A stretch of 60,261 nucleotides of DNA from Rhodospirillales bacterium (lineage in GTDB: Bacteria > Pseudomonadota > Gammaproteobacteria > Steroidobacterales > JAHEKG01), in the NCBI GenBank assembly GCA_024638475.1, contig JAHEKG010000002.1, positions 1-60,261 of the forward strand, written 5' to 3'. The position numbers were made by a program, and so were the translations under genes. This document shows positions 1-60,261 of this stretch, piece after piece. How positions within the stretch are numbered: the first letter of the stretch is position 1; each line of letters opens with the position of its first letter. Below the pieces are notes generated by a model. The model ran no database searches. It was not told the origin of the DNA and saw only the letters and a list, made by a program, of their open reading frames with translations.

Positions 1-960
1 TTACGGCAGGCCGGCACCCGCTATCAACCTAATAGTGAGACCCAACGCCAGTGTCGCGAGTGGTTACGCGCAGCGGGGCATTCGCTGCTCGTGGCGGGTG
101 ACCCAACTTATCCTGCTCGCTTGAGCGAATTGTCGACACCGCCCGCGGGGTTATTTTGTATCGGCAATGTGGCCCATTTGAGTGAACCTCAACTCGCCAT
201 CGTGGGTAGCCGTAATGCCACCCGCGGCGGAATCGAGAACGCCAAGGCCTTCGCCGAGGCGCTCGCCGGGGCCGGGTTAGTGATCACGAGCGGCTTGGCC
301 GTTGGCATCGACGCCGCGGCCCACCGCGGCGCACTTCGGGCCGGTCCAAGCATCGCCGTGATGGGCAGTGGGCTGGAGCGAATCTACCCGCATAACCATA
401 AGGCGCTCGCCGTCGAGATCAGCCAGCGCGGCGTCCTGGTATCCGAATACCCTCCGCAAACTGCCGCGGCAAAACATCATTTCCCGGAACGTAATCGCAT
501 CATTGCCGGGCTTTCCCTAGGCACCCTGGTGATCGAGGCGGCTGCCCGCAGTGGCGCCCTAATTACCGCCCGCTTGGCCGGAGAGGTGGGTCGAGAGGTC
601 TTCGCCGTACCCGGCTCGATTCACAACCCCCTCGCCCGCGGTTGTCACCGCCTCCTGCGGGACGGCGCCACGCTGGTGGAGGGGGTCGATGACGTACTCA
701 TCCAGCTCGAGCCGGCCCTGTCACCCTACCTCGCCGACGAGCCCTTGGTGCCCGCCGGGCAGCGCGGTCATGGCACCCTGCTCGAACGGCCGGCGTACCG
801 CGAATTGGCCAGCGCATTGAGTTTCGACCCGGTTGGCGTCGACGAGTTGGCCCGGAGAACCGGATTGACGAGCGCAGAGCTTTCCTCCATGCTCCTGATC
901 CTGGAGCTAGAGGGGTTAGTCGAGGCGTTGCCCGGCGGCCGGTATTCGCTATTAAGTTAA
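1..960 (+). CDS. dprA: DNA-processing protein DprA/Smf (5' end lies upstream of the window)
   Basis: Frame 1 is open from nt 1 with no stop before the listed start at 91, so the gene enters from upstream. Motifs GSRNAT, GLAVGIDAAAH, FPERNRIIAGLS and VIEAAARSGALITA match the DprA Rossmann-like core. The dprA-smg-topA order is typical of Gammaproteobacteria. Confidence 0.9.
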   Translation, partial: LRQAGTRYQPNSETQRQCREWLRAAGHSLLVAGDPTYPARLSELSTPPAGLFCIGNVAHLSEPQLAIVGSRNATRGGIENAKAFAEALAGAGLVITSGLAVGIDAAAHRGALRAGPSIAVMGSGLERIYPHNHKALAVEISQRGVLVSEYPPQTAAAKHHFPERNRIIAGLSLGTLVIEAAARSGALITARLAGEVGREVFAVPGSIHNPLARGCHRLLRDGATLVEGVDDVLIQLEPALSPYLADEPLVPAGQRGHGTLLERPAYRELASALSFDPVGVDELARRTGLTSAELSSMLLILELEGLVEALPGGRYSLLS

Positions 961-968
961 GAGGGGTC

Positions 969-1448
969 ATGAAGGAAAACGTACTCGACGTCCTCATGTA
1001 TCTTTTCGAAACTTTTGTGGATGCAGGCGAAGAAGAGGACGAACCGGACCGGAACGAGCTCAAGCTGGAGCTGGAACGAGCGGGTTTCAGGGATCGGGAG
1101 ATCGATCGCGCGCTCGACTGGCTCGATGGCCTCAATGCCGCGGAAATCCCGCACGAGGACAATCAGGATCGCTCCACCTCCCTGCGGATTTACGACCCCT
1201 TCGAACAATTGCGGCTCAATGGGGGCTGCCGGGGCTACCTGCTCTATCTCGAACAAGCTGGTATTCTCTCGCCGATTCAACGGGAACTGGTCATCGATCG
1301 CCTGCTGGCACTTGATACAGATGATATTGATACAGAGCAGATCAAATGGGTCGTGATGATGGTGCTGTTCAGTCAACCGGGACAGGAGCAATCCTATGCC
1401 CGCATGGAAGACCTGGTTTTCGCCGAGAACCCGGGCTGGGTTCACTAA
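969..1448 (+). CDS. smg: Smg protein (DUF494)
   Basis: 159-aa acidic protein starting MKENVLDVLMYLFETF, as in the Smg family. It sits in the conserved position between dprA and topA. Confidence 0.85.
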   Translation: MKENVLDVLMYLFETFVDAGEEEDEPDRNELKLELERAGFRDREIDRALDWLDGLNAAEIPHEDNQDRSTSLRIYDPFEQLRLNGGCRGYLLYLEQAGILSPIQRELVIDRLLALDTDDIDTEQIKWVVMMVLFSQPGQEQSYARMEDLVFAENPGWVH

Positions 1449-1499
1449 CTTTTTTCTCCCTCGCTTGACCGCCCGGTCTACACGCGCCGGATCGCATTC

Positions 1500-3989
1500 A
1501 TGAGCAAGCATATCGTCGTCGTCGAGTCGCCCGCCAAGGCCAAGACTATCGAGAAGTACCTGGGTAAGGATTTCCAGGTACTTGCTTCCTATGGCCATGT
1601 GCGCGATCTGGTCCCCAAGGAAGGGGCGGTTGATACCGAAAACGACTTTGCGATGAAGTATCGCCTTATCGAGCGCAACGAAAAGCACCTGGAAAAAATT
1701 GCCAAGGCGATGAAAAAGGCCGAATCGCTTTATTTGGCCACTGATCCGGACCGCGAGGGTGAAGCGATCTCGTGGCATGTCTTCGAAGTACTCCAAGAGC
1801 GCGGCCTGCTCGAGAACAAACATGTTGCACGCGTCGCCTTCTATGAGATCACCAAAAGAGCCATTCAAGACGCGATCAATAACCCCCGCGAACTGTCCGG
1901 TGAGCTGATCAACGCTCAACAAGCGCGGCGAGCACTCGACTATCTGGTTGGCTTTAACCTGTCGCCGCTACTTTGGAAAAAGGTCCGGCGTGGGTTGTCC
2001 GCCGGTCGCGTGCAAAGCCCGGCCTTGCGGTTGATCGTCGAGCGGGAGTTGGAAATCGAGGCGTTCAAACCTCGCGAGTACTGGACCATCGAGGCACAAG
2101 TCCAAAAACAGGCCGACGAATTTACCGCCCGCCTGTCCAAGTTCGGCGGCGAGAAGGTCGAACAGTTCTCCTTTCAAAACGAAACCCAAGCCAGCGCCGC
2201 CGAAAAGGCCATCAAGGAAAAGGCTGCCGGCGAACTGTTTGTAGCCAAGATCGAAAAGAAACAACGCCGGCGCAACCCGTCGCCGCCGTTTACGACCTCT
2301 ACCTTGCAGCAGGAAGCCTCGCGCAAGCTCGGCTTCGGCGCCCAAAAAACCATGATGACGGCGCAGAAACTGTATGAAGGTATTGATATCGGTGAGGGCA
2401 CCACAGGCCTAATCACGTACATGCGTACCGACTCGGTGGCGATCGCCAATGAGGCCATTGAGGAAATCCGCGCAACGATCAAACAGCGCTATGGCGCCGA
2501 CAAGGTGCCGGACGCGGTGCGGACCTTCAAAACCAAGGCCAAGAACGCCCAAGAAGCACACGAGGCGATCCGGCCAACTTCGGCGGCGTTAACGCCCGCC
2601 GATTTGAAAGGCCATTTGGAAAGGGATCAACTTCGACTCTACGATCTTATTTGGAAAAGAACGTTGGCCTGTCAGATGACTCACGCCCTGTTTAACACGG
2701 TCGGCTTGGATCTGGCCGCCGGGCGCGACGCAGCCAGCGACATCGCTTTCCGGGCCACCGGATCCGTACTCGTTGAGCCCGGATTCATGAGTGTTTATCA
2801 GGAGGGCAGCGACGACAAAAGCGGCTCCGACGATCAAGATCGAATCCTGCCTGACGTCCAAGAGGGCGAGATTCTCAAGCTCAGGGACCTGGCTACCGAG
2901 CAACACTTTACCGAGCCACCACCACGCTACAGCGAGGCATCGTTGGTAAAAGTATTGGAAGAGTTCGGTATTGGCCGACCGTCTACCTATGCTTCGATTA
3001 TTTCCACGCTGCGAAATCGTGAGTACGTAGAACTCGAAAACCGCCGCTTCACGCCGACGGATATCGGTCGCATCGTGAATCGCTTTCTTACCGAGCATTT
3101 CGCTCAGTACGTCGACTACGAATTTACCGCGCGGATGGAAGATGATCTTGACGCGGTGTCCCGCGGCGATCGCGACTGGGTGCCGTTGATGCGAGAATTT
3201 TGGGAACCCTTCAAAGAACAGGTCGCTGAAAAAGAGGCGCTTACCCGCGAAGAGGTTGCCCAAGCCCGGCTGCTGGGTACGGACCCCAAATCCGGACGTC
3301 CCATGACCGTGCGCATGGGGCGCTACGGACCATTCGTTCAGATCGGCACCAAGGACGATGAAGACAAACCCAAGTTTGCCGGCCTGCGCCCGGGGCAAAA
3401 GATGGATGCCGTCACCATGGAAGATGCGTTGGAGCTGTTCAAGCTGCCGCGCAAGCTCGGTGAAACTCCGGAAGGAGAGCCGGTATCGGCGAATATCGGC
3501 CGCTTCGGTCCATATATCCGTTACGGCGACAAGTTCGTTTCCACCGGCGGCGAAGAACCGCTGACGATTACCCTCGAGCAAGCATTGGTACTGATCGCCG
3601 AGAAAAAGATCGCGGATGCCAATCGCGTGATTAACAACTTCGAGGAACAAGGCATTCAAGTATTGAATGGCCGCTACGGTCCCTATGTGACCGACGGCAC
3701 AAAGAACGCCCGCATCCCCAAGGACACCGATCCGAAAAGCCTGACGCTCGAGGACTGCGTCAAGATGATCGAGGCGGCCCCCGCGCGCGGGCGTCGCGGT
3801 AAGAAAAAGGCTAAGACCGCTAAGAAAACCGATGCGCCGACGTTAAAGCAAGCAGCAGCCGCAAAGAAATCCAAGACTAAGCGCAAAACTAAGACCAAAA
3901 CCAAAAAGAAAACTAAAAAGAAAACCAAAAAGGCGACCGCCAAGAAAAAGACCGCAAAAAAGGCGCCGAGCAAACAAGCGGAGCAATGA
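1500..3989 (+). CDS. topA: DNA topoisomerase I (type IA) with Cys-free C-terminal repeats and a lysine-rich tail
   Basis: 829 aa. It has the Toprim start MSKHIVVVESPAKAKTIEKYLG, the DPDREGE motif and the active-site Tyr region GLITYMRTDS. Three GR(Y/F)GP(F/Y) repeats follow, then a roughly 69-aa K/T/A-rich tail. Confidence 0.95.
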   Translation: MSKHIVVVESPAKAKTIEKYLGKDFQVLASYGHVRDLVPKEGAVDTENDFAMKYRLIERNEKHLEKIAKAMKKAESLYLATDPDREGEAISWHVFEVLQERGLLENKHVARVAFYEITKRAIQDAINNPRELSGELINAQQARRALDYLVGFNLSPLLWKKVRRGLSAGRVQSPALRLIVERELEIEAFKPREYWTIEAQVQKQADEFTARLSKFGGEKVEQFSFQNETQASAAEKAIKEKAAGELFVAKIEKKQRRRNPSPPFTTSTLQQEASRKLGFGAQKTMMTAQKLYEGIDIGEGTTGLITYMRTDSVAIANEAIEEIRATIKQRYGADKVPDAVRTFKTKAKNAQEAHEAIRPTSAALTPADLKGHLERDQLRLYDLIWKRTLACQMTHALFNTVGLDLAAGRDAASDIAFRATGSVLVEPGFMSVYQEGSDDKSGSDDQDRILPDVQEGEILKLRDLATEQHFTEPPPRYSEASLVKVLEEFGIGRPSTYASIISTLRNREYVELENRRFTPTDIGRIVNRFLTEHFAQYVDYEFTARMEDDLDAVSRGDRDWVPLMREFWEPFKEQVAEKEALTREEVAQARLLGTDPKSGRPMTVRMGRYGPFVQIGTKDDEDKPKFAGLRPGQKMDAVTMEDALELFKLPRKLGETPEGEPVSANIGRFGPYIRYGDKFVSTGGEEPLTITLEQALVLIAEKKIADANRVINNFEEQGIQVLNGRYGPYVTDGTKNARIPKDTDPKSLTLEDCVKMIEAAPARGRRGKKKAKTAKKTDAPTLKQAAAAKKSKTKRKTKTKTKKKTKKKTKKATAKKKTAKKAPSKQAEQ

Positions 3990-4546
3990 TCGGTCCTTGG
4001 CGGGTCAACGCGGCGGCTCGGCGAATCGGTGCCGGCGGCGTCATCGCCTATCCCACGGAATCCGTCTATGGCCTCGGCTGCGCGCCGGCAGACCCGATCG
4101 CCGTCGCGCGCCTACTCGGCATCAAGGGCCGGCAGCCCCGCAAGGGCCTGATTCTCATTGCCCACGAATTCACAAGCTTGAGCGCCTGGGTGAGTTTGCC
4201 CGATAGTCCGTACCGCGACGACATCGCCGCCAGTTGGCCCGGCCCGACCACCTGGGTGCTGCCGGCCCGGCCCGGTGTACCCCAATGGATTAGCGGCGGC
4301 CGCGATAGCGTCGCCGTCCGGGTCACGGCCCATCCCCTTGCCGCCGCACTCTGTCGGACCGTCGGAGAACCGATTGTGTCGACCAGCGCGAACCGGAGCG
4401 GCCAAGCCCCGCTGCAAACCGCCCTAGCGGTGCGGCGCCAGCTCGGGTCAGCTGTGGATTACGTCCTGGGCGGGCAGGTCGAACAGCGTGGCAAACCCAC
4501 GGCTATCCGCGACGGCGTGACGGGCCATTGGATACGTCGATCATGA
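3986..4546 (+). CDS. tsaC: L-threonylcarbamoyladenylate synthase (YrdC/Sua5 family, short TsaC type)
   Basis: 186 aa with motifs IAYPTESVYGLGC and VSTSANRSG. Its ATG overlaps the topA stop (ATGA). Confidence 0.85.
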   Translation: MIGPWRVNAAARRIGAGGVIAYPTESVYGLGCAPADPIAVARLLGIKGRQPRKGLILIAHEFTSLSAWVSLPDSPYRDDIAASWPGPTTWVLPARPGVPQWISGGRDSVAVRVTAHPLAAALCRTVGEPIVSTSANRSGQAPLQTALAVRRQLGSAVDYVLGGQVEQRGKPTAIRDGVTGHWIRRS

Positions 4547-5097
4547 AACCGTCGCGTCCAATCCTGTCCGATCGCCAGCGCCGCTGGCGGGCACCGTTGG
4601 TCACCGCGGTGCTTTATCTCATCATGTTCGAATCCGTGTCCGGCTTTCTGCTGTTCTTTTTCGGTCCGTTCTTGGCGACCACGGAGGGGCTGGGCGAACT
4701 CCACTGGTGGGTCGGGGCCCTGTTCTTGCTGCCCTACGGGGTATATCAACTACGCCACTACCAGCGGGTCACGGTCCACTCAGGGAAGTTTCATTTCAAT
4801 CTGGGTCTGTCCAGTTTTGCATGTATGTGCGTCGTGATCATCAGCGGCGTATTGATGTGGCTGGCCGGGTCCCGCGAGACGCTTTACTACGTGGTGGTGG
4901 ATCTCGTCCATATCGTGATCGGCTTCGCGCTGCTGATCATGCTGTCCAGTCATTTGGTGCTGGTATTTCGCGTCGGTAAACTCGAGGAAAGTGAAATCGG
5001 CGCGCCGGCCGCGCGGCGGCGCACCATGGCGCGCGTGCTTTGGATCCCGTTGGCGGTATCTACGCTGGCACTCGGCGGCTGGTGGCTATCCCGCTAG
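4528..5097 (+). CDS. hypothetical polytopic membrane protein
   Basis: 189 aa with 4-5 hydrophobic helices (e.g. LVTAVLYLIMFESVSGFLLFFFGPFL). It overlaps the tsaC 3' end by 19 nt; an alternative ATG lies at 4543. I recognise no family with confidence. Confidence 0.5.
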   Translation: MDTSIMKPSRPILSDRQRRWRAPLVTAVLYLIMFESVSGFLLFFFGPFLATTEGLGELHWWVGALFLLPYGVYQLRHYQRVTVHSGKFHFNLGLSSFACMCVVIISGVLMWLAGSRETLYYVVVDLVHIVIGFALLIMLSSHLVLVFRVGKLEESEIGAPAARRRTMARVLWIPLAVSTLALGGWWLSR

Positions 5098-5510
5098 ACC
5101 ATGTAACGAATGACGTAGAGTGCTTCGCCGGTCGTGACGCTGACTCCCCAAAAGAATAAGAACACATAAGTCAGCGTAGGGTGGTCGCGAAAATAAAATG
5201 CGCCGCGCCGCCACGCCTGATAGGCCTGGAAGACGAATACCACGAGGGCAATGAAGACGATCAGGGAGAGCAGCCCATGGCCAGCGGCGAACAGCGCCAT
5301 GGGGCCGGTGGCTTCGCCGCTGGCAACCTCTGCCCGCAACCGCGAAATCATGTACAGCATATTGACGGAGAACTCGAACACGACGACCACCGCCGCTAAA
5401 CGCCAGGCGAAACCCTTGCCCTGGAAATTGTTGAGCACGACATAGAATACTGCGGCGGTGACAAAGATCTCGGCAATGGCCGAAAAGGTACTAAATAGCG
5501 GTGCTTCCAT
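5094..5510 (-). CDS. hypothetical 4-TM membrane protein
   Basis: The ORF track gives 5094..5594. I prefer the ATG at 5510 (MEAPLFSTFSAIAEIF...) because the hydrophobic core begins there. It converges on the previous gene with a 4-nt CTAG stop overlap. Confidence 0.5.
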   Translation of the reverse strand: MEAPLFSTFSAIAEIFVTAAVFYVVLNNFQGKGFAWRLAAVVVVFEFSVNMLYMISRLRAEVASGEATGPMALFAAGHGLLSLIVFIALVVFVFQAYQAWRRGAFYFRDHPTLTYVFLFFWGVSVTTGEALYVIRYMV

Positions 5511-5673
5511 CTCGGCGCTCCCGGCAATCCAGGGCCGGGACGGTACCAAATCCAAACACTCCGCGCCAATGACCAGTTCCAATCTGGGCCTCACCGCTTG
5601 GCTTGTGGTAACTTGGCAAGAAACACTTGGAAGTTAACGTCTAATAACAGGATTTCCCCGCTCGAAACCCTCG

Positions 5674-8600
5674 ATGAATCGCCAAACAGCAAAGCATTTC
5701 CGGGGGCTAGGACGCCTCGCGGTGCTCCTGGCCGGCCTGGCTACCGGGGTCGCCTCCGCCGAGGGGCCTGCCCTGGCGGTGGCGGATGGGTCGCTGCGCC
5801 TCGGTCAACCGGTGCGGCCCGTCAAGAACCAGGCCAAGGTCTATCTCGTGCAGCTCAAGGAACCTCCGGTGGCGGCCTACAGCGGCGGCGTGCCGGGCAT
5901 GCAGGCCACCAAACCCGCGCTCGGCCAGCGCCTCAAAGTCGGCGCACCCGCCGTGCGCAACTACGCGGACTACCTGGAGCAGGCGCAAACGAAGTTGTTG
6001 ATGAATGTGGACGCCGTGCAGGCGCAGATTCACTCCTACCGATACGCATTAAACGGCTTCGCCGCCTGGCTCACGCCCGCTCAGGTGTCGCGCCTGTACG
6101 CCAGCGGCGAAGTATTAAGAGTCTGGGAAGACAAGGAGCGCAGGACCGGGACTAATAACAGCCCCAGTTTCTTGGGAATACTCGACCTCGCCGATGGTCT
6201 TCGCGCCAATCGAAACCTGCGCGGCGAAGATGTCATCATCGGTATCATCGATAGCGGTATTGCCCTGGATCACCCCGCCCTGAAGGACAGCGTGGACAGG
6301 ATCCCCCGTTTGTGCCGCAGTAGCTGGGCCGAAAACTCGCTGCTCGGCCGCTGGCTATGCCGCCGTGTCCGCAAGAACCCGCCCCAGGAAGTCGTCTACG
6401 ACCCGCTCGATCGCTTCAACGGAACCTGCGAGGGCGGCCCCGGTTTTCCCGCTTCCAGTTGCAACAACAAGTTGCTGGGAGCGCGCTACTACGGCGATGC
6501 TTTCTTGGCCCGGCACCCAATGGACCCTGGCGAATTCTTGTCGCCACTAGATGTCGATGGCCACGGGACCCATATCGCCACCATCGCCGCGGGCAATTTC
6601 GTGGACGCAAATTTGTTCGGCACGCGCATCGCCAGCATCAGCGGCATTGCGCCGCGGGCGCGCGTCGCCGTGTACAAGGCTTGTTGGCTAAAACCCGGCG
6701 ATACCCGCGGAACTTGTACGACGGCCGATTTAGCCCGCGCCATCGATGCGGCCGTGGCCGACGGCGTTGACATCATTAATTATTCCGTGGGCAGCGGCAC
6801 CGAGTTCGAACTCACGGCGGCCGACGACATCGCGTTGTTGAACGCCCTGCAGGCCGGTGTGCTGAGCGTAGTTGCAGCCGGCAACGACGGTCCGAATCTA
6901 GCCACGGTGGCCTCACCGGCCAGCGCGCCCTGGGTACTCACGGTAGCCGCCTCCACCCAGAGCGGGCAGCGGTTCGAGCAGGCCATTCGTATCAACGAAC
7001 CCACCCGCTTGGCAGGACTGTATTCCGCCCGGGAAGCGGCTTTCACGCCGCCGCTGGCGACGCGCAGCGCCATCGATGCGGAATTGATACTCGCGGACGA
7101 CGGTACCGACATGCTGGCGGACGGCAGCAGCGGCAGTATTCACGACGCTTGCGAGAATTTGGTCAACGCCGGTGATTTGCGCGATCGAGTTGCCCTGATC
7201 GTGCGCGGTGGCTGCGCGTTTCAAGACAAGATTGCGGCCGCCGAAGCGGCGGGCGCTTTGGCCGTGTTGGTCTACAACAATGCGGGCGAGCCGATCCAGA
7301 TGACCGGTGATCCCGATAGCGTCAATATCCCCGCGCTGATGATTAGTAATATCGATGGGCTTCGCCTCGGCGACGAACTGGAGGCCGGCGAGCCGGTCAA
7401 GGTCGAACTCGACAAAGGATTATTCGTCGGTCGCAGCGACACGGGTAACATCATTGCCGACTTTTCCTCACGTGGCCCAAATCTGGCCGCCATTGACGTG
7501 ATGAAACCGGATGTGACCGCACCCGGCGTCAGCATCCTCGCCGGCCATACCCCGGAGGTGGCCAACGGCGTTAAGGGTGAGCTGTTCCAGTATCTTTCGG
7601 GAACATCCATGTCGACCCCGCACGCGGCGGGGGTTGCCGCCCTAATCAAGGAAGCGCATCCGGGTTGGGATCCGGGCCGGATCAAGTCGGCGTTAATGAC
7701 AACCGCCTACGTCGGCTTGAACCGGGAAGACGGGGGTGTCGCCGATCCGCTGGACATGGGCTCCGGCCACATCGACGCGAATCGGGCCATCGACCCGGGC
7801 CTGGTGTATGACAGCGGGTACCCGGAACATGGGGCCGTCGTCTGTGCACTGGAAGGCAACCCCTTTAGCGATCAGGAATGCGGCAATCTGGCGCTCGCCG
7901 GTTTATCCAGTCATGCCCGCGACCTCAACCAGCCGGGAATCACCTTGGGGCAGATGATCAGCGGCGATACCGTCTCGCGGCGGGTGACCCACCTGGGCGA
8001 GCCGACGAGCTACTCGGCGACGATTGTCGCGCCGCCCGGCGTCGCTGTGAGCGTTAATCCGCCGAGCGTGAGTCTCGGCAATGAACAAACTGCGCAGTAC
8101 AGTTTAAGTTTCGACCTACAGGGCGGCATCCTCGATCAATGGGCCTTCGGCCAGATCGTTTGGTCCAATGGGGTTCAGGATGTGACCAGCCCGCTGGCGG
8201 TTCGGCCGGTTGCCATTCGCGTTCCTGCCAGCGTCTTCGGGCGCGGCGCCTCCGGCAACCTTACGTTCCCCGTGGATTTCGGCTACACGGGAAGTTACTT
8301 CGCCAACGTCCATGGACTCCGCGCGCCGCTGCGCATCAGCGGCTTCGTCGAAGATGACCCGAGCAATAGCTTTAGCTTCCGGTTCGACGGCGGCGTGACG
8401 GCACACCTGATCACCATACCGCCGGACCAAGCCTTCGCCCGGTTTGCCTTGTTCGATGCGCTGACCGACGGCAACGATGATCTCGACCTTTATTTATTCT
8501 TTTGCCAAAACAACCTGTGTTCACAAATTGCCCAAAGCGGCGCGTTTACGTCCGAAGAAGAGATCAACTTGGCGTTTCCAACCGCTGGTGCCTATGCGGC

Positions 8601-8862
8601 CCTCGTGCACGGGTTTGAAACGGACCAGCTGACGGGCGGAGCCGGCGCTAATTACGAGTTATTGGCCTGGTCTTTCGGCGTCACGGACAATGTCGGCAAC
8701 ATGACCATCGTTGCCCCTAGTGCCGCAGCCGTTGGCGCCACCGGCGACATCCAAGTCGACTGGGCGGGCCTAGACCCGGCCACGCGTTATCTGGGGGGTA
8801 TCTCCCATAGTTCTTCGGTGGGTTTGGAAGCGCTAACGATCGTGACGGTGGACACGCCGTAA
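5674..8862 (+). CDS. secreted subtilisin-like serine protease (peptidase S8) with I9-like propeptide, PA-domain insertion and C-terminal beta-rich domains
   Basis: 1062 aa with a signal-like N-terminus LAVLLAGLATGVASA. The catalytic triad contexts are IGIIDSGI (Asp), DGHGTHIA (His) and SGTSMSTPHAAGVAAL (Ser). There is a long insertion between His and Ser. Confidence 0.9.
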   Translation: MNRQTAKHFRGLGRLAVLLAGLATGVASAEGPALAVADGSLRLGQPVRPVKNQAKVYLVQLKEPPVAAYSGGVPGMQATKPALGQRLKVGAPAVRNYADYLEQAQTKLLMNVDAVQAQIHSYRYALNGFAAWLTPAQVSRLYASGEVLRVWEDKERRTGTNNSPSFLGILDLADGLRANRNLRGEDVIIGIIDSGIALDHPALKDSVDRIPRLCRSSWAENSLLGRWLCRRVRKNPPQEVVYDPLDRFNGTCEGGPGFPASSCNNKLLGARYYGDAFLARHPMDPGEFLSPLDVDGHGTHIATIAAGNFVDANLFGTRIASISGIAPRARVAVYKACWLKPGDTRGTCTTADLARAIDAAVADGVDIINYSVGSGTEFELTAADDIALLNALQAGVLSVVAAGNDGPNLATVASPASAPWVLTVAASTQSGQRFEQAIRINEPTRLAGLYSAREAAFTPPLATRSAIDAELILADDGTDMLADGSSGSIHDACENLVNAGDLRDRVALIVRGGCAFQDKIAAAEAAGALAVLVYNNAGEPIQMTGDPDSVNIPALMISNIDGLRLGDELEAGEPVKVELDKGLFVGRSDTGNIIADFSSRGPNLAAIDVMKPDVTAPGVSILAGHTPEVANGVKGELFQYLSGTSMSTPHAAGVAALIKEAHPGWDPGRIKSALMTTAYVGLNREDGGVADPLDMGSGHIDANRAIDPGLVYDSGYPEHGAVVCALEGNPFSDQECGNLALAGLSSHARDLNQPGITLGQMISGDTVSRRVTHLGEPTSYSATIVAPPGVAVSVNPPSVSLGNEQTAQYSLSFDLQGGILDQWAFGQIVWSNGVQDVTSPLAVRPVAIRVPASVFGRGASGNLTFPVDFGYTGSYFANVHGLRAPLRISGFVEDDPSNSFSFRFDGGVTAHLITIPPDQAFARFALFDALTDGNDDLDLYLFFCQNNLCSQIAQSGAFTSEEEINLAFPTAGAYAALVHGFETDQLTGGAGANYELLAWSFGVTDNVGNMTIVAPSAAAVGATGDIQVDWAGLDPATRYLGGISHSSSVGLEALTIVTVDTP

Positions 8863-8894
8863 CAATCCGTGAGCGATTTCCCCAAGCTTATCTT

Positions 8895-9494
8895 TCATGG
8901 CTTGCGGGCCGCGGCGGCGCAGGACCGATGACGAAAACAACCCAACAGATGGTCGTTGACCATGCCCGCCGCTTGCATGTGGGCATAAACGGTGGTGCTG
9001 CCGACGAATTTGAAGCCTCGTTGTTTCAAGTCGCGGGCCAGGGCATCGGACTCGGCGGAAGTCGCCGGCACCTGGTCTTGTCGGCGCCAGCGGTTTTGGC
9101 GCGGCTCGCCGCCTACGAAGCGCCAAATATAATTACAGAAACTGCCGAACTCTTCCTGTAGCTCGAGGAATCTGCGGGCGTTGTTAATGGCCGCCTCGAT
9201 CTTTAGGCGATTACGAACGATGCCGGCATCGTTGCACAAGCGCTCGACGGACCGCCGATTGAAACGTGCCACGCTAGTGGGGTCAAAGTTGCGGAATGCG
9301 CGACGATAGCCTTCACGCTTATGCAGCACGGTCGACCAGCTCAAACCCGCCTGTGCCGCCTCGAGAACGAGGAATTCGAACTGGCGCCGATCGTCGTAGA
9401 CGGGCACACCCCACTCACGGTCGTGATATTCGAGATAGGCCTCACTGACTCCTTCACTCCATGGACAGCGCGCAGTTGTCGGTGCCTTGGCCAT
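8895..9494 (-). CDS. tag: DNA-3-methyladenine glycosylase I
   Basis: The sequence CPWSEGVSEAYLEYHDREWGVPVYDDRRQFEFLVLEAAQAGLSWSTVL is typical of Tag. I place the start at the internal ATG (MAKAPTT, 9494) rather than the ORF-track start at 9590. Confidence 0.88.
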   Translation of the reverse strand: MAKAPTTARCPWSEGVSEAYLEYHDREWGVPVYDDRRQFEFLVLEAAQAGLSWSTVLHKREGYRRAFRNFDPTSVARFNRRSVERLCNDAGIVRNRLKIEAAINNARRFLELQEEFGSFCNYIWRFVGGEPRQNRWRRQDQVPATSAESDALARDLKQRGFKFVGSTTVYAHMQAAGMVNDHLLGCFRHRSCAAAARKP

Positions 9495-9621
9495 GCTTAC
9501 TTCGACGTTGCTTTGGTGAGATCGCCCATGGTGTAAAAATACCCGACCCATAGACGCGAAGGAATGGTTGTTTGTGCTTCGAGCCTGCAATTTTACCGGT
9601 GGGCGATTAATTGTCCGGTCG

Positions 9622-9652
9622 AAAAAAAAAGGGCCCCGTGGGGGGCCCTTTC
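9622..9652 (-). terminator. rho-independent terminator downstream of the Cys-repeat peptide gene
   Basis: Read on the minus strand: a GGGCCCC-CCAC-GGGGCCC hairpin followed by a run of nine T (plus strand A9 at 9622-9630). It lies 18 nt after the stop at 9670. Confidence 0.75.
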
Positions 9653-9669
9653 TTGCTACTCAGCGATGG

Positions 9670-9957
9670 CTAGCCCTTATCGCCGCCGCATTTGCCTTCG
9701 CCGCAAGAGCCTTCTTCACCCTTGTCGCCGCCGCATTTGCCTTCGCCGCAGGAGCCTTCTTCGCCCTTGTCGCCGCCGCATTTGCCTTCGCCGCAAGAGC
9801 CTTCTCCACCCTTGTCGCCGAGCTGGTAACCTGACGACAGGTTAGTCAGACCGAACGGGTTCGTTTCCGCATTTGCAGTTGAAACGGCCGCTAAAGAGCC
9901 TGCTAAGGCTGCGCCGACCGCAAACGCTATTGGTTTCATCTTCGTCTGCTCAGACAT
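9670..9957 (-). CDS. secreted Cys-repeat peptide, HvfA / EGKCG-type bufferin-like RiPP metallophore precursor candidate
   Basis: AAGGAG lies 8 nt upstream of the ATG at 9957. The product is MSEQTKMKPIAFAVGAALAGSLAAVSTANA|ETNPFGLTNLSSGYQLGDKG followed by 3 x (GEGSCGEGKCGGDKGE). It has a Sec signal peptide and six Cys, all in xCG contexts. Confidence 0.75.
   Translation of the reverse strand: MSEQTKMKPIAFAVGAALAGSLAAVSTANAETNPFGLTNLSSGYQLGDKGGEGSCGEGKCGGDKGEEGSCGEGKCGGDKGEEGSCGEGKCGGDKG
9674..9820. repeat. three 45-bp in-frame tandem repeats plus a 12-bp partial fourth copy
   Basis: The units are 9674-9718, 9719-9763 and 9764-9808 (cccttRtcgccgccgcatttgccttcgccgcaRgagccttctYcR). They differ at only a few positions and encode the GDKGEEGSCGEGKCG units. 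Confidence 0.95.
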
Positions 9958-10016
9958 TTCTAACTTCTCCTTACTAGTCACGCGCCCTTAACGGGCTCAA
10001 AAACCGGGGTGGACGG

Positions 10017-10721
10017 CTAAATGCTCCATTCCACCGCTCGGGATAAACTCTGCTGAAGAGATTGTAGCGACTCGCCCTCGACGCCCACAATGGCAATGCT
10101 CCCCTGACCATGGGGCATGACGATCCCCTCCAAGTTCTCTTCGACAAACTCAACGGTCATGGGTTTCCCGATCTCCTCGGATGGCAGCAACATAACCATC
10201 ACGGGGCCTTGCTTGCCCTGTACGACGAGGTGCGGTACCCATTTACCGCGAAAAAAACACGAGTGTGCGTAGGTAATCGTCGGCAATTGACTTTCATCCA
10301 GTACTACCTTGCCCGCGATGGCCTTGCGAAGTTTCGGCGAATCGACCGGCTGATCGGTCACTACCCATGAATACGGTTCGTGCTGCCAATGTTCGAGGAC
10401 ATCGCCCTCCATGGTATCTGTCGGGCGGAGTAGCCCTTGGCCCACACCCAGTATCACTGCCGCGACTATCGCCGCCGCCATGCCGACCGGTACCAGGCGC
10501 GGCCAACGTTTTCTCACGGGTGCCGGTTGAGCCGCTTTATCCGCCGTGACGTCGAAGCGCAATGCGCGCGCGATCAATGCCTCCGCCCGGCGCGCCCGCT
10601 GCGCATAGGCCGCGCAGCCACCGCAGGCCGCCTCGTGGGCCTGTAACGCCGGGTTGTCATCAGCGGGATCGCTGAGCAACTCGGCCCGAAATCTTTCGCA
10701 GTCCATTGTCATGTCGCTCAC
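10017..10721 (-). CDS. membrane anti-sigma factor (zinc-binding ZAS-type N-terminus, DUF3379-like)
   Basis: 234 aa. The N-terminal HEAACGGC fits the H-x3-C-x2-C anti-sigma motif. A single TM helix (VGMAAAIVAAVILGVGQGLL) precedes a roughly 130-aa periplasmic domain. The GTG start overlaps the sigma-factor stop (GTGA). Confidence 0.8.
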   Translation of the reverse strand: MSDMTMDCERFRAELLSDPADDNPALQAHEAACGGCAAYAQRARRAEALIARALRFDVTADKAAQPAPVRKRWPRLVPVGMAAAIVAAVILGVGQGLLRPTDTMEGDVLEHWQHEPYSWVVTDQPVDSPKLRKAIAGKVVLDESQLPTITYAHSCFFRGKWVPHLVVQGKQGPVMVMLLPSEEIGKPMTVEFVEENLEGIVMPHGQGSIAIVGVEGESLQSLQQSLSRAVEWSI

Positions 10722-11236
10722 GCCGACACCAAATCGGCGCTCATTTTCTCAATCAGTTTCTTTCTCGCCCGATGCAGGCGCGTCAGCACCGCACCGGGGT
10801 TAATTTCCATGAATTCCGCGATCTCTTTGGTACTGAAACCCAACATCACCTGTAATACCAAGGGCTCGCGATAATCCGTTTCTAATTGCCATATCGCTTC
10901 GCGCATATCGTCAACGTCCGTGTCGTCTCCCGTCGCAATAAGTGCACAATCCGCCGCCGACAAACCATCAATGTCTTGCGTTTCCAGTCGTTTGCGTTCG
11001 TAGTGGCGGGCGTGTTCCCGCCGTACGATCGTGAACAACCATGTTTTCACCGAGCCTTCGTCTCGCAGTCCGTCCACCGAGCGCCAAGCCCGTAACAGCG
11101 CTTCCTGCACGACGTCCTGAGCCAATTCCGGGTCGCGACTCAACCACAATGCGAACCGGTACAAATCGTCCCGCCAGGGGGCGACTAATCGCTCAAATTT
11201 CAGCCGTCCCGCCTGGGCGGCTTCAGTGTCTGGCAT
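10718..11236 (-). CDS. ECF (group 4) RNA polymerase sigma-70 factor
   Basis: Region 2 reads LYRFALWLSRDPELAQDVVQEALLRAW and region 4 reads FSTKEIAEFMEINPGAVLTRLHRARKKL. The ORF track extends to 11275, but the ATG at 11236 (MPDTEAAQ) is more likely. Confidence 0.9.
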   Translation of the reverse strand: MPDTEAAQAGRLKFERLVAPWRDDLYRFALWLSRDPELAQDVVQEALLRAWRSVDGLRDEGSVKTWLFTIVRREHARHYERKRLETQDIDGLSAADCALIATGDDTDVDDMREAIWQLETDYREPLVLQVMLGFSTKEIAEFMEINPGAVLTRLHRARKKLIEKMSADLVSA

Positions 11237-11359
11237 GGATGGTGACCGGGGGTGGGAGTGGTTTATTACACGCAACGGCGGAAGACCGTGGAAAAGGTAC
11301 CGGATTCAATGGAAAATCCAAGTCTTGACGCCCCTGCCTGGGGATAACGAGGGACAACC

Positions 11360-12202
11360 ATGGTACAACGAGGCGAGGGAGAAGCCCGCTACGGGATTGT
11401 CGGCCACCCAGTGGACCACAGCCGCTCCCCTACGATTCATAGGCTTTTTGCCCGGCAGGCCGGTGTGGAAATCTCTTACGAACTCATCGACGCGCCTCCC
11501 GAGAGCCTCGAAACGGCGATCCGGGGCTTTGCCGCGGCCGGCGGCAAGGGCCTCAATATCACCGTGCCTCACAAGGAAGCCGCGCTGGATTTGTGCGATA
11601 CCGTGGGCGAGGCCGCCAAACTCGCCGGTGCCGCCAATACGCTGTCTCTACGGGAGGGCGGCACGATCCGCGGTGACAACACCGACGGCATCGGCCTAAT
11701 CCGCGACCTGCAGGAAAATCGGGGGCTGACGGTTGCAGGCGCCCGCATCTTGGTCCTCGGCGCCGGCGGCGCCGCCAGGGGGATCATCGGGCCGCTGCTG
11801 GCAGAAAACCCCGCGGAATTACGCTTGGCGAACCGCAGCCGGGAGCGCGCCGACACACTCGCCGCAAAGTGGGATTCGGTTGTGGCCTGCACGTTCGCGG
11901 AACTCGCCGACGAGGCGCCGTTCGATCTCGTCTTCAATGCCACTTCGGCGGGACTGAAGGGCGAAGCACCGCCCTTTCCAACCAACGTAGTGGGCTCGAA
12001 TTCGACGGCCTACGATTTGGTCTATAGCCTCAAAGATACGCCGTTCGTAACCTGGGCCAAAGCCGCGGGCTCGCGGCGCGCCGTACAGGGATGGGGAATG
12101 CTAGTCGAACAGGCCGCCGAGTCCTTCGAAATTTGGCACGGCAACCGGCCGAACACCCGCGCGATATTGACGCAGCTATTGGGCCCGCGGTGGAACCGCT
12201 AA
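11360..12202 (+). CDS. aroE: shikimate dehydrogenase
   Basis: Motifs [36 protein letters not shown] and [10 protein letters not shown]. Confidence 0.9.
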
Positions 12203-13545
12203 CGCATGGTGACCAGCTCTTCCGCGCTGGTGGGATGAATCGCGACGGTATCGTCGAAGTCCTTTTTTGTCGCTCCCATGCGGATGGCGACCGCAAACCC
12301 CTGTAACATCTCATCGCTGCCATCGCCAATGAGGTGGCATCCGACGACGCGCTCCTCGCTTCCCGCAGTAACCAGTTTCATGTGGGTTGTGCTCTTGGTC
12401 TCTCCGAGGGCGTAGTACATGGAGACAAAGCTCGATTCATAGATCTTGACGGCATCGCCGTATTGTTGCCTGGCCGCTGCTTCCGTCAACCCCACCGTGC
12501 CCGTAGGTGGGTGGGTAAAAATCACGGTCGGAATCCACTCGTAGGCCAGCCGCCGGTCGCTCTGATCGTCGAATACCCGATCCGCCAAGCGACGTCCCGC
12601 CGCGATGGCCACCGGCGTCAGCGCATCGCGACCGGTCACATCCCCAATCGCGTACACGCCTTCGACATTCGTGTTCTGCCAAAGATCCGTCGGCACAAAC
12701 CCGCGGTCATCCATTGCTATGCCCGCTTGCTCCAGACCCAGGCCGCGGCTATTCGGGGACCGCCCGATGGCCCACAACAAGCAATCGAAGCCGGCGTGCC
12801 GGCGGCCATCGGCGGTGGCTACCGTGAGCCCATCCTCTTCCTGCGTCACCGCATTGGGGACCGCGTGGGTAATCGCCTGGACGCCCTGATACTCGAGCGC
12901 CGCCATTACCTGCTTCGACAACATGTCGTCGAACGAGCGCAGGGGTCGTTCGTAGCGCATCATCAAACTGACCTCGGCGCCGAGCCCGCGCAACACGCCG
13001 GCCAATTCGACGGCGACATAGCCGCTACCAACCACGAGCACCCGATCAGGCCGCTCCGCCAGTTCGAAAAAGCCGTCGGAGGTGATGCCAAGCTCCGCAC
13101 CCGGCAGGGCGGGAAGGGTGGGTTGCCCACCGGTAGCAACGATAATGTGCGGCGCCGTAAACGCTTCGCCGCCCGCAACCAGCTGCCTTGGCGCGGAAAA
13201 TGTCGCGGCCGCCTCGACCCAGGTAATGTCTTTGTTGTTCAGGTTGCGCTCGTAAATTGCGTTCAACCTGGCGACATAGGCATCGCGGCGCTGCTTCAAG
13301 GCTGGCCAATCATGACCCTTTCGGTCCACCCGGAACCCGTAGTCAGCGGCCAGCTCTAGGTCATGGGCCAGATCCGCCGCATACCACATGACCTTCTTGG
13401 GGACGCAGCCGACGTTGACACAGGTTCCTCCCAACCGATTGGGTTCGAAAACGGCTACCTTCGCCCCATATTCCGCCGCCCGTTGGGCCGCCGCGAGGCC
13501 GCCGCTACCGCCGCCGATGACCAATAAATCGTATTGCCTCGCCAT
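12199..13545 (-). CDS. gor: glutathione-disulfide reductase
   Basis: 448 aa. [12 protein letters not shown] is the FAD motif, [13 protein letters not shown] is the redox-active disulfide, and [12 protein letters not shown] is the C-terminal His-Glu motif. Confidence 0.92.
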
Positions 13546-13618
13546 ACATGCTTCCTAAACGTTTCGAATCGCGAGCTTACCCCATCGAAGTGATTTGCTC
13601 ATGCTAAGCTTGCGCGCC

Positions 13619-15646
13619 ATGAGCGCCGACACATCGACCAATCCACTGTTGGTTCGCAATGCCCTACCGAAATTTGACGCCATAAACCCGCAGCATGTCG
13701 GGCCCGCCGTGGCGAGCGTACTGGCTGCGGCCGAACAGCGCGTCGCGCAGTTGAGACAACAGCAGCAGGTCGACTTCGATTGGGCACTGCAACTGGAAGA
13801 CGTTCGCCAAAGTATCAGCCAAGTGTTTTCCCCCATCGCCCACATGAGTCGTGTCGTCAGTTCTTCAGCGATGCGCGACGCCTATAACGACTGCCTGCCC
13901 AAGGTCACGGAGTTCATGACCCGTCTCGGCCAAGACCCCGAGTTACTGCGCGGCTATGAGGATCTGGCTACGCAGCCGACGGTGGCCGAAGATAGTACAA
14001 GAGCGGAATTGGTGCGGCATGCGTTGCGCGATCTCCGCCTTGCCGGTATCGGCCTGCCCGCGGCCGAACAAAACGAGTTCCGCGACATCATGCAAACACT
14101 AGCTAAGAAAGAGGCGGCTTTTGAACAAAACTTGATGGACGCGACGGATGCTTTCAGTTGGCACTGCGAACGCGTCGAAGAACTCGAAGGGCTACCCGAA
14201 TCCCTGATTGCCGCAGCCGCGGAAAATGCGCGCGAGCAAGGCACCACGGGCTATCACCTGAAACTCGACCCACCGACCTACATGGCGGTGATGAGTCACG
14301 CCGCCACGGAAAAGCTCCGTGAAATCTTTTACGCGGCCTGGGTCACTCGAGCCTCCGATCAGGGCCCGCAAGCGGGCCAATGGGACAATACCGTTCTCAT
14401 GGAGGAGATTCTGGCGTTGCGTTACCGCGCCGCGCGATTGCTGGGTTTCGATAACTACGCGGAACTTTCTCTGGCGACCAAGATGGCCCAATCCAGCAAT
14501 GCAGTACTCGAGTTTTTGGAACAGCTGGCCGATCGCAGCCATGCCATAGCCCAGCGGGAATTCGCGGAATTGGAACAATTCGCGGGCCGCAAGCTCGCCG
14601 CCTGGGATGTCGCTTACTACGCCGAACAAATGCGCCAGCAAACATTGGGGGTAGACGAAGAAGCGTTGCGGCCTTACTTCCCCCTGGAGAAAGTGTTTAG
14701 CGGATTGTTCCGGGTCGCGCAAAACTTGTTCGGGATTCGTTTCGAGCAGCGTACGGATGTGGCGGGCTGGCATCGGGATGTGCGCTACTATGATCTGACA
14801 GACGCCGACGGCAACGCTTTTGGCGGAATGTACTTAGACCTCTACGCCCGCGCTAACAAACGCGGTGGCGCCTGGATGGACGAATGCCTGATCCGCCAGG
14901 ATATTGGGGGCGAGACCATCCAACCCGTGGCACATCTGGTCTGTAACTTCGCGGCGCCCAGTGGGTCCGCGCCGGCATTGCTCACGCACCGTGATGTGGT
15001 GACGCTGTTCCATGAGTTCGGTCACACGCTACATCACTTGCTGACCGAGGTGGATTATCCCTCGCTGTCCGGCATAAACGGGGTGCCATGGGACGCGGTG
15101 GAACTCCCCAGCCAGTTCTTCGAGAACTTCGCCTGGCTACCCGCCGTGTTGAGCTGGTTGTCGGAGCACTACCAGACGGGCGAGTCGCTGCCGTCCACCG
15201 TACTGGAAAACCTTCGCGCCTCGCGCAACTTTCACGCCGGTCTGCAGATGGTCAGGCAGCTGGAATTGGCGCTGTTCGATTTCAAGCTGCATGCCGATTA
15301 CGATCCTGCGGTGGGTGCGCGTATTTACGCAATACTCGAAGCGGTGCGCGCCTCCGTCGGTGTCGTACCCGCGCCCGCTTACAATCGATTCGCCAATAGC
15401 TTTGGGCACGTGTTCGGCGGCGGTTACGCCGCCGGATATTACAGCTACAAATGGGCGGAAGTCTTGGCCGCCGACACATTTAGTGCCTTCGAGAAGGCCG
15501 GACCATTCGATGCCAATACGGCCCGCCGCTTTCGTGAGGCAATCCTCGCCAAAGGCGGCAGTCGTGACATCTTGGAGGGCTTCGTCGAGTTCATGGGCCG
15601 CGCACCCGCGCTGGACGCATTGTTGAGCCAACAGGGAATGGCATAA
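13619..15646 (+). CDS. prlC: oligopeptidase A (M3 family)
   Basis: The zinc site is HEFGHTLHH. The length and the MSADTSTNPLL...LPKFDAI N-terminus fit OpdA/PrlC. The ORF track starts 24 nt earlier, at 13595. Confidence 0.92.
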   Translation: MSADTSTNPLLVRNALPKFDAINPQHVGPAVASVLAAAEQRVAQLRQQQQVDFDWALQLEDVRQSISQVFSPIAHMSRVVSSSAMRDAYNDCLPKVTEFMTRLGQDPELLRGYEDLATQPTVAEDSTRAELVRHALRDLRLAGIGLPAAEQNEFRDIMQTLAKKEAAFEQNLMDATDAFSWHCERVEELEGLPESLIAAAAENAREQGTTGYHLKLDPPTYMAVMSHAATEKLREIFYAAWVTRASDQGPQAGQWDNTVLMEEILALRYRAARLLGFDNYAELSLATKMAQSSNAVLEFLEQLADRSHAIAQREFAELEQFAGRKLAAWDVAYYAEQMRQQTLGVDEEALRPYFPLEKVFSGLFRVAQNLFGIRFEQRTDVAGWHRDVRYYDLTDADGNAFGGMYLDLYARANKRGGAWMDECLIRQDIGGETIQPVAHLVCNFAAPSGSAPALLTHRDVVTLFHEFGHTLHHLLTEVDYPSLSGINGVPWDAVELPSQFFENFAWLPAVLSWLSEHYQTGESLPSTVLENLRASRNFHAGLQMVRQLELALFDFKLHADYDPAVGARIYAILEAVRASVGVVPAPAYNRFANSFGHVFGGGYAAGYYSYKWAEVLAADTFSAFEKAGPFDANTARRFREAILAKGGSRDILEGFVEFMGRAPALDALLSQQGMA

Positions 15647-15647
15647 T

Positions 15648-16412
15648 TTGAAAATTGCTTCTTGGAATGTGAACAGCCTGCGGGTACGACTCGAACAAGT
15701 CACCCAATGGCTCGAGACCGCTCAACCCGATGTGTTGGCGTTGCAAGAAACCAAATTGGCGGACGACGCGTTTCCGGCCGATGTATTCCACGAGAAAGGC
15801 TACGAGGTTCTATTCAGCGGTCAAAAAACCTACAACGGCGTCGCCGTGATCAGCCGTCTTCCAGGCGACGACGTCATCCGGGAGTTGGCGGGCTTTCAGG
15901 ACGATGCGCGCCGTGTGCTAGGCGCTACCTTCGGTGACATCCGCTTACTCAACCTTTACGTACCCAATGGCCAACGCGTTGGCTCGGATAAATACGCCTA
16001 TAAGCTCCGTTGGTTCCAAGCCCTCCGCACACAGGTGGCCGAAGAATTAAGCCGCCACGAAAACGTCGTGTTGGTAGGCGACTTTAACGTCGCGCCGGAC
16101 GATCGTGATGTGTATGACCCCGCCGCCTGGGAGGGCCAGGTCCTCGTGAGTGAACCCGAACGCGAAGCGCTGCGGCATTTGTTGGATGAGGGCCTGGTGG
16201 ACACGTTTCGCCTTTTCGATCAGCCAGCCGAGACCTTCAGCTGGTGGGACTACCGCCTCGCGGGGTTCAGGCGCAATCGGGGGCTGCGCATCGATTTAAT
16301 CCTTGCCTCGGAAGCCCTCGCCGAGTGTTGCCAAGGCTCGACGATCGATCCGCGGCCGCGGGCGCTGGAGCGGCCCTCGGACCATGCTCCGGTGCTGGCG
16401 ACGTTTCAATAA
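15648..16412 (+). CDS. xthA: exodeoxyribonuclease III
   Basis: A TTG start gives MKIASWNVNSLRVR; other motifs are LALQETK, GDFNVAPDDRD and SDHAPV. The gene starts 1 nt after the prlC stop. Confidence 0.92.
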   Translation: MKIASWNVNSLRVRLEQVTQWLETAQPDVLALQETKLADDAFPADVFHEKGYEVLFSGQKTYNGVAVISRLPGDDVIRELAGFQDDARRVLGATFGDIRLLNLYVPNGQRVGSDKYAYKLRWFQALRTQVAEELSRHENVVLVGDFNVAPDDRDVYDPAAWEGQVLVSEPEREALRHLLDEGLVDTFRLFDQPAETFSWWDYRLAGFRRNRGLRIDLILASEALAECCQGSTIDPRPRALERPSDHAPVLATFQ

Positions 16413-16489
16413 ATTGTTATGTTACACGGAGTTAGGGGAAGCGCCGCAGGTAGAGTACAATCCCCGTCAATACACCTGCAGGGGGCCTC

Positions 16490-17554
16490 ATGCCCGCCAA
16501 CGACGCCATTCAAGAACGTCGCAGCGAATATGACGTAACCAACACGGTCGACGTGAGTAACCCGTCGGCGGTGCGTAACGCGGTAATGGATCTGTTCAGC
16601 GACCTTTATCCCCACGCCGCCTTCGACTCGCTGTGGTTAGCGTTCCATGATTTCGAGCGCCTGTTCATGGGAGCCGACCCGGAGTATCACGGCGTCGACA
16701 CGGCCTACCATGATATTCAACATTCCCTGGACATGACGCTGGCGATGGCGCGTTTGATCGTGGGTCACGATCGCGGAGTCGAACCCAAGGATCGATTGGG
16801 GGCGGAACGGGCGACGTTAGGCTTGGTCACCTCACTGTTTCACGACGCCGGCTATCTGCGCCATCGGGAGAAAGATCGAGACCAGCGAAACGGGGCATAC
16901 TTCACGCTACGGCATGTCAGCCGAAGTTCCCGTTTTCTGGGCGACTATTTGTCCCGGGTGGGGCTCGAGTCTTGGAGCGACGTCGCCCAGCAGATCGTCC
17001 ACTTCACGGGCTACGAAATCGACTTGGAACGATTAGAACTCGACGATCCCCGCGATAGCGCCGTCGGACACCTGCTCGGCACCGCCGACCTCATGGCCCA
17101 GATGGCCGATCGTTGCTATCTCGAGAAGTGCCGGGATCGGCTGTTCCCGGAGTTCGTACTCGGCGGTATCGCCATCGAGGACCACGCCGGCGAAACTTTG
17201 GTACGTTACCGCTCGGGTAAAGATTTACTCATCAAGACGTTAGATTTTTATCAAAATTCGGCACGCTATCGATTGGAAAAGACCTTCGGGCGAGCGTACC
17301 GATATATTGAAGTACTGTATCGCGGCGACAATCCCTATGTCACTTTCATACAGAAAAACATGAGCTACCTTAGCAAGCTGGTTGCCGGCAACGATTGGGA
17401 CCGGCTGCGCCGTAGGCCGGCGTGTTTTACCGCCGAGCCGGATGCCGAAACCCGCATCGTTCGGCTAGCTGTGCAGCACCTGAAGCAATTGGCCCGCCAA
17501 AACAAAATCCGCTTGCGCGGCGCGCCGCAGGCGCCCGTGCCCGCAACCACCTGA
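16490..17554 (+). CDS. HD-domain-like hypothetical protein
   Basis: 354 aa. The AYHDIQHSLDMT ... SLFHDAGYL pattern resembles an HD metal-dependent phosphohydrolase core. I recognise no closer family. Confidence 0.55.
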   Translation: MPANDAIQERRSEYDVTNTVDVSNPSAVRNAVMDLFSDLYPHAAFDSLWLAFHDFERLFMGADPEYHGVDTAYHDIQHSLDMTLAMARLIVGHDRGVEPKDRLGAERATLGLVTSLFHDAGYLRHREKDRDQRNGAYFTLRHVSRSSRFLGDYLSRVGLESWSDVAQQIVHFTGYEIDLERLELDDPRDSAVGHLLGTADLMAQMADRCYLEKCRDRLFPEFVLGGIAIEDHAGETLVRYRSGKDLLIKTLDFYQNSARYRLEKTFGRAYRYIEVLYRGDNPYVTFIQKNMSYLSKLVAGNDWDRLRRRPACFTAEPDAETRIVRLAVQHLKQLARQNKIRLRGAPQAPVPATT

Positions 17555-17637
17555 CGCACCGGGGCGCGGTATAACCCGCCCCAGCCCTTGCCCAACCACG
17601 GCGCTCGGCCGAAAATGGGCCCTTCCCTAGTCAAGCG

Positions 17638-18537
17638 GTGAACACAGCCATGGCGCGCCCACACATCGAACCCTTTGTCGATTCCACCGTTGCCTTCAAG
17701 AAATTCCGCATGCCCGGCTTTCCGAGGGGCATGCAATACAAAATGTTGAGTATGGATACGGACACCGGCGCCAGCTCCATGACCATCCAGCTGGATCCAG
17801 GCTACAAGCAGCCGCCCGGGTTGAGTTATACCGACCACGAAATCTTAATCATGTCTGGCAGCATCCGCCTGGGCGGCGAAGTCCGCGGTCCCGGAACGTA
17901 TCTGTATGTGCCTGCTGGCGTTTCGCTACCGGCATTGGAAAGCCCGCGTGGCTGCAAAGCCCTGTACATGTACAACTGGGCGGAACCGAGTTTCGAGGAA
18001 TCCGACGAAGATCATTCGCTCGGCCAGCGGGACCGGCTGCATATCTTCAACAGTTATGAGGATATTTATTGGGGAACGGGCAACAAATATCCGGCCGTCG
18101 CCCCAGGATGTCTGGTTAAGATACTGCACATGGATGCGATGTCCGGTGCTTACACGTTCTTGTATTGCATGACGCCTAAATTCCACCAAGACAACATTTC
18201 CTACCATGACTGCACGGAGGAGGCGTATCATATTTTCGGCACGTCCTGGATGATGCAGTTCGGTGATTTGCCGACCGGTGGCTATTTCTATCGCCCCCCT
18301 TATATCAATCATGGCGCCTTTGCTAGCGAGCGCGGCATTCTCGCCCTTGGCCGAACCGGGGGTGAGTTATTCAACTATTTCCACTTCAATCCATGGACGA
18401 ACCCGACGGAGAACCATGAACGGGCGGCGGCGGTATTGGATCGACGTAAGCCCCACCTTTACGAATGGGTCCGCAGCCACGACGGTCACAATCACCCAAC
18501 GGACTTCGAACACCCGCATCACCATCACGATGACTAG
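17638..18537 (+). CDS. cupin-fold (bicupin-like) protein with a His-rich C-terminal tail
   Basis: 299 aa. A beta-rich pattern recurs (HEILIMSGSIRLGGEV...YLYVPAGV, and a second half with YHIFGTSWMMQFG). The tail is HDGHNHPTDFEHPHHHHDD. The family assignment is tentative. Confidence 0.5.
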   Translation: MNTAMARPHIEPFVDSTVAFKKFRMPGFPRGMQYKMLSMDTDTGASSMTIQLDPGYKQPPGLSYTDHEILIMSGSIRLGGEVRGPGTYLYVPAGVSLPALESPRGCKALYMYNWAEPSFEESDEDHSLGQRDRLHIFNSYEDIYWGTGNKYPAVAPGCLVKILHMDAMSGAYTFLYCMTPKFHQDNISYHDCTEEAYHIFGTSWMMQFGDLPTGGYFYRPPYINHGAFASERGILALGRTGGELFNYFHFNPWTNPTENHERAAAVLDRRKPHLYEWVRSHDGHNHPTDFEHPHHHHDD

Positions 18538-18660
18538 CGCAACGGCCGGGGGGGCGTTGGCCGCTCGCCGGGTAAAGACGGTGAGTACTGGTTCGGGACG
18601 TTCCGCGGCGATCGCATTGTGCGCGGACCGAATCGTTAACGCGTAGGCATTAGCGGCAGG

Positions 18661-19863
18661 ATGAAAACAGCAGAAGCAGTTCGCTCCTTGAACGATCGTC
18701 GCTTATTCGACACGCTGTTGGCGACCGCTGAAGTCAAGCGTGCCAATGAAATACTCGCGCGCATGGCCGAAAAAGGTCCGCTAGGTATTCGCCGGCACCT
18801 GCTTGCAACGTCGGTGCGTCTTACGCGCGGCATGGCGCCAGCGGTTAACAAGACGGCCGACGAGTGTTTGAGCGTGCTCGGCATCGACACGAATCTGGAA
18901 CTGTTTGTTTATTCCAGCCCGCAGTACAACGCAGCCTGCTTGAAGCCCGAAGACGGCCGCTTGTTCGTGATGTTTTCTTCGAGCCTGCTCGAGGCCTTCG
19001 ACGGCAATGAACTCAAGTTCGTCGTCGGACACGAGTTTGGTCACCATGCCTATCGCCACCACGACATTCCAATTGGTCTCATTTTGGGCGGTGGTTCCCG
19101 AGCGAGCCCGAGGCTCGCGCTCGATCTCTTTGCCTGGTCGCGCTATGCGGAGATTTCGGCCGACCGGGCCGGCGCCGTTTGCGCTGGTGATCTCGAAGCC
19201 ACCGCGCGTGCGCTGTTCAAGCTGGCATCAGGTTTGAGCGGTCGCAGCATCAAGTTCAGCCTTGACGATTTCCTCGCGCAGATCGATGCGATGCAGGTTG
19301 AATCCGAGGATTCTCGGTCGGACGGACCACGCCAAGACTGGTTTCTGACTCATCCATTCAGTCCGTTGCGGGTCAAGGCGCTGACGTTGTTCCACGACTC
19401 GGAACTCGTTCGTGATGGAGGCATTTCTTCGCCACAGCTCGAAGAGTCCGTTCAAGCCCTAATGGGGCTAATGGAGCCTAGTTACCTCGAGGGCCAAACC
19501 AAGACGGCCGAGTCGATGCGGCGGCTGTTGTTTGCGGGTACCATCGCGATCGCGAGCGCTGACGGCGACATCAGCGAAGAAGAAATTGAAGTGTTCGAGC
19601 AGTTTTTCGGTGACGGCGCTTTCAAAAAACGTTTGAACATCGAGGCGACGACTAAAGAACTCGAAAGTCGAATCGAACAGGTTCGCAGCAAGACGAGTAT
19701 TCCGGAACGCATTCAGGTACTCAGGGATCTCTGCCTGGTGGCGCAGGCCAGCAGCAAGAGTGGAAACCAGGGTCGCACAATCCTAAAACAGATTGCCGCG
19801 GGACTCGAAGTGCCTGAGACAATCGTCGGCCAGTCGCTCGACTGCAGTCTGGATCTGGACTGA
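18661..19863 (+). CDS. soluble M48-family zinc metallopeptidase fused to a TerB-like C-terminal domain
   Basis: HEFGHHAYRHH is the HExxH motif. No TM helix is evident. The C-terminal segment IAIASADGDISEEEIEVFEQFF is typical of TerB-like domains. Confidence 0.7.
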   Translation: MKTAEAVRSLNDRRLFDTLLATAEVKRANEILARMAEKGPLGIRRHLLATSVRLTRGMAPAVNKTADECLSVLGIDTNLELFVYSSPQYNAACLKPEDGRLFVMFSSSLLEAFDGNELKFVVGHEFGHHAYRHHDIPIGLILGGGSRASPRLALDLFAWSRYAEISADRAGAVCAGDLEATARALFKLASGLSGRSIKFSLDDFLAQIDAMQVESEDSRSDGPRQDWFLTHPFSPLRVKALTLFHDSELVRDGGISSPQLEESVQALMGLMEPSYLEGQTKTAESMRRLLFAGTIAIASADGDISEEEIEVFEQFFGDGAFKKRLNIEATTKELESRIEQVRSKTSIPERIQVLRDLCLVAQASSKSGNQGRTILKQIAAGLEVPETIVGQSLDCSLDLD

Positions 19864-19965
19864 CGGACGAATCGCTGCTGTAGTCGTTGTCATTTTCGGT
19901 CTGCAGACAGTCGACATTACTTGATTAGCAGCGTTCGCCCCAATACGGTTTCGCGATTAATGCAG

Positions 19966-20928
19966 TCAGCGCGGCAACTCGGGGTCCGGGCCGCTGCCGC
20001 CCGACATCCGCTCCACGTTGCCGTGTTCGAACACCTTGGTGGCCAGCGCAATCATGCTCGCCACATCGCTTAGATTCGATGGCACCACAAGGGTATTAGC
20101 CGTCTTTGCTAAATTACCGAACTGGCGCACGTAGTCTTCGGCGACACGAAGCTGCATGGCTTGTAGACCCCCATCTGTGCTCACCGCCGTGGCAACTCGC
20201 CGTAATCCCTCGGCAGTCGCGGTGGCCACCGCTAGAATTGCCTCAGCTTCACCTTCGGCCTCGTTGATCTGTTGTTGCTTCGCCGCTTCCGACTCTTTGA
20301 TGACCCGCTGCTTCTCGCCCTCCGCCTGATTGATGTTAGCGTCGCGAACACCCTCCGAGGTCAACACCACCGCACGCTTTTCGCGCTCTGCGCGCATTTG
20401 TTTTTCCATGGCGGACAAGACGTCGTGGGGCGGATTGATGTTCTTGATCTCGTAACGCAATACCTTGACGCCCCAGGGTTCCGACGCTTTGTCTAATTCA
20501 CTGACTACATTGGAGTTTATCGTGGCGCGCTCTTCGAAGGTGCGGTCCAGATCGATCTTGCCGATTTCGCTTCTGAGCGTGGTTTGAGCGAGCTGGGAAA
20601 TCGCGAAGGTGTAGTCGGTAATGCCGTACGACGCCCGCCTGGCGTCCAAGACCTGCATATACAAGACGCCGTCGATGCCGACTTGAACATTATCGCGAGT
20701 AATACAAACCTGCTCGGCGATATCCACCGCCATTTCTTTGAGGCTGTGTTTATAGGCCACGCGCTCGAAAAACGGCACGAGAATATGAAACCCGGCTTGC
20801 ATCGTCTTACTGTACTTGCCCAGCGACTCGACGATAAAGGCGCTTTGCTGGGGCACGACAATGGCCGTCTTGGCGATAATAATAATCGCTAAGACAGCGA
20901 TCACGCCCACCGTCACAAGCGTTTCCAT
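19966..20928 (-). CDS. SPFH/band-7 (stomatin-like, QmcA-type) membrane protein
   Basis: An N-terminal TM helix is followed by the SPFH core (VVPQQSAFIVESLGKYSKT..., ITRDNVQV) and an EA-rich coiled coil. It pairs with the upstream NfeD gene. Confidence 0.9.
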   Translation of the reverse strand: METLVTVGVIAVLAIIIIAKTAIVVPQQSAFIVESLGKYSKTMQAGFHILVPFFERVAYKHSLKEMAVDIAEQVCITRDNVQVGIDGVLYMQVLDARRASYGITDYTFAISQLAQTTLRSEIGKIDLDRTFEERATINSNVVSELDKASEPWGVKVLRYEIKNINPPHDVLSAMEKQMRAEREKRAVVLTSEGVRDANINQAEGEKQRVIKESEAAKQQQINEAEGEAEAILAVATATAEGLRRVATAVSTDGGLQAMQLRVAEDYVRQFGNLAKTANTLVVPSNLSDVASMIALATKVFEHGNVERMSGGSGPDPELPR

Positions 20929-20954
20929 AAAAGCTCCTTCGTCTGACCGAGTTG

Positions 20955-21386
20955 CTAGGCGGCTCTTACTTTCAGGGTAAGACCGTCCACCGTTTCTATG
21001 ACCGCCTTGCTGCCGTCGGAAATAACGACGTCGCCCACGTTGACGGCTTTCCAGGTGGTGCCCCGATATTCGGTTCGACAGGTGGCGCCCGGCTCGAGTG
21101 TCTGGCTCAGCCTGACCGTCTCACCGAGAATGCCGTCTTGCATATCAGGAATGGCGCCGCGCAACTTATCGTACAACCGGCGTCGAAAGGTAACCATGGA
21201 GACCACCGCAACGACCGCGAACAGTAACCATTGCCCCCAGACTGGAAGCTCCAAGCCGAACAGTCCGAGGAGTCCGACGAGAAGCGCCCCTGCGCCGATG
21301 AAAACTAGGTAGAACTGCGCGTCGATGGCGAACAGCTCTGCGCAGAACAGCAGCGTGCCGATTACGATCCATCCCCACCAGGGCAT
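20955..21386 (-). CDS. NfeD-family membrane protein
   Basis: 143 aa with hydrophobic N-terminal helices and a C-terminal OB-like beta domain (GTTWKAVNVGDVVISDGSKAVIETVDGLTLKV). This is the classical NfeD-SPFH gene pair. Confidence 0.85.
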   Translation of the reverse strand: MPWWGWIVIGTLLFCAELFAIDAQFYLVFIGAGALLVGLLGLFGLELPVWGQWLLFAVVAVVSMVTFRRRLYDKLRGAIPDMQDGILGETVRLSQTLEPGATCRTEYRGTTWKAVNVGDVVISDGSKAVIETVDGLTLKVRAA

Positions 21387-21516
21387 CTGCGGTCTCCCTT
21401 CTAGGTTACTTTACCGGCTGGAACCGCGGCCGACCGCGGTATCGGTAGGCTACGAATTGTAACTGCTAAGCACGGGCATAAACAGCGGACGCCCTACTCC
21501 ACGGCCAGCCTCATTC

Positions 21517-22764
21517 CTAAGCGGCGCGGCTGAAAGCGGGCGGGTAACGCCCAAGCGTGAGCATGAGCAAACCGCCGCCGGCAGACATGGCGGCCACGAT
21601 GGTCAGCACGGGACCGTAGCTGCCGACTGCGTCGAAGACCTTGCCGAAGGTTACCGGTGCAAGCCCGGCGCCGATGGAAAAGGAAACATACAGCGCCCCA
21701 TAGAGGGCACCGTAGTGCTTCAAGCCGAAATAGCGACTGACCAGAAACGCCATTAGGTCGAGCTCGGCTCCGGCCGCGAGACCGATCAACACCATCGACA
21801 CCGAGATAATGAAGGCCGGCGGCGCAGCTGCGCTGAGCATCAAAGCGGCAATGGCCGGGGCGGACAAGAAAATCGCTGCCACCAGCGGCGCCCAAAAACG
21901 ATCGACGAGGGCGCCGACGACGAGCCGGCCCACGATAACGCTGACGCCGATGAGGCCGGCGTAACGCGCAGCATCGGCAGCGGTGAGCCCTTGGTCAATC
22001 AACATCGGTACGGCGTTGGTGATGAGCCCGGAGATTCCGGCGGCAGCCAAGACCAAACCGATACTCAAGGCCCAGAAGCGATAGCCGCGCAACGCCTCGC
22101 CGGGCGCGAGCCCCTTTACCGGGTTGACTACGGGTTGGTCGGCCACGTCGACATGCGCGACGACGGCATAGGTATCGGGTTGGCGAAACAAGAAATACAC
22201 GGCCGGGAAACCGATCGCCGTGATGGTGACGGCAATCAGCATGTAGGCGGTCCGCCAGCCGAATTCGCCGACGAGCCAGGTCGCATAGGTAGGCCCGAAC
22301 GTCGCCGCGATACCCGTGCCGGCGAGGGTAATCCCGAGGGCAATACCGCGATAACGATCAAACCAGCTATTGACGACCCGCGTCCAAGTCACCGGCAGCG
22401 TACCGGCGGCCAATATGGACATGACGGCCCAGGCGACGTAATAGGTCCATAGTGAGTCCGTTGATAGGCCCAACGATGCCAGAGTGAGGCCATACAGCGG
22501 CATCGAGATCAAGGCGATCTTGCGAGCACCGAAGCGATCTATGAGCAACCCGACGACCGGTGCCGTCACGATGGCCATCAGTATCATGATCGTCACCCCG
22601 AACTGCACGTCGCCTCGGCTCCAGCCCGTATCATTGGAAATCGGCGCGACAAAAACGCTGTGGGTGTAAAAGCTGATCGACGACAGCCCGCAGCCTGCCC
22701 CGAGTAACGAACCCGCCAACGCGGGACCTCCCCTGCGAAACTCCCCTAGCCCATTAGCACTCAC
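21517..22764 (-). CDS. MFS transporter
   Basis: 415 aa with about 12 hydrophobic helices. A loop 2-3 type motif reads GLLIDRFGARK. Confidence 0.85.
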   Translation of the reverse strand: MSANGLGEFRRGGPALAGSLLGAGCGLSSISFYTHSVFVAPISNDTGWSRGDVQFGVTIMILMAIVTAPVVGLLIDRFGARKIALISMPLYGLTLASLGLSTDSLWTYYVAWAVMSILAAGTLPVTWTRVVNSWFDRYRGIALGITLAGTGIAATFGPTYATWLVGEFGWRTAYMLIAVTITAIGFPAVYFLFRQPDTYAVVAHVDVADQPVVNPVKGLAPGEALRGYRFWALSIGLVLAAAGISGLITNAVPMLIDQGLTAADAARYAGLIGVSVIVGRLVVGALVDRFWAPLVAAIFLSAPAIAALMLSAAAPPAFIISVSMVLIGLAAGAELDLMAFLVSRYFGLKHYGALYGALYVSFSIGAGLAPVTFGKVFDAVGSYGPVLTIVAAMSAGGGLLMLTLGRYPPAFSRAA

Positions 22765-22944
22765 GGATGTTGACTCGCCGGGGCGCGCAAAGGCCCTGCC
22801 TGCTCATAGACATTCATTGGTCTTCCGCCGTTATTGTTATTGTGTTGAAGTCTACACGATAACGTCACAGAATCCGCTCGTTGCCAATCGCCTGTTCCGT
22901 CGCGCCTTCGAGGTTACTCTATCAACGCCAGCAGCATCCCCAAT

Positions 22945-23523
22945 GTGATTCTCGCGCTCCTCGTACTCAACGGGCTAGCGTATTCCGGCCAGTACTGGAA
23001 TCCGAACTTTATGTTCCAGCACTTCGCGCTCTGGCCGTTGGCTTCGCCGTTCCCCGAATTTAAGGTGTGGCAACTTTTGACTTACGGGTTCTTGCACGAC
23101 ATGAGAACCCTAAGCCACTTGTTCTTCAACATGTTCGGCTTGTGGATGTTCGGCAGGGACCTGGAACGCATGCTGGGTGCGCAGCGTTTCCTGACCTATT
23201 ACCTAACCTGTGTGGTGGGGGCCGGCATCGTTCAGCTAACCGTCGCGTTCGTTACCGGCGGCATCTACCCGACGCTGGGGGCATCCGGCGGTGTCTTCGG
23301 TTTATTGCTGCTGTATGGAATGACCTTCCCGAATCGGATGGTGGTCTTGTTGTTTCCGCCGATACCCATGAAGGCGAAATATTTTGTCCTCGTGTTCGGC
23401 CTGCTGGAGCTTTACCTCGGCGTAAGCGGTCGAACACCCGGGGTAGCCAATTTCGCCCACCTCGGCGGGATGTTATTCGGCTTTCTTTTGCTGCAGTTCT
23501 GGCGACGAAGACGCACCCGTTGA
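22945..23523 (+). CDS. rhomboid-family intramembrane serine protease
   Basis: 192 aa starting with GTG. The catalytic Ser is in GASGGVFG and the catalytic His in FAHLGGMLFG. About six TM helices. Confidence 0.85.
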   Translation: MILALLVLNGLAYSGQYWNPNFMFQHFALWPLASPFPEFKVWQLLTYGFLHDMRTLSHLFFNMFGLWMFGRDLERMLGAQRFLTYYLTCVVGAGIVQLTVAFVTGGIYPTLGASGGVFGLLLLYGMTFPNRMVVLLFPPIPMKAKYFVLVFGLLELYLGVSGRTPGVANFAHLGGMLFGFLLLQFWRRRRTR

Positions 23524-24180
23524 TTGCCGTCGTTCACCTTCCGCATCAGGTTGCGCCTCCGGCGCAGCGGCCCGGAACGCGGCCGTCTGCTCGCAGAAGT
23601 CGGCAATTGACTTGAGGGTCGGGTAGTCGGTGACGGCCACGCGGAAACGTCTCGCGTTGTACATTTGTGGTATCAAACACAGATCCGCCAACGTCGGCCG
23701 ATCACCGAAGACGAATTCTCCATCCGCCGAGTAGTGGCGCGCCGTCAGCTCGGCGGACCGAAACCCTTCCTGGATCCAATGCGAATACCATTCGCGCCGT
23801 TGCTGATCGGAAATCTCCAACCGCTCCGTCAGGTAGTTCATGACACGAAGGTTGTTGAGGGGATGAATATCGCAACAGATCGCATTGCAAAAGGAGCGCA
23901 CGGCGGCGCGCAGGTCGGTGCGTTGCGGGAGCAGGGGGCACGCCGGGTAGGCTTCCTCCAGGTATTCGAGAATGGCTTGGGACTGGCCGACGCTCACCGC
24001 GCCGTCGACTAGGAACGGCACCAACATTTGCGGGTTGAGTTCCCTATAGGCGTCGGAGCGATGCGCTGGGGATTGCCCGACTAACGTAATGGGAATGAGC
24101 TGGTAATCGATGTCTTTTAGATTTAGGGCAATTCGCACCCGATAGGCGGCGGACGAACGCCAATAACTGTAAAGCTGCAT
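23473..24180 (-). CDS. maiA: maleylacetoacetate isomerase (zeta-class GST)
   Basis: MQLYSYWRSSAAYRVRIALNLKDIDY is the typical zeta-GST N-terminus (SSxxxRVRIAL). A roughly 25-aa C-terminal extension overlaps the rhomboid 3' end. Confidence 0.88.
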   Translation of the reverse strand: MQLYSYWRSSAAYRVRIALNLKDIDYQLIPITLVGQSPAHRSDAYRELNPQMLVPFLVDGAVSVGQSQAILEYLEEAYPACPLLPQRTDLRAAVRSFCNAICCDIHPLNNLRVMNYLTERLEISDQQRREWYSHWIQEGFRSAELTARHYSADGEFVFGDRPTLADLCLIPQMYNARRFRVAVTDYPTLKSIADFCEQTAAFRAAAPEAQPDAEGERRQSTGASSSPELQQKKAE

Positions 24181-24194
24181 CTTAGTACTCCGTG

Positions 24195-25199
24195 CTAACC
24201 CGGGTAGCGCTGTATCGGCTGATCGATGGCCCCGAAAATCGTTTGTTCGTTGTCATCCAGAACCTCGATGCGGACTCGGTCACCGAAGCTTAAAAAAGGT
24301 GTCGCCGGTTGACCATGCTGAATCGTTTCGATGGTGCGGAGCTCCGCGATACACGAATAGCCCACGCCGCCCTCGGTAATGGGCCGCCCCGGGCCGCCGT
24401 CCAACTTGTTGGATACCGTTCCGGAACCGATGATGGTCCCCGCACAGAGCGGGCGGGTTCTTGCCGCGTGAGCGATTAGCTCGGCGAAGCTAAAGGTCAT
24501 GTCGACGCCCGCTTGCGGATAGCCGAATGGGTTGCTGTTCAGGTACGAGCGCAGGGGCAAATGCAATTTAGTGTTCGCCCACGCCGTGCCGAGCTCATCA
24601 GGCGTGACCGCGACGGGAGAAAACGCACTCGAGGGCTTCGACTGGAAGAATCCGAAACCTTTCGCAAGCTCAGCGGGAATCAAGTTGCGTAGCGAGACAT
24701 CATTCACGAGCATGAGCAACCGGATATGGGCGGGGGCATCGGCGACGGAGACCCCCATAGGCACGTCGTCGGTTACGATCACTATCTCTGCCTCGAAGTC
24801 GATACCCCACTTCTCGTCCGCGACTAGGACGGGGTCGCTGGGACCGATAAAGGCATCCGATCCACCTTGATACATTAAGGGGTCCGACCAGAAGGTCTCC
24901 GGCAGCTCTGCATTGCGGGCCTTGCGCACCAACTCGACATGATTCACGTAGGCGGAGCCGTCGGCCCATTGGTAGGCGCGGGGTAGCGGTGCCGCGCAAT
25001 TGGCGGGGTCGAATCTATCCCCGGCGCCCGCCTCCAACTCCCGCGCAATGGAAAGCAGCCCCGATTCGGTGGTACCCCAATCGTCCAGCGCCGCTTGTAA
25101 TGTGGGCGCGACGGGCGTGGCCGGCAAATAGCGGCTCAGGTCGCGCGACACGACGACGAGGTTGCCGTCCCGACCGCCTTTGAGGGAAGCGAGCTTCAT
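24195..25199 (-). CDS. fumarylacetoacetate hydrolase family protein (short, about 334-aa type)
   Basis: I prefer the start at MKLASLKGGRDGNLVVVSRDL (25199), which overlaps the upstream stop. The FAH-fold C-terminal half includes DFEAEIVIV and GTIIGSGTVSN. Confidence 0.85.
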   Translation of the reverse strand: MKLASLKGGRDGNLVVVSRDLSRYLPATPVAPTLQAALDDWGTTESGLLSIARELEAGAGDRFDPANCAAPLPRAYQWADGSAYVNHVELVRKARNAELPETFWSDPLMYQGGSDAFIGPSDPVLVADEKWGIDFEAEIVIVTDDVPMGVSVADAPAHIRLLMLVNDVSLRNLIPAELAKGFGFFQSKPSSAFSPVAVTPDELGTAWANTKLHLPLRSYLNSNPFGYPQAGVDMTFSFAELIAHAARTRPLCAGTIIGSGTVSNKLDGGPGRPITEGGVGYSCIAELRTIETIQHGQPATPFLSFGDRVRIEVLDDNEQTIFGAIDQPIQRYPG

Positions 25200-25741
25200 G
25201 GCGCCGTCCCGGTAAATTCGAGTTCGTGCAGCCAGGCCGCGTGCTGGGGAGCGCGCTTCGTTCGGCTCCATTCCTCCAACATCGCCGGCGCCACCCGTTT
25301 AAGTTCCTCGATCTGGGCAGCGGTTTGGGTGTTCGCAACCAGCTCCAGCCGATGGCCGTTGGGATCGAAGAAGTAAATCGATTGGAAAATACCGTGGTTG
25401 ACCGGACCGATCACGTCCAGCCCTTCGGAAACGATGTGCTCTTTAGCGGCGACCAACGCCGCGTAGTCCTCGACCTCGAAGGCGATGTGTTGCACCCACT
25501 TGGGTGTGTTGTCGTCGCGGCCCATCGGATCGCGCGTAGGCAACTCAAAGAATGCCAACACATTCCCCATGCCCGCATCGAGAAAAACGTGCATGTAGGG
25601 ATCGGGCTCCTTAGTCGAAGGCACTTGGTTTTCGGCGAAAGCGATCTGAAACTCCATGTTCAGTACGCGGGTGTAAAACTCGACGGTTTCTTTCGCGTCC
25701 CGGCAACGATACGCGACATGGTGAATGCGCTTGATGTTCAC
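25196..25741 (-). CDS. VOC-family (glyoxalase / extradiol dioxygenase fold) protein
   Basis: 181 aa. RIHHVAYRCRD, VQHIAFEV and GHRLELV supply the His/His/Glu metal-ligand pattern of VOC proteins. It sits between hppD and the FAH gene. Confidence 0.8.
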   Translation of the reverse strand: MNIKRIHHVAYRCRDAKETVEFYTRVLNMEFQIAFAENQVPSTKEPDPYMHVFLDAGMGNVLAFFELPTRDPMGRDDNTPKWVQHIAFEVEDYAALVAAKEHIVSEGLDVIGPVNHGIFQSIYFFDPNGHRLELVANTQTAAQIEELKRVAPAMLEEWSRTKRAPQHAAWLHELEFTGTAP

Positions 25742-25750
25742 AATAGTCTC

Positions 25751-26830
25751 CTAGCCAGCATCGCTCAGTACGCCGCGAGCGAGTTGGTCGCGTTCGATGG
25801 AATTGAACAGGGCGGTAAAGTTTCCTTCGCCGAAGCCCTCGTCCCGTTTGCGTTCAATGAATTCGAAAAAGGCCGGCCCCACCATGTTCGTCGAAAAGAT
25901 TTGCAACAAGAGGCGGGGATCGCCGTTTTGCGTCGAGCCATCTAGCAATATACCCCGCGAGCGCAACTCATCGACCGGCTCGCCGTGTCCGGGCAGCCGC
26001 TCCTGCAACATCTCGTAATACGTGTCCGGCGGCGGCGTCATGAACTGTACCCCGCGCGCCCGCAGCCGATCCCAACACTCGTAAAGGTTGTCGCAACTCA
26101 ACGCGATGTGCTGAATGCCCTCGCCGTTGAAAGCCATCAAAAACTCCTCGATCTGGCCGGCGTTGCTGGATGCCTCTTCGTTCAGAGGGATGCGGATCAA
26201 CCCGTCGGGGGCGCTCATCGCCCTGGAATGCAGGCCCGTATATTCACCCTTGATATCGAAATAGCGAATTTCCCGAAACCCGAACAGTTTTTCGTAATAT
26301 TTCGCCCAATACGCCATACGTCCGCGATAGACATTGTGCGTGAGGTGGTCGATCCGGGTAAACCCGCAGCCTTTTGGGTGGCGATCGACGTCGGGATAGA
26401 ACTCGAAATCGATGTCATAGATGGAAGCGCCTTCGGCGTAGCGGTCGATAAGATACAGCGGTGCCCCGCCGATACCCTTAATCGCCGGCAAGCGAAGTTC
26501 CATGGGCCCGGTCGGGATGTCTATCGGTTGCGCGCCGAGTTCCAGCGCCCGGTTGTACGCATGGTGCGCATCCTTGACCCGAAAGGCCATCCCGCTGGCC
26601 GCGGGGCCGTGTTCCTGGGCGAAATAGGCAGCATGACTCTTTGGCTCGTTGTTAAGGATGAAATTGATCCCGCCCTGGCGGAACAGCCGGACGTCCTTCG
26701 AGCGATGTTTGGCAACTGCCGTAAAGCCGAGCTGCTGAAATACCCGCTCTAACTGTTGCGGATGCGGGGAGGCGAACTCAACGAACTCGAAGCCATCGAG
26801 GCCCATCGGGTTGTCGTGCGACTCTGCCAT
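25751..26830 (-). CDS. hppD: 4-hydroxyphenylpyruvate dioxygenase
   Basis: [22 protein letters not shown] is the classical HPPD start. GGAG lies 6 nt upstream of the ATG at 26830; the ORF track TTG is at 26842. The C-terminus contains FFEFIERK...[11 protein letters not shown]. Confidence 0.92.
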
Positions 26831-26949
26831 GGCTGGCTCCAATTTGGCCGGTGTATCAGGCCATTTTGCTCAATCTTTTCGAACAATGTGCCCATTTATG
26901 CCGTTAATTGGTATCCTAACAGAACGATTGGTACGTATATTGCTAAGAT

Positions 26950-27441
26950 ATGAGCAAAATGCCCATGACCCTGTCGGCCGCCGACGTGCAGCTCCTCGCG
27001 GCCCTACAGGAAGACGCGACCTTGAGCCAGGCCGACCTGGCCGCCCGTGCCGGCATGTCCCGCACGTCCTGCTGGCGGCGCATCCGGGAGTTCGAGCAAT
27101 CCGGCTTGCTGCGCGGCCAGGTTGGGGTCGTCGACCCGCGCTTAGCCGGCTTCGGTCTACAAGCCTTGCTGCAAGTGACGATGACCGAGCACACGGACGA
27201 GAACAGGGAGTCCTTCGAAACGCATGTGCGCGACTTGCCCGAGGTCACCGAGTGCTTCTCGGTGTCGGGCGACCGAGACTACGTGCTACACGTCGTTGCT
27301 AAAGACATGGACGCTTACACGAAATTTCTGAATTCACAAATTCTCCATCAAAAGTCCGTCCAGTCCGCCAGCACGACTTTCGTCTTAAAACGAATCAAGT
27401 ACACAACGGCTCTGCCTGTGGCAAAACTGCTGGGTAGATAA
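26950..27441 (+). CDS. Lrp/AsnC-family transcriptional regulator
   Basis: 163 aa. LLAALQEDATLSQADLAARAGMSRTSCWRRIREFE forms the HTH, followed by a RAM/ACT-like C-terminal domain. It is divergent from hppD. Confidence 0.9.
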   Translation: MSKMPMTLSAADVQLLAALQEDATLSQADLAARAGMSRTSCWRRIREFEQSGLLRGQVGVVDPRLAGFGLQALLQVTMTEHTDENRESFETHVRDLPEVTECFSVSGDRDYVLHVVAKDMDAYTKFLNSQILHQKSVQSASTTFVLKRIKYTTALPVAKLLGR

Positions 27442-27535
27442 GGACAGTCGAGAAGGATACTGCTGTGTCGTGGCGATTGTAACAGTGCGGTTTAGATGGC
27501 AGCCTACAAGCCGGAACGAATGTTAGAGTTGCATC

Positions 27536-28609
27536 ATGGCCTTTTTTAACAAGCGCTACCACCCTGCCGGTACGTCGCCCGGAACGCTGACGAAAACACC
27601 AGCACCCGGCGCGGAATCCTATCGCCTTCGACTCTATGATTACGATTCCGACCAACTGAAAATATTTGACGACACAACAGCCAAAGCATGCACACCCTAT
27701 CTTGAGAGCAAAACGGTTAGCTGGGTGCACGTGGAAGGGCGGCCATCGGAGCGAACATTACGCGAGCTCGGCGAGGCATTTCATGTGCATTCGCTAGCGC
27801 TCGAAGACATTCTGAATACCGGCCAGCGTCCAAAGTTCGAACAATTTCCGGATCAATTGTTCATTGTCATGACGCTGCCGGTAATGGCGGAAGATCGTAT
27901 CGAAAGCCATCAGGTAAGTCTGTTGCTCGGCACAAACTACCTCATCAGTTTCTGTGAAACTGACTTTTCCCCCTTTGAGCCAATCATCAAGCGGCTCCAG
28001 GCCGGTGCCGGGCGCATAAGAAGTGCCGGGGCGGATTATCTGCTGTATTGTTTGCTGGACCTCCTTGTTGACCGCGCATTTCCGGTCCTTGAAGCGTTTG
28101 GTTTTAAACTCGAGACGCTGGAGGACCAGATCCTCGAAGCCGGCGATCAGGACACACTGGCCGAGATTCATTTGCTTCGCCGGGAGATGATTCTCCTGCG
28201 ACGAACTCTCTGGCCACAGCGGGAGGTCATCAATGCGATGCTCCGCGGCGACTGCCCATGGATCCGCGAGACCACAAACCTTTACCTGCGCGATTGTTAT
28301 GACCATACCATTCAGGTGATGGATCTGTTGGAGACCTACCGCGATATGGCCAGCAGCATGCTGGAAATTTATCTGTCAAGCGTTAGCAACCGCATGAATG
28401 ATGTGATGCGTGTGCTGACCGTAATCGCCACGATATTTATTCCGCTCACATTCATCGTCGGTGTTTACGGAATGAATTTTGACCGCAATGCGGGGCCGTG
28501 GAGCATGCCAGAGCTTGGCGAGCCGCTGGGCTACTTGATGGTGTGGCTGGCAATGCTGGTCATTGCTGTCGGGATGGTTATGTTTTTTCGACGCCGCAAA
28601 TGGTTCTAG
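27536..28609 (+). CDS. corA: magnesium/cobalt transporter CorA
   Basis: 357 aa with the GVYGMNF signature before the last TM helix and two C-terminal TM helices. Confidence 0.92.
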   Translation: MAFFNKRYHPAGTSPGTLTKTPAPGAESYRLRLYDYDSDQLKIFDDTTAKACTPYLESKTVSWVHVEGRPSERTLRELGEAFHVHSLALEDILNTGQRPKFEQFPDQLFIVMTLPVMAEDRIESHQVSLLLGTNYLISFCETDFSPFEPIIKRLQAGAGRIRSAGADYLLYCLLDLLVDRAFPVLEAFGFKLETLEDQILEAGDQDTLAEIHLLRREMILLRRTLWPQREVINAMLRGDCPWIRETTNLYLRDCYDHTIQVMDLLETYRDMASSMLEIYLSSVSNRMNDVMRVLTVIATIFIPLTFIVGVYGMNFDRNAGPWSMPELGEPLGYLMVWLAMLVIAVGMVMFFRRRKWF

Positions 28610-28781
28610 TATTTGAACCCGGACAAGCGCCCACAAAGCAGTCATCGGAAAACTATTTGGCCGTAACGGGCGGATCACTGCACTGAAGGTTCGCGCCGCT
28701 GTAGACCGGGTCACAGTCTCGGGCGGGCTAAGTGTGAACGGCTTCACCGCGACACAATTTGTAACCCTCTACCGTTGTTCC

Positions 28782-29126
28782 ATGCAGGTGAAAAACGAAA
28801 GCGTAAGCAATCGATCTTGGCGTACGGGATTGGCATTGGCGGCGCTGGTTGTTGCAGTGTTGGGCGGCTGTGGTCACGCGCCGGTTGAATCCGAATCGGT
28901 AGCTTTGGCCGCAGAAGCCCGCCATTCGACTTTGCTCCTCGTTGGCTTGGAGGACGGCTCCATTGTTCGCCAAACTTTGGCACTCGATGCGGACATTTGT
29001 ATGAAGGAGTTGAACAATTCGACAACGAGATGCCTGACACGGGGCGACGCGATTCTGAATAGCGAGGGCCTTATCGTCGGCTACGAAATGGTTTCTGAGA
29101 CCATTGAGCTGCAGGGCAGAAATTAG
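28782..29126 (+). CDS. hypothetical lipoprotein
   Basis: The lipobox LGGC follows the hydrophobic stretch LALAALVVAV. I prefer the ATG at 28782 (MQVKNES...) over the ORF-track start at 28734. No family recognised. Confidence 0.5.
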   Translation: MQVKNESVSNRSWRTGLALAALVVAVLGGCGHAPVESESVALAAEARHSTLLLVGLEDGSIVRQTLALDADICMKELNNSTTRCLTRGDAILNSEGLIVGYEMVSETIELQGRN

Positions 29127-29182
29127 ACGCCAACCCTAGCAACTTAGCCTTGACTAAGCGCGCTGTTGCGCTCGCGCTAAGC

Positions 29183-30736
29183 CTAGTGCGTAAGGGATTT
29201 GATCTCCGCAAGCAGCGCTTGCATCGCCGCCGGCTTACGGAAACAACTGGTAAAACGGGCTTTGTCCTCAGCCGATAATTTTGATGCCGTGAGTGCCACG
29301 ATTGGCTTCGCGTAACCGCGTTTACGCAGATCCTCGGCCGCTTCCACACCGCTCATTCCTGGCAGGTTGCAGTCCATTAATACGATGTCCGGTTCATAGG
29401 CCAAGACTTTTTCCATCGCCTCGCGGCCGTTCTTCGCCACGATAAGTCCATAACCCGCCCGGTGGAGGTAGTACTCGGCCAATGCCAGCATATCTTCATC
29501 GTCGTCGCACACCAGCACACTGACGGGTTTGGTGGCATAGGTTTCCTCCGGGGGCGGCGAAAGCGCGTCGGGCGGTGGGAGGGTATTACCCTCACCCAAT
29601 GCAATGGGAAGATTAACCGCAACCGTGCAGCCTTGGCCCAAGGTCGAGTCCAGTGAAATTTCGCCGCCCATCAGCTTCGCCAAGCGCAACGAAATCGTCA
29701 GCCCCAGGCCGGCACCGGTCTTGCCCGCGTGGGTGCCGCCGCGCTCGAATGCCCGAAACACCTTTTCTTGATCTTCGATGCTGATACCCGGCCCGCTGTC
29801 CGCCACCGAGGAGACCAGGCGGCCGTCCGCATAGGTCGTCACGAGCTGAATGCCACCCTCATTGGTGAACTTAATCGCGTTGCCCAGGAGGTTGATCAGG
29901 ATTTGCCGCAGGCGTACCTCGTCCGCATGAATGACTTGGGGCACCGCGGGGTCGATCGAGCACACGAACGAAAGCTCTTTGTCCGCGGCCATCGGCGCCA
30001 TCATCGCCGCTAAGTCCCCCAACAGCTCGTGGAGGTCGAAATCCGTCTCCTGGAGCTCGAGCTGGCCGGCGTCCAGCCTGGCATCGTCCAATACCGCCTC
30101 TACCAAGGCATTCAAATGGTGCGCGGATCGGGCAATCGCCTCCACGCTCTTGTGAACTGTGTTGGCCGGCGCGTTCGGTTCACCGGCTAGTTCGACATAG
30201 TTGATGATCGAGGCAAGCGGGGTCCGAAACTCGTGCGACATCATCGCAATAAACTGTCCCTTGGTGCTGCTACTGCGCTCGGCGTCCTTACGGTGATGGT
30301 CGAGCTCGGCTTTGGCTTCGACAAGCTCGCTAATCAGATCTCGCTGCCGGGCGATCAAGCGCTGTTGGCTGGCATGCAAGAGCTTCAACTCGTTAGCCGC
30401 TTGTTGCTTCGCCTGAATCGAGTCGTGGTCCTGCTTCGCGTCCAACAGCACGACGAAATGCCCGTCGTCGGTAGGCAGCGTGTGGACGTGTGCGACGACA
30501 CCGCCGCCAATGGACACGAACTCGAATATTCTGGGCTGACTATCCAGGGACTCGAACAGGTAGGGGGCATATGGCAGGAGATCGGTACCTGGACAGACCG
30601 ATTCCAGTCCGCACCACTGAGTCTCGCCCCAGGCTTCGATCAGATGAAAATCCGCATCGATCTTGACGCACGCTGGCCGCGTATCAACGGAAAAATTTTC
30701 CTGCAGGTAGTCGACGACTTGTTGCGGAAACCTCAT
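29183..30736 (-). CDS. soluble hybrid sensor histidine kinase/response regulator with an uncharacterised N-terminal domain
   Basis: 517 aa with no TM helix. A coiled coil precedes the H-box SHEFRTPL. The N-box is LLGNAIKFT, G1 is DSGPGI and G2 is GAGLGL. The C-terminal receiver reads VLVCDDDEDM...IVLMDCNLPGMSG. Confidence 0.9.
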   Translation of the reverse strand: MRFPQQVVDYLQENFSVDTRPACVKIDADFHLIEAWGETQWCGLESVCPGTDLLPYAPYLFESLDSQPRIFEFVSIGGGVVAHVHTLPTDDGHFVVLLDAKQDHDSIQAKQQAANELKLLHASQQRLIARQRDLISELVEAKAELDHHRKDAERSSSTKGQFIAMMSHEFRTPLASIINYVELAGEPNAPANTVHKSVEAIARSAHHLNALVEAVLDDARLDAGQLELQETDFDLHELLGDLAAMMAPMAADKELSFVCSIDPAVPQVIHADEVRLRQILINLLGNAIKFTNEGGIQLVTTYADGRLVSSVADSGPGISIEDQEKVFRAFERGGTHAGKTGAGLGLTISLRLAKLMGGEISLDSTLGQGCTVAVNLPIALGEGNTLPPPDALSPPPEETYATKPVSVLVCDDDEDMLALAEYYLHRAGYGLIVAKNGREAMEKVLAYEPDIVLMDCNLPGMSGVEAAEDLRKRGYAKPIVALTASKLSAEDKARFTSCFRKPAAMQALLAEIKSLTH

Positions 30737-30738
30737 CT

Positions 30739-31260
30739 TTACCGTTGCAGATCCTTGGCGACAATCGCTTCCGCCAATGCGATCAGGGCTGCTTCGACAT
30801 CGTCACCGGTTTTGGCACTGGTTCGGTACACCTTGCCGAACTCATCCCCCAGCGACTGGATGGTTTCGTCTGCGATCTGCCACAGCGTGGGCAAATCGCT
30901 CTTGTTCAGCAGAAGAACGTCCGGCCGTGCACCATAGCGCTCTTCGATTTGTTGCCGCAGTTTGCGGGCCGACGTTAGAGTCTGCGAGCGAGTACCGTCG
31001 GCGACGTAGACAAAACCCGCCGCCCCGCGAAGGTAGGCGAATTCCCGGGCCCCAAATTGCTCGGCCCCCGCCACGTCCCAAATGATCAGCTTGACCGAAA
31101 CATTCTCGCGGCCGAGTTGTATTTGCTTCGTGTCAATCTTGACCCCGACAGTCGTCAGGTACTTGTCGGAAAAATGGTTGTTGACGAACCGCTCGACGAC
31201 ACTAGTCTTGCCGACTGCGAAGTCTCCAACCACGCATACCTTAGTGGTCAGAGATGACAC
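30739..31260 (-). CDS. Ras/Rab-like small GTPase
   Basis: 173 aa with a GTG start. G1 is GDFAVGKT, G2 is the Thr in YLTTVG, G3 is WDVAGAEQF, G4 is NKSD and G5 is TSAKTG. Confidence 0.85.
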   Translation of the reverse strand: MSSLTTKVCVVGDFAVGKTSVVERFVNNHFSDKYLTTVGVKIDTKQIQLGRENVSVKLIIWDVAGAEQFGAREFAYLRGAAGFVYVADGTRSQTLTSARKLRQQIEERYGARPDVLLLNKSDLPTLWQIADETIQSLGDEFGKVYRTSAKTGDDVEAALIALAEAIVAKDLQR

Positions 31261-32957
31261 TAACGCCCGGCCCGGGCAACGAGAGCTAATTCAACAGTGG
31301 CTTTCCGTTGGCTGGTGTCGTAGGCGGAGGGGCCGGCCGCACCGTCCGCCGGCAGAATCGCGTCCGGCGTTACGCCAAACTCTGCCAGGACCGCGGCAAC
31401 GGCTTCCGCGCGACGAATCGCTAAGCGTTCGTTGGCCGCGGGATCGCCGGAGTTGTCGGTCGAGCCAATGACGGTAACGCGGACCCTACGGTCAGTGGTC
31501 GCGGCACGCGCCTCCAAATCGGCCAGCCGGCGGGAGATTGTTCGCAGGGCCGAATCGGCCGCGGGCGCCAGTGTGGTCCCGCTGACAAACTGAAAACTCG
31601 CCCCGGATAAGGCCTCGACTTCTGCCGTGAGCTGACGCAAATCGCTGTCGATGACGCCGTCGAAGTCGGCAATCTCTATGCCCGCCACATTCAGTACCCG
31701 CGCACGGGTGGCTTCGATCCACTGCTTGGGTGCCTCCCCGGTAACGGTGACAATGGCCCCGGCAATCGTGTAGTTCACGCTGTTCAAGTCACCGATTGCT
31801 TGACCGACGCGCCGAGCGACCAGCTCCGGTTCGAGCGATTGAAACGGCTGCAGCTCGGCGAACACCGATTCGACAGGGATCCCAATCTGCCTGGCCACTG
31901 CCGAGACGTCCATCGCCAGCGGATCGCGTAGCCCGCGCAGGACAATCTTGCCGCCGTCCCGGGCGGCTTCCGCGACGTAGATGCCAGGTGTATCGCGTAG
32001 CGCTGCCGTGAAGTTTTTCAGCTCATTGGCGTCGCTCCATCGCGAAAACCAAAAATAGCCAGCCGCAGCAAGCAGTAATAATCCAATGATGATCAGCGGC
32101 CAGGGGGTACGGCTAGCGTCACCTTCGGCACTTTGGATCGCCTGAAAGGCGAGGCATTTTTCGAGCTCGACCTCCACGCCTGGGACCGACGCCGTGTCAC
32201 CAGCATATTCTCTAACGGCATCGCCGTAGCGAAAATGAATTCGCTCTAGGATGGCGCTGAGCTCGTCGCGCAGCGACTTGGGCGGGACGCCGCGGATGAC
32301 ACACACCAGCAGGGCATGAGGGCCATGCACCGCCCAAAGAGTAAATTCGCCCATATCGGCCGATTCGAGGCGGCCCGTGCGATCCGGGGAAAAACTCTCT
32401 TTTACGAAATCCTGGATTGCGGTGAACATCGCTGACACGGCATCACTGTCCTTGATTTTGGACGCGGCGTGATGAACGTGTTCGATCAAGAGGCCGTTCT
32501 CGCGACTGATGAGGTACGCCTGTTCGATACGGTATAACAGCGTCCTCTGCAGGACGAAATCGCCGAACGGGATGCCCGCCCGGGCGGCCTGCAGCCGCCA
32601 CTTCAGCCCTTTGGGCGTCAGGCTATGCTCGACAGCCGCATTGATTTGCTGCGAAAACTCCCTGAGGGTATGTGTGATGGACTTGCGAATCGCGGGGCCC
32701 ATCACCGGATACAACGCATCGCTGTAGGTCTGCGGGTCGTTGTGGAAAGCTTGTTGCAAGCACTCACCCACCGGCGGCGTCAACGAGTCGACGAGTTCCG
32801 AGCCCCGCTGGTGACTTCTGTGGATCGCCTCCGGTAAGACATCGGCCACGTCGCTGGTGCGCGTTTCCGGCCGTTCCACTCGCTCGGCGATTGAATCCAG
32901 CGCTTGCTTTTCCGCGCCGAACAGCAAATCCTTCAGTTTATCGAGATCGTTCATCAA
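31260..32957 (-). CDS. bitopic membrane protein: cytoplasmic N-domain, one TM helix, BON-like repeats, C-terminal OmpA-like peptidoglycan-binding domain
   Basis: 565 aa. The TM helix is PWPLIIIGLLLLAAAGYFWF, at about residues 290-310. The C-terminus VTVIGSTDNSGDPAANERLAIRRAEAVAAVL is an OmpA_C-type motif. The stop overlaps the GTPase GTG start (TAGTG). Confidence 0.75.
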   Translation of the reverse strand: MMNDLDKLKDLLFGAEKQALDSIAERVERPETRTSDVADVLPEAIHRSHQRGSELVDSLTPPVGECLQQAFHNDPQTYSDALYPVMGPAIRKSITHTLREFSQQINAAVEHSLTPKGLKWRLQAARAGIPFGDFVLQRTLLYRIEQAYLISRENGLLIEHVHHAASKIKDSDAVSAMFTAIQDFVKESFSPDRTGRLESADMGEFTLWAVHGPHALLVCVIRGVPPKSLRDELSAILERIHFRYGDAVREYAGDTASVPGVEVELEKCLAFQAIQSAEGDASRTPWPLIIIGLLLLAAAGYFWFSRWSDANELKNFTAALRDTPGIYVAEAARDGGKIVLRGLRDPLAMDVSAVARQIGIPVESVFAELQPFQSLEPELVARRVGQAIGDLNSVNYTIAGAIVTVTGEAPKQWIEATRARVLNVAGIEIADFDGVIDSDLRQLTAEVEALSGASFQFVSGTTLAPAADSALRTISRRLADLEARAATTDRRVRVTVIGSTDNSGDPAANERLAIRRAEAVAAVLAEFGVTPDAILPADGAAGPSAYDTSQRKATVELALVARAGR

Positions 32958-32974
32958 GTAGCGTTTCGCTTGCG

Positions 32975-33535
32975 CTACCCCTTAGGCAACTTGAAATCCT
33001 TCTTGAGCCTCAGGGCGACCTCGGAAAGCAGCGCAGCCAAATCCTCGCGACCCAACTTCGCCTCGGCCAACTGTGTTTGGCCTTGGAGGCTCGCGTCAAA
33101 CTGATCGGAGGTTTCTTGGATGGTGGCCAACAGCTCTTCGCCTTGGTCTTTCACGGAAGCTCGAAGTTGCCGATTCTCCGATTCGATCTGCTCTTCGACT
33201 TCCTCGAACCAGCCTTCCACTTGACGAGCCAGGCTATCGATATCCTTCGACGTCTGTTTGTTCTCGTCCGTTCGCGCCTTACGTTCCATTTTGAACTGGT
33301 CCGTTAGCTTGTCCAATTCGCGTTTCGTGTAGGCGTCCAACCGTTCCAGCCGCTTGTCGACATGCTTCGATAGCTGCTCAATGGACTTGGTCAGGCTTTG
33401 CTCCATCTCTGCAAAGCGCTTCTCGTAGTCACGCATCTGGCCGCCGAACAATATCTGCCGGATTTGATCGACATTGCCCTCCAAGTCCTCGGTAGCGCTG
33501 GATTGATCTTGTTTCTTATTGTCTCTGCGTGCCAT
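32975..33535 (-). CDS. hypothetical coiled-coil protein
   Basis: 186 aa, highly charged with heptad-like repeats throughout and no TM helix. Its N-terminal motif IRQILFGGQMRDYEKRF resembles the N-terminus of the downstream OmpA-domain protein. Confidence 0.6.
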   Translation of the reverse strand: MARRDNKKQDQSSATEDLEGNVDQIRQILFGGQMRDYEKRFAEMEQSLTKSIEQLSKHVDKRLERLDAYTKRELDKLTDQFKMERKARTDENKQTSKDIDSLARQVEGWFEEVEEQIESENRQLRASVKDQGEELLATIQETSDQFDASLQGQTQLAEAKLGREDLAALLSEVALRLKKDFKLPKG

Positions 33536-33544
33536 GCCCTGCCC

Positions 33545-34273
33545 CTAGCTCTTTTCTTCGATCGGCGTTTCTCGCTCCACTCGGTACCCGTGCTGATAAA
33601 CGGAAATTAGCTTCCAGCCCGTGCCCTCGTTTAAGCGTAACTTTTTTCGCAGGCGGCTGACGTGTGTGTCAACCGTCCGGGTTGAAACGTTATTGTAGTC
33701 GATCCCCCATATCGCCTCTAGGATATGGTTGCGGGATAATAGTTTACCGGCATTCCGAAATAACAGTACTGCCAACCCGAACTCCCTATTCGTGAGAGTT
33801 ATCTCCTCTCCATTCAAGATCACGACTTGGTTGTTGATATCGAGAAGATAAGGCTCGGCCTCAAAGGTATTGTCCGGTGATATTCCAATGCCCGTGCGGC
33901 GAAGAATTGCGGCGACCCTGGCCAGCAACTCCCCGCGCCGCATCGGTTTTACTAAATAATCGTCGGCCCCCGCTTCCAAGGCTCTAACGATACTTTGCTC
34001 CTTGTCCTTGACCGTGGCGACTACTACCGGCGTATTATCGTTCAATTCACCGCGCAGCTTGCGGAGCACCTCGATGCCACTGAGCTCGGGCACTATCCAA
34101 TCGAGAATGTAAATGTCAAAGCTGTCGCGCCGAACCGCCCGCAGGAATCCGGCTGATTCCAGAAAACTGTTGACCGTATAGCCTGCGTCCTTCAGCCACA
34201 GGCTGACGATTTCAGCCTGGTCCGGATCATCTTCGAGAATTGCGATGCGTAGGTGATTTTCGGCGGCATGCAA
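33545..34273 (-). CDS. OmpR/PhoB-family response regulator
   Basis: The receiver reads IAILEDDPDQ...IYILDWIVPELSG. The winged helix reads LTNREFGLAVLL...VDTHVSRLRKKL...GYRV. I place the start at the TTG at 34273, with GAGGG 7 nt upstream. The longer ORF-track version (to 34492) overlaps the Hpt gene. Confidence 0.85.
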   Translation of the reverse strand: MHAAENHLRIAILEDDPDQAEIVSLWLKDAGYTVNSFLESAGFLRAVRRDSFDIYILDWIVPELSGIEVLRKLRGELNDNTPVVVATVKDKEQSIVRALEAGADDYLVKPMRRGELLARVAAILRRTGIGISPDNTFEAEPYLLDINNQVVILNGEEITLTNREFGLAVLLFRNAGKLLSRNHILEAIWGIDYNNVSTRTVDTHVSRLRKKLRLNEGTGWKLISVYQHGYRVERETPIEEKS

Positions 34274-34394
34274 TCTGCGGCCCTCGGATACGAATGGGTG
34301 GTTGCCAGGTATTGTACCGTAAGGCTTCAGAAAATCGGCTATTTCACCGGCGTACGGGCCTGCGGGACGTTCTTGCAGCGTGTGGCGGCACCTA

Positions 34395-34697
34395 TTACGC
34401 GAGTTTGACGTGCTGAAGGTAGCGCTCGAGTTCGGCGAGTAAGGCCGCAACTTCAGCCGCGTGGCGCGATCCGGCGGCGCTCTCCAGCTCACCGCCTAGT
34501 CGCGAGATTTCGTCGAGTCCATAGGCGGCACCGGAGCCAAAGAGTTTATGCGCGGTCAATACGATGGACTCGAAGTCAGCGTCTGCCAACGAAGAGTTGA
34601 GCTGCGCCAGCTCCTCCTCGCGGCGCTTTAGGTATTGCGCCATCAGATATCTGGCGAACGGATCAGCGACCGTTATCGGCGTGCCTTGATCATCCAT
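34395..34697 (-). CDS. histidine phosphotransfer (Hpt) domain protein
   Basis: 100 aa, predicted helical. The AHKLFGSGAAYGL motif fits the Hpt HxxKG-type phospho-His context. Confidence 0.75.
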   Translation of the reverse strand: MDDQGTPITVADPFARYLMAQYLKRREEELAQLNSSLADADFESIVLTAHKLFGSGAAYGLDEISRLGGELESAAGSRHAAEVAALLAELERYLQHVKLA

Positions 34698-34762
34698 AAT
34701 CGATCGATTCCGAATTGTCTGCCACCGACGTTAATGCCCCCGCAGCTTATTAGTGTAATCAA

Positions 34763-35170
34763 TTAGTGAGAAACTTTCGCCGGTAGCTCCTTCGCCTGAG
34801 ACACCCAACCTTGAACGACGATGGCGCTTGGCGGGCGCCGGACTAGGTTCTTGGCAGCATTTACATCGGCCATCTTGTTTGCCAGATTCTCTGCGTTTCT
34901 GAGTTTCAATTCTTTGACCGTATCCACACCGGCGTGTTCCAGCAGCTCCGCGTATTGACTTGCAACGCCGTTGATTCGGAATAGGTCCGCCATGTTGACG
35001 CATTTCAAGATGCGAGTCTCGGTAATGCCTGTCACCGTTGCCAGCTCGCGGCGCCCTGCGTTGTCGGCACCCTTGTCCAGCAGGTCCTCAACGGTTCGCA
35101 CTCCCGCGGCCCGCAGCGCTGCCGCGGCCTTTGGCCCAATGCCTTCAATTCTCTCGATGCTGTTCGACAT
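34763..35170 (-). CDS. DUF4332-like helix-hairpin-helix protein
   Basis: 135 aa. IERIEGIGPKAAAALRAAGVRTVEDLL and a second GV.TV.EL repeat resemble DUF4332. Confidence 0.6.
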   Translation of the reverse strand: MSNSIERIEGIGPKAAAALRAAGVRTVEDLLDKGADNAGRRELATVTGITETRILKCVNMADLFRINGVASQYAELLEHAGVDTVKELKLRNAENLANKMADVNAAKNLVRRPPSAIVVQGWVSQAKELPAKVSH

Positions 35171-35212
35171 CGGGTGACTCCGTTGTGTGGGTTTGACTAT
35201 GCCTTGAAGGCC

Positions 35213-35413
35213 TTAGCGTAAGACGAACGTAAGCTTCATGTTGACGCGATATTCCTGGACGCGCCCGTCCTTTACGCTGACTTTCATATCTTGCACCCAA
35301 GCGCCCTCGATATGGTCGAGCGTTTCGTTTGCTCGTTTCAGGCCTAGGTTGATTGCGTCCTCGAAGCTTTTCTTCGAAGCCGCGGTGATTTCTGTCACTC
35401 GTGCTACTGACAT
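35213..35413 (-). CDS. dodecin-family flavin-binding protein
   Basis: 66 aa. VARVTEITAASKKSFEDAINLGLKRANETLDHIEGAWVQDMKV matches the dodecin size and pattern. Confidence 0.75.
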   Translation of the reverse strand: MSVARVTEITAASKKSFEDAINLGLKRANETLDHIEGAWVQDMKVSVKDGRVQEYRVNMKLTFVLR

Positions 35414-35444
35414 TTTTGTTCCCCTAAAAGAGTGTTGTTCTTAG

Positions 35445-35487
35445 AAACGCGGTGGTCGCGCCGTAGGTAGCGCGACCACCGGTTTTT
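35445..35487 (-). terminator. GC-rich hairpin terminator after the repeat lipoprotein gene (bidirectional appearance)
   Basis: A 12-bp stem, CGGTGGTCGCGC (35450-35461) / GCGCGACCACCG (35470-35481), with an 8-nt loop. It is flanked by AAAC on one side and GTTTTT on the other. Confidence 0.6.
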
Positions 35488-35510
35488 CCTAACTTTACTG
35501 ATTGAACAAC

Positions 35511-36674
35511 TTACAGCGTGATGTTGAGGCTCTTCACGACTTCGATCGGTACATAGTTGCTACCAGCGGGAAGATTGTTCTGCAGGGCGTACCTGCGCGC
35601 CGCGTCCAGGGTTTGTCCGCCAATGATCCCGTCCACTTGGGCTTTGTAGAAGCCTTCGTCGGCCAGCGCCGTTTGCAGAGCGCGGACGTTGTCGCGGGTC
35701 ATGTTGACCTCACAAACGACTTGACGCCATTCCATTTTCTCGTCGGTGGCTTTGTTCGTCCGAGTAACCGTTTCGTACTGAGCCGGTATGGCAATCCGCT
35801 GTTCCTTCGCCGGGGACACGAGCTTCGTGACCTTGACATTACCGTATTGAGCGGGAATCGGAACTTCTCGAGTCGTCGCCGGCTTCACGACAACGGTCTT
35901 GGTCACCGTCTTGTACTCGGCCGGAACCGTGATCTCATCGACACGCGCGGGGGAAACTAAGACACGCTTCGATACGGTCTTATAGGTCGCGGGAACTTCG
36001 ACTAGGCACATGATCTCACCGGTGTCGGTGGTCGACTGCGAGATGACGTTTGAAGTCTGTGCAGCGGCTGGACCTTTTTTCCATGCCGTGTGTGCCGCTT
36101 TATCCAGTACCCGCTCGGTGACGGTCTCGTAGACAGCCGGGACCTCAACGATTTTCTTCGAGGCAGGCTTGACGAGGACTGTCTCTTGAACTTCGTCGTA
36201 GACGGCCGGAATAATCTCGAGGCGCGTTGACGCTTCTTTGACGAGCAGATTTTCTTCGGCCTGTTCGAAACGGGCTGGAATGATTTCAAAACGTTCGCCG
36301 GCTTCGCGAACCAATACTTGCTCGCTGACCGTGTCGTAGCGCGCGGGAATCAGCACACGTGCATAGCACTCGCCCGGCTTCGGATTGGGCGGGAATAGGC
36401 TTGCATCCGCTGACATGTTACGCGTGGTCGATTGGGAACTTGCTGCGTCCTCGCGGGCCATCTCCAACCGGCGCTCTGTGGTGGCAAGCTGAGATTCCAA
36501 AGCCGCGATTCGCTGTTGAGAGGCTTTCAAATCCGCTGCAGAAACCGAGCTGGTCGCGGTTGCCGAGCTGCTGCGCTCGTAACTGCTGTTGGTCTCGGCC
36601 GCCATCGTTGAGCAGCCGGCGGCAACGGCCGCGCTGGCAACAACTGTTAATGTCTTCATAAAGTGACGGTTCAT
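35511..36674 (-). CDS. lipoprotein with eight tandem PAxYxTV modules and a C-terminal peptidoglycan-binding (PG_binding_1-like) domain
   Basis: The signal peptide ends in the lipobox AAGCS. There are eight roughly 22-aa repeats (IPARYDTV, IPARFEQA, IPAVYDEV, VPAVYETV, VPATYKTV, VPAEYKTV, IPAQYGNV, IPAQYETV). The C-terminus reads LQTALADEGFYKAQVDGIIGGQTLDAARRY. Confidence 0.75.
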   Translation of the reverse strand: MNRHFMKTLTVVASAAVAAGCSTMAAETNSSYERSSSATATSSVSAADLKASQQRIAALESQLATTERRLEMAREDAASSQSTTRNMSADASLFPPNPKPGECYARVLIPARYDTVSEQVLVREAGERFEIIPARFEQAEENLLVKEASTRLEIIPAVYDEVQETVLVKPASKKIVEVPAVYETVTERVLDKAAHTAWKKGPAAAQTSNVISQSTTDTGEIMCLVEVPATYKTVSKRVLVSPARVDEITVPAEYKTVTKTVVVKPATTREVPIPAQYGNVKVTKLVSPAKEQRIAIPAQYETVTRTNKATDEKMEWRQVVCEVNMTRDNVRALQTALADEGFYKAQVDGIIGGQTLDAARRYALQNNLPAGSNYVPIEVVKSLNITL

Positions 36675-36940
36675 ACCCCGATACTCCTAAGTTATTGTAA
36701 AAACGGGTGTTCAAAGATATTGCTGTGCAATTTCGAAGCAGGAGTATAGGGAGCAAAAAACGACTCCGATCATACTGTGACAATGTGTGACATTTATCGT
36801 CAGGAGGGCAATCCGAAGCAGCGGATGCCCCTTGTACACGGGGTAACAGGCCCGCCAGCGGTAACAATATTTGACAAACCTGAACGCGCCCATTCGGTAA
36901 AGTCGCCGCTCGTTGTTTCACACAAACAGAAGGGCCTAAA

Positions 36941-37357
36941 GTGAATATAAAACAACTAGCAGTACAAATGCTCATGAGCAAAATGGGCGGCGCGGGTGAC
37001 GCGGGCACGGCTGAGTCGGCCCTCGACGAGGTCATAGGCCGCGGCAAAGAGTTCGACATTGGCGACGTCGTAGCGCAGTTCACGGGCGCCGGGGGCGAAC
37101 TCGGCGACAAGGCCCAGTCCTGGCTGGGCGATGGCGCGAACCAGGCGCTGTCGGCGAATCAGGTCCAGGACGTGATCGGCGGCGACAAGATCGAGGCATT
37201 CGCGTCCAAGCTCGGGGTTAGCCCCGAGGAAGCGAGTAGCGGTCTTTCGGAACTCTTGCCCCAACTCGTCGACAAGAGCAGTCGCGGCGGTGAGCTTCTC
37301 GATTCGGTGGGCGGCAGCGGCGCGCTAGCCGGCCTGGCCTCCAAATTCCTCAAATAA
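36941..37357 (+). CDS. YidB/DUF937-family protein
   Basis: 138 aa, GTG start, Gly/Ala/Asp-rich. LSELLPQLVDKSSRGGEL resembles DUF937 proteins. Confidence 0.6.
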   Translation: MNIKQLAVQMLMSKMGGAGDAGTAESALDEVIGRGKEFDIGDVVAQFTGAGGELGDKAQSWLGDGANQALSANQVQDVIGGDKIEAFASKLGVSPEEASSGLSELLPQLVDKSSRGGELLDSVGGSGALAGLASKFLK

Positions 37358-37390
37358 TCAATCCGCTAACCTAACGGCTGGCTGTGCGAA

Positions 37391-38569
37391 CTACTGTTTT
37401 AGTATTCGCGCAGCCCAGCTGTTAGCCAACGTTTTCGCCGCATCCGCACCGCCAATACCGAAGGCCACGGCGGTGGCCACCGCCACGCTGCCCAGCGTCA
37501 GGCCAAACGCCATGTTGACGATGTTGTCGGCCAAGCCCATGGACCGTAAACCCATAGCTAACACGAGGCCCAGGATCGCTATTCTTGCGATGTTAGCCAG
37601 CCCCGCGGACCCGGCGGCAATCATCTTCTCGTAAGCCAGCGAGCTTAAAAAGTTACCAATAATAAGAATCACGCCGCCAATCAATATGCCTCCACCGAAT
37701 TCGAGGATGTTGGCAAACACATCCGAAATGATGCCGATCCCGAGCACATTGACGGCTGCCGTCGCGGCGGCCAACAGGGTAAAGAACATGATCGCTCCGC
37801 CGACGAGCTTGGTCGGCGTAAACGAATCCGTAAACAGGCTTTGGGCCCCGATCTTCGCTGCCATGGCGTCAAATTTCATGCCTTCCAACAGGCCCGAGAG
37901 AACGAAAACGACGAATTTGGCGACGAAATACGCGACCAAGAGAATAATTGCGGCACCCACAATGTTCGGCACTGCGGCCATCAATTTCTCGATCATGGCA
38001 GACGCTGGATCCGAGATCGCCGGGATATTCAAGACGCCAAGCGCGGATACGGCGATCGGCAGAAGAATCGCAGCAAACACGAGGGCGCCACCGAATTTTG
38101 AGACTTTAACGTCGCTGTTGCCGGTGCGTTGTTCGATCTGACTATCCACCTTGGATAGCGCAATCCCGACAACGCCGGCGACGGTTTTCGCGATGATCCA
38201 GCCAGCGTAGCCAATGACCCCGGCCCCGATCATGTTGGGTACGGCGGAAGTGATTTTCTGCACCATCGATTGCAATGGCGCCAGGACGTCCGTAAGACCG
38301 AAATGCTGTAACACGGCAATCAATACGAAAATTGTCAGCACAGCCTTAACGAGTGAGGCGATGGGCTTAGCGAGGTCGACGATACTGCCGTCATCATTCT
38401 CGCGGCGCAGGACTTCGACCTTGCTCAGCGCTTTGGCAAAGATGCCTATGAATAGTCGGACAATAAACAAACCGAGGAGGAGAATACCGAGGCCGATCAA
38501 TGCATGGCCTAGGGCGCTCGACGCGACGGGCCCGAGTACGCTCGTAATCTTTTCAATCATACTTCCCAT
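37391..38569 (-). CDS. polytopic membrane protein with repeated 'conserved TM helix' modules (CmpX-like)
   Basis: 392 aa. A motif recurs: V(P)N(M/I)(I/V)GA(G/A)(V/I)I(L/G)...(Y/W)(F/I)(V/I)AK. Confidence 0.65.
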   Translation of the reverse strand: MGSMIEKITSVLGPVASSALGHALIGLGILLLGLFIVRLFIGIFAKALSKVEVLRRENDDGSIVDLAKPIASLVKAVLTIFVLIAVLQHFGLTDVLAPLQSMVQKITSAVPNMIGAGVIGYAGWIIAKTVAGVVGIALSKVDSQIEQRTGNSDVKVSKFGGALVFAAILLPIAVSALGVLNIPAISDPASAMIEKLMAAVPNIVGAAIILLVAYFVAKFVVFVLSGLLEGMKFDAMAAKIGAQSLFTDSFTPTKLVGGAIMFFTLLAAATAAVNVLGIGIISDVFANILEFGGGILIGGVILIIGNFLSSLAYEKMIAAGSAGLANIARIAILGLVLAMGLRSMGLADNIVNMAFGLTLGSVAVATAVAFGIGGADAAKTLANSWAARILKQ

Positions 38570-38731
38570 GACGCGCTCCCTTTAGAAAAGGCTTTTAACG
38601 GGGCGGCAGTATACCGAGCGGTATGGGATCCTAGACGGATCGAATTGTGAACGATCGCAAACTCTGTTGACAATCTTTAGGCGGGATTGTCTTTACGGCG
38701 GCGGGCCAACCGTAACTGGATCAACGAGATG

Positions 38732-38761
38732 CCCTGTCCCGCCAGGCTAGGCGGGACAGGG
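38732..38761 (-). terminator. 12-bp-stem hairpin downstream of the 113-aa secreted-protein gene (no U-tract)
   Basis: CCCTGTCCCGCC-aggcta-GGCGGGACAGGG, 15 nt after the stop at 38776. The lack of a T-run makes terminator function uncertain. Confidence 0.4.
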
Positions 38762-38775
38762 TTAAGGGTTAAGCG

Positions 38776-39117
38776 TTAATCCTCAGCGTCGGTGTAGACC
38801 TTGTCGTCGATCCGCGTTACCGATTCGAACCGGCAACGGGTGCCGTCGGGAAGAATAATCGACGCGAATTGATCGAGATCGTCGGTACCCTTGGTGACGA
38901 ACGCGATCGTCTCGGCAGAACGGATGCCGATGCAGCTATTGAAGAACTTGACTCGATAGCTGTGATCTCCGTAAGTTTCAATGATCAAGGTCTTGCTGTC
39001 CGGCGCCCGCCAATTCTTGACGCGGTCGATGTCCGGCCCATGGCGAAACGAATCCGCCGCAAAACTTGGCGCCGACGCGAGTAGTGCACTCAATAAGAAA
39101 ACGCCTATTGATTTCAT
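38776..39117 (-). CDS. small secreted hypothetical protein
   Basis: 113 aa with the signal peptide MKSIGVFLLSALLASAPSFA. It is beta-rich with two Cys. No family recognised with confidence. Confidence 0.55.
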   Translation of the reverse strand: MKSIGVFLLSALLASAPSFAADSFRHGPDIDRVKNWRAPDSKTLIIETYGDHSYRVKFFNSCIGIRSAETIAFVTKGTDDLDQFASIILPDGTRCRFESVTRIDDKVYTDAED

Positions 39118-39301
39118 AGCTAACCTCCTCCAAGGATTCGAACCGATCCTCGACCGTAAATGGGGACCGGCGGGGGAATTTCAAGCCAGATCGGCAAGGA
39201 AATGATCACAGGCGCCAATGGCCGCCAATCCAACGATATCCACCGTCCGAGCCGAACAGTACCCCAGCAGGGGTGCCTATTCGGGCGACCGATTTCGCAA
39301 T

Positions 39302-39754
39302 CTAGTCAGGATTCAATCCGCGTAGAATTTCCGCAGCAACCTCGATTTGCCGGCGGCCCTCGCGAATGTTGTTCTGCGCCACCTCAATAGCCCGCCTGCT
39401 ATCCGTAATCTGTGCATTCCCTGCACGAACTTGATCCGCTGCTTCCTGCAACGCCTGTGCTGACAATTGCGCCGTTGCACTTTCAGCGCGACGCTGCCCG
39501 GCGGCAACCATCTTCTCGCCATCGAGCAATCGTGCTTGTGCTGCGCGAAGCTTGCGCTGGCCTTCGGCAACCAGTTTATGCCCGCTTTCTCCGGTTTGTT
39601 TGGCCAGTTGGCGAATGGCCTCGTAGCGTGGGGAATCCGCTGAGAGGTCCACCTCGACCGGTCGGTCATAGCGGACGGCAGTATCAGCGCAGCTGACAAG
39701 ACCGAGAACCAGGTAAACAAGCACTGCACGAAAGCAATAATCCTGGATGGTCAT
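39302..39754 (-). CDS. hypothetical lipoprotein with a helical Ala/Gln/Arg-rich body
   Basis: 150 aa. The lipobox-like LGLVSC follows a hydrophobic stretch. Predicted coiled-coil-like. Confidence 0.5.
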   Translation of the reverse strand: MTIQDYCFRAVLVYLVLGLVSCADTAVRYDRPVEVDLSADSPRYEAIRQLAKQTGESGHKLVAEGQRKLRAAQARLLDGEKMVAAGQRRAESATAQLSAQALQEAADQVRAGNAQITDSRRAIEVAQNNIREGRRQIEVAAEILRGLNPD

Positions 39755-39918
39755 TTTTTACGATACCTGACGCTGAAATGCCGCGTATTCTAAGATCGTT
39801 CCCGCCAGGCACCAAGCCTTTTTGGAGTCGGTAACCGTTTGGTCTTGCACAGGACCTTTTTCTCGAATGTCGGGCCCGGCCAAGCGCGCGCCGCGCGCCA
39901 ATTTTTGTCAGCGCGAGA

Positions 39919-39947
39919 CTTGAAAGTTAGGGTGCCCGCCCCTATCT
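39919..39947 (+). promoter_or_regulatory. sigma32 (RpoH)-type heat-shock promoter upstream of hsp20
   Basis: CTTGAAA (39919-39925), a 13-nt spacer, then CCCCTATCT (39939-39947). The E. coli-type consensus is CTTGAAA-N13/14-CCCCATNT. It lies about 60 nt upstream of the hsp20 ATG. Confidence 0.6.
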
Positions 39948-40008
39948 GCATACCATAGCGGGCTCGGCTCGCAAGATTCGAAACCGTAAGACTTAGGAGG
40001 TATTCGCT

Positions 40009-40446
40009 ATGCAGAAGGTTCGATATAACCCGTGGGGTGTTGGCGAGCTTCAGAACGAGATCAACCGGTTATTCAGCAACTGGGGTGACACGGAGAGCAG
40101 CGCCGCTACCGCAGGCTGGGTGCCGACCGTCGACATTCAGGAGTTCGACAACCGCTTCCAGCTTTTCGTCGATGTGCCGGGCGTCGACCCGGATGCCGTC
40201 GAGATTACGCTGGACAACGGCGTATTGACGATCAGTGGCGAACGCGGCTTGCCCGAGGCGCCGGAAGGCGAACAAATACTCAACCGTCGCACGGAACGCG
40301 GCCAAGGCCGATTCTATCGCCGCTTCATCCTGCCGGACACGGTCGACGCCGACAACGTGCAGGCCACCGATCGTCACGGCGTGTTAGAAATCTCGATTCC
40401 GAAAAAAGCCAAAGCACAACCCCGCCGCATCAAAGTCGCGGCGTAA
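40009..40446 (+). CDS. Hsp20/alpha-crystallin small heat-shock protein (IbpA-like)
   Basis: 145 aa. WVPTVDIQEFDNRFQLFVDVPGVDPDAVEITLDNGVLTISGER and GVLEISIPK match the alpha-crystallin domain. AGGAGG lies upstream of the ATG. Confidence 0.92.
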   Translation: MQKVRYNPWGVGELQNEINRLFSNWGDTESSAATAGWVPTVDIQEFDNRFQLFVDVPGVDPDAVEITLDNGVLTISGERGLPEAPEGEQILNRRTERGQGRFYRRFILPDTVDADNVQATDRHGVLEISIPKKAKAQPRRIKVAA

Positions 40447-40494
40447 CGGACCACAGGTCCGTCAGCGGGTGATCCCCCCACCCGCGCTCCCCGT

Positions 40495-40530
40495 GGGGGC
40501 CAGCGACGACTGGCCCCCCTTTTTGGTTTT
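40495..40530 (+). terminator. rho-independent terminator of hsp20
   Basis: GGGGGCCAG-cgacga-CTGGCCCCC followed by CTTTTTGGTTTTT. Confidence 0.75.
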
Positions 40531-40841
40531 TCGACAAGATCAAAGCCTCGATGGCGGACGTCTGGGATTACATCGTCAGCTAATCGAAACCATTGGAATA
40601 GGCGGCGCCCTGGCGGGGCGCCGCCGGCCTTTAACCGGCGATCTTCCCACCAGTAAAGTGCGGCTGAAACACCTCTTAGACTCACATCAAGAAACCCCTG
40701 GTCGGCCGTGGGGGCCAGCGTCTGGCCGCCTTTTATATCCCGCAAAGTCGCGGCAGGGGGCCCTAAGCACCATCGAACCGCTAAAGTTATGTCTCATTCG
40801 GCCGTTAGCTGTTGGAGGTACCCAATCATGAGGCACTGAAC

Positions 40842-41825
40842 ATGTCTAGCCCGGCAACACCCGCAAATGAAAAGCAACGACTACAGACGCTGCAAGATCT
40901 GAAGCTTCTGGATACGCCGCCGGAGGAGCGTTTCGATCGCGTCACGCGCCTGGCCAAACAAGTGTTCGACACGCCGATCGCCCTGGTGAGCCTGGTCGAC
41001 GCCGATCGACAATGGTTCAAGTCACGGCAAGGTCTGGATGCTACCGAAACCCCACGCAATATTTCCTTTTGCGGGCACGCGATCCTGGACGACAAAATCC
41101 TGGTCATCAACGATGCGGCCGATGACCAGCGTTTCTGTGACAATCCGCTGGTTTGCGGCGATCCAAACATTCGCTTCTATGCGGGTTACCCCATCAGCGC
41201 GCCCGACGGCAGCCGTATTGGTACGCTTTGTATTATCGATCGCAAACCACGGGAGGTATCCAGCGCGCAGCTGCTGCTGCTGCGCGAACTAGGCCGCATG
41301 GTCGAGGAGGAGCTGATTGCCAAAAACGAAGCCACGATCGATGAGGTGACGGGTCTCTCGAACCGCAATGGCATTCTTACCGTGGCTGATCATCTGCTCG
41401 CAATGTGCAATCGTACGAAACAGCCAGCGACGTTACTGATGTTTCAGTTACAGAATCTCGACCAAATTAATAAACAGCTCGGTCGGGAAGATGTCGATGT
41501 CGCTGCCGTAGAACTGGCTCACCAGCTCTCCGCATGCTTTCGGGACTCCGACATCGTCGCGAGACTGACGGCAGACATCTTCTGCGTCCTGCTCGCTGGC
41601 ACCGATCTCGATGGCGTCGAAAATGCACGGTTCAGGCTCGACGAACAGATCAGCCAGCGCAACCGTGAATCGAGCCACGCTTACGAACTACAGCTAGACG
41701 CTCACGCAGTCGCCTACAACAAAGGCCGGCATGCTGATGCGGCGGCGTTGCTGCAGGACGCCGCGAGCCGGATCTTCGATGCCGACGAACGCGCACAAGA
41801 TGACCGGACTGCTCAAGTCGGTTAG
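40842..41825 (+). CDS. GAF-domain protein with a degenerate GGDEF domain (RxxD I-site retained)
   Basis: I prefer the start at MSSPATPANEKQRLQTL (40842). The GAF core reads FCGHAILDDKILVINDAADDQRF...RFYAGYPI. In the GGDEF domain, RDSDIVARLTADIFCVLL replaces the usual RxxD-x4-R-x-GG(D/E)EF. Confidence 0.85.
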   Translation: MSSPATPANEKQRLQTLQDLKLLDTPPEERFDRVTRLAKQVFDTPIALVSLVDADRQWFKSRQGLDATETPRNISFCGHAILDDKILVINDAADDQRFCDNPLVCGDPNIRFYAGYPISAPDGSRIGTLCIIDRKPREVSSAQLLLLRELGRMVEEELIAKNEATIDEVTGLSNRNGILTVADHLLAMCNRTKQPATLLMFQLQNLDQINKQLGREDVDVAAVELAHQLSACFRDSDIVARLTADIFCVLLAGTDLDGVENARFRLDEQISQRNRESSHAYELQLDAHAVAYNKGRHADAAALLQDAASRIFDADERAQDDRTAQVG

Positions 41826-41934
41826 CCCGCTATTGAACGATGGCTTTTATGCCTAGCTACATCCTCGGGTCCCAGCGTCCGTGCTACCGTGGAAGACGCC
41901 TTCGGGGTTAATACGTATATTGGTGACCGCCGCC

Positions 41935-43767
41935 TTATTCGACGGTCACCGACTTAGCGAGATTACGGGGTTGATCCACATCGGTGCCTTTCAACACTGC
42001 GACGTGGTAGGAGAGTAGCTGCAGGGGCACGGTATAGACGATGGGCGCGATCAAACGGTTGGCATGCGGCATGGCAATCACCTTGATGCCGGGCTCGTCT
42101 TCGAGGCCCGTGTCTCGGTCAGCGAACACATAAAGCTGACCGCCCCTTGCACGCACCACCTGCATGTTGGATTTCAACTTGTCCAGTAGCTCGTTGTTGG
42201 GCGCAACGACGACCACAGGCATTTCCTCGTCGATGAGCGCCAGCGGGCCGTGCTTCAGCTCGCCGGCCGCGTAGGCCTCGGCGTGAATGTAGGAAATCTC
42301 CTTGAGTTTCAACGCGCCTTCCATGGCGATCGGCCACATCGGGCCGCGGCCGAGAAACAGGGTGTGATGTTTTTCGGCAAAGTCTTCGGCCAGCAGCTGC
42401 AACGCGTCATTCATCGCCAGGGTCTGCTCGACCGCAGCCGCCGAATGGGATAGGTGGGGTACGAGTTCGGCAACACGTTCCGCCGACATCCCTCGATGGC
42501 GGGCCAACATGAGCGTCACGAGCAACATCGACAACAACTGGGTCGTGAAGGCCTTGGTGCTGGCCACGCCGATTTCAGGGCCCGCCTGGGTCATCATCAC
42601 CAGATCGGATTCGCGCACCATGGAGCTGTGCGCGCTGTTGCAAATGGTGAGCGAACCGATGTAGTCGGACTGCTTGGCGATTCTCAGCGCCTCCAGGGTA
42701 TCGGCCGTCTCGCCCGACTGCGACAACGTCACGAACAAGCTGCCCTTCGGCACCACTACGTTGCGATAACGATACTCACTGGCGATTTCGACCTGGCAGG
42801 GGATCCCGGCCAGGGACTCGATCCAATACTTGCCGACGCAGCCGGCGTGATAGCTGGTACCGCAGGCCACGATGTGGATATGCTCGGCCTGATTGAGCAA
42901 CTCGGCCGCGCGGGGCCCCAGCGAATCGGGTAATACTTGGTTGTTTTCGACCCGGCCGTAGATGGTATTGGCCAGCGCAATGGGTTGCTCGAAGATCTCC
43001 TTCAGCATGAAATGCCGGTAAGGCCCTTTCTCCGCCGCCTCCGTGCTCCATTGGGTTTCATGGACCTCGCGGGTGACGTCTTCTCCGTCACCATCGAAAA
43101 TGCTGACAGAGTCCCGGCGAATCACCGCCAGGTCGCCTTGCTCCAGGTAGATGAATCGTTGCGTCACCGGCAATAACGCGGGCACGCCGGAGGCCACGAA
43201 ATTCTCGCCCAGGCCCAAGCCGATTACGAGCGGGCTCGCGACGCGGCTCACCACGAAACAGTCGGGATCTCGGGCGTCGAAAACCAGCAGCGCATAGGCG
43301 CCTTCGAAACGGCGCACCGCTAAGCGCACCGCTTCCAGCAAGTCATTACCCTGCTGTAAATAGTCGTACACCAAGTGGGCGATGACTTCCGTGTCCGTCT
43401 CCGATTGGAACTCGTAGCCCTTGGCCAGCAACTCGTCTTTGATCACTTGGTAGTTTTCGATGATGCCGTTGTGGATCACGGCCACCCGATCACCGGACAG
43501 GTGCGGATGCGCATTCGATTCGGTCACGCCGCCATGCGTGGCCCAGCGCGTGTGCGCAACCCCCAAACGGCCCTTGAGCGGATCCTGCCTGAGTTTGTCT
43601 TCGAGCTGGGCAACCTTGCCGACGGTGCGGCACATGCCCAGACTGGCATTGTCACGGAGTACGGCAACACCGGCAGAGTCGTAACCGCGGTACTCTAAGC
43701 GGCGCAATCCCTCCAGCAGGATTGGGACGATGTTGCGCTCCGCGATGGCTCCGACGATACCGCACAT
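41935..43767 (-). CDS. glmS: glutamine--fructose-6-phosphate aminotransferase
   Basis: 610 aa. MCGIVGAI carries the N-terminal Cys nucleophile, two SIS domains follow, and the C-terminus is LAKSVTVE. Confidence 0.97.
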
Positions 43768-43854
43768 ATTTGGGGGCTTCCTTCCTTGTTCCGATCACCG
43801 TGGATTATGTGACCGCCTGGGTCCATAAGCCCGGAAATACCTCTCAGTTCGGGT

Positions 43855-45216
43855 TCACTTGTCCTTAACGGGCCTGTGCCAATTCTTCACGGTCACCTGC
43901 CGCGCACGGGCCACCGTGAGCTGATCCGCGGGCGCCGTCTTGGTGATGGTGGAACCGGCGCCGATCACGGCCCCGGCCTCTACGGTAACCGGCGCAACCA
44001 GCTGCACCCCCGAGCCGATAAAGGCGCCGTCACCGATCACCGTGCGGTGCTTGTTGGCGCCGTCGTAGTTGCAGGTCACCGTCCCGCAGCCGACGTTCAC
44101 GCCGCTGCCGATTTTGGAATCGCCGATATAGGTGAGGTGATTGACCTTGCTGCCTCGGCCTATGCGGCTCTTCTTTATCTCGACGAAATTACCCACCTTG
44201 GCACCGTCCGCCAATTCGGCATCCGGGCGAAACCGCGCAAATGGCCCGACCTGACAACCGGCGCCGACACGGCTCTTTTCGATATGGGAGTTGGCGTGCA
44301 CGTGGGTATCGTTGCCGATGCTGGCGTCCCGTAATACGACGTTCGGTCCGATCCGCACCCGATCGCCCAACACCACCTCGCCTTCAAACACGGCATTGAC
44401 ATCGATGTAGACGTCGCGACCCGTGCGGACGCGGCCGCGCACATCCAAGCGCGCCGGATCCGCCAAGGTGACGCCCGCGACCATCAAGGCTTCCGCGATG
44501 TCACGTTGCACGCCGCGCTCCGCGCGCGCCAGATCGCGCCGATCGTTCACGCCCAATCCCTCGCCGGCCGTCCGAGTCTGGGCGACCCCAACGGGTACGC
44601 CGTCGGCAACAGCCATTGCGATGACGTCCGTCAAGTAGTATTCGCCCTGGGCGTTGTCGTTGCTGAGTTTGCTCAACCATTCCGTCAACCGGCCGGCCGG
44701 GATCGCCATCATCCCGGTATTGATTTCATTCACCTTGAGCTCATCGGCCCCGGCATCGTTGTGTTCGACGACACGCTCGACGAGACCGGCCGCATTCCGA
44801 ATGACCCGGCCATAGCCGGTAGGGTCCTCGAGGCGTGCCGACAACAAAGCCATGCCATCGGCGGCGGCGGTTCTCAAGGCCTGCAAACTAGTTTCGCTAA
44901 TCTGCGGCACGTCCCCACAGAGAATCATGACAAGATGATCCTCGGGAATGCCCGCTATGGCCTGCTGCACGGCGTGCCCCGTGCCGAGCTGCTCGGCCTG
45001 CGCGTACCATGACAAATCCTCAGCCTGAAACGCCTTCCTCACGCGCTCTCCACCGTACCCATAGACGACGCGGATATCGTCGGGGGACAGTAAGCGGGCC
45101 TTGTCGAGCACATGCGCCAGCAACGGTCGCCCGGCCAACGGCTGGAGCACCTTGGGAAGATCGGAGCGCATTCGGGTGCCCTGGCCGGCGGCCAGCACAA
45201 TCACGGTCAAACCCAT
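43855..45216 (-). CDS. glmU: bifunctional UDP-N-acetylglucosamine pyrophosphorylase / glucosamine-1-phosphate N-acetyltransferase
   Basis: 453 aa. VIVLAAGQGTRMRSDLPKVL is the N-terminal motif, and the C-terminal half has left-handed beta-helix hexapeptide repeats. Confidence 0.95.
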   Translation of the reverse strand: MGLTVIVLAAGQGTRMRSDLPKVLQPLAGRPLLAHVLDKARLLSPDDIRVVYGYGGERVRKAFQAEDLSWYAQAEQLGTGHAVQQAIAGIPEDHLVMILCGDVPQISETSLQALRTAAADGMALLSARLEDPTGYGRVIRNAAGLVERVVEHNDAGADELKVNEINTGMMAIPAGRLTEWLSKLSNDNAQGEYYLTDVIAMAVADGVPVGVAQTRTAGEGLGVNDRRDLARAERGVQRDIAEALMVAGVTLADPARLDVRGRVRTGRDVYIDVNAVFEGEVVLGDRVRIGPNVVLRDASIGNDTHVHANSHIEKSRVGAGCQVGPFARFRPDAELADGAKVGNFVEIKKSRIGRGSKVNHLTYIGDSKIGSGVNVGCGTVTCNYDGANKHRTVIGDGAFIGSGVQLVAPVTVEAGAVIGAGSTITKTAPADQLTVARARQVTVKNWHRPVKDK

Positions 45217-45322
45217 GTACCAAGTCCCTGTCAGAATCGCCGAGTCGCGGCGCTAGGTGGGAATGATAACGCAAGACTATGGCAGCGCCATGGCGCCCGG
45301 CCACGACAAGTGAGGAAGCGTA

Positions 45323-45739
45323 CTAGCGGCGCTTACCCTTGAGTTTTTGCGCGGCACGGTAGCGGGCTTCCGCTTCGACCAGCTCGCCCTGCGCTTGCGC
45401 AATATCGATTTCGCCATGGCGGCCCTCGAGCGCTTCCTTCGCCCGCTCCCTGGCTGCCAGCGCGGCGGCTTCGTCAAGTTCGTCTGCGTGAAGGGCGCTA
45501 TCGGCCAACACGGTGACGAGATGCGGCTGTACTTCCAAAATCCCGCCCGTGACATAGAAGAACTTCTCGTCGTCTTCCGTTTGCACGCGGACTTCACCTG
45601 GCTTCAGATGAGTCAGCAGCGGGGCATGCCGCGGCGCGATGCCCACCTCGCCCATCTTCGCGGGGGCGAAAACCATCTGTGCATCGCCGGAGAAGATCTC
45701 CCCCTCGGCGCTGACGATGTTGACCTGTATGGATGGCAT
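45323..45739 (-). CDS. atpC: F0F1 ATP synthase subunit epsilon
   Basis: 138 aa. The sequence and its position after atpD are conserved. Confidence 0.93.
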   Translation of the reverse strand: MPSIQVNIVSAEGEIFSGDAQMVFAPAKMGEVGIAPRHAPLLTHLKPGEVRVQTEDDEKFFYVTGGILEVQPHLVTVLADSALHADELDEAAALAARERAKEALEGRHGEIDIAQAQGELVEAEARYRAAQKLKGKRR

Positions 45740-45751
45740 CTTTATATACCG

Positions 45752-47137
<1,386 letters not shown>

Positions 47138-47150
47138 TTACCTTTTAGTT

Positions 47151-48011
47151 TTAAACAGCGGCCGCGCCGCCGACGATTTCCGATATTTCTTGCGTGATCG
47201 CCGCCTGCCTCGCCTTGTTATAGATGAGTTGCAACTGATCAATGAATTTTCCAGCGTTGTCGGTAGCCGCTTTCATGGCCACCATCTTTGACGCCATTTC
47301 GCAGGCGATATTCTCCACGACGCCTCGATAAACTTGGGACTCGATGTAACGGTCCACGACGCTGTCGAGCACATCCGCCGCATCGGGCTCATACAGATAA
47401 TCCCAGTGCTCTTGTAGGTCCTCACTATCCTCGGCTTCCACCGGCAACAGCGTGGCCACATTCGGAGTTTGGGTCATCGTGTTCTCGAACACGTTGTGTA
47501 CCAAGAAAAGGCGATCGATATCGCCGGCTTGATAGGCGCCGGTCATGGCGGCAAGCGTACCCACTAAATCCGCCACTTTGGGTTGGTCGCCTAGGTGACT
47601 GACGGTGGCAACGATATTAATGTTCAAGCGGCGCAGAAACGCCATGCCCTTGGCGCCGACGATACCCAGATCGACTTCCACGCCCTTGTCCTGCCAAGAC
47701 TTAACGCTGTTCAGCAGCGCCCGGTAAAGATTCACGTTGAGCGAACCGCATAAACCGCGGTCGGTGGTGACGACAATGTAGCCCACTCGTTTGACTTCGC
47801 GGTGTTCCAGGAAGGGGTGGCGATAGTCGGGATTGGCCTCGTTCAAATGGCCGATCACGGCACGAATCCGGTCTGCATAGGGCCGCGAAGCCGCCATGCG
47901 ATCTTGCGTCTTGCGCAGCTTGGAAGCCGCGACCATTTCCATCGCTTTGGTGATCTTTTGCGTATTCTTTACGCTATTGATCTTGGTCCGAATTTCCTTG
48001 CCGACGGCCAT
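47151..48011 (-). CDS. atpG: F0F1 ATP synthase subunit gamma
   Basis: 286 aa. [34 protein letters not shown] is the typical N-terminus. Confidence 0.95.
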
Positions 48012-48029
48012 TGGATAATTCCCAGTTAA

Positions 48030-49571
<1,542 letters not shown>

Positions 49572-49590
49572 TTCTTTTGTCCTTAATAAC

Positions 49591-50151
49591 TCAACTGCTC
49601 AGACGCTGGGCCAGCGCCTGTAATCGTGTCTTGATTGAGCCGTCAATAACCAGATCATCGGCGCGCACGACGGCGCCGCCAATGAGATCCGGGTCTACCG
49701 AACGGTTGAGTGCCACCGACCGGCCGAGACGGGCCTGTAAGCTCTGTTTGAATTTGTCGGCCACGGCGTCGTCGACTTCGACGGCAGAAATGAGGTCGAC
49801 ATCTACGGTGTTTTCGAAGGCTGCTTTCAGTGCATCGAAGCGTGCGGCAATATCCGGCAACACGTCCAGGCGCCGATTTTCGGCCAGCAGCATCAACAGG
49901 TTCTGGCCGCGGGTTTGACCGAGCAGACGACCGGCGGCCTCATCAGCTTGGGCGCAAACCCCCGCAATCAGCGCTACCCGGTCGACATCGGCAACGCCCG
50001 GATTACTCAATATTTTGCGGGCGCCGTCATCCTCCACAACCAGCGCCGCCACGTTCAAGGCCCCGGACCACCCCGCCAGCGAATGATCGTCGCGGGCCAG
50101 ATCGAACAGGGCTTGGGCGTAGGGCCGGGCCAATGTGATGGTTTCAGCCAT
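49591..50151 (-). CDS. atpH: F0F1 ATP synthase subunit delta
   Basis: 186 aa. The start is [14 protein letters not shown], and the operon position fits. Confidence 0.9.
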
Positions 50152-50157
50152 GAAGGT

Positions 50158-50628
50158 TTAGAGTTCCGCCGCCAAGGAATCGAGCAATTGCCGATGCGTG
50201 TTGGCATCGATCTCTTTGCCCAATAACCGTTCCGCACCGGCTACCGCGATGCTAGCCACCTCGGCCCGCAGTTGATCGCGCACCCGGCTGACTTCCTGTT
50301 CGATTTCCGCCTGGGCACTATCGAGCTGGCGCTGACGTTCGCGTTCGCCTTCCGAGCGGCCTTCATCGACGATGTCGCCGGCCCTCGCATTCGCGCCGTC
50401 AACGATCTCACGGGCTTTTTCCCGGGCCTCGGCAATGATGCCGTCGGCCTGGCTTTTTGCATTATTCAGATCCGCTTGGCCTTTTTCCGCGGCCGCCAGG
50501 CCGTCCGCGATACGTTGTTCGCGCTCGGCCATAGCTTCGAGAATGATGGGCCAGACGAACTTCATGGTGAACCACACCAGAAGTCCGAACACCAGGATCT
50601 GCACGAGCAGTGTTGCGTTAATACTCAC
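50158..50628 (-). CDS. atpF: F0F1 ATP synthase subunit b
   Basis: 156 aa with an N-terminal TM helix and a long charged helix. Confidence 0.9.
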   Translation of the reverse strand: MSINATLLVQILVFGLLVWFTMKFVWPIILEAMAEREQRIADGLAAAEKGQADLNNAKSQADGIIAEAREKAREIVDGANARAGDIVDEGRSEGERERQRQLDSAQAEIEQEVSRVRDQLRAEVASIAVAGAERLLGKEIDANTHRQLLDSLAAEL

Positions 50629-50677
50629 CGTTGTCGACCTCCACCGGTCGCGTTACTCACGCGTTCAAGAACTAAGG

Positions 50678-51868
<1,191 letters not shown>

Positions 51869-52312
51869 CTAAACTGCCTGGCCCTGCCCGGGATCGATTC
51901 CGCGAGCTAGGGCAATCCAATAGGCAACAAAGGTCGCCGCGTAGGCGCCTAACATGGGCCCAACACGCGGTTCACTTAAAACGAGTACCAAAGCGAATAG
52001 CACCACAGTGAGCAATAACTTAACGAACTCGCCACTGTAAAACCGGCGCGCAATGCGGTCTGGTTCTGCATCCGGACGCCGTCGAAAACAATTCAGCGCC
52101 ATGTACAGCCCAGCCAGAGTACCGATACCGCCGCCCGCCAACGCAGACCAAGCGGCCACGGAACCTCCCAGGTACCCGCTCGCCAACGTCACCAGTAGTG
52201 TGATCCCTAATTGACTTGCCACAATGGTCAGCGCCTGCCGGCGTGCTGCCCGATAATTCGTGGTTTCGTCAGCCACCACCGAGGCTCCGATTGCCAAAAC
52301 CCCTCCATCCAC
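51869..52312 (-). CDS. atpI: ATP synthase protein I
   Basis: A small four-helix hydrophobic protein immediately upstream of atpB. The start codon is uncertain. Confidence 0.7.
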   Translation of the reverse strand: MDGGVLAIGASVVADETTNYRAARRQALTIVASQLGITLLVTLASGYLGGSVAAWSALAGGGIGTLAGLYMALNCFRRRPDAEPDRIARRFYSGEFVKLLLTVVLFALVLVLSEPRVGPMLGAYAATFVAYWIALARGIDPGQGQAV

Positions 52313-52466
52313 TGCTTGGATGGGGTCGATTCGGGCAAATAAAAAGCCACATCATCAACCGCTCCAAATAGGTTTGTGTGGCGTCGGACCCCGGCAGCTT
52401 CGCCCGCTACCGGAAAACGCGGCCATTTTAGGGGCTTGCCCGGTTACGTTCAACCCGAAAACGCCC

Positions 52467-53339
52467 CTATTTGATGTGCTCCAGGATCCCGTCCAGCTCA
52501 TCCAAGGACGAGTAGCCGATAATCACCTTACCGCCCCGCTTGCCGTGCTGGATTGTCACCGGCGCGCCGAGTTGGTCGCCGAGCCGGCGCTCGAGACGCT
52601 TCACGTTGCCATCCCTCGTCTCGGTCTTCACCGGTTTGCGGCTCGCGGGCCGTCCGGCTTCGGCCTGCACCAGGCGTTCGGTTTCCCGCACGCTCAGGCC
52701 CTGGCGCGCCACCCGGCGGGCCAGGCCGACCTGTTCCGCGGGGGTCGCCAACGCCAGGAGGGCCCGCGCATGCCCCATGCCGAGGTCGCGGCGTTCTACC
52801 ATGTCCTTGATTTCCTGGGGTAACTCCAGCAAACGGAGCAGATTGCTCACGGCCACCCGCGAACGCCCCACAGCCTCGGCGGCCTCCCCATGGGTCACCT
52901 GGAATTCGTCGATCAGGCGTTTCAAGGCCCGCGCCTCTTCCAGCGGATTGAGATCCTCGCGCTGAATGTTTTCGATGAGCGCCACTGCGACCGCCGCGAT
53001 ATCGGGAATTTCCCGCACCACCGCGGGGATGGTGTCCAGCCCGGCCATCTGGGCCGCCCGCCAGCGGCGTTCGCCCGCAATGATCTCGTACCGGCCATCG
53101 CGGCCACCGATGGCCCTCGCTACGATGGGTTGGACGACACCCTGGGCGCGGATCGACTCCGCCAATTCCGCCAAGGCATCCTCCCGCATGTCCAGGCGCG
53201 GCTGATACTGGCCGCGCTGCAAAACATCCAGTGGCAGCTCTTTGAGTTCGCCCTCGGTCGTTGGCTGCAACCCCCCGGCATTAGCGGGGCTGCTCAGCAG
53301 CGCTTCCAGGCCGCGACCGAGACTTCTACGTTTTGCCAT
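52467..53339 (-). CDS. parB: chromosome partitioning protein ParB
   Basis: MAKRRSLGRGLEALL is the typical start (ATG at 53339; the ORF-track TTG is at 53351). It has the ParB box GERRWRAA and an HTH region. Confidence 0.93.
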   Translation of the reverse strand: MAKRRSLGRGLEALLSSPANAGGLQPTTEGELKELPLDVLQRGQYQPRLDMREDALAELAESIRAQGVVQPIVARAIGGRDGRYEIIAGERRWRAAQMAGLDTIPAVVREIPDIAAVAVALIENIQREDLNPLEEARALKRLIDEFQVTHGEAAEAVGRSRVAVSNLLRLLELPQEIKDMVERRDLGMGHARALLALATPAEQVGLARRVARQGLSVRETERLVQAEAGRPASRKPVKTETRDGNVKRLERRLGDQLGAPVTIQHGKRGGKVIIGYSSLDELDGILEHIK

Positions 53340-53399
53340 GGATAGGTCCAAAAAAAATGCTGGCGGATTGTAACAACATGTTAGTCATGGCCCTAGGAG

Positions 53400-54179
53400 T
53401 TATCGGCTCTCATCCGACTGCTCACGCCGATTGATCTCCCCGGCTAAAGCGAGATAGGCCAGCGCGCCCCTGGAGTACTTGTCGTGAAACAGCGCCGGCC
53501 GGCCAAAACTCGGCGCCTCGGCCAAGCGCACGTTGCGCGGTACGACCGTACGGTACACCTTGTCGCCGAAGTGTTCGATGAGCTGGGCGCCAACCTCGTT
53601 GGCCAGGTTATTGCGCGGGTCAAACATCGTGCGCAAGATGCCTTGGATCTCCAAGCCCGGGTTCACGCTCTCGCGCACTTGGTTGACCGTGGTTACCAGC
53701 GCGGTCAGTCCCTCCAACGCGTAATACTCACACTGCATGGGAATCAACACGCCATGGGCTGCCGTCAGCGCATTCACGGTGAGGATGTTCAGGGCAGGCG
53801 GACAATCGATGAGAATATATTGATACAGCCCGACGATGGGTTGAAGTGCCCGTCGCAGTCGAAATTCCCGCTCGTCGAGTTCCAGCAGCGCCACTTCGGC
53901 CGCGGTGAGGTCCGCGTTGCTCGGCAGCAAAGAAAAATCTCCCTCCGGCACAGAGACAATGCTATCCGCCGCCGTGGCATCGCCCAACAGGACATCGCAA
54001 ACCGTCACTTCCAAGCCGTGCTTGTCGACCCCCGCCCCCATGGTGGCGTTGCCCTGGGGATCCAAATCCACCAATAGCACCCGTCGCTGGGTTGCCGCCA
54101 ATGATGCGGCTAAATTGACACATGTGGTGGTCTTTCCCACCCCGCCCTTCTGATTGGCGATTGCAATGATCCTGCTCAT
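53400..54179 (-). CDS. parA: chromosome partitioning ATPase ParA/Soj
   Basis: The deviant Walker A is IANQKGGVGKTT. 259 aa. Confidence 0.93.
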   Translation of the reverse strand: MSRIIAIANQKGGVGKTTTCVNLAASLAATQRRVLLVDLDPQGNATMGAGVDKHGLEVTVCDVLLGDATAADSIVSVPEGDFSLLPSNADLTAAEVALLELDEREFRLRRALQPIVGLYQYILIDCPPALNILTVNALTAAHGVLIPMQCEYYALEGLTALVTTVNQVRESVNPGLEIQGILRTMFDPRNNLANEVGAQLIEHFGDKVYRTVVPRNVRLAEAPSFGRPALFHDKYSRGALAYLALAGEINRREQSDESR

Positions 54180-54817
54180 GCTCGTGGCCCGTCTGCGGCA
54201 GTGATTACCACCACGCGACTATCCCTACCCCCCAACGGCAATGCTTGCATCGAAGCTAGCTGAAAACCGCGCGGCAATTTTTCGAGTTCTTGTTCCACAG
54301 CCGGCCCTTTCAAGGCGACCAGCCTACCGTGATGTCCCAAAAGATGGGCCACCATCGGAATAAGTTTCGGTAGCGGTGCCAGTGCGCGAGCTACGACCGT
54401 AGCAAAGCCGCGCGCCGGCCGGAAGTCCTTTAGGTCACTCTTGAGGACCGAGAGGTTGTTCAGCCTGAGCTGTTGGGCGACATGATCGAGAAAAGCGGCT
54501 TTTTTCCCGGCCCGCTCGACCAACAGAAACTGACGGTGGGGCTGTGCAATCGCTAGCGGCACACCGGGCAACCCGGCGCCACTGCCCGCGTCGCAGCAAT
54601 GTTCGCCCTCGATCCAAGGTCCGGCGGCCAGGCTTTCCGTGAGATGGCGCTGGATCATCGCATCAAGATCGCGTACCGCTGTAAGGTTATGAACTCGATT
54701 CCAACGCTGGAGCAACAGCAAGAAATTGGCCAACTGCTCGAGCTGCTGGGGCTCTAACGCCACAATGGGCGCGGTAGCCTGCTCGACTCGCTGTTGTAAT
54801 CCCTCCGCGGTGATCAT
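54176..54817 (-). CDS. rsmG: 16S rRNA (guanine527-N7)-methyltransferase
   Basis: 213 aa. The SAM motif is DAGSGAGLPGVPLAI, and there is an ATGA overlap with parA. Confidence 0.9.
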   Translation of the reverse strand: MITAEGLQQRVEQATAPIVALEPQQLEQLANFLLLLQRWNRVHNLTAVRDLDAMIQRHLTESLAAGPWIEGEHCCDAGSGAGLPGVPLAIAQPHRQFLLVERAGKKAAFLDHVAQQLRLNNLSVLKSDLKDFRPARGFATVVARALAPLPKLIPMVAHLLGHHGRLVALKGPAVEQELEKLPRGFQLASMQALPLGGRDSRVVVITAADGPRA

Positions 54818-54920
54818 GTCGGCAGTATAGAGGTTGGCTGGCGGGCCGCCCTACCGCGATCGCGGCATTTGGCTTAGTGCTGGGCTTTACAGGTCGACGG
54901 ATCTGGTACAGCCTGGGGTC

Positions 54921-56834
54921 ATGCGCAGGCAATTACTTTTGTACGGGCTCGCCATGGCCCATCTGCTGAATGCGGCAAGCGGCGCCGAACCGCTTCAACG
55001 GCGCCAGGTCGGCAACATGGTGTTGGAGGGTGTCCCCGCGGCAAGCGCCGCCGACGCCCGCTCGGTCACCCCCTATTTGGAATACCGCTCGGCGCGGCTG
55101 TTGGGCTGGTTGAATGGGGGGGTTTTGATCCGCACGCGCTTTGGGGCGACGGATCAGTTACATCGCGTCGCGCAACCCCTGGGAGCCCGCCGCCAAATCA
55201 CGTTCTATGAGGAACCCGTCCGCAGCGCCGTGGCCAACGGCCGGGAATTGGTGTTTCTGAAAGACACCGGCGGCGACGAGCAATACCAAGTGTTCCGCTG
55301 GCAACACGACGGTCAGGCTGCGGCACTCACCCCGCCGGGCACCCGCAGCGGCGAGCCGGTGTTTTCTCCGGACGGCGGCTGGTTGGCCTACTACAGTAAC
55401 GCCCGGGACGGCGTGCATTGGGATATCTGGGTCACCCAGGTGGCCGCCGGCCAGTCCCGCCGGGTCACGACCACGGTGGATGGCGCGGCCTGGTTCGCTC
55501 TGAGTTTTTCGGCGGACAACCGGCGTTTACTGTTGCAGCAATACCGGTCGATCAACGATAGCCAGTTATGGGTCCTGGAACTGGACAGCGAGCGGTTGGC
55601 GCCGCTGGCGTTGGCCGGCGGCGATACGGTCGGCATTGCCCACGCCGAATTCGATCGTGGCGGCGACGGCATATTGGTCAGCGCCGACTTGGAAGGGGAG
55701 TTTCGCCAATTGCACCGCCTTGACGCAGGCCGGCGCGAGAGTTTGTCGGCCCCTATTCCCTGGGACGTTAACCAGTTTGCGCAGAGCGACGACGGCCGCC
55801 TCATCGCCATGGTGAGCAACGCAGGCGGCAGGAGTCAGGTCGACATCATCGACGAAGCCGCGCGCATGGAGCTCACACCGCCGGCGTTGCCTACCGGCGT
55901 GATTGACGGGTTGTTCTTCGAACCAGGCGGACACCGGCTGGCGTTGAGCCTGCAAAGCTCGACCTCGCCGGCCGACGTGTGGGTATTGGAATGGCAACCC
56001 AAACCGGTTTGGGTTCGGTGGACGGCTAGCGAAACCGCGGGGCTCGATCCGGCCCAGTTGGCCACGGAGCGCCTCATAAACTACGAGAGTTTCGATGGCC
56101 TGCGGATACCGGCGTTTGTTTACACACCGCGTTCCGCCGGGCCACACCCCGTCGTCGTCTATATTCACGGCGGGCCGGAAGGCCAACACATGGCGAGATT
56201 CGATCCCACCCTCCAGTTCCTCGTCAAGGAACTCGGTTTCGCGGTGGTTGCACCCAACGTGCGCGGTTCCGCGGGCTACGGCAAACGCTATTTGCGGCTC
56301 GACAATGGCCGCCTCCGCAAAGACTCCGTCAAAGACATCGGCGCCCTGCTGGATTGGCTGGACAGCCAAGCCGAGCTTGACGCGCGGCGCACGGTCGTGA
56401 TGGGCGGTTCCTATGGGGGCTACATGGTGCTAGCCAGCCTAGTGGACTATGGCGATCGACTCCTCGGTGGCATCGACCGGGTCGGTATCAGCAACTTTGT
56501 CACGTTTCTAGAGAACACCAGCCCCTACCGGCAAGATCTGCGCCGGGCAGAATACGGCGACGAGCGTGACCCGGACATGCGCCGCTTCCTCGAAGCCATC
56601 GCGCCCATGAATCACGCCGAGCGGATCCGCAAGCCGCTCATGGTGTTACAGGGCGCCAACGACCCGCGGGTACCGCAGAGCGAATCCGAACAAATGGTCG
56701 CCACTATTCGGAACAACGGCGGCGAGGTTTGGTATCTGCTGGCGTTGAACGAAGGCCACGGCTTGCGGCGCAAGGCCAATCAACGCCGCTACCTGGAAAC
56801 GGTCGGCCAGTTCCTGAGCCACCTCATTCGCTGA
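54921..56834 (+). CDS. secreted S9-family serine peptidase (beta-propeller plus prolyl-oligopeptidase-type alpha/beta hydrolase)
   Basis: I prefer the start at MRRQLLLYGLAMAHLLNAASG (signal peptide, ATG at 54921). The nucleophile is in GGSYGGY. FSPDG-type propeller repeats are present, and the C-terminal region includes GANDPRV and EGHG. Confidence 0.88.
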   Translation: MRRQLLLYGLAMAHLLNAASGAEPLQRRQVGNMVLEGVPAASAADARSVTPYLEYRSARLLGWLNGGVLIRTRFGATDQLHRVAQPLGARRQITFYEEPVRSAVANGRELVFLKDTGGDEQYQVFRWQHDGQAAALTPPGTRSGEPVFSPDGGWLAYYSNARDGVHWDIWVTQVAAGQSRRVTTTVDGAAWFALSFSADNRRLLLQQYRSINDSQLWVLELDSERLAPLALAGGDTVGIAHAEFDRGGDGILVSADLEGEFRQLHRLDAGRRESLSAPIPWDVNQFAQSDDGRLIAMVSNAGGRSQVDIIDEAARMELTPPALPTGVIDGLFFEPGGHRLALSLQSSTSPADVWVLEWQPKPVWVRWTASETAGLDPAQLATERLINYESFDGLRIPAFVYTPRSAGPHPVVVYIHGGPEGQHMARFDPTLQFLVKELGFAVVAPNVRGSAGYGKRYLRLDNGRLRKDSVKDIGALLDWLDSQAELDARRTVVMGGSYGGYMVLASLVDYGDRLLGGIDRVGISNFVTFLENTSPYRQDLRRAEYGDERDPDMRRFLEAIAPMNHAERIRKPLMVLQGANDPRVPQSESEQMVATIRNNGGEVWYLLALNEGHGLRRKANQRRYLETVGQFLSHLIR

Positions 56835-56851
56835 CGGTGGCGGCGCACCCA

Positions 56852-56872
56852 AAATGGGGACATTCCCCATTT
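56852..56872. terminator. palindromic hairpin, copy 1, between the convergent S9 peptidase and gyrB genes
   Basis: AAATGGGGA-cat-TCCCCATTT. Confidence 0.55.
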
Positions 56873-56900
56873 ATCCGGCACTGACTTGCCAACGGCCGCG

Positions 56901-56923
56901 GAAATGGGGAATGTCCCCATTTC
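56901..56923. terminator. palindromic hairpin, copy 2 (reverse complement of copy 1), 4 nt from the gyrB stop
   Basis: GAAATGGGGA-atg-TCCCCATTTC. Confidence 0.55.
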
Positions 56924-56926
56924 TGC

Positions 56927-59356
<2,430 letters not shown>

Positions 59357-59372
59357 TCAAAAAAGCAGATCA

Positions 59373-60261
59373 TTATACCACCCTGCGGACTACGCCTTGT
59401 TCCACGTGAAACACCGGGTGACCCGGATCGGACGGCAAGACCTCGGGGTCGAGACCCGTGATCAGCAGCTGGGCAGGGGCCTGCCAAAGTTGCTCCAGAA
59501 AGCGGTCCAGGAGGGGGTTGGCGAGTTCGGCCGCCGGATCGTCCACCAACAACAAAGGCGCACGGCCCAAACGATCCGCCAACAGCGCCGTTTGGGCTAG
59601 GCTCAGCGCCGCGGCCACCAGTTTCTGCTGCCCACGGGACGCCTGCTCGCGCACAAGGCCCCCTTCGAGTAATACCCTAAGTTCGGCACGGTGGGGGCCA
59701 AGGCCCGTTCTACCCCGCTCCAGGTCCTTCTGGCGGGCTTTCGCCAATGCCTCGGCGAGTTCGACCTCCTGACCCCAGCCGCGACGGTATGCGCAATATA
59801 GCTCCAGACCCAGCAGGCTTTGGCCGATGGCGGATAAATGGCGATTCAGCCGCTCCAGGTAGGCCGCCCGATAACCATCCAGGGCCACGCCGGCGGCAGC
59901 CAGTTCCTGGTCCCAGGCGGGAATAGCTCCGTTGCTCTCCGCTTTAAGCGCCGCGTTGCGCTGTCCGAGGGCGCGCCGGTAACGGCGCCAGGTGTCAAGA
60001 TAACCGGGTTCCACGTGAAACACCCCCCAATCGAGGAACTTCCGGCGACCGTCGGGACCGCCCTCGATAAGCCGGTGGATGGTCGGATCGATCACAAGCA
60101 CCGGCAGGGCGGCGGCGAGTGCCATGGCCTTGCTGGGTTCCCCATTCAAGCGCCACTCCCGCCGGCCCTGGGCCAGACTCGTCGCCACCTGCTGTTGCTC
60201 GGCGCCCTCGCCCACGGTCCCCCGCAAAATCAGCTGCTGGGCTCCCCAACGGACCAGCGTC
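59373..60261 (-). CDS. recF: DNA replication and repair protein RecF (N-terminal part lies beyond the window end)
   Basis: The frame stays open to nt 60261 beyond the listed TTG at 60227. Motifs are FLDWGVFHVEPGY, the ABC signature SRGQQKL and the Walker B LLLVDD. Confidence 0.9.
   Translation of the reverse strand, partial: TLVRWGAQQLILRGTVGEGAEQQQVATSLAQGRREWRLNGEPSKAMALAAALPVLVIDPTIHRLIEGGPDGRRKFLDWGVFHVEPGYLDTWRRYRRALGQRNAALKAESNGAIPAWDQELAAAGVALDGYRAAYLERLNRHLSAIGQSLLGLELYCAYRRGWGQEVELAEALAKARQKDLERGRTGLGPHRAELRVLLEGGLVREQASRGQQKLVAAALSLAQTALLADRLGRAPLLLVDDPAAELANPLLDRFLEQLWQAPAQLLITGLDPEVLPSDPGHPVFHVEQGVVRRVV
59398..59413. promoter_or_regulatory. parS centromere-like ParB-binding site (16/16 match to the consensus TGTTCCACGTGAAACA)
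   Basis: An exact TGTTCCACGTGAAACA lies inside the recF 3' end, where it encodes VFHVEQ. Confidence 0.8.
60007..60022. promoter_or_regulatory. parS-like site (15/16 match)
   Basis: GGTTCCACGTGAAACA lies inside recF, where it encodes VFHVEP. Confidence 0.65.

Follow-up and report, generated by a model that had tools for sequence, protein, structure and literature searches.

An ECF sigma factor operon with a DUF3379 anti-sigma factor and an HvfA-family cysteine-repeat peptide, without maturation genes nearby

The window analyzed here, a 60-kb stretch of DNA (60,261 nucleotides), carries on its minus strand a three-gene operon, apparently self-regulated through its ECF sigma factor, in which the sigma factor gene is followed by genes for a DUF3379 anti-sigma factor and a 95-aa secreted peptide, with aroE upstream and tag downstream (Table 1). 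All the elements of the ECF sigma/ZAS anti-sigma operon ending in a cysteine-repeat peptide that the initial annotation had proposed are hence present, and the three-gene module is conserved among related genomes. The explanation that we favor, to which we would assign about an even chance as a whole, is that of a self-regulating ECF operon whose peptide is a periplasmic metal buffer matured in trans, by enzymes encoded elsewhere in the genome.

The first gene of the operon encodes a sigma factor that contains sigma regions 2 and 4 only (Pfam Sigma70_r2, 58.7 bits; Sigma70_r4_2, 54.8 bits) and has an anti-sigma gene abutting or overlapping its own, as in group 4 ECF sigma factors. It matches TIGR02937 with 77.6 bits (cut-off 42.9) and scores 184 bits against NF009170 (PRK12517), under the cut-off of 197. 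Its reading frame had initially been taken to a TTG codon at 11275, but the start is most likely the ATG at 11236, because the 75 aligned orthologous loci begin there. A promoter-like dyad, GTAATAA-N15-GGTCA, ends just ahead of this codon. When the pattern GTAATA-N15/16-GGTC was sought in 1.41 Mb comprising the window and the related loci, 77 occurrences were found, 75 of them at one constant spacing from the sigma start codon and two elsewhere, compared with a chance expectation of about 5. The dyad stands only before the sigma gene, at a fixed 6–7 nt from the ATG, both in the window and in the 75 loci; it does so too in a distant clade, where it takes the form G[ACT]AATAA-N15-CGGTC-N7-ATG; overall, it occupies a fixed position relative to the sigma ATG in more than 130 loci. 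Furthermore, no Shine-Dalgarno sequence is seen between the -10-like element and the sigma ATG in any locus. The termination of the dyad 6 nt before the start codon suggests that the sigma-first mRNA is leaderless and self-regulated, with a putative transcription start deduced from sequence. As a defined promoter motif, the dyad can be used for finding the remaining regulon.

The second gene product matches Pfam DUF3379 (PF11859; 91.8 bits, cut-off 33.2) and contains the zinc-finger-type motif HEAACGGC (H-x3-C-x2-C), in agreement with its initial description as a ZAS-type anti-sigma factor. The GTGA joint described between the two regulatory genes is also present, with a GTG overlapping the sigma stop codon (10718–10721), but the homologues begin at MDC..., which corresponds to the ATG at 10706 and points to this codon as the start. 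Over 158 family representatives, residues C3, H24, C28 and C31 are 96–100% conserved, and the same is true of H106, E110, C150 and H159 in the periplasmic part (97–100%), a conservation pattern suggestive of a periplasmic metal site. In the AlphaFold2 model, a helical N-terminal domain is joined through a low-confidence linker and membrane helix to a beta-rich C-terminal domain with pLDDT >90. Foldseek reports a weak similarity to MucB/RseB (best E = 0.11, for MucB), and a sequence search of the anti-sigma factor against solved structures returned no match. Gene adjacency and domain type indicate that the DUF3379 protein probably inhibits the adjacent sigma factor and binds zinc. Membrane ZAS anti-sigmas and three-part ECF modules are known from RsiW, RslA, RpoE-RseA-RseB and CnrYXH. 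The DUF3379 protein resembles these systems in its cytoplasmic H-x3-C-x2-C motif with an upstream Cys, in crossing the membrane with a single helix, in having a periplasmic part for sensing and in being encoded by a gene that overlaps or abuts the sigma gene. It differs from them in its periplasmic domain, which forms a family of its own marked by invariant His, Glu, Cys and His, and in the third gene, which encodes a Cys-repeat peptide and not a folded sensor protein. DUF3379, which comprises about 1,900 clusters when grouped at 50% identity, gains from these observations a first functional context: the member studied here is a membrane anti-sigma factor of the ZAS type that carries a conserved His/Glu/Cys/His site on the periplasmic side, set in an ECF operon that appears to be self-regulated and is probably leaderless.

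The peptide gene lies 59 nt from the anti-sigma gene, matching the separation of about 60 nt given initially, and an AAGGAG sequence lies ahead of its start codon at a spacing of 9 nt. Within the intervening sequence there is no terminator, its folding being indistinguishable from that of shuffled sequences (z = -0.3), and neither the promoter dyad nor a second ECF-type promoter was found there. This arrangement is also typical of the orthologous loci, where the spacer has a median length of 61 nt and contains a terminator-like structure in only 3 of 67 cases. Past the peptide gene, on the other side, a 13-bp hairpin with a U-run (-27.1 kcal/mol, z = -3.1), overlooked by a consensus terminator scanner and detected by folding, precedes tag, as the initial report of a strong terminator followed by tag had it, and 60 of the 67 loci likewise show a terminator-like structure no more than 120 nt past the stop codon of the peptide gene. 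With a ribosome-binding site of its own, no dyad-type promoter and a terminator after it, the peptide is the only non-regulatory product of the operon and its dedicated output. The proposal that the ECF system has the peptide as an output is thus supported, the only promoter-like motif being that before the sigma gene.

Table 1. Features of the operon and its borders, in window coordinates.
Feature	Coordinates	Strand	Remarks
-35-like element GTAATAA	11263..11269	-	Part of the conserved promoter dyad
-10-like element GGTCA	11242..11246	-	Lies 6 nt ahead of the sigma ATG
ECF (group 4) sigma factor, 172 aa	10718..11236	-	Pfam and TIGR02937; ORF extends to TTG 11275
ZAS-type anti-sigma factor, DUF3379, single-pass membrane, 229 aa	10017..10706	-	GTG at 10721 as another possible start
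Spacer between anti-sigma and peptide genes	9958..10016	-	59 nt; contains the peptide's ribosome-binding site, AAGGAG
EGxCG-repeat precursor, 95 aa, HvfA / Buf_EGKCG / 'Lys-Cys captophorin' family	9670..9957	-	NF050137; start ATG at 9957
Sec-type signal peptide, residues 1–30	9868..9957	-	...STANA|E; read from sequence
Leader-like motif NPFGLTNLSSGYQL, residues 33–46	9820..9861	-	Conserved in orthologues
Three 45-bp tandem repeats, EGSCGEGKCGGDKGE units, six Cys	9674..9820	-	Tandem Repeats Finder
Intrinsic terminator ending the operon	9620..9654	-	Hairpin GAAAGGGCCCC-CCAC-GGGGCCCUUUC and U-run

The peptide belongs to the EGKCG/HvfA family, known for binding copper, as initially proposed. It matches the domain model NF050137 (KCGExKCG_twice, HvfA family) in three stretches, scoring 40.6 bits (cut-off 19.5; E = 1.5e-10), but misses the HvfA equivalog model NF050188 (46 bits, cut-off 95), so that only the first of these HvfA models is passed; the HvfA models are the only NCBIfam models to match it at E<=1. 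The search for its homologues yielded 703 proteins. The predicted product, with its signal peptide, three repeat units and six Cys, is as first described. The putative signal peptide, MSEQTKMKPIAFAVGAALAGSLAAVSTANA|E, was delimited by eye and is conserved in the alignment; it shows a Lys-rich n-region, a hydrophobic core and an A-x-A cleavage motif, in agreement with the Sec signal peptides described for the HvfA/EGKCG family (PMC12452194, PMC11252979), in which they take the place of a classical RiPP leader. The leader-like motif that follows, [NSTV]PF.[LMI].[STNA][LM]..[GA][YF], is found in 75 of 76 operon-linked peptides and also in the precursor of locus L009, which adjoins DoxX-MNIO-HvfC genes and is 63% identical to the peptide studied here. 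In FonA, which is proven to be modified by an MNIO, the corresponding position is occupied by VFQASDLGAGYMV (PMC12668002, Table S6). The repeats (period 45, 3.3 copies, 94% matches) encode six E-G-[S/K]-C-G sites, in which every Cys is preceded by Ser or Lys and followed by Gly. Across the 76 operon-linked peptides, Cys is followed by Gly in 620 of 621 cases, in an E-[GA]-x-C-G context dominated by EGSCG (73%) over EGKCG (13%) and EGACG (6%), while the number of Cys per peptide varies from 4 to 16. AlphaFold2 modeling gave the peptide a low-confidence pLDDT of 48, which points to disorder, and no claim on its fold is hence made.

Two points of the initial assignment need revision. The label BufA2 does not apply, since BufA2 denotes the Buf_6/12Cys precursors, which are of the Cys-Lys type, have six or twelve conserved Cys and form a separate cluster (PMC11626156; PMC12668002), a family distinct from the EGKCG/oxazolin family (PMC11626156, PMC12452194, PMC12668002); a Buf_6/12Cys identity of the peptide was ruled out because all six of its Cys precede Gly and its NCBIfam matches are to HvfA models only. 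Likewise, the oxazolone/thioamide product attributed to HvfA has since been re-assigned to 5-thiooxazole (PMC12668002 / PMC13097082).

Of 75 species-level genomes, the majority from Woeseiaceae, about 74 carry the sigma, DUF3379 and peptide genes together, and in those genomes the module is always located between aroE(/hemB) and tag. This conservation spans considerable divergence, with anti-sigma proteins only about 30–45% identical across the at least 70 species that carry the peptide. The peptide is missing while sigma and anti-sigma remain in loci L011 and L087 and in 48 of 57 informative distant loci; peptide-less sigma/anti-sigma loci are often fused to tag, and the same promoter is kept in many such lineages. 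The retention of sigma and anti-sigma without the peptide, often fused to tag, implies that the primary signal of the system need not be a metal. At two further loci, L026 and L086, frameshifts are seen inside the repeats; affecting repeats in draft or long-read assemblies, these may be sequencing errors.

Genes for MNIO (DUF692) enzymes, their DUF2063 partners and DoxX proteins are found neither in the window, which extends 9.6 kb to one side of the operon and 50 kb to the other (tblastn with the proteins of a canonical cluster; Pfam scans of 30 window ORFs), nor within ±10 kb of the operon in 75 genomes and 80 metagenome loci (about 155 loci), a search in which L009 was detected as positive control. 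The peptide gene thus lacks the adjacent MNIO (DUF692/PF05114) and DUF2063 (PF09836) genes, often accompanied by DoxX, that are usual for its family, and the reported absence of DUF692/DUF2063 genes nearby extends to the related genomes. The window also contains no further EGxCG peptides. The three options first considered for the peptide (modification in trans, action in unmodified form and output of the ECF system) are not mutually exclusive. The likeliest reading is that the peptide is matured by enzymes whose genes lie at another place in the genome, since the leader motif and the strict Cys-Gly pattern match those of modified precursors and since 2,516 of the 2,583 complete genomes with Buf_EGKCG genes (97%) also have MNIO genes (PMC12452194, Table 3); this literature base rate and the conservation of the motifs are what point to processing in trans. 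The FonBC enzyme accepts Ala, Arg or Thr before Cys and requires a small residue after it, a substrate tolerance that the Cys-Gly rule in the E-[GA]-x-C-G context fits, and the conserved leader of MmrA has been modeled as binding its DUF2063 partner protein (PMC12538549).

In the proposed mechanism, the DUF3379 anti-sigma factor would hold the sigma factor at the membrane by means of a cytoplasmic ZAS sigma-binding domain, connected through one membrane helix to a beta-rich domain in the periplasm that bears the invariant His, Glu, Cys and His. Release of the sigma factor would be triggered by a signal from the envelope, for which thiol-reactive stress or a soft metal, copper for instance, is the most plausible candidate; the free sigma factor would then transcribe its own operon from GTAATAA-N15-GGTCA as a leaderless mRNA. 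The third gene, with its own strong ribosome-binding site, would yield a Sec-exported HvfA/oxazolin (EGKCG) peptide with six E-G-[S/K]-C-G sites, whose Cys would probably become 5-thiooxazoles, losing 4 Da each, before export, through the action in the cytoplasm of an MNIO (DUF692)/DUF2063 pair with genes at another locus. The peptide would most probably serve as a periplasmic metal buffer, as the dedicated output of the operon. The gene identities, the structure and conservation of the operon and the lack of maturation genes nearby are shown by the analysis; the inducing signal, the leaderless transcription, the maturation in trans and the metal binding are the parts of this mechanism that we infer.

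The same ECF operon could, as a possible though less probable alternative, produce a peptide that remains unmodified for want of an MNIO/DUF2063 pair and whose free thiols or disulfides make it a periplasmic sponge, either resembling a metallothionein or scavenging electrophiles. Such a reading would account for the absence of maturation genes around the operon in the window and in the ~155 loci, and it is consistent with the predominance of Ser-Cys over Lys-Cys in the clade, with the existence of 67 complete genomes (of the 2,583) that have EGKCG genes but no MNIO genes and with the absence of Woeseiales from an order-level table of MNIO-PME1 clusters that lists orders down to a single cluster, where an older taxonomy may nonetheless hide them. 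The link between the module and tag in relatives also hints at electrophile or alkylation stress, tag being an alkylation-repair gene. Against this reading stand the 97% of complete EGKCG genomes with MNIO genes, the retention in 75/76 peptides of a leader motif typical of precursors linked to a DUF2063 partner, and the agreement of the strict Cys-Gly conservation with enzyme substrate rules; in addition, free thiols in the periplasm would be oxidized by the Dsb system. A bolder and rather doubtful form of this alternative holds that Woeseiaceae-type EG[S/K]CG peptides are MNIO-independent altogether, being exported unmodified in genomes devoid of DUF692/DUF2063 and constituting, as a thiol sponge, the sole output of a leaderless ECF/DUF3379 switch. 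If this were true, the EGxCG repeat would be functional alone, as a sponge for soft metals or electrophiles, the DUF3379 proteins would represent a new family of periplasmic metal or thiol sensors, and the ancestral coupling to tag would point to electrophile stress. Woeseia, DUF3379 and PF11859, searched together with MNIO terms in the literature and its supplements, returned nothing. The locus offers a clean test case of whether precursors encoded away from MNIO genes are modified in trans or work unmodified.

It is improbable that the peptide is instead a regulatory ligand, its metal-free or metal-bound state being read by the periplasmic domain of DUF3379 and feeding back on sigma release. 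Precedents for periplasmic modulation exist, as RseB modulates RseA and CnrX signals to CnrY, and the fixed gene order in ~74/75 genomes, with the peptide directly 3' of the anti-sigma gene, the weakly MucB/RseB-like periplasmic domain with its invariant His, Cys, His and Glu, and the predicted disorder of the peptide, as expected for a binding partner, can be read in this sense. The sigma and anti-sigma genes and the same promoter are kept, however, in many peptide-less lineages, which indicates that the switch works without the peptide, and the free variation in Cys number is more what one would expect of a stoichiometric buffer than of a specific ligand. That the peptide gene is a decaying, functionless orphan left by the loss or relocation of an hvf-type cluster, as its absence from several related lineages and the two frameshifted loci might suggest, is very improbable given an intact ORF with a strong ribosome-binding site, the signal peptide, leader motif and Cys-Gly pattern kept in at least 70 species, the terminator retained after the gene and the possibility that those frameshifts are sequencing errors.

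The buffer operon favored here can be compared with several characterized systems. HvfA (oxazolin, Haemophilus influenzae), FonA (fontiphorin) and MmrA (bulbicupramide) are EGKCG-repeat precursors modified by an MNIO enzyme and a DUF2063 partner. The peptide resembles them in its Sec signal, short conserved N-region and repeated E-G-x-C-G units, and it shares with FonA an F...L..GY[M/Q] motif; H. influenzae HvfA, in contrast, lacks the NPF...GY motif present in the peptide. Unlike the three precursors, the peptide has no adjoining DoxX, MNIO or DUF2063 genes, and its gene closes an ECF sigma/anti-sigma operon. An ECF pair next to the gene of a Sec-exported Cys-peptide is also found, as a precedent for the explanation favored here, in Caulobacter vibrioides, where SigF-NrsF controls the adjacent copper-induced metallophore (bufferin) operons, buf1ABCD/buf2 (PMC11626156). 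The two systems differ in the anti-sigma factor, NrsF (PF06532) being multi-pass and the DUF3379 protein a single-pass ZAS protein with a periplasmic domain; in the precursor, which is DUF2282 or Buf_6/12Cys in Caulobacter and EGKCG here; in the MNIO, DUF2063 and DoxX genes, contained in the Caulobacter cluster and missing near this operon; and in the sigma gene, which here appears to be leaderless and to share one transcript with the peptide. A survey of the MNIO landscape found sigma and NrsF genes in Buf1 but not in Buf2 clusters and documented stand-alone Buf_EGKCG genes unlinked to MNIO (Fig. 3f, Table 3), for which it considered modification in trans or no modification and gave no conserved neighbors (PMC12452194). 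The peptide gene is likewise unlinked to MNIO, but it does have conserved neighbors. The initial expectation that this organization would depart from published ones hence holds for the specific sigma-DUF3379-peptide module, which is what is new here, but not for unlinked precursors or for ECF (SigF/NrsF) control of bufferins, both of which had been published (PMC12452194, PMC11626156); DUF3379 itself is not mentioned in the MNIO/bufferin literature and supplements searched. A large set of "orphan" EGKCG precursors thus has a non-random genomic position, as the dedicated output of a switch across the Woeseiaceae. This family is very abundant in marine sediments. As a separate observation, most Cys in the clade of the peptide follow Ser and not Lys, unlike those of the characterized Lys-Cys substrates, including HvfA, FonA and MmrA, which counts against the main explanation.

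Pfam and NCBIfam matches confirm the three genes of the initial annotation, which encode an ECF sigma factor, an anti-sigma factor and an EGKCG-type Cys-repeat peptide, closely packed on the minus strand and followed by tag, a DNA-3-methyladenine glycosylase gene. The sigma ORF matches TIGR02937 (77.6 bits, cut-off 42.9), its nearest NCBIfam model being PRK12517 (184 bits, under its cut-off of 197), and the second gene matches Pfam DUF3379 (91.8 bits, cut-off 33.2). The proposed kinship of the peptide with HvfA holds at family level, where it passes NF050137, the NCBIfam domain model of the HvfA family (40.6 bits, cut-off 19.5), but does not extend to the equivalog model for HvfA itself, on which it scores 46 bits against a required 95. 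Furthermore, H. influenzae HvfA lacks the leader motif found in the window peptide, which is hence a family member and not an HvfA orthologue. Two statements of the initial annotation have to be amended: 'BufA2' denotes Buf_6/12Cys, a precursor family separate from the EGKCG one ("Buf_EGKCG/oxazolin") (PMC11626156; PMC12452194), and the HvfA modification, given there as oxazolone/thioamide, has since been re-assigned to 5-thiooxazole (PMC12668002 / PMC13097082).

Features of the operon region and of a second signalling region in the window
Feature	Position	Strand	Remarks
GTAATAA element	11269-11263	-	window copy of upstream motif
GGTCA element, -10-like	11246-11242	-	window copy of upstream motif
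Sigma ATG	11236	-	aligned with start codons of related loci
ECF sigma factor gene	10718-11236	-	Pfam Sigma70_r2 58.7 bits, Sigma70_r4_2 54.8 bits
95-aa peptide ORF	ATG 9957	-	AAGGAG precedes start
Sigma-70-like promoter match CGGACA-16-TAAAAT	9590-9617	-	just past operon terminator
tag, long ORF	8895-9590	-	TTG 9590, 231 aa
Hybrid histidine kinase	29183-30736	-	
Ras/Roc-family small GTPase	30739-31260	-	Pfam Ras 105 bits
565-aa ORF and coiled-coil-like 186-aa ORF	within 29183-34492	-	
OmpR-type response regulator	33545-34492	-	

The order sigma, DUF3379, peptide recurs in all five fetched contigs of closer peptide homologues, flanked by aroE upstream (usually with hemB) and tag downstream. A genome scan with a DUF3379 alignment as query, at one genome per species, yielded 75 loci, nearly all from Woeseiaceae MAGs and several on complete chromosomes; this set excludes the window's own species, its best DUF3379 identity to the window being 45%. 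Metagenome relatives of the window proteins reach 74% (anti-sigma) and 99% (peptide). The sigma gene lies upstream of DUF3379 in every locus with enough upstream sequence, and the peptide directly downstream in all but one (L011), excluding as true absences three loci cut by contig ends, one frameshifted and one N-masked. One operon-linked Woeseiaceae peptide (P0094) is already named "HvfA family" by NCBI's annotation pipeline.

Upstream of the sigma gene, 71 of 73 loci carry GTAATAA-N15-GGTCA, ending 6 nt ahead of an ATG at which the sigma start codons of all loci line up. These aligned positions make this ATG the most likely start of the window's sigma gene, in place of the TTG of the longer ORF. 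The 1.41 Mb fetched contain 77 copies of the motif, 75 at the sigma position and two elsewhere, where chance alone would give about 5, and the distant DUF3379 clade has a counterpart, G[ACT]AATAA-N15-CGGTC-TTTATAC-ATG. The few nucleotides that separate the -10-like element from the sigma ATG leave no room for a ribosome-binding site, and the simplest reading of the motif is an ECF-type self-regulated promoter that would give a leaderless mRNA. No promoter-like motif of this sigma type was found 5' of the peptide gene in the window or the fetched loci, the anti-sigma/peptide spacer (median 61 nt) is terminator-like in only 3 of 67 loci, and a terminator-like structure lies within 120 nt past the peptide stop codon in 60 of 67. 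The strong terminator already noted in the window before tag is a GC-rich 13-bp hairpin followed by a U-run (-27.1 kcal/mol, z = -3.1). The peptide is thus the sole non-regulatory product of the transcript, and the operon logic, with sigma, anti-sigma and peptide in one unit, is well supported.

The peptide begins with a signal-peptide-like segment ending ...STANA|E, followed by NPFGLTNLSSGYQL and three EGSCGEGKCGGDKGE units, which correspond in the DNA to a tandem repeat of 45 bp (3.3 copies with 94% matches); its structure model is disordered (pLDDT 48). Across 76 operon-linked peptides, Cys is followed by Gly in 620 of 621 cases, the five-residue units are EGSCG (73%), EGKCG (13%) and EGACG (6%), and 75 share the leader motif [NSTV]PF.[LMI].[STNA][LM]..[GA][YF]. 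The characterized MNIO/partner pair FonBC requires Cys, accepts Ala, Arg or Thr in the preceding position and has a strong preference for a small residue in the following one (10.1101/2025.11.18.689057), rules under which EGSCG is a plausible substrate. FonA has SVFQASDLGAGYMV directly past its signal peptide as the counterpart of this leader, many precursors encoded beside DUF2063 partners show PL..GY[Q/M]L at the corresponding place, and the conserved leader of MmrA has been modelled binding the recognition domain of its partner protein (PMC12538549). Orthologous peptides contain 4-16 Cys, and repeat number differs even between near-identical relatives (two units in the 99% identical P0002, three in the window at 9674-9820). 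Frameshifts inside the repeats of two orthologous genes (L026 10722-11306, L086 10749-11243) may be assembly errors or real decay. Two homologues with this NPF...GY leader (P0012, P0066) continue into EF-hand calcium-binding domains as fusion proteins, an architecture described as the 'second type' among Buf_EGKCG proteins (PMC12452194).

A precursor on another contig (L009), 63% identical to the window peptide and with the same leader, lies upstream of Glu-synthase-like, DoxX, MbnB/MNIO and HvfC genes. The reported lack of nearby DUF692/DUF2063 maturation genes was borne out in the window, which extends 9.6 kb from the peptide in one direction and 50 kb in the other: tblastn with the L009 cluster proteins gave nothing significant, and Pfam scans of 30 further ORFs revealed no DUF692, DUF2063 or DoxX domain. 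Likewise, no MNIO gene was found within 8-10 kb in the five contigs of closer homologues, and no MbnB, HvfC or DoxX match within ±10 kb in any of the 75 loci. Stand-alone precursor genes have been noted before, and among the 2,583 complete genomes that carry Buf_EGKCG genes only 67 have no MNIO gene (PMC12452194). The reading we prefer, at roughly even odds, is a leaderless, self-regulated ECF/DUF3379 switch that would drive its own operon, with the exported EGxCG peptide as its dedicated output, likely acting as a periplasmic soft-metal buffer once matured by MNIO and DUF2063 proteins whose genes would lie elsewhere; the nature of the inducer, the in-trans maturation and the binding of metal are the parts that we infer. 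The main rival, which is less probable, keeps the same operon and has the peptide act unmodified, in genomes that would lack MNIO genes, the rare case in that survey. The same survey places sigma and NrsF genes in Buf1 clusters and not in Buf2 clusters (PMC12452194), and no DUF3379 (PF11859) was found in the relevant papers and supplements searched.

Among 158 full-length representatives of the anti-sigma family, cytoplasmic C3 is conserved in 96% and H24, C28 and C31 in all, the set of four ligands typical of anti-sigma domains that bind zinc (ZAS), which in the window protein (10017-10706, minus strand) includes HEAACGGC as the H-x3-C-x2-C motif. The motif is absent from a few Woeseiaceae copies (L001 9033-9932, L006 7319-7966), and in the first of these a longer segment, with recurring PVPALKMPxLPP-like stretches, takes the place of the N-terminus. 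On the periplasmic side, H106, C150 and H159 are invariant and E110 is 97% conserved, a pattern suggestive of a site for metal binding or redox chemistry within an uncharacterized sensor domain. In the AlphaFold2 model (26 sequences, mean pLDDT 81) the N-terminal domain is helical, the linker and membrane helix are of low confidence, and the C-terminal domain, which would be the periplasmic sensor with a possible metal site, is beta-rich and confidently modelled. Solved structures gave no sequence match, and the best Foldseek matches, MucB/RseB (probability 0.98 but E = 0.11, 94 columns), provide a weak hint of likeness. That the peptide is instead a regulatory ligand of this domain is improbable; the fixed gene order would suit such a role, but the sigma/anti-sigma pair also occurs without the peptide.

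A profile search returned about 1,900 DUF3379 clusters at 50% identity, and a metagenome scan with a distant clade gave 80 loci (L089-L168) from freshwater, wetland and soil samples, where aroE again lies ahead of the sigma and anti-sigma genes and tag beyond them. Just 9 of 57 informative loci have the peptide, with leader type and EGKCG repeats kept, and it is also missing from two loci of an intermediate clade (L011, L087), so that the sigma/anti-sigma pair is the older, autonomous unit and the peptide an accessory output, kept, by these comparisons, almost universally in Woeseiaceae-type and window lineages. Despite its patchy distribution elsewhere, that retention makes a decaying orphan gene a very remote prospect. 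In 40 of the 48 peptide-less distant loci tag comes next on the same strand (e.g., L097 586-1913, L116 1869-3189), in 29 of these within 60 nt of the anti-sigma gene and often overlapping its stop codon, which suggests a sigma/anti-sigma/tag operon, perhaps connected with stress from alkylation or electrophiles. The window tag ORF is probably over-extended, since family models begin matching at residue 41-47, and the sigma-70-like match is consistent with a separate promoter for tag in the window.

Elsewhere in the window, ORFs 957-1922 (-), 16490-17554 (+), 5094-5594 (-) and 39302-39754 (-) have no Pfam match. The first, which overlaps an 829-aa ORF (1500-3989), is perhaps not a genuine gene; the second corresponds to a conserved neighbour whose Npun_R2479 matches in related loci are no more than weak or faint. 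Lastly, the genes at 29183-34492 together resemble a bacterial signalling cluster with a Ras-like GTPase.

Follow-up and report, generated by a model that had tools for sequence, protein, structure and literature searches.

The window analysed here is a 60,261-nucleotide stretch of DNA, whose minus strand carries, from 34697 to 29183, six closely spaced genes that encode, in reading order, an Hpt protein, an OmpR-type response regulator, a coiled-coil protein, a bitopic protein with an OmpA domain, a small GTPase of Ras/Rab type and, last, a soluble hybrid histidine kinase. A preliminary description of this DNA had placed six open reading frames at these coordinates, and all are present; the genes and the features within them are as follows (DUFX, DUFY and "N-term" are names from Group 1 Rup neighbourhoods, see below):

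34395–34697, minus: Hpt phosphotransfer protein, 100 aa, phospho-His H50 in HKLFGS (Pfam Hpt PF01627, 2.3e-9)
33545–34273, minus: OmpR/PhoB-type response regulator, 242 aa from TTG 34273, receiver Asp D58 (Pfam)
32975–33535, minus: cytoplasmic coiled-coil protein, 186 aa, equivalent to DUFY (composition, gene position; DUFY appears in Table S2 of PMC4316618)
31260–32957, minus: bitopic inner-membrane protein, 565 aa, equivalent to DUFX:OmpA (Pfam, hydropathy, AF2 model, homologues)
32208–32567, minus: Roadblock/longin-like domain, aa 131–250 of the 565-aa protein (AF2 and Foldseek)
32037–32105, minus: single TM helix PWPLIIIGLLLLAAAGYFWFSRW of the 565-aa protein (hydropathy)
31593–32012, minus: periplasmic region, aa 316–455 (conserved in homologues; "BON-like" by eye only)
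31308–31580, minus: OmpA-like peptidoglycan-binding domain, aa 460–550 (Pfam OmpA, 1.3e-10)
30739–31260, minus: Rab-like small GTPase, Group 1 Rup type, 173 aa (Pfam Ras, G motifs, PDB sequence match)
29183–30736, minus: soluble hybrid histidine kinase, 517 aa (Pfam HisKA, HATPase_c, Response_reg)
30437–30736, minus: PAS-like N-domain of the kinase, aa 1–100, the "N-term" of Group 1 Rup output proteins (AF2 and Foldseek)
30392–30406, minus: conserved QQxxN(E) motif (Q111, Q112, N115) at the start of the linker helix between the PAS-like and dimerisation domains (alignments)

The junctions, read directly from the sequence, agree with those given previously: the OmpA-domain protein gene and the GTPase gene share 1 nt, between the stop of the former and the start of the latter (TAGTG), the kinase gene lies directly downstream of the GTPase gene after 2 nt, and gaps of 9 and 17 nt separate the coiled-coil protein gene from the regulator and OmpA-domain protein genes, respectively. 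The gap between the Hpt and regulator genes, earlier put at about 120 nt, is 121 nt provided that the regulator starts at TTG 34273, which has GAGGG upstream. The longest regulator ORF begins at GTG 34492 and overlaps the Hpt gene; it is probably too long, and orthologues in a relative were independently called at 233–244 aa. Promoter and terminator scans of the locus gave counts at or below shuffled expectation. Close relatives have flanking genes in common, for example those for a DUF4332 protein, a dodecin and a lipoprotein.

The GTPase matches Pfam Ras (3e-30) and Roc (1.5e-24), and its motifs are GDFAVGKT (G1), T37 (G2), DVAGA (G3, with the Ras-type Asp), NKSD (G4) and SAK (G5). Its nearest solved structures by sequence are all eukaryotic Rabs (Rab27B at 2e-23, Sec4, Rab1 and Rab8). 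Phe occupies the position of Ras Gly12 in G1 and Ala that of Ras Gln61 in G3; the Rab alignment displays this Q to A change after DxxG, where Gln is absent from the GTPase and from 22 aligned homologues. Because of these two substitutions the protein is expected to hydrolyse GTP poorly alone and to rely on a partner, which, since the catalytic Gln is missing, would be expected to supply a carboxamide residue.

The 565-aa protein is laid out as a cytoplasmic helical region, a Roadblock/longin-like domain, one TM helix, a conserved periplasmic region and the OmpA-like domain. Its hydrophobic segment (aa ~285–307) reaches a Kyte-Doolittle 19-residue maximum of 2.01 and is the sole window above 1.6 across the six proteins. 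The first 130 residues are helices without a family match, and the domain that follows was modelled with the topology α-β-β-α-β-β-β-α (mean pLDDT 72.8 for the model overall, a medium confidence, and 81–94 over aa 200–270). When this domain was compared with the PDB by Foldseek, the best 50 matches all belonged to the longin/Roadblock superfamily, including Mon1-Ccz1 (5ldd_B, at a modest 4e-4), TRAPP (2j3t_C), Ragulator (5yk3_B), MglB (3t12_C, 1e-3) and MglC (7ct3). It has no significant sequence-level match; the top PDB-sequence profile match, the Roadblock/LC7 protein 9jue_D, has E = 0.22 and is not significant on its own. The membrane-proximal cytoplasmic part of DUFX thus models as a Roadblock/longin fold, as in MglB, Ragulator, Mon1-Ccz1 and TRAPP, an assignment that is new here. 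Known GAPs and GEFs of small GTPases have this fold. On the other side of the membrane, the BON-like repeats of the preliminary description were not confirmed: Pfam BON failed to match the middle, periplasmic region of the 565-aa protein or of 17 homologues even at E ≤ 5–10; no other Pfam family matches the region, and its profile matches nothing among PDB sequences. The OmpA-like domain resembles Pal-, YiaD- and YfiB-type anchors in NCBIfam (all under cut-off), and DUFX homologues end in OmpA, RodZ_C or SH3_3 domains, which Pfam annotates as cell-wall- or envelope-associated. OmpA-like domains tether proteins to peptidoglycan.

The kinase consists of the PAS-like N-domain, a signalling helix, HisKA (H168), HATPase_c and a receiver (D455); its core is most similar in NCBIfam to TorS, BarA, ArcB and RcsC, and hydropathy found no TM segment, as had been proposed. 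Its N-terminus (aa 1 to ~135) matches no Pfam family, and the N-domain within it matches no PDB sequence. The AF2 model of the N-domain (pLDDT 94.0, pTM 0.80) is PAS-like with a long C-terminal helix, and the top Foldseek matches are all PAS or PAS-like proteins (phyB, FlrB 7yrt, VC2136 9p6i, YF1 4gcz and YtvA), with modest E values from 2.5e-3 and TM scores of 0.45–0.5. The domain therefore models as a PAS-like fold, also new here, and could bind a ligand of its own. It is carried by 148 representative clusters, is N-terminal in nearly all of those for which the matched stretch is given, and is found both by itself and in fusions with hybrid kinases, PAS- or GAF-kinases or a class III cyclase. 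Such a variety of outputs is as expected for an input module, and the domain behaves as a portable one. In the QQxxN(E) motif, Q112 is invariant in 40 sequences, and among 75 N-domain copies Q111, Q112 and N115 are conserved at 97%, 99% and 93%, respectively. The three residues fall at b, c and f heptad positions on the outer face of the helix, and stand-alone N-domains retain QQxxNE and still adjoin a GTPase. This Gln/Asn stripe lies on one helix face together with L119, an invariant hydrophobic residue, and its role may be packing onto the PAS core or signalling through the linker instead of catalysis.

The phospho-acceptor motifs of the kinase (H168, D455), Hpt (H50) and regulator (D58; Response_reg 2e-24, Trans_reg_C 3e-21) are all intact, and the complete phosphorelay claimed earlier stands. 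Some kinases with the same N-domain have an Hpt fused at their C-terminus (P0273, P0278 and P0371), which ties the separate Hpt of the operon to the kinase. Pfam profile searches bore out the domain assignments of the six proteins; the coiled-coil protein (39% charged residues, no TM segment) has no Pfam match above cut-off and only weak coiled-coil-type matches. Its weak matches to ZorA models (E ~1e-4, far below cut-offs) lie in the model tail and are probably compositional coiled-coil similarity.

The linkage of GTPase orthologues to the kinase and OmpA-domain genes, proposed earlier as a check, is strong. In 73 of 76 loci the next gene downstream of that for the GTPase encodes the kinase N-domain, and in 55 of 69 the gene immediately upstream of the GTPase gene encodes a DUFX homologue, the OmpA-type membrane protein; the other 14 have no detectable adjoining DUFX, and the membrane protein is therefore not obligatory. 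Among the 47 related loci with full flanks, a DUFY homologue lies directly upstream of the membrane protein in 34, a regulator gene upstream in 28 and an Hpt gene in 25, and the complete set of six genes occurs in identical order in 24, from many different MAGs. The same order was found in independently called JGI metagenome contigs. In Desulfomonile a minimal cassette, lying amid housekeeping genes, comprises only the GTPase and a stand-alone N-domain, and the stop and start codons of the two genes overlap.

This arrangement is in large part a known one. Wuichet & Søgaard-Andersen (2014; PMC4316618) described computationally a Group 1 Rup neighbourhood of DUFY (a coiled coil), DUFX:OmpA, Rup and a signalling protein in whose N-terminal region one Gln never varies. 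They remarked that the GTPase has no catalytic Gln and that Rup GTPases are not predicted to work with MglB homologues, listed Gammaproteobacteria among the host phyla and histidine kinases as one of two typical outputs, and suggested that these genes form a signalling system linked to the membrane, much like the conservon. The five published features all recur here, including DVAGA as G3 and the invariant Q112, and judged by sequence the four-gene core is a Group 1 Rup system; the novelty implied by the preliminary description thus falls away for this core. We found no experimental study of such a system in the literature. The present locus shares the published order and the GTPase without a G3 Gln, and differs in that its output is a hybrid kinase with a separate Hpt and OmpR-type regulator in the operon. 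The DUFX and N-term regions, left without assignment in 2014 (PMC4316618), here model as Roadblock/longin-like and PAS-like. The Hpt and regulator genes are additions conserved within a clade of Gammaproteobacteria to which Woeseiaceae belong, a finding also new here.

We judge it somewhat better than an even chance that this is a Group 1 Rup module connected to a His-Asp-His-Asp phosphorelay of four steps, with a transcription factor of the OmpR type at its end. The input would be the state of the cell wall or envelope, sensed via the periplasmic part of DUFX, whose Roadblock/longin domain would be the platform on which the GTPase docks and is regulated (by GEF and/or GAP activity). The GTP-bound GTPase would then bind the PAS-like domain of the kinase and alter the coiled-coil linker so as to set autophosphorylation at H168, and phosphate would pass to D455, Hpt H50 and regulator D58 and change transcription. 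On the outside of the linker helix, Gln112, together with Q111 and N115, may provide the missing catalytic residue in trans, in which case the kinase would be both effector and timer; DUFY could be an accessory scaffold or co-regulator. A flow of signal from envelope protein to GTPase to kinase fits the modelled folds, and its direction and GTP dependence are what we infer.

Reverse or parallel wiring is rather unlikely. Here the PAS-like domain would sense a cytoplasmic ligand and the kinase state would control the GTPase, or the GTPase would only recruit the kinase to the membrane protein; either way it would be an output or localiser and not the switch at the input. PAS domains often bind ligands, the 14 loci without a detectable DUFX neighbour suit such wiring, and in the conservon ATP and GTP states govern complex formation and interactions need kinase and GTPase activities. 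However, stand-alone N-domains without a kinase still adjoin the GTPase with QQxxNE kept, the domain is joined to several different outputs, as for an input module, and it matches no Pfam PAS family.

It is unlikely that the role is spatial or structural, with a peptidoglycan-anchored, MglA-like positioning or polarity device or cell-wall-synthesis scaffold to which the phosphorelay is a clade-specific reporting add-on. The OmpA-like anchor, the RodZ C-terminal domain that replaces it in some DUFX homologues and the partial distribution of Hpt and regulator are consistent with this, as are the flavobacterial and Chloroflexus members for which the 2014 study lists only Rup, DUFX and DUFY (PMC4316618). 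Nevertheless, the tightest partner of the GTPase is the input domain of a signalling enzyme (the 73 of 76 loci above), not a cytoskeletal or motility gene, and the flanks of the operon within the window contain no genes for motility, pili or the divisome. An anti-phage defence or other conflict system using a GTPase and membrane anchor is very improbable: the ZorA matches that might suggest it are those discounted above, no PADLOC model matches the GTPase or membrane protein, the kinase and regulator match one only weakly (SduA, E ~1e-4), close relatives share the flanking genes, and no mobile-element or nuclease genes lie near the operon within the window. Chance juxtaposition of independent genes is effectively refuted, because the identical order recurs in 24 of 47 loci and in JGI contigs, the coding regions overlap or nearly abut, and gene order is maintained over many species and several phyla.

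Among known systems, the actinobacterial conservon (CvnA-D; Mfp) likewise encodes a Ras-superfamily GTPase alongside a histidine kinase and a partner of Roadblock fold, and is proposed to form a membrane-associated, G-protein-like signalling complex; the earlier claim that no kinase is coupled to MglA/MglB modules overlooked it, with its kinase CvnA, MglB-like CvnB and MglA-like CvnD. In the conservon the GTPase is of the MglA family and lacks the G3 Asp, the Roadblock protein is MglB-type and stands alone, a DUF742 protein is present, the kinase is a membrane protein and the operon includes no cognate regulator, whereas the present locus has a Rab-like GTPase (D62 present), a Roadblock-like fold predicted inside a peptidoglycan-anchored membrane protein, a soluble kinase, an Hpt and a regulator. 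Myxococcus MglA/MglB/RomRX also places a small GTPase under a Roadblock-fold regulator with links to receiver-domain proteins, but its MglA has intrinsic Arg and Gln, its MglB is a separate soluble dimer (a Pfam search found no mglB-type gene here), and its output is pole identity and motility rather than a kinase-driven relay. With eukaryotic Rab/Rag GTPases and their longin/Roadblock regulators (Mon1-Ccz1, TRAPP, Ragulator, GATOR1, FLCN-FNIP) the likeness is of GTPase sequence, nearest to Rabs, and of the predicted DUFX fold, both platforms being membrane-tethered; here the GTPase has no lipid-anchor motif, the predicted platform belongs to a bitopic cell-wall-binding protein and the effector would be a two-component kinase. 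Rap/RapGAP-type catalysis in trans is an analogy of residue logic only, and RapGAP is similar in neither sequence nor fold; the catalytic Gln is missing from the GTPase, and Q112 and N115 of the kinase linker are candidate carboxamides. Finally, TorS/TorR, ArcB/ArcA, RcsC/RcsD/RcsB and BarA/UvrY share the H1-D1-H2-D2 architecture, but their kinases sense at the membrane through a periplasmic or TM input of their own and usually carry a fused Hpt, whereas the kinase described here is soluble and has the GTPase-linked PAS-like domain as its sole input domain.

The six open reading frames reported for the operon are indeed present on the minus strand of the window sequence, in the order Hpt protein, OmpR-type response regulator, 186-aa coiled-coil protein, 565-aa OmpA-domain protein, 173-aa GTPase and 517-aa hybrid histidine kinase. 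Pfam finds Response_reg and Trans_reg_C domains in the regulator, an OmpA domain at aa 460-550 of the 565-aa protein, Ras/Roc in the 173-aa protein, and HisKA, HATPase_c and Response_reg in the 517-aa protein, the first ~135 residues of which are without a match; the 186-aa protein has no Pfam match above cut-off. The junctions also agree with the preliminary description: the OmpA-protein and GTPase genes overlap at TAGTG, and gaps of 2, 9 and 17 nt separate GTPase from kinase, regulator from coiled-coil protein, and coiled-coil protein from OmpA protein, respectively. The gap between Hpt and regulator, previously put at about 120 nt, is 121 nt with a regulator start at TTG 34273, preceded by GAGGG; the longest regulator frame, from 34492, runs into Hpt and is probably too long, and independent gene calls in a relative give regulator lengths of 233–244 aa. 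The only transmembrane (TM) segment among the six proteins is at aa ~285–307 of the 565-aa protein, and the kinase is, as had been claimed, free of membrane segments (maximum KD19 = 1.20). Kinase H168 and D455, Hpt H50 and regulator D58 lie in canonical motifs, so that the complete phosphorelay claimed earlier is predicted from the sequences. The BON-like repeats proposed for the periplasmic region of the 565-aa protein did not survive: there is no Pfam BON match at E ≤ 10 in this protein or at E ≤ 5 in 18 homologous regions, and we rejected a BON domain there as unsupported. The conserved periplasmic region, aa 316–455, matched no family in Pfam or in a profile search against PDB sequences.

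Judged by published defining features, the operon very probably belongs to the Group 1 Rup systems, small-GTPase neighbourhoods described computationally by Wuichet and Søgaard-Andersen (2014; PMC4316618), and the locus is an unusually complete new member of a family known computationally. These authors defined the Rup family and found that Group 1 neighbourhoods carry three further conserved genes, which encode a cytoplasmic coiled-coil protein (DUFY), a conserved unknown domain (DUFX) that often precedes a TM helix and an OmpA domain, and a GGDEF/EAL or histidine kinase output protein with an invariant Gln in its N-terminal region. Their Table S2 lists 27 Group 1 Rup GTPases, with the neighbourhood notation DUFY>DUFX:OmpA>Rup>, and its carriers include Alteromonas, Glaciecola, Marinomonas, Pseudoalteromonas, Nostoc, Sorangium, Chloroflexus and flavobacteria. 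In the window, the GTPase is a single domain of 173 aa (the published limit is ≤240 aa) with Ras-type G1–G5 motifs including the G3 Asp (G1 GDFAVGKT, T37, D62-VAG, NKSD and SAK), and Rabs are its best PDB matches; the 186-aa protein is of coiled-coil type, with no TM segment and weak coiled-coil-type matches only; the 565-aa protein combines a single TM helix with an OmpA domain; and the hybrid kinase directly downstream has an invariant Gln (Q112) in its N-terminal region. The G3 motif reads WDVAGA(E/D), and none of 23 aligned sequences (the window GTPase and 22 homologues) has a Gln after DxxG; in pairwise alignment with Rab27B the catalytic Gln is replaced by Ala, and the position of Ras Gly12 in G1 is occupied by Phe. 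Group 1 Rup GTPases were noted to be without the catalytic G3 Gln in the original survey, whose authors speculated that this residue is provided in trans and proposed a conservon-like complex (PMC4316618). Our literature search turned up no experimental work on Group 1 Rup systems; in later evolutionary papers “Rup1” serves only to name a clade, which clusters with eukaryotic Rab/Ras/Rho/Ran and Asgard RasL, and a Thiomargarita preprint merely mentions a Ras gene adjoining a peptidoglycan-binding gene. The preliminary interpretation, in which the GTPase relays envelope status from the OmpA protein to the kinase, is reasonable, but its outline was already known from Group 1 Rup.

Relatives of the GTPase number in the thousands; the nearest are 60–81% identical, mainly metagenomic, come from Woeseiaceae and other Gammaproteobacteria, and carry NCBI names like “Rab family GTPase”. 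A scan of one genome per species gave at least 498 loci that encode a GTPase relative, and the best 80 of these were analysed by translating all open reading frames and searching them with the eleven domains of the window's six proteins. The N-terminal domain of the kinase (hereafter the N-domain) is encoded immediately downstream of the GTPase in 73 of the 76 loci with enough sequence, the DUFX N-terminal domain immediately upstream in 55/69, and a DUFY homologue two genes upstream in 34/47. Among the 47 loci with full flanks, 32 have the coiled-coil protein, membrane protein, GTPase and N-domain protein, and 24 have the complete six-gene set in the window's order. The six-gene form is that of Woeseiaceae and related gammaproteobacterial MAGs, and the core is kept in distant carriers (Beggiatoa/Thiomargarita, Methylococcales, Desulfomonile, Acidobacteriota, Armatimonadota and a Heliobacteriaceae MAG). 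JGI gene calls around a 67%-identical GTPase give DUF4332, Hpt, regulator, 184 aa, 564 aa OmpA, Ras and kinase. The preliminary description had named absence of conserved linkage as its refutation; this fails because the neighbourhoods, including the JGI string, are conserved.

Several loci depart from the window's arrangement. An extra receiver-domain protein (200–441 aa) lies between Hpt and the OmpR-type regulator in some six-gene loci (L030, L035 and L036), which suggests a branched relay. Duplicated forms of the module occur in the giant sulfur bacteria Thiomargarita, Thioploca and Parabeggiatoa (loci L044, L051, L064, L065 and L071; 1248-aa frame in L051, 1077-aa and 840-aa frames in L071). 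Among them are membrane proteins with two DUFX units, a second N-domain gene that stands alone upstream of the GTPase gene, and additional receiver-kinase genes downstream of it. In Desulfomonile MAGs (L046, 10004–10926) a Rup-type GTPase gene overlaps by 4 nt the next gene, which encodes a 142-aa stand-alone N-domain that retains the QQxxNE motif (below). Around this pair lie serC, serA and purA, and neither a kinase nor DUFX is nearby; the GTPase and N-domain pair is therefore the most constant unit.

The operon's end faces a convergent gene (28734–29126, plus strand), and upstream on the operon strand are DUF4332, dodecin and lipoprotein genes:

34697–34395, minus strand: Hpt gene (Pfam Hpt)
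34763–35170, minus strand: DUF4332 (helix-hairpin-helix) gene, 65 nt upstream of Hpt
35511–36674, minus strand: lipoprotein gene (387 aa, PG_binding_1 domain at the C-terminus), ~800 nt upstream of the operon

The DUF4332 gene adjoins the operon in 23 close relatives and is absent from the more distant six-gene loci, so we rejected it as a seventh operon member and treat its adjacency as, probably, clade synteny, although it may be co-transcribed with the operon. Homologues of the lipoprotein lie within 10 kb of the GTPase in 16/80 loci, and the lipoprotein may act as a partner in the periplasm or belong to the regulon. Two distant gammaproteobacterial loci, L070 (12659–13723) and L067 (from ~11216), have no detectable DUFX gene and a lipoprotein homologue downstream of the kinase on the same strand; the L070 string is regulator, GTPase, kinase, Hpt, lipoprotein. 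A perfect 12-bp GC-rich hairpin (10 GC pairs) at 35450–35481 lies between the lipoprotein and dodecin genes, with its T-run on the plus strand and both flanking genes on the minus strand. Counts from promoter and terminator scans did not exceed shuffled expectation, so the scans are uninformative on transcript structure; Rfam gave no match across the whole window, and a repeat search over the operon gave short chance-level matches only.

The cytoplasmic region of DUFX, which has no Pfam match, was modelled with AF2 from an alignment of 42 homologues (mean pLDDT 72.8). The model has helices at aa 1–139, and DSSP assigns alpha-beta-beta-alpha-beta-beta-beta-alpha to aa 131–250, with pLDDT 81–94 in the second half. 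In a Foldseek comparison with the PDB, all 50 of the 50 best matches belong to the longin/Roadblock superfamily (E from 4e-4 to 6e-3); these include Mon1-Ccz1 with Ypt7 (4e-4), MglB with MglA (1e-3), TRAPP subunits, Ragulator, MglC, the Sec22b longin domain, SRX and adaptor sigma subunits. The top match of a domain-only profile against PDB sequences is a Roadblock/LC7 protein at a weak E of 0.22. Sequence methods thus fail to confirm the relationship, and the assignment of aa 131–250 to a Roadblock/longin-like fold is made at the level of the modelled fold and with moderate strength. The C-terminal ends of DUFX homologues are OmpA, RodZ_C (DUF4115; proteins P0227–P0230, P0237, P0238 and P0240) or SH3_3 (P0233), all cell-wall- or envelope-associated domains according to their Pfam annotation; the RodZ_C and SH3_3 variants come from KSB1 and unclassified bacteria.

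The kinase N-domain has no sequence-level match in a profile search against PDB sequences or in Pfam, which was searched with each aligned homologue, as it was for DUFX and the periplasmic region. In a structure model built from an alignment of representative HMMER matches (pLDDT 94, pTM 0.80), an N-terminal helix precedes five strands, and a further helix begins at aa 101 and extends to at least aa 134. This is the PAS topology, in which helices flank an antiparallel sheet of five strands and a signalling helix follows at the C-terminus. The best Foldseek matches of the model are without exception PAS or PAS-like sensor domains (E from 2.5e-3, TM ~0.45–0.5), several of them from PAS-kinase proteins (FlrB, VC2136 and YF1). 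From this confident model we assign aa 1–100 a predicted PAS-like fold.

An exhaustive HMMER search with the N-domain found 148 representative clusters, and the domain is N-terminal in nearly all of those with the matched stretch listed. Most carriers are ~500–530 aa long and were therefore judged to be hybrid kinases. Other fusions join the domain to a class III adenylate/guanylate cyclase and to PAS-kinase and GAF-kinase arrangements (among homologous proteins P0320, P0361 and P0370); it further occurs in kinase-receiver-Hpt fusions (P0273, P0278 and P0371), and forms stand-alone proteins of 105–177 aa; P0299 and P0326 have no Pfam domain whatever downstream of it. A word-indexed protein search with the 135-aa N-domain was empty, missing even the window's own protein; set against the 148 HMMER clusters, absence in such an indexed search is no sign that a short, divergent domain is rare. 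Q112 does not vary across 40 sequences and occurs in 74 of 75, and within the same QQxxNE motif Q111 and N115 are conserved in 97% and 93% of the 75 sequences. Their hydrophobic periodicity gives a coiled-coil core at 110/113–114/117/120/124/127/131/134 and places Q111, Q112 and N115 at heptad positions b, c and f on the outer face, with an invariant hydrophobic residue, L119, on the same stripe.

How might these parts act together? In the mechanism that we propose, the Roadblock/longin-like domain of the peptidoglycan-fixed membrane protein would bind the GTPase and regulate its nucleotide state, the GTP-bound form would bind the kinase at its PAS-like domain or linker and set its autophosphorylation, and the predicted relay H168 > D455 > Hpt H50 > regulator D58 would then alter transcription. 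Q112 and N115 may complete the GTPase active site, which would make the signalling self-limiting, and the coiled-coil protein would be an accessory. We regard this wiring, from DUFX through GTPase and kinase to the relay, as plausible at slightly less than even chances, and Group 1 Rup membership and the wiring, judged overall, as somewhat favoured. The more specific reading, in which DUFX is a cell-wall-anchored receptor whose Roadblock/longin platform serves as exchange factor (or GAP) for the Rab-like GTPase and the kinase PAS-like domain is an effector specific for the GTP state that, through Gln112, also completes the active site, is possible and distinctly tentative.

Of the rival explanations, a wiring that runs in reverse or in parallel, in which the PAS-like domain senses independently, is unlikely. 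A positioning or structural role, with the relay an add-on, we judge to be quite improbable. Anti-phage defence was rejected and is very improbable, since PADLOC gave only weak matches (the coiled-coil-type protein to ZorA and other models, the regulator and kinase to SduA), and chance juxtaposition, in the face of the conserved linkage, scarcely deserves consideration.

If the receptor/effector reading is true, the operon would encode a bacterial receptor > G protein > effector pathway made from the parts that eukaryotic Rab/Rag regulation also uses, and the partnership of a Ras/Rab-type GTPase with a longin/Roadblock domain would have existed beyond the MglA lineage, in the Rup1 lineage, which published analyses (including PMC4316618) group with eukaryotic Rab/Ras/Rho/Ran. 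Whatever the reading, the operon brings together a receptor-like anchor, a predicted switch, an enzyme effector and a transcriptional read-out, so nucleotide-dependent signalling can be assayed directly, with kinase activity and a reporter gene as tractable measures. The Roadblock/longin-like fold of DUFX and the portable PAS-like partner with its invariant Gln turn unknown domains into specific hypotheses, open to mutation, on how such a switch of the Rab-like type might be loaded, read and reset in bacteria. If the known part alone holds, the locus is a well-annotated member of a catalogued, uncharacterised family. The system would be familiar to a specialist in bacterial small GTPases, to whom the Roadblock/longin-like receptor domain and the portable PAS-like partner would still be useful.

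Membership in the conservon or MglAB systems was rejected on three differences. The conservon GTPase is of the MglA family and is without the G3 Asp, whereas the window GTPase has D62 (WDVAG). Conservons encode a separate MglB-type Robl_LC7 protein and a DUF742 protein, neither of which is matched in Pfam by any of the window's six proteins, and the Roadblock-like fold of the window, seen only in the model, is instead inside the membrane protein. Finally, the CvnA-type kinase of conservons is membrane-bound, whereas the window kinase is soluble.

Follow-up and report, generated by a model that had tools for sequence, protein, structure and literature searches.

A Group 1 Rup GTPase with Ala and Phe at the Positions of Ras Gln61 and Gly12, Encoded between a DUFX-OmpA Membrane Protein and a Hybrid Histidine Kinase

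The small GTPases of the Group 1 Rup family were described by comparative genomics (Wuichet and Sogaard-Andersen, Genome Biol Evol 2014; PMC4316618). In the passages of that paper drawn on here, the family is presented as the bacterial one closest in sequence to the eukaryotic Rab, Ras, Rho, and Ran GTPases, and it has a place in proposals about how those families arose. Examples are mlr3243 of M. loti, Npun_F1891 of N. punctiforme, and sce5816 of S. cellulosum, the first of which is entered in Table S2 as Rup<OmpA:DUFX<DUFY with a length of 168 aa. The missing glutamine of the G3 box is already a published trait of the family, for which it has also been hypothesized that hydrolysis requires a partner or a different catalytic residue. 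Our search of the literature, which most subscription journals lie outside, found no experimental work (binding, nucleotide, or hydrolysis) on any Group 1 Rup.

Here we describe a GTPase that is a further member of this published system rather than a new one. The window is the whole stretch of DNA analyzed, 60,261 nucleotides of contig JAHEKG010000002.1 (assembly GCA_024638475.1). Its host is an uncultured sediment gammaproteobacterium known from a Woeseiaceae-like MAG; the stretch was found in sediment and mangrove DNA metagenomes only, with no RNA data set among those listed. The gene, rup, is present in a single copy in the genome and is read on the minus strand from a GTG start, from 31260 to 30739; the initial annotation had given it without a strand. 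As far as the cited passages describe the Group 1 Rup system, the locus shares with it a Ras-like G domain with an Asp in DxxG and no Gln in G3; the order DUFY (coiled coil), DUFX-TM-OmpA, Rup, and signaling output; an output (a histidine kinase or c-di-GMP enzyme) with an invariant Gln in its N-terminal region; and no Pfam-detectable MglB nearby. It fits that description on every feature tested, and no difference emerged that would break membership. The product is a single-domain Ras-superfamily protein whose 173 residues lie inside the 150-240 aa range used for Group 1 Rup, and Mesorhizobium loci carry an mlr3243-type cassette with a Rup of 163-168 aa that is 49-50% identical to it. What is specific to the present lineage is that the cassette sits within a relay of an Hpt protein, an OmpR-type regulator, and a hybrid kinase (Table 1).

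Table 1. Features of the rup locus, with their positions in the window and the basis of each assignment
Feature	Position	Strand	Basis
Hybrid histidine kinase, 517 aa	29183..30736	minus	Pfam HisKA 159-224, HATPase_c 272-378, Response_reg 407-510
Kinase N-terminal input module	30317..30736	minus	AF2 model (pLDDT 93.8); VIA-align PAS matches
rup, 173-aa Ras/Rab-like small GTPase (Group 1 Rup)	30739..31260	minus	Pfam Ras and PDB matches
G5 box, S148-A-K150 (within T147-S-A-K150)	30811..30819	minus	S and A invariant in 133 sequences
G4 box, N119-K-S-D122 (guanine specificity)	30895..30906	minus	N, K, and D invariant in 133 sequences
G3 box, D62-V-A-G-A66	31063..31077	minus	HMMER alignment to Rab27B
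G1 box (P-loop), G12-D-F-A-V-G-K-T19	31204..31227	minus	Aligned to Rab27B GDSGVGKT
DUFX-TM-OmpA protein, 565 aa	31260..32957	minus	Pfam OmpA 460-550, E 1.3e-10; TM 286-304
Predicted longin/Roadblock-fold domain of DUFX, residues about 141-273	32139..32537	minus	AF2 model and structure searches
DUFY, 186-aa cytoplasmic coiled-coil protein	32975..33535	minus	Weak coiled-coil-type Pfam matches and conserved position
OmpR/PhoB-type response regulator	33545..34273	minus	Pfam Response_reg and Trans_reg_C
Hpt phosphotransfer protein, 100 aa	34395..34697	minus	Conserved operon head and H-K-L-F-G-S-G motif

The GTPase matched the Pfam Ras model over residues 7-166 (E 3.2e-30, 105 bits), the Roc (E 1.5e-24) and Arf (E 3.9e-9) models more weakly, and the Era and Obg models at just E about 4e-3. 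Its best PDB matches were Rab27B, Sec4, Rab1B, and Rab8A (E 2e-23 to 1e-19). The initial annotation had called the protein Rab/Ras-like rather than of the Era/Obg or translation-factor type, a reading that these scores uphold, and the five G boxes that it had listed, including G2 (T37 within YLTTVG), all lie where it placed them. When the P-loop is aligned to that of Rab27B, Phe14 (codon 31219-31221) falls at the position of Ras Gly12. In G3, whose full string is W61-D-V-A-G-A66-E, the HMMER alignment sets WDVAGAEQF opposite the WDTAGQERF of Rab27B, and Ala66 (codon GCC at 31063-31065) is thus the equivalent of Ras Gln61 and Rab27B Gln78, just as the annotation had proposed. D62, the G3 Asp, and G65 are invariant in 133 orthologs; the other two Mg/γ-phosphate contacts, T19 and T37, are invariant too. 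Judged by sequence, then, the nucleotide-binding motifs of the G domain are all intact. No Cys prenylation motif was seen at the C-terminus.

Both junctions of rup are tight. The TAG stop codon of the OmpA-domain gene (31262-31260) overlaps the GTG of rup (31260-31258) by one nucleotide (TAGTG), and the TAA of rup (30741-30739) is followed by a two-nucleotide AG spacer and the ATG of the kinase gene at 30736. These junctions are as originally annotated, but the fixed stoichiometry with both neighbors that they had been taken to suggest goes beyond the data. Many, but not all, orthologous loci have tight junctions: in 13 relatives, the spacing between the OmpA-domain gene and rup varies between an overlap of 4 nt and a gap of 62 nt. 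Farther upstream, the reading frame of the response regulator is open to 34492, with homology from residue 81 and tblastn matches beginning at residues 74-81; its start is likely the TTG at 34273.

Conservation of the cassette extends over many phyla. The order Hpt-RR-CC-DUFX-Rup-HK was found in all 13 same-order loci fetched, each with Hpt at the operon head and DUFY directly upstream of DUFX. The shorter order CC-DUFX-Rup-output, again with DUFY next to DUFX, recurs in most of 80 diverse loci from Gamma-, Alpha-, and Betaproteobacteria, Acidobacteriota, Armatimonadota, Kiritimatiellia, Myxococcota, and Desulfobacterota. Among relatives, DUFX was present in 14 of 15 that have Rup and in 0 of 25 that lack it. 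Among solved structures, every one of the best matches is a eukaryotic Rab, as might be expected had the gene come recently from a eukaryote or been a contaminant of the assembly. We consider this highly improbable: relatives are encoded at no fewer than 597 bacterial genome loci (≥597), orthologs 45-81% identical to the GTPase sit in the same bacterial operon across many phyla, the gene overlaps the stop codon of a bacterial neighbor, and its product has no C-terminal Cys for prenylation. The first two observations contradict such an origin.

Fusion proteins bear on the partnerships of Rup to different degrees. A natural fusion of Rup, input domain, and histidine kinase (P0265) and three Rup/HD-GYP fusions (P0266, P0279, and P0280) look, from their sequences, more credible than the many database proteins annotated as DUFX-OmpA-Rup fusions. 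Two of the latter, P0253 and P0273, have long Arg-rich stretches resembling out-of-frame translation, and, among the checked proteins that include the whole DUFX region, only P0264 has a second transmembrane helix; in the others, Rup would be periplasmic. We treat DUFX-OmpA-Rup fusions as probable gene-calling artifacts and not as Rosetta-stone evidence.

How variable are the two unusual positions of the G domain? The column of Ala66 holds A in 79, S in 30, T in 20, R in 2, and K in 2 of 133 close orthologs, and E in 31, T in 14, S in 12, A in 8, K in 7, N in 5, R in 2, and H in 1 of 80 diverse loci; Gln occurs in neither set (0/133 and 0/80). Phe occupies the Gly12 position in 130 of the 133 and in 78 of the 80, and this near invariance is an addition of the present analysis. 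The missing Gln and the Phe are, as read from these alignments, family-wide traits and not peculiar to rup here. Three wider relatives (P0242, P0245, and P0252) retain G-Q in G3, and the ancestral state was therefore probably hydrolytic. With its own Gln missing and a bulky Phe at the entry for an arginine finger, Rup would be expected to hydrolyze GTP slowly unless a partner donates a catalytic group.

It is also conceivable, although in our judgment unlikely, that Rup binds GTP but hardly hydrolyzes it with any partner, its state being governed by nucleotide exchange, the cellular GTP/GDP ratio, or sequestration, in analogy to Rnd/RhoE-type or pseudo-GTPase scaffolds. Mutations of Ras at the two positions lock the GTP form, residue 66 varies (A/S/T/E/K/N/R/H) as if free of catalytic constraint, and G1 is without the Asn of K+-activated HAS-GTPases, all of which would suit such a switch. 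Nevertheless, the invariance of T19, T37, D62, and G65 suggests a working nucleotide cycle, the G-Q relatives point to a hydrolytic ancestor, and the neighboring genes encode two conserved candidate regulators.

One candidate is the DUFX protein, which comprises a cytoplasmic helical region and a predicted longin/Roadblock domain, a single transmembrane helix, and a periplasmic OmpA-like peptidoglycan-binding domain; the latter points to peptidoglycan anchoring, not sensing. The AF2 model has a mean pLDDT of 62.9 overall and of about 75 over residues 141-270 (block means 53-89), whereas the N-terminal helical region was modeled at low confidence (41-56). Its secondary structure elements (H131-139, E142-151, E157-162, H171-189, E199-202, E205-211, E215-223, and H227-249) follow the alpha-beta-beta-alpha-beta-beta-beta(-alpha) order of the longin/Roadblock fold. 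Foldseek placed MglB, TRAPP Bet5/Trs23, LAMTOR, the Rag CTD, and Mon1-Ccz1 at the top (E 7e-5 to 1e-3), and essentially all of the top 50 VIA-align matches were of longin/Roadblock type (Z 8.0-12.6). Meanwhile, neither Pfam nor NCBIfam gave a Robl_LC7/MglB match among the operon proteins scanned, the Hpt protein aside. A longin/Roadblock fold in DUFX, as the model predicts it, is absent from the passages of PMC4316618 drawn on here and is added by our analysis.

We considered whether DUFX may regulate Rup in the manner of MglB, with the longin/Roadblock domain as a GAP or GEF and residues such as Arg91 or Gln182 giving catalytic help. The folds of MglB, TRAPP, Mon1-Ccz1, and Ragulator were matched by two independent aligners; Arg91 (in a G-P-A-I-R motif) and Gln182 (in an A-I-Q-D-F helix) are invariant in the 13 same-order orthologs and predominant in the 80 diverse loci; and DUFX and Rup co-occur strictly and are adjacent, with stop and start codons often overlapping. 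We nonetheless regard this as a tentative possibility. MglB reportedly only repositions residues of MglA, whose Gln Rup lacks; some loci have R, E, G, S, or T in place of Q182; and R91 lies in the region of low model confidence. The shared fold, itself a prediction, does not alone establish GAP or GEF activity. As to covariation of the G3 residue with Q182 of DUFX or N115 of the kinase, the G-Q relatives P0245 and P0252 have A-I-R-D-F in place of A-I-Q-D-F, but A-I-R-D-F also occurs in relatives that are not G-Q, and we set the pattern aside as anecdotal and confounded by phylogeny.

The second candidate is the kinase, in which a PAS-like input domain and a signaling helix precede HisKA, HATPase_c, and REC. 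The modeled input module consists of an N-cap helix (residues 5-19), a PAS core (19-100), and the signaling helix (101-139), and all of its top 50 VIA-align matches belong to the PAS family (PAS/LOV/PYP and phytochrome sensory modules; Z 8.0-10.5). The predicted PAS fold of the output's N-terminal region is likewise an addition to the passages of PMC4316618 used here. The same input domain precedes histidine kinase, class III cyclase, sigma-54 activator, SpoIIE phosphatase, and HD-GYP outputs, as expected for a module that receives the signal of Rup. Gln112 (codon 30401-30403), on the helix after the PAS fold, is the sole invariant column among 89 homologs of the input domain, with Q111 and N115 conserved in more than 90% (>90%); in a further alignment, made from 144 sequences, the Q112 column holds Q in 141 of 143 residues. 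The resulting QQxxN(E/D) motif is retained whatever output domain follows. By the downstream heptad register, which can shift near PAS junctions, Q111, Q112, N115, and E116 occupy positions b, c, f, and g, a solvent-exposed face, and a role for Q112 as a coiled-coil core residue is not supported.

These properties have a bearing on whether the effector itself might serve as the GAP, an idea proposed in PMC4316618 in the passages drawn on here. Gln112, possibly with Gln111 and Asn115, would enter the active site of Rup and replace the missing Gln in trans, much as the Gln finger of the TBC RabGAPs or the Asn thumb of RapGAP/TSC2, and binding of the output would also end the signal. The invariance of Q112, the persistence of the motif across output domains, and its exposed face are consistent with this scheme, to which we accord some chance but which we do not favor. 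Apart from the possible shift in register, the motif lies three turns past the end of the PAS core, where the sequence D-A-T is, we assume, the 'DIT' junction of PAS signaling helices. From that position, it could instead serve intramolecular signaling or packing on the PAS core.

Taking the evidence together, we think it likely that this Group 1 Rup is the switch of a DUFY/DUFX/Rup/output cassette in which the signal passes from DUFX to Rup to the kinase and hydrolysis depends on a partner. Rup would be the nucleotide switch among four gene products (coiled-coil DUFY, DUFX-TM-OmpA, Rup, and signaling output), a set of four genes that in this genome lies within a His-Asp-His-Asp relay made up of the hybrid kinase, the Hpt protein, and the OmpR-type regulator. 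Peptidoglycan-anchored DUFX, probably with DUFY, would report the state of the envelope to Rup through its longin/Roadblock domain; domains of this fold act as GAPs or GEFs for MglA, Rab, and Rag GTPases. In its GTP form, Rup would then bind the PAS-like input module of the kinase and alter autophosphorylation.

A more specific version of this reading, which is speculative and quite unlikely to hold in full, would make Rup a GTPase completed by its partners. The longin/Roadblock domain of DUFX, acting as a GEF, would respond to a change in the envelope by loading GTP onto Rup; Rup in this form would dock on the PAS/helix module common to the kinases, cyclases, sigma-54 activators, and phosphatases; and Gln112 of that module would enter an active site that Phe14 closes to arginine-finger GAPs. 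Because the docking module would itself insert Gln112, each activation event would be self-terminating. If true, Rup would act within a bacterial equivalent of a receptor/G-protein/effector cascade. Its catalytic arrangement would be undescribed for any Ras-superfamily member, and it would occur in the bacterial proteins most closely related to Rab and Ras.

Knowing the mechanism of a Ras-like switch that has no Gln and carries Phe in place of Gly12 would inform the evolution of GAP mechanisms. It would also reveal how the cell wall is linked in bacteria to signaling by two-component systems and cyclic nucleotides. The single copy described here adds little by itself; its useful by-products are the residue statistics, the Phe14 signature, and the predicted folds of two partner domains. 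Candidate trans-acting residues for mutagenesis are Q111, Q112, and N115 of the kinase and R91 and Q182 of DUFX.

We turn, finally, to the other systems that this locus resembles. As with MglA and MglB of M. xanthus and T. thermophilus (PDB 3T12), a small GTPase is encoded next to a protein with a Roadblock fold, here a predicted one. The Roadblock-like domain of DUFX differs from MglB in belonging to a membrane protein of 565 aa that is anchored to peptidoglycan and in escaping detection by Pfam. MglA reportedly keeps its own catalytic Gln and an intrinsic Arg finger, and MglB is said to donate no catalytic residue, instead repositioning the Arg and Gln of MglA. The G3 Asp, which MglA lacks by the criterion given in PMC4316618, is kept in Rup, whose Gln is missing and whose Gly12 position is Phe. 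Membership in the MglA family is rejected on these grounds (D62 present, Gln absent) and for want of an adjacent stand-alone MglB gene. A PF00071 search of three Myxococcota/Desulfobacterota genomes gave four Rup-sized Ras-family matches and three weak ones in large ORFs, none identifiable as MglA.

The actinobacterial conservons (CvnA-D, or Mfp), in which a histidine kinase-like protein, a Roadblock protein, a DUF742 protein, and an MglA-type GTPase are encoded together, are similar in that an operon couples a GTPase and a Roadblock protein to a histidine kinase, and the same analogy is drawn in PMC4316618. According to the passages cited, however, the conservon GTPase belongs to MglA Group 2, the kinase is membrane-bound, and there is no response regulator, whereas the kinase here is soluble, has a PAS-like input, and feeds an Hpt protein and an OmpR-type regulator.

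To the Rabs (Rab27B, Sec4, Rab1B, and Rab8A), Rup is related by five G boxes that align colinearly and by a shared T-T-V-G in switch I; it differs from them in having Ala for the catalytic Gln and, where Ras has Gly12, Phe for the Ser of Rab, in lacking a C-terminal Cys prenylation motif, and in its bacterial operon. A K+-dependent mechanism of the HAS-GTPases (MnmE/FeoB/Era type), which the hydrophobic Ala66 might recall, is rejected because Ala15 sits at the place of the G1 Asn (GxxNxGKS); the Era and Obg scores quoted above are in keeping with this.

In Rap1-RapGAP, Rheb-TSC2 (Asn thumb), and Rab-TBC (dual Arg and Gln finger), the catalytic carboxamide is supplied in trans, the GTPase's own Gln61 equivalent being absent (Thr61 in Rap) or unused. 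RapGAP, TSC2, and TBC domains were not detected among the operon proteins scanned, again with the Hpt protein aside. By analogy, a catalytic group supplied in trans is our working model for Rup, the candidate donors at this locus being the helix that follows the PAS core (Q112 and N115) and the longin/Roadblock protein (R91 and Q182).

The product of rup, which the initial annotation described as a Ras- or Rab-like GTPase rather than one of the Era or Obg type, matched the Pfam Ras (E = 3.2e-30), Roc (1.5e-24), and Arf (3.9e-9) models, whereas the Era and Obg models gave E values of only ~4e-3. Its best matches among all PDB chains were Rabs and their kin (Rab27B, Sec4, Rab1B, and Rab8A; E = 2e-23 to 1e-19). 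All five G boxes lie where they had been placed: G1 and G3, T37 (G2), N119-K-S-D122 (G4), and S148-A-K150 (G5). In the printed alignment with Rab27B, WDVAGAEQF falls on WDTAGQERF and thus Ala66 is, as had been proposed, the equivalent of the catalytic Gln61 of Ras; because G-D-F-A-V-G-K-T similarly falls on G-D-S-G-V-G-K-T, Phe14 and Ala15 correspond to Gly12 and Gly13. The 173-residue sequence has no C-terminal cysteine.

The Gln61 column was occupied by A (79), S (30), T (20), R (2), or K (2) in 133 close orthologues and by E (31), T (14), S (12), A (8), K (7), N (5), R (2), or H (1) in a set of 80 diverse loci, and in neither set was it ever Gln. The Gly12 column held Phe in 130 of the 133 orthologues and 78 of the 80 loci, and the nucleotide and Mg contacts G12, G17, K18, T19, T37, D62, G65, N119, K120, D122, S148, and A149 (Rup numbering) were invariant. 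In Ras, a substitution at either Gly12 or Gln61 blocks GAP-assisted hydrolysis; both positions are therefore altered family-wide, with the binding residues kept. We met no remark on such a Phe in the parts available to us of the paper that describes the family (Wuichet and Sogaard-Andersen, Genome Biol Evol 2014; PMC4316618). Judged from its sequence, rup encodes a nucleotide-binding-competent Ras-like protein without a Gln of its own. With both positions changed, Rup could be a hydrolysis-poor switch, a reading that we hold slightly less probable than either of two, set out below, in which a partner assists hydrolysis. Certain wider relatives, all of them metagenomic proteins (P0242, P0245, P0252, P0271, and P0281), keep the G-Q pair (W-D-I-[HYN]-G-Q-D), and thus loss of the Gln marks the clade of the window and not all Rup-like proteins. 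Membership in the K+-activated type of GTPase was rejected, as the Rup G1 is without the characteristic Asn.

Genes of the rup operon and stand-alone input modules of relatives
Feature	Coordinates	Strand	Remarks
Hpt	34395-34697	minus	
OmpR/PhoB-type response regulator	33545-34492 (ORF)	minus	homology from residue 81
Coiled-coil protein (DUFY)	32975-33535	minus	186 aa
DUFX-TM-OmpA protein	31260-32957	minus	565 aa; 285-aa cytoplasmic part, TM 286-304, OmpA-like 460-550
rup GTPase	30739-31260	minus	173 aa; GTG start
Soluble hybrid histidine kinase	29183-30736	minus	HisKA, HATPase_c, REC
Stand-alone input module	L059:2307-2804		large sulfur bacteria
Stand-alone input module	L060:8205-8702		large sulfur bacteria
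Stand-alone input module	L077:4611-5120		large sulfur bacteria

The rup gene is one of six tightly packed genes (see table), whose order, Hpt, regulator, coiled-coil, DUFX, Rup, and kinase, was kept in 13 of 13 same-order loci fetched. It is present in single copy in the assembly (82% complete, 384 contigs) and has an orthologue in 15 of 40 same-order genomes. A profile built from the cytoplasmic part of DUFX matched 14 of these 15, always directly upstream of rup (in the remaining genome the contig starts at rup), and had no match in the 25 genomes without Rup. At least 597 loci with relatives of rup emerged when one genome per species was scanned; the 80 kept for comparison came from Proteobacteria (Woeseiaceae, Beggiatoaceae, Methylococcales, Lysobacterales, Mesorhizobium, Rhizobium, Bradyrhizobium, and Variovorax), Acidobacteriota, Armatimonadota, Kiritimatiellia, Myxococcota, and Desulfobacterota. 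Nearly all of those on a long enough contig had the series coiled-coil, DUFX, Rup, and a protein with the kinase-type N-terminal domain.

The tight junctions noted on both sides of rup were borne out: the TAG stop of the DUFX gene (31262-31260) overlaps the GTG start by a single base, and only the two bases AG separate the TAA stop of rup (30741-30739) from the kinase ATG at 30736. Among relatives, the stop of one gene often, though not always, overlapped the start of the next at both the DUFX/Rup and the Rup/output junction; at the former, spacing in 13 relatives varied between an overlap of 4 nt and a gap of 62 nt. Co-translation of Rup with its neighbors is therefore plausible, and the "fixed stoichiometry" with both that the initial annotation had proposed over-reads so variable a spacing; its observation was otherwise correct in full and its reading sound. 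At the head of the operon, the regulator ORF overlaps the Hpt gene by 98 nt; orthologues have nothing that corresponds to the first 73-80 codons of this ORF, and the true start is probably the TTG at 34273. Most same-order relatives carry between these two genes a REC/Ser-Thr protein kinase gene (407-438 aa; Pfam Response_reg and Pkinase, E ~1e-47; L014:3342-4637 and L023:573-1889, same position in L015-L025), which is absent from the window (34273-34395) and from one relative, L013.

The cytoplasmic region of the DUFX protein had no Pfam match; the OmpA-like domain was recognized with E = 1.3e-10. An AlphaFold2 model of residues 1-290, built from 13 aligned sequences (overall pLDDT 62.9, with block means of 53-89 across residues 141-270), consists of long helices followed by alpha-beta-beta-alpha-beta-beta-beta-alpha. 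Foldseek matched it in the PDB to MglB (1J3W, 3T12), TRAPP Bet5/Trs23, LAMTOR/Ragulator, Rag C-terminal domains, and Mon1-Ccz1 (E = 7e-5 to 1e-3), and in an independent structure search against representatives the top 50 matches of residues 141-273 (Z 8.0-12.6) were essentially all longin/Roadblock-type domains. This fold regulates MglA, Rab, and Rag GTPases. The domain that the 2014 paper lists as unknown is therefore predicted to contain a longin/Roadblock fold. Residues invariant in same-order orthologues include R91 (G-P-A-I-R) and Q182 (A-I-Q-D-F), which predominate in the 80 diverse loci too. DUFX may therefore act like MglB in assisting hydrolysis, a role for which the structural matches speak, although Pfam and NCBIfam searches of the regulator, DUFY, DUFX, Rup, and the kinase found no MglB homologue at the sequence level. 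Residues 20-45 of DUFY (33401-33478) and 3-28 of DUFX (32874-32951) share the motif phi-D-K-phi-+-x-phi-L-F-G (hhalign E = 1.9e-4, probability 47%, 26 columns). Three database fusions of DUFX-OmpA with Rup (P0245, P0253, and P0273) lack a second TM helix, and P0253 and P0273 contain long Arg-rich stretches resembling out-of-frame translation of GC-rich DNA; these fusions are likely gene-calling artefacts, which could mislead domain-architecture surveys.

The first ~140 residues of the kinase likewise had no Pfam match. Their AlphaFold2 model was confident (pLDDT 93.8), with an N-cap helix (5-19), a five-stranded core (19-100), and a helix (101-139), and the top 50 structural matches were all of the PAS family (PAS/LOV/PYP and phytochrome sensory modules; Z 8.0-10.5, rmsd ~2 A over ~80 residues), Foldseek matches being weaker. 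We take the D99-A-(T/S) that closes the core to be the PAS "DIT" junction. Among 1.84 billion representative proteins, 156 homologues were found (E <=1e-3). Q112 was the sole invariant column in 89 input-module homologues (Q111, N115, and G37 exceeded 90%), and the register of the downstream helix places Q111, Q112, N115, and E116 on the solvent-exposed side (heptad positions b, c, f, and g). The 2014 paper reports an invariant glutamine in this region of the output proteins and proposes its possible supply in trans; that Q112 provides the missing Gln is about as probable, in our estimate, as the MglB-like role of DUFX. The signalling helix carries a 7-residue, one-heptad insertion (residues 127-133, 30338-30358) relative to ~130 of 144 homologues, shared with L013, as would fit a coiled coil with an undisturbed register.

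The input module also precedes plain and other hybrid histidine kinases, a SpoIIE phosphatase, an HD-GYP protein, class III nucleotide (adenylate/guanylate) cyclases in all Mesorhizobium loci (L105:9496-10563, L092, L102, and L103), and, in a Kiritimatiellia MAG (L084:9514-11211), a sigma-54 activator (enhancer-binding protein). The cyclase and sigma-54 outputs extend the published list, in which histidine kinases and c-di-GMP enzymes are typical. Such variety is what a receiver of the Rup signal would be expected to show, and one protein, P0265, fuses Rup, input module, and kinase. In Thioploca/Parabeggiatoa a stand-alone input module of 166-170 aa lies directly upstream of rup; two of these loci (L059 and L060) have a full kinase downstream as well, and the third contig (L077) ends just past rup. 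The L059 module had no Pfam match.

Across phyla, Rup is strictly linked to a peptidoglycan-anchored DUFX with a predicted cytoplasmic longin/Roadblock fold and to outputs with a PAS/helix input. We propose that DUFX, probably with DUFY, would set the nucleotide state of Rup in answer to an envelope condition, and that Rup-GTP would bind the kinase input module, altering the flow of the phosphorelay toward the OmpR-type regulator; a partner's help would be required for hydrolysis. Rup-like G domains (40-48% identical) are also fused to TIR (PF13676), mostly N-terminal, in P0244, P0246, P0247, P0251, and ~20 others. Most of these proteins carry E or A in place of the Gln, and the set may be a family branch with a role in conflict or defence.

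Close homologues are named "Rab family GTPase [Woeseiaceae bacterium]" at NCBI. No experiments on Group 1 Rup were found in the literature searched, and the GTPase is an added member of a family apparently described only computationally; this single copy is of modest interest, and the family as a whole is a good experimental target. According to PMC4316618, prokaryotic Ras-superfamily GTPases comprise MglA and Rup, and Group 1 Rup proteins have G motifs near those of eukaryotic members, lack the conserved G3 glutamine, and are encoded with three further conserved genes: DUFY, a cytoplasmic coiled-coil protein; DUFX, often followed by a TM helix and OmpA domain; and a signalling output, typically a histidine kinase or c-di-GMP enzyme. 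Its Table S2 lists M. loti mlr3243 (168 aa) as Rup<OmpA:DUFX<DUFY. The window agrees with this description on every defining point, and the missing Gln is therefore a published trait of the family rather than a peculiarity of this gene.
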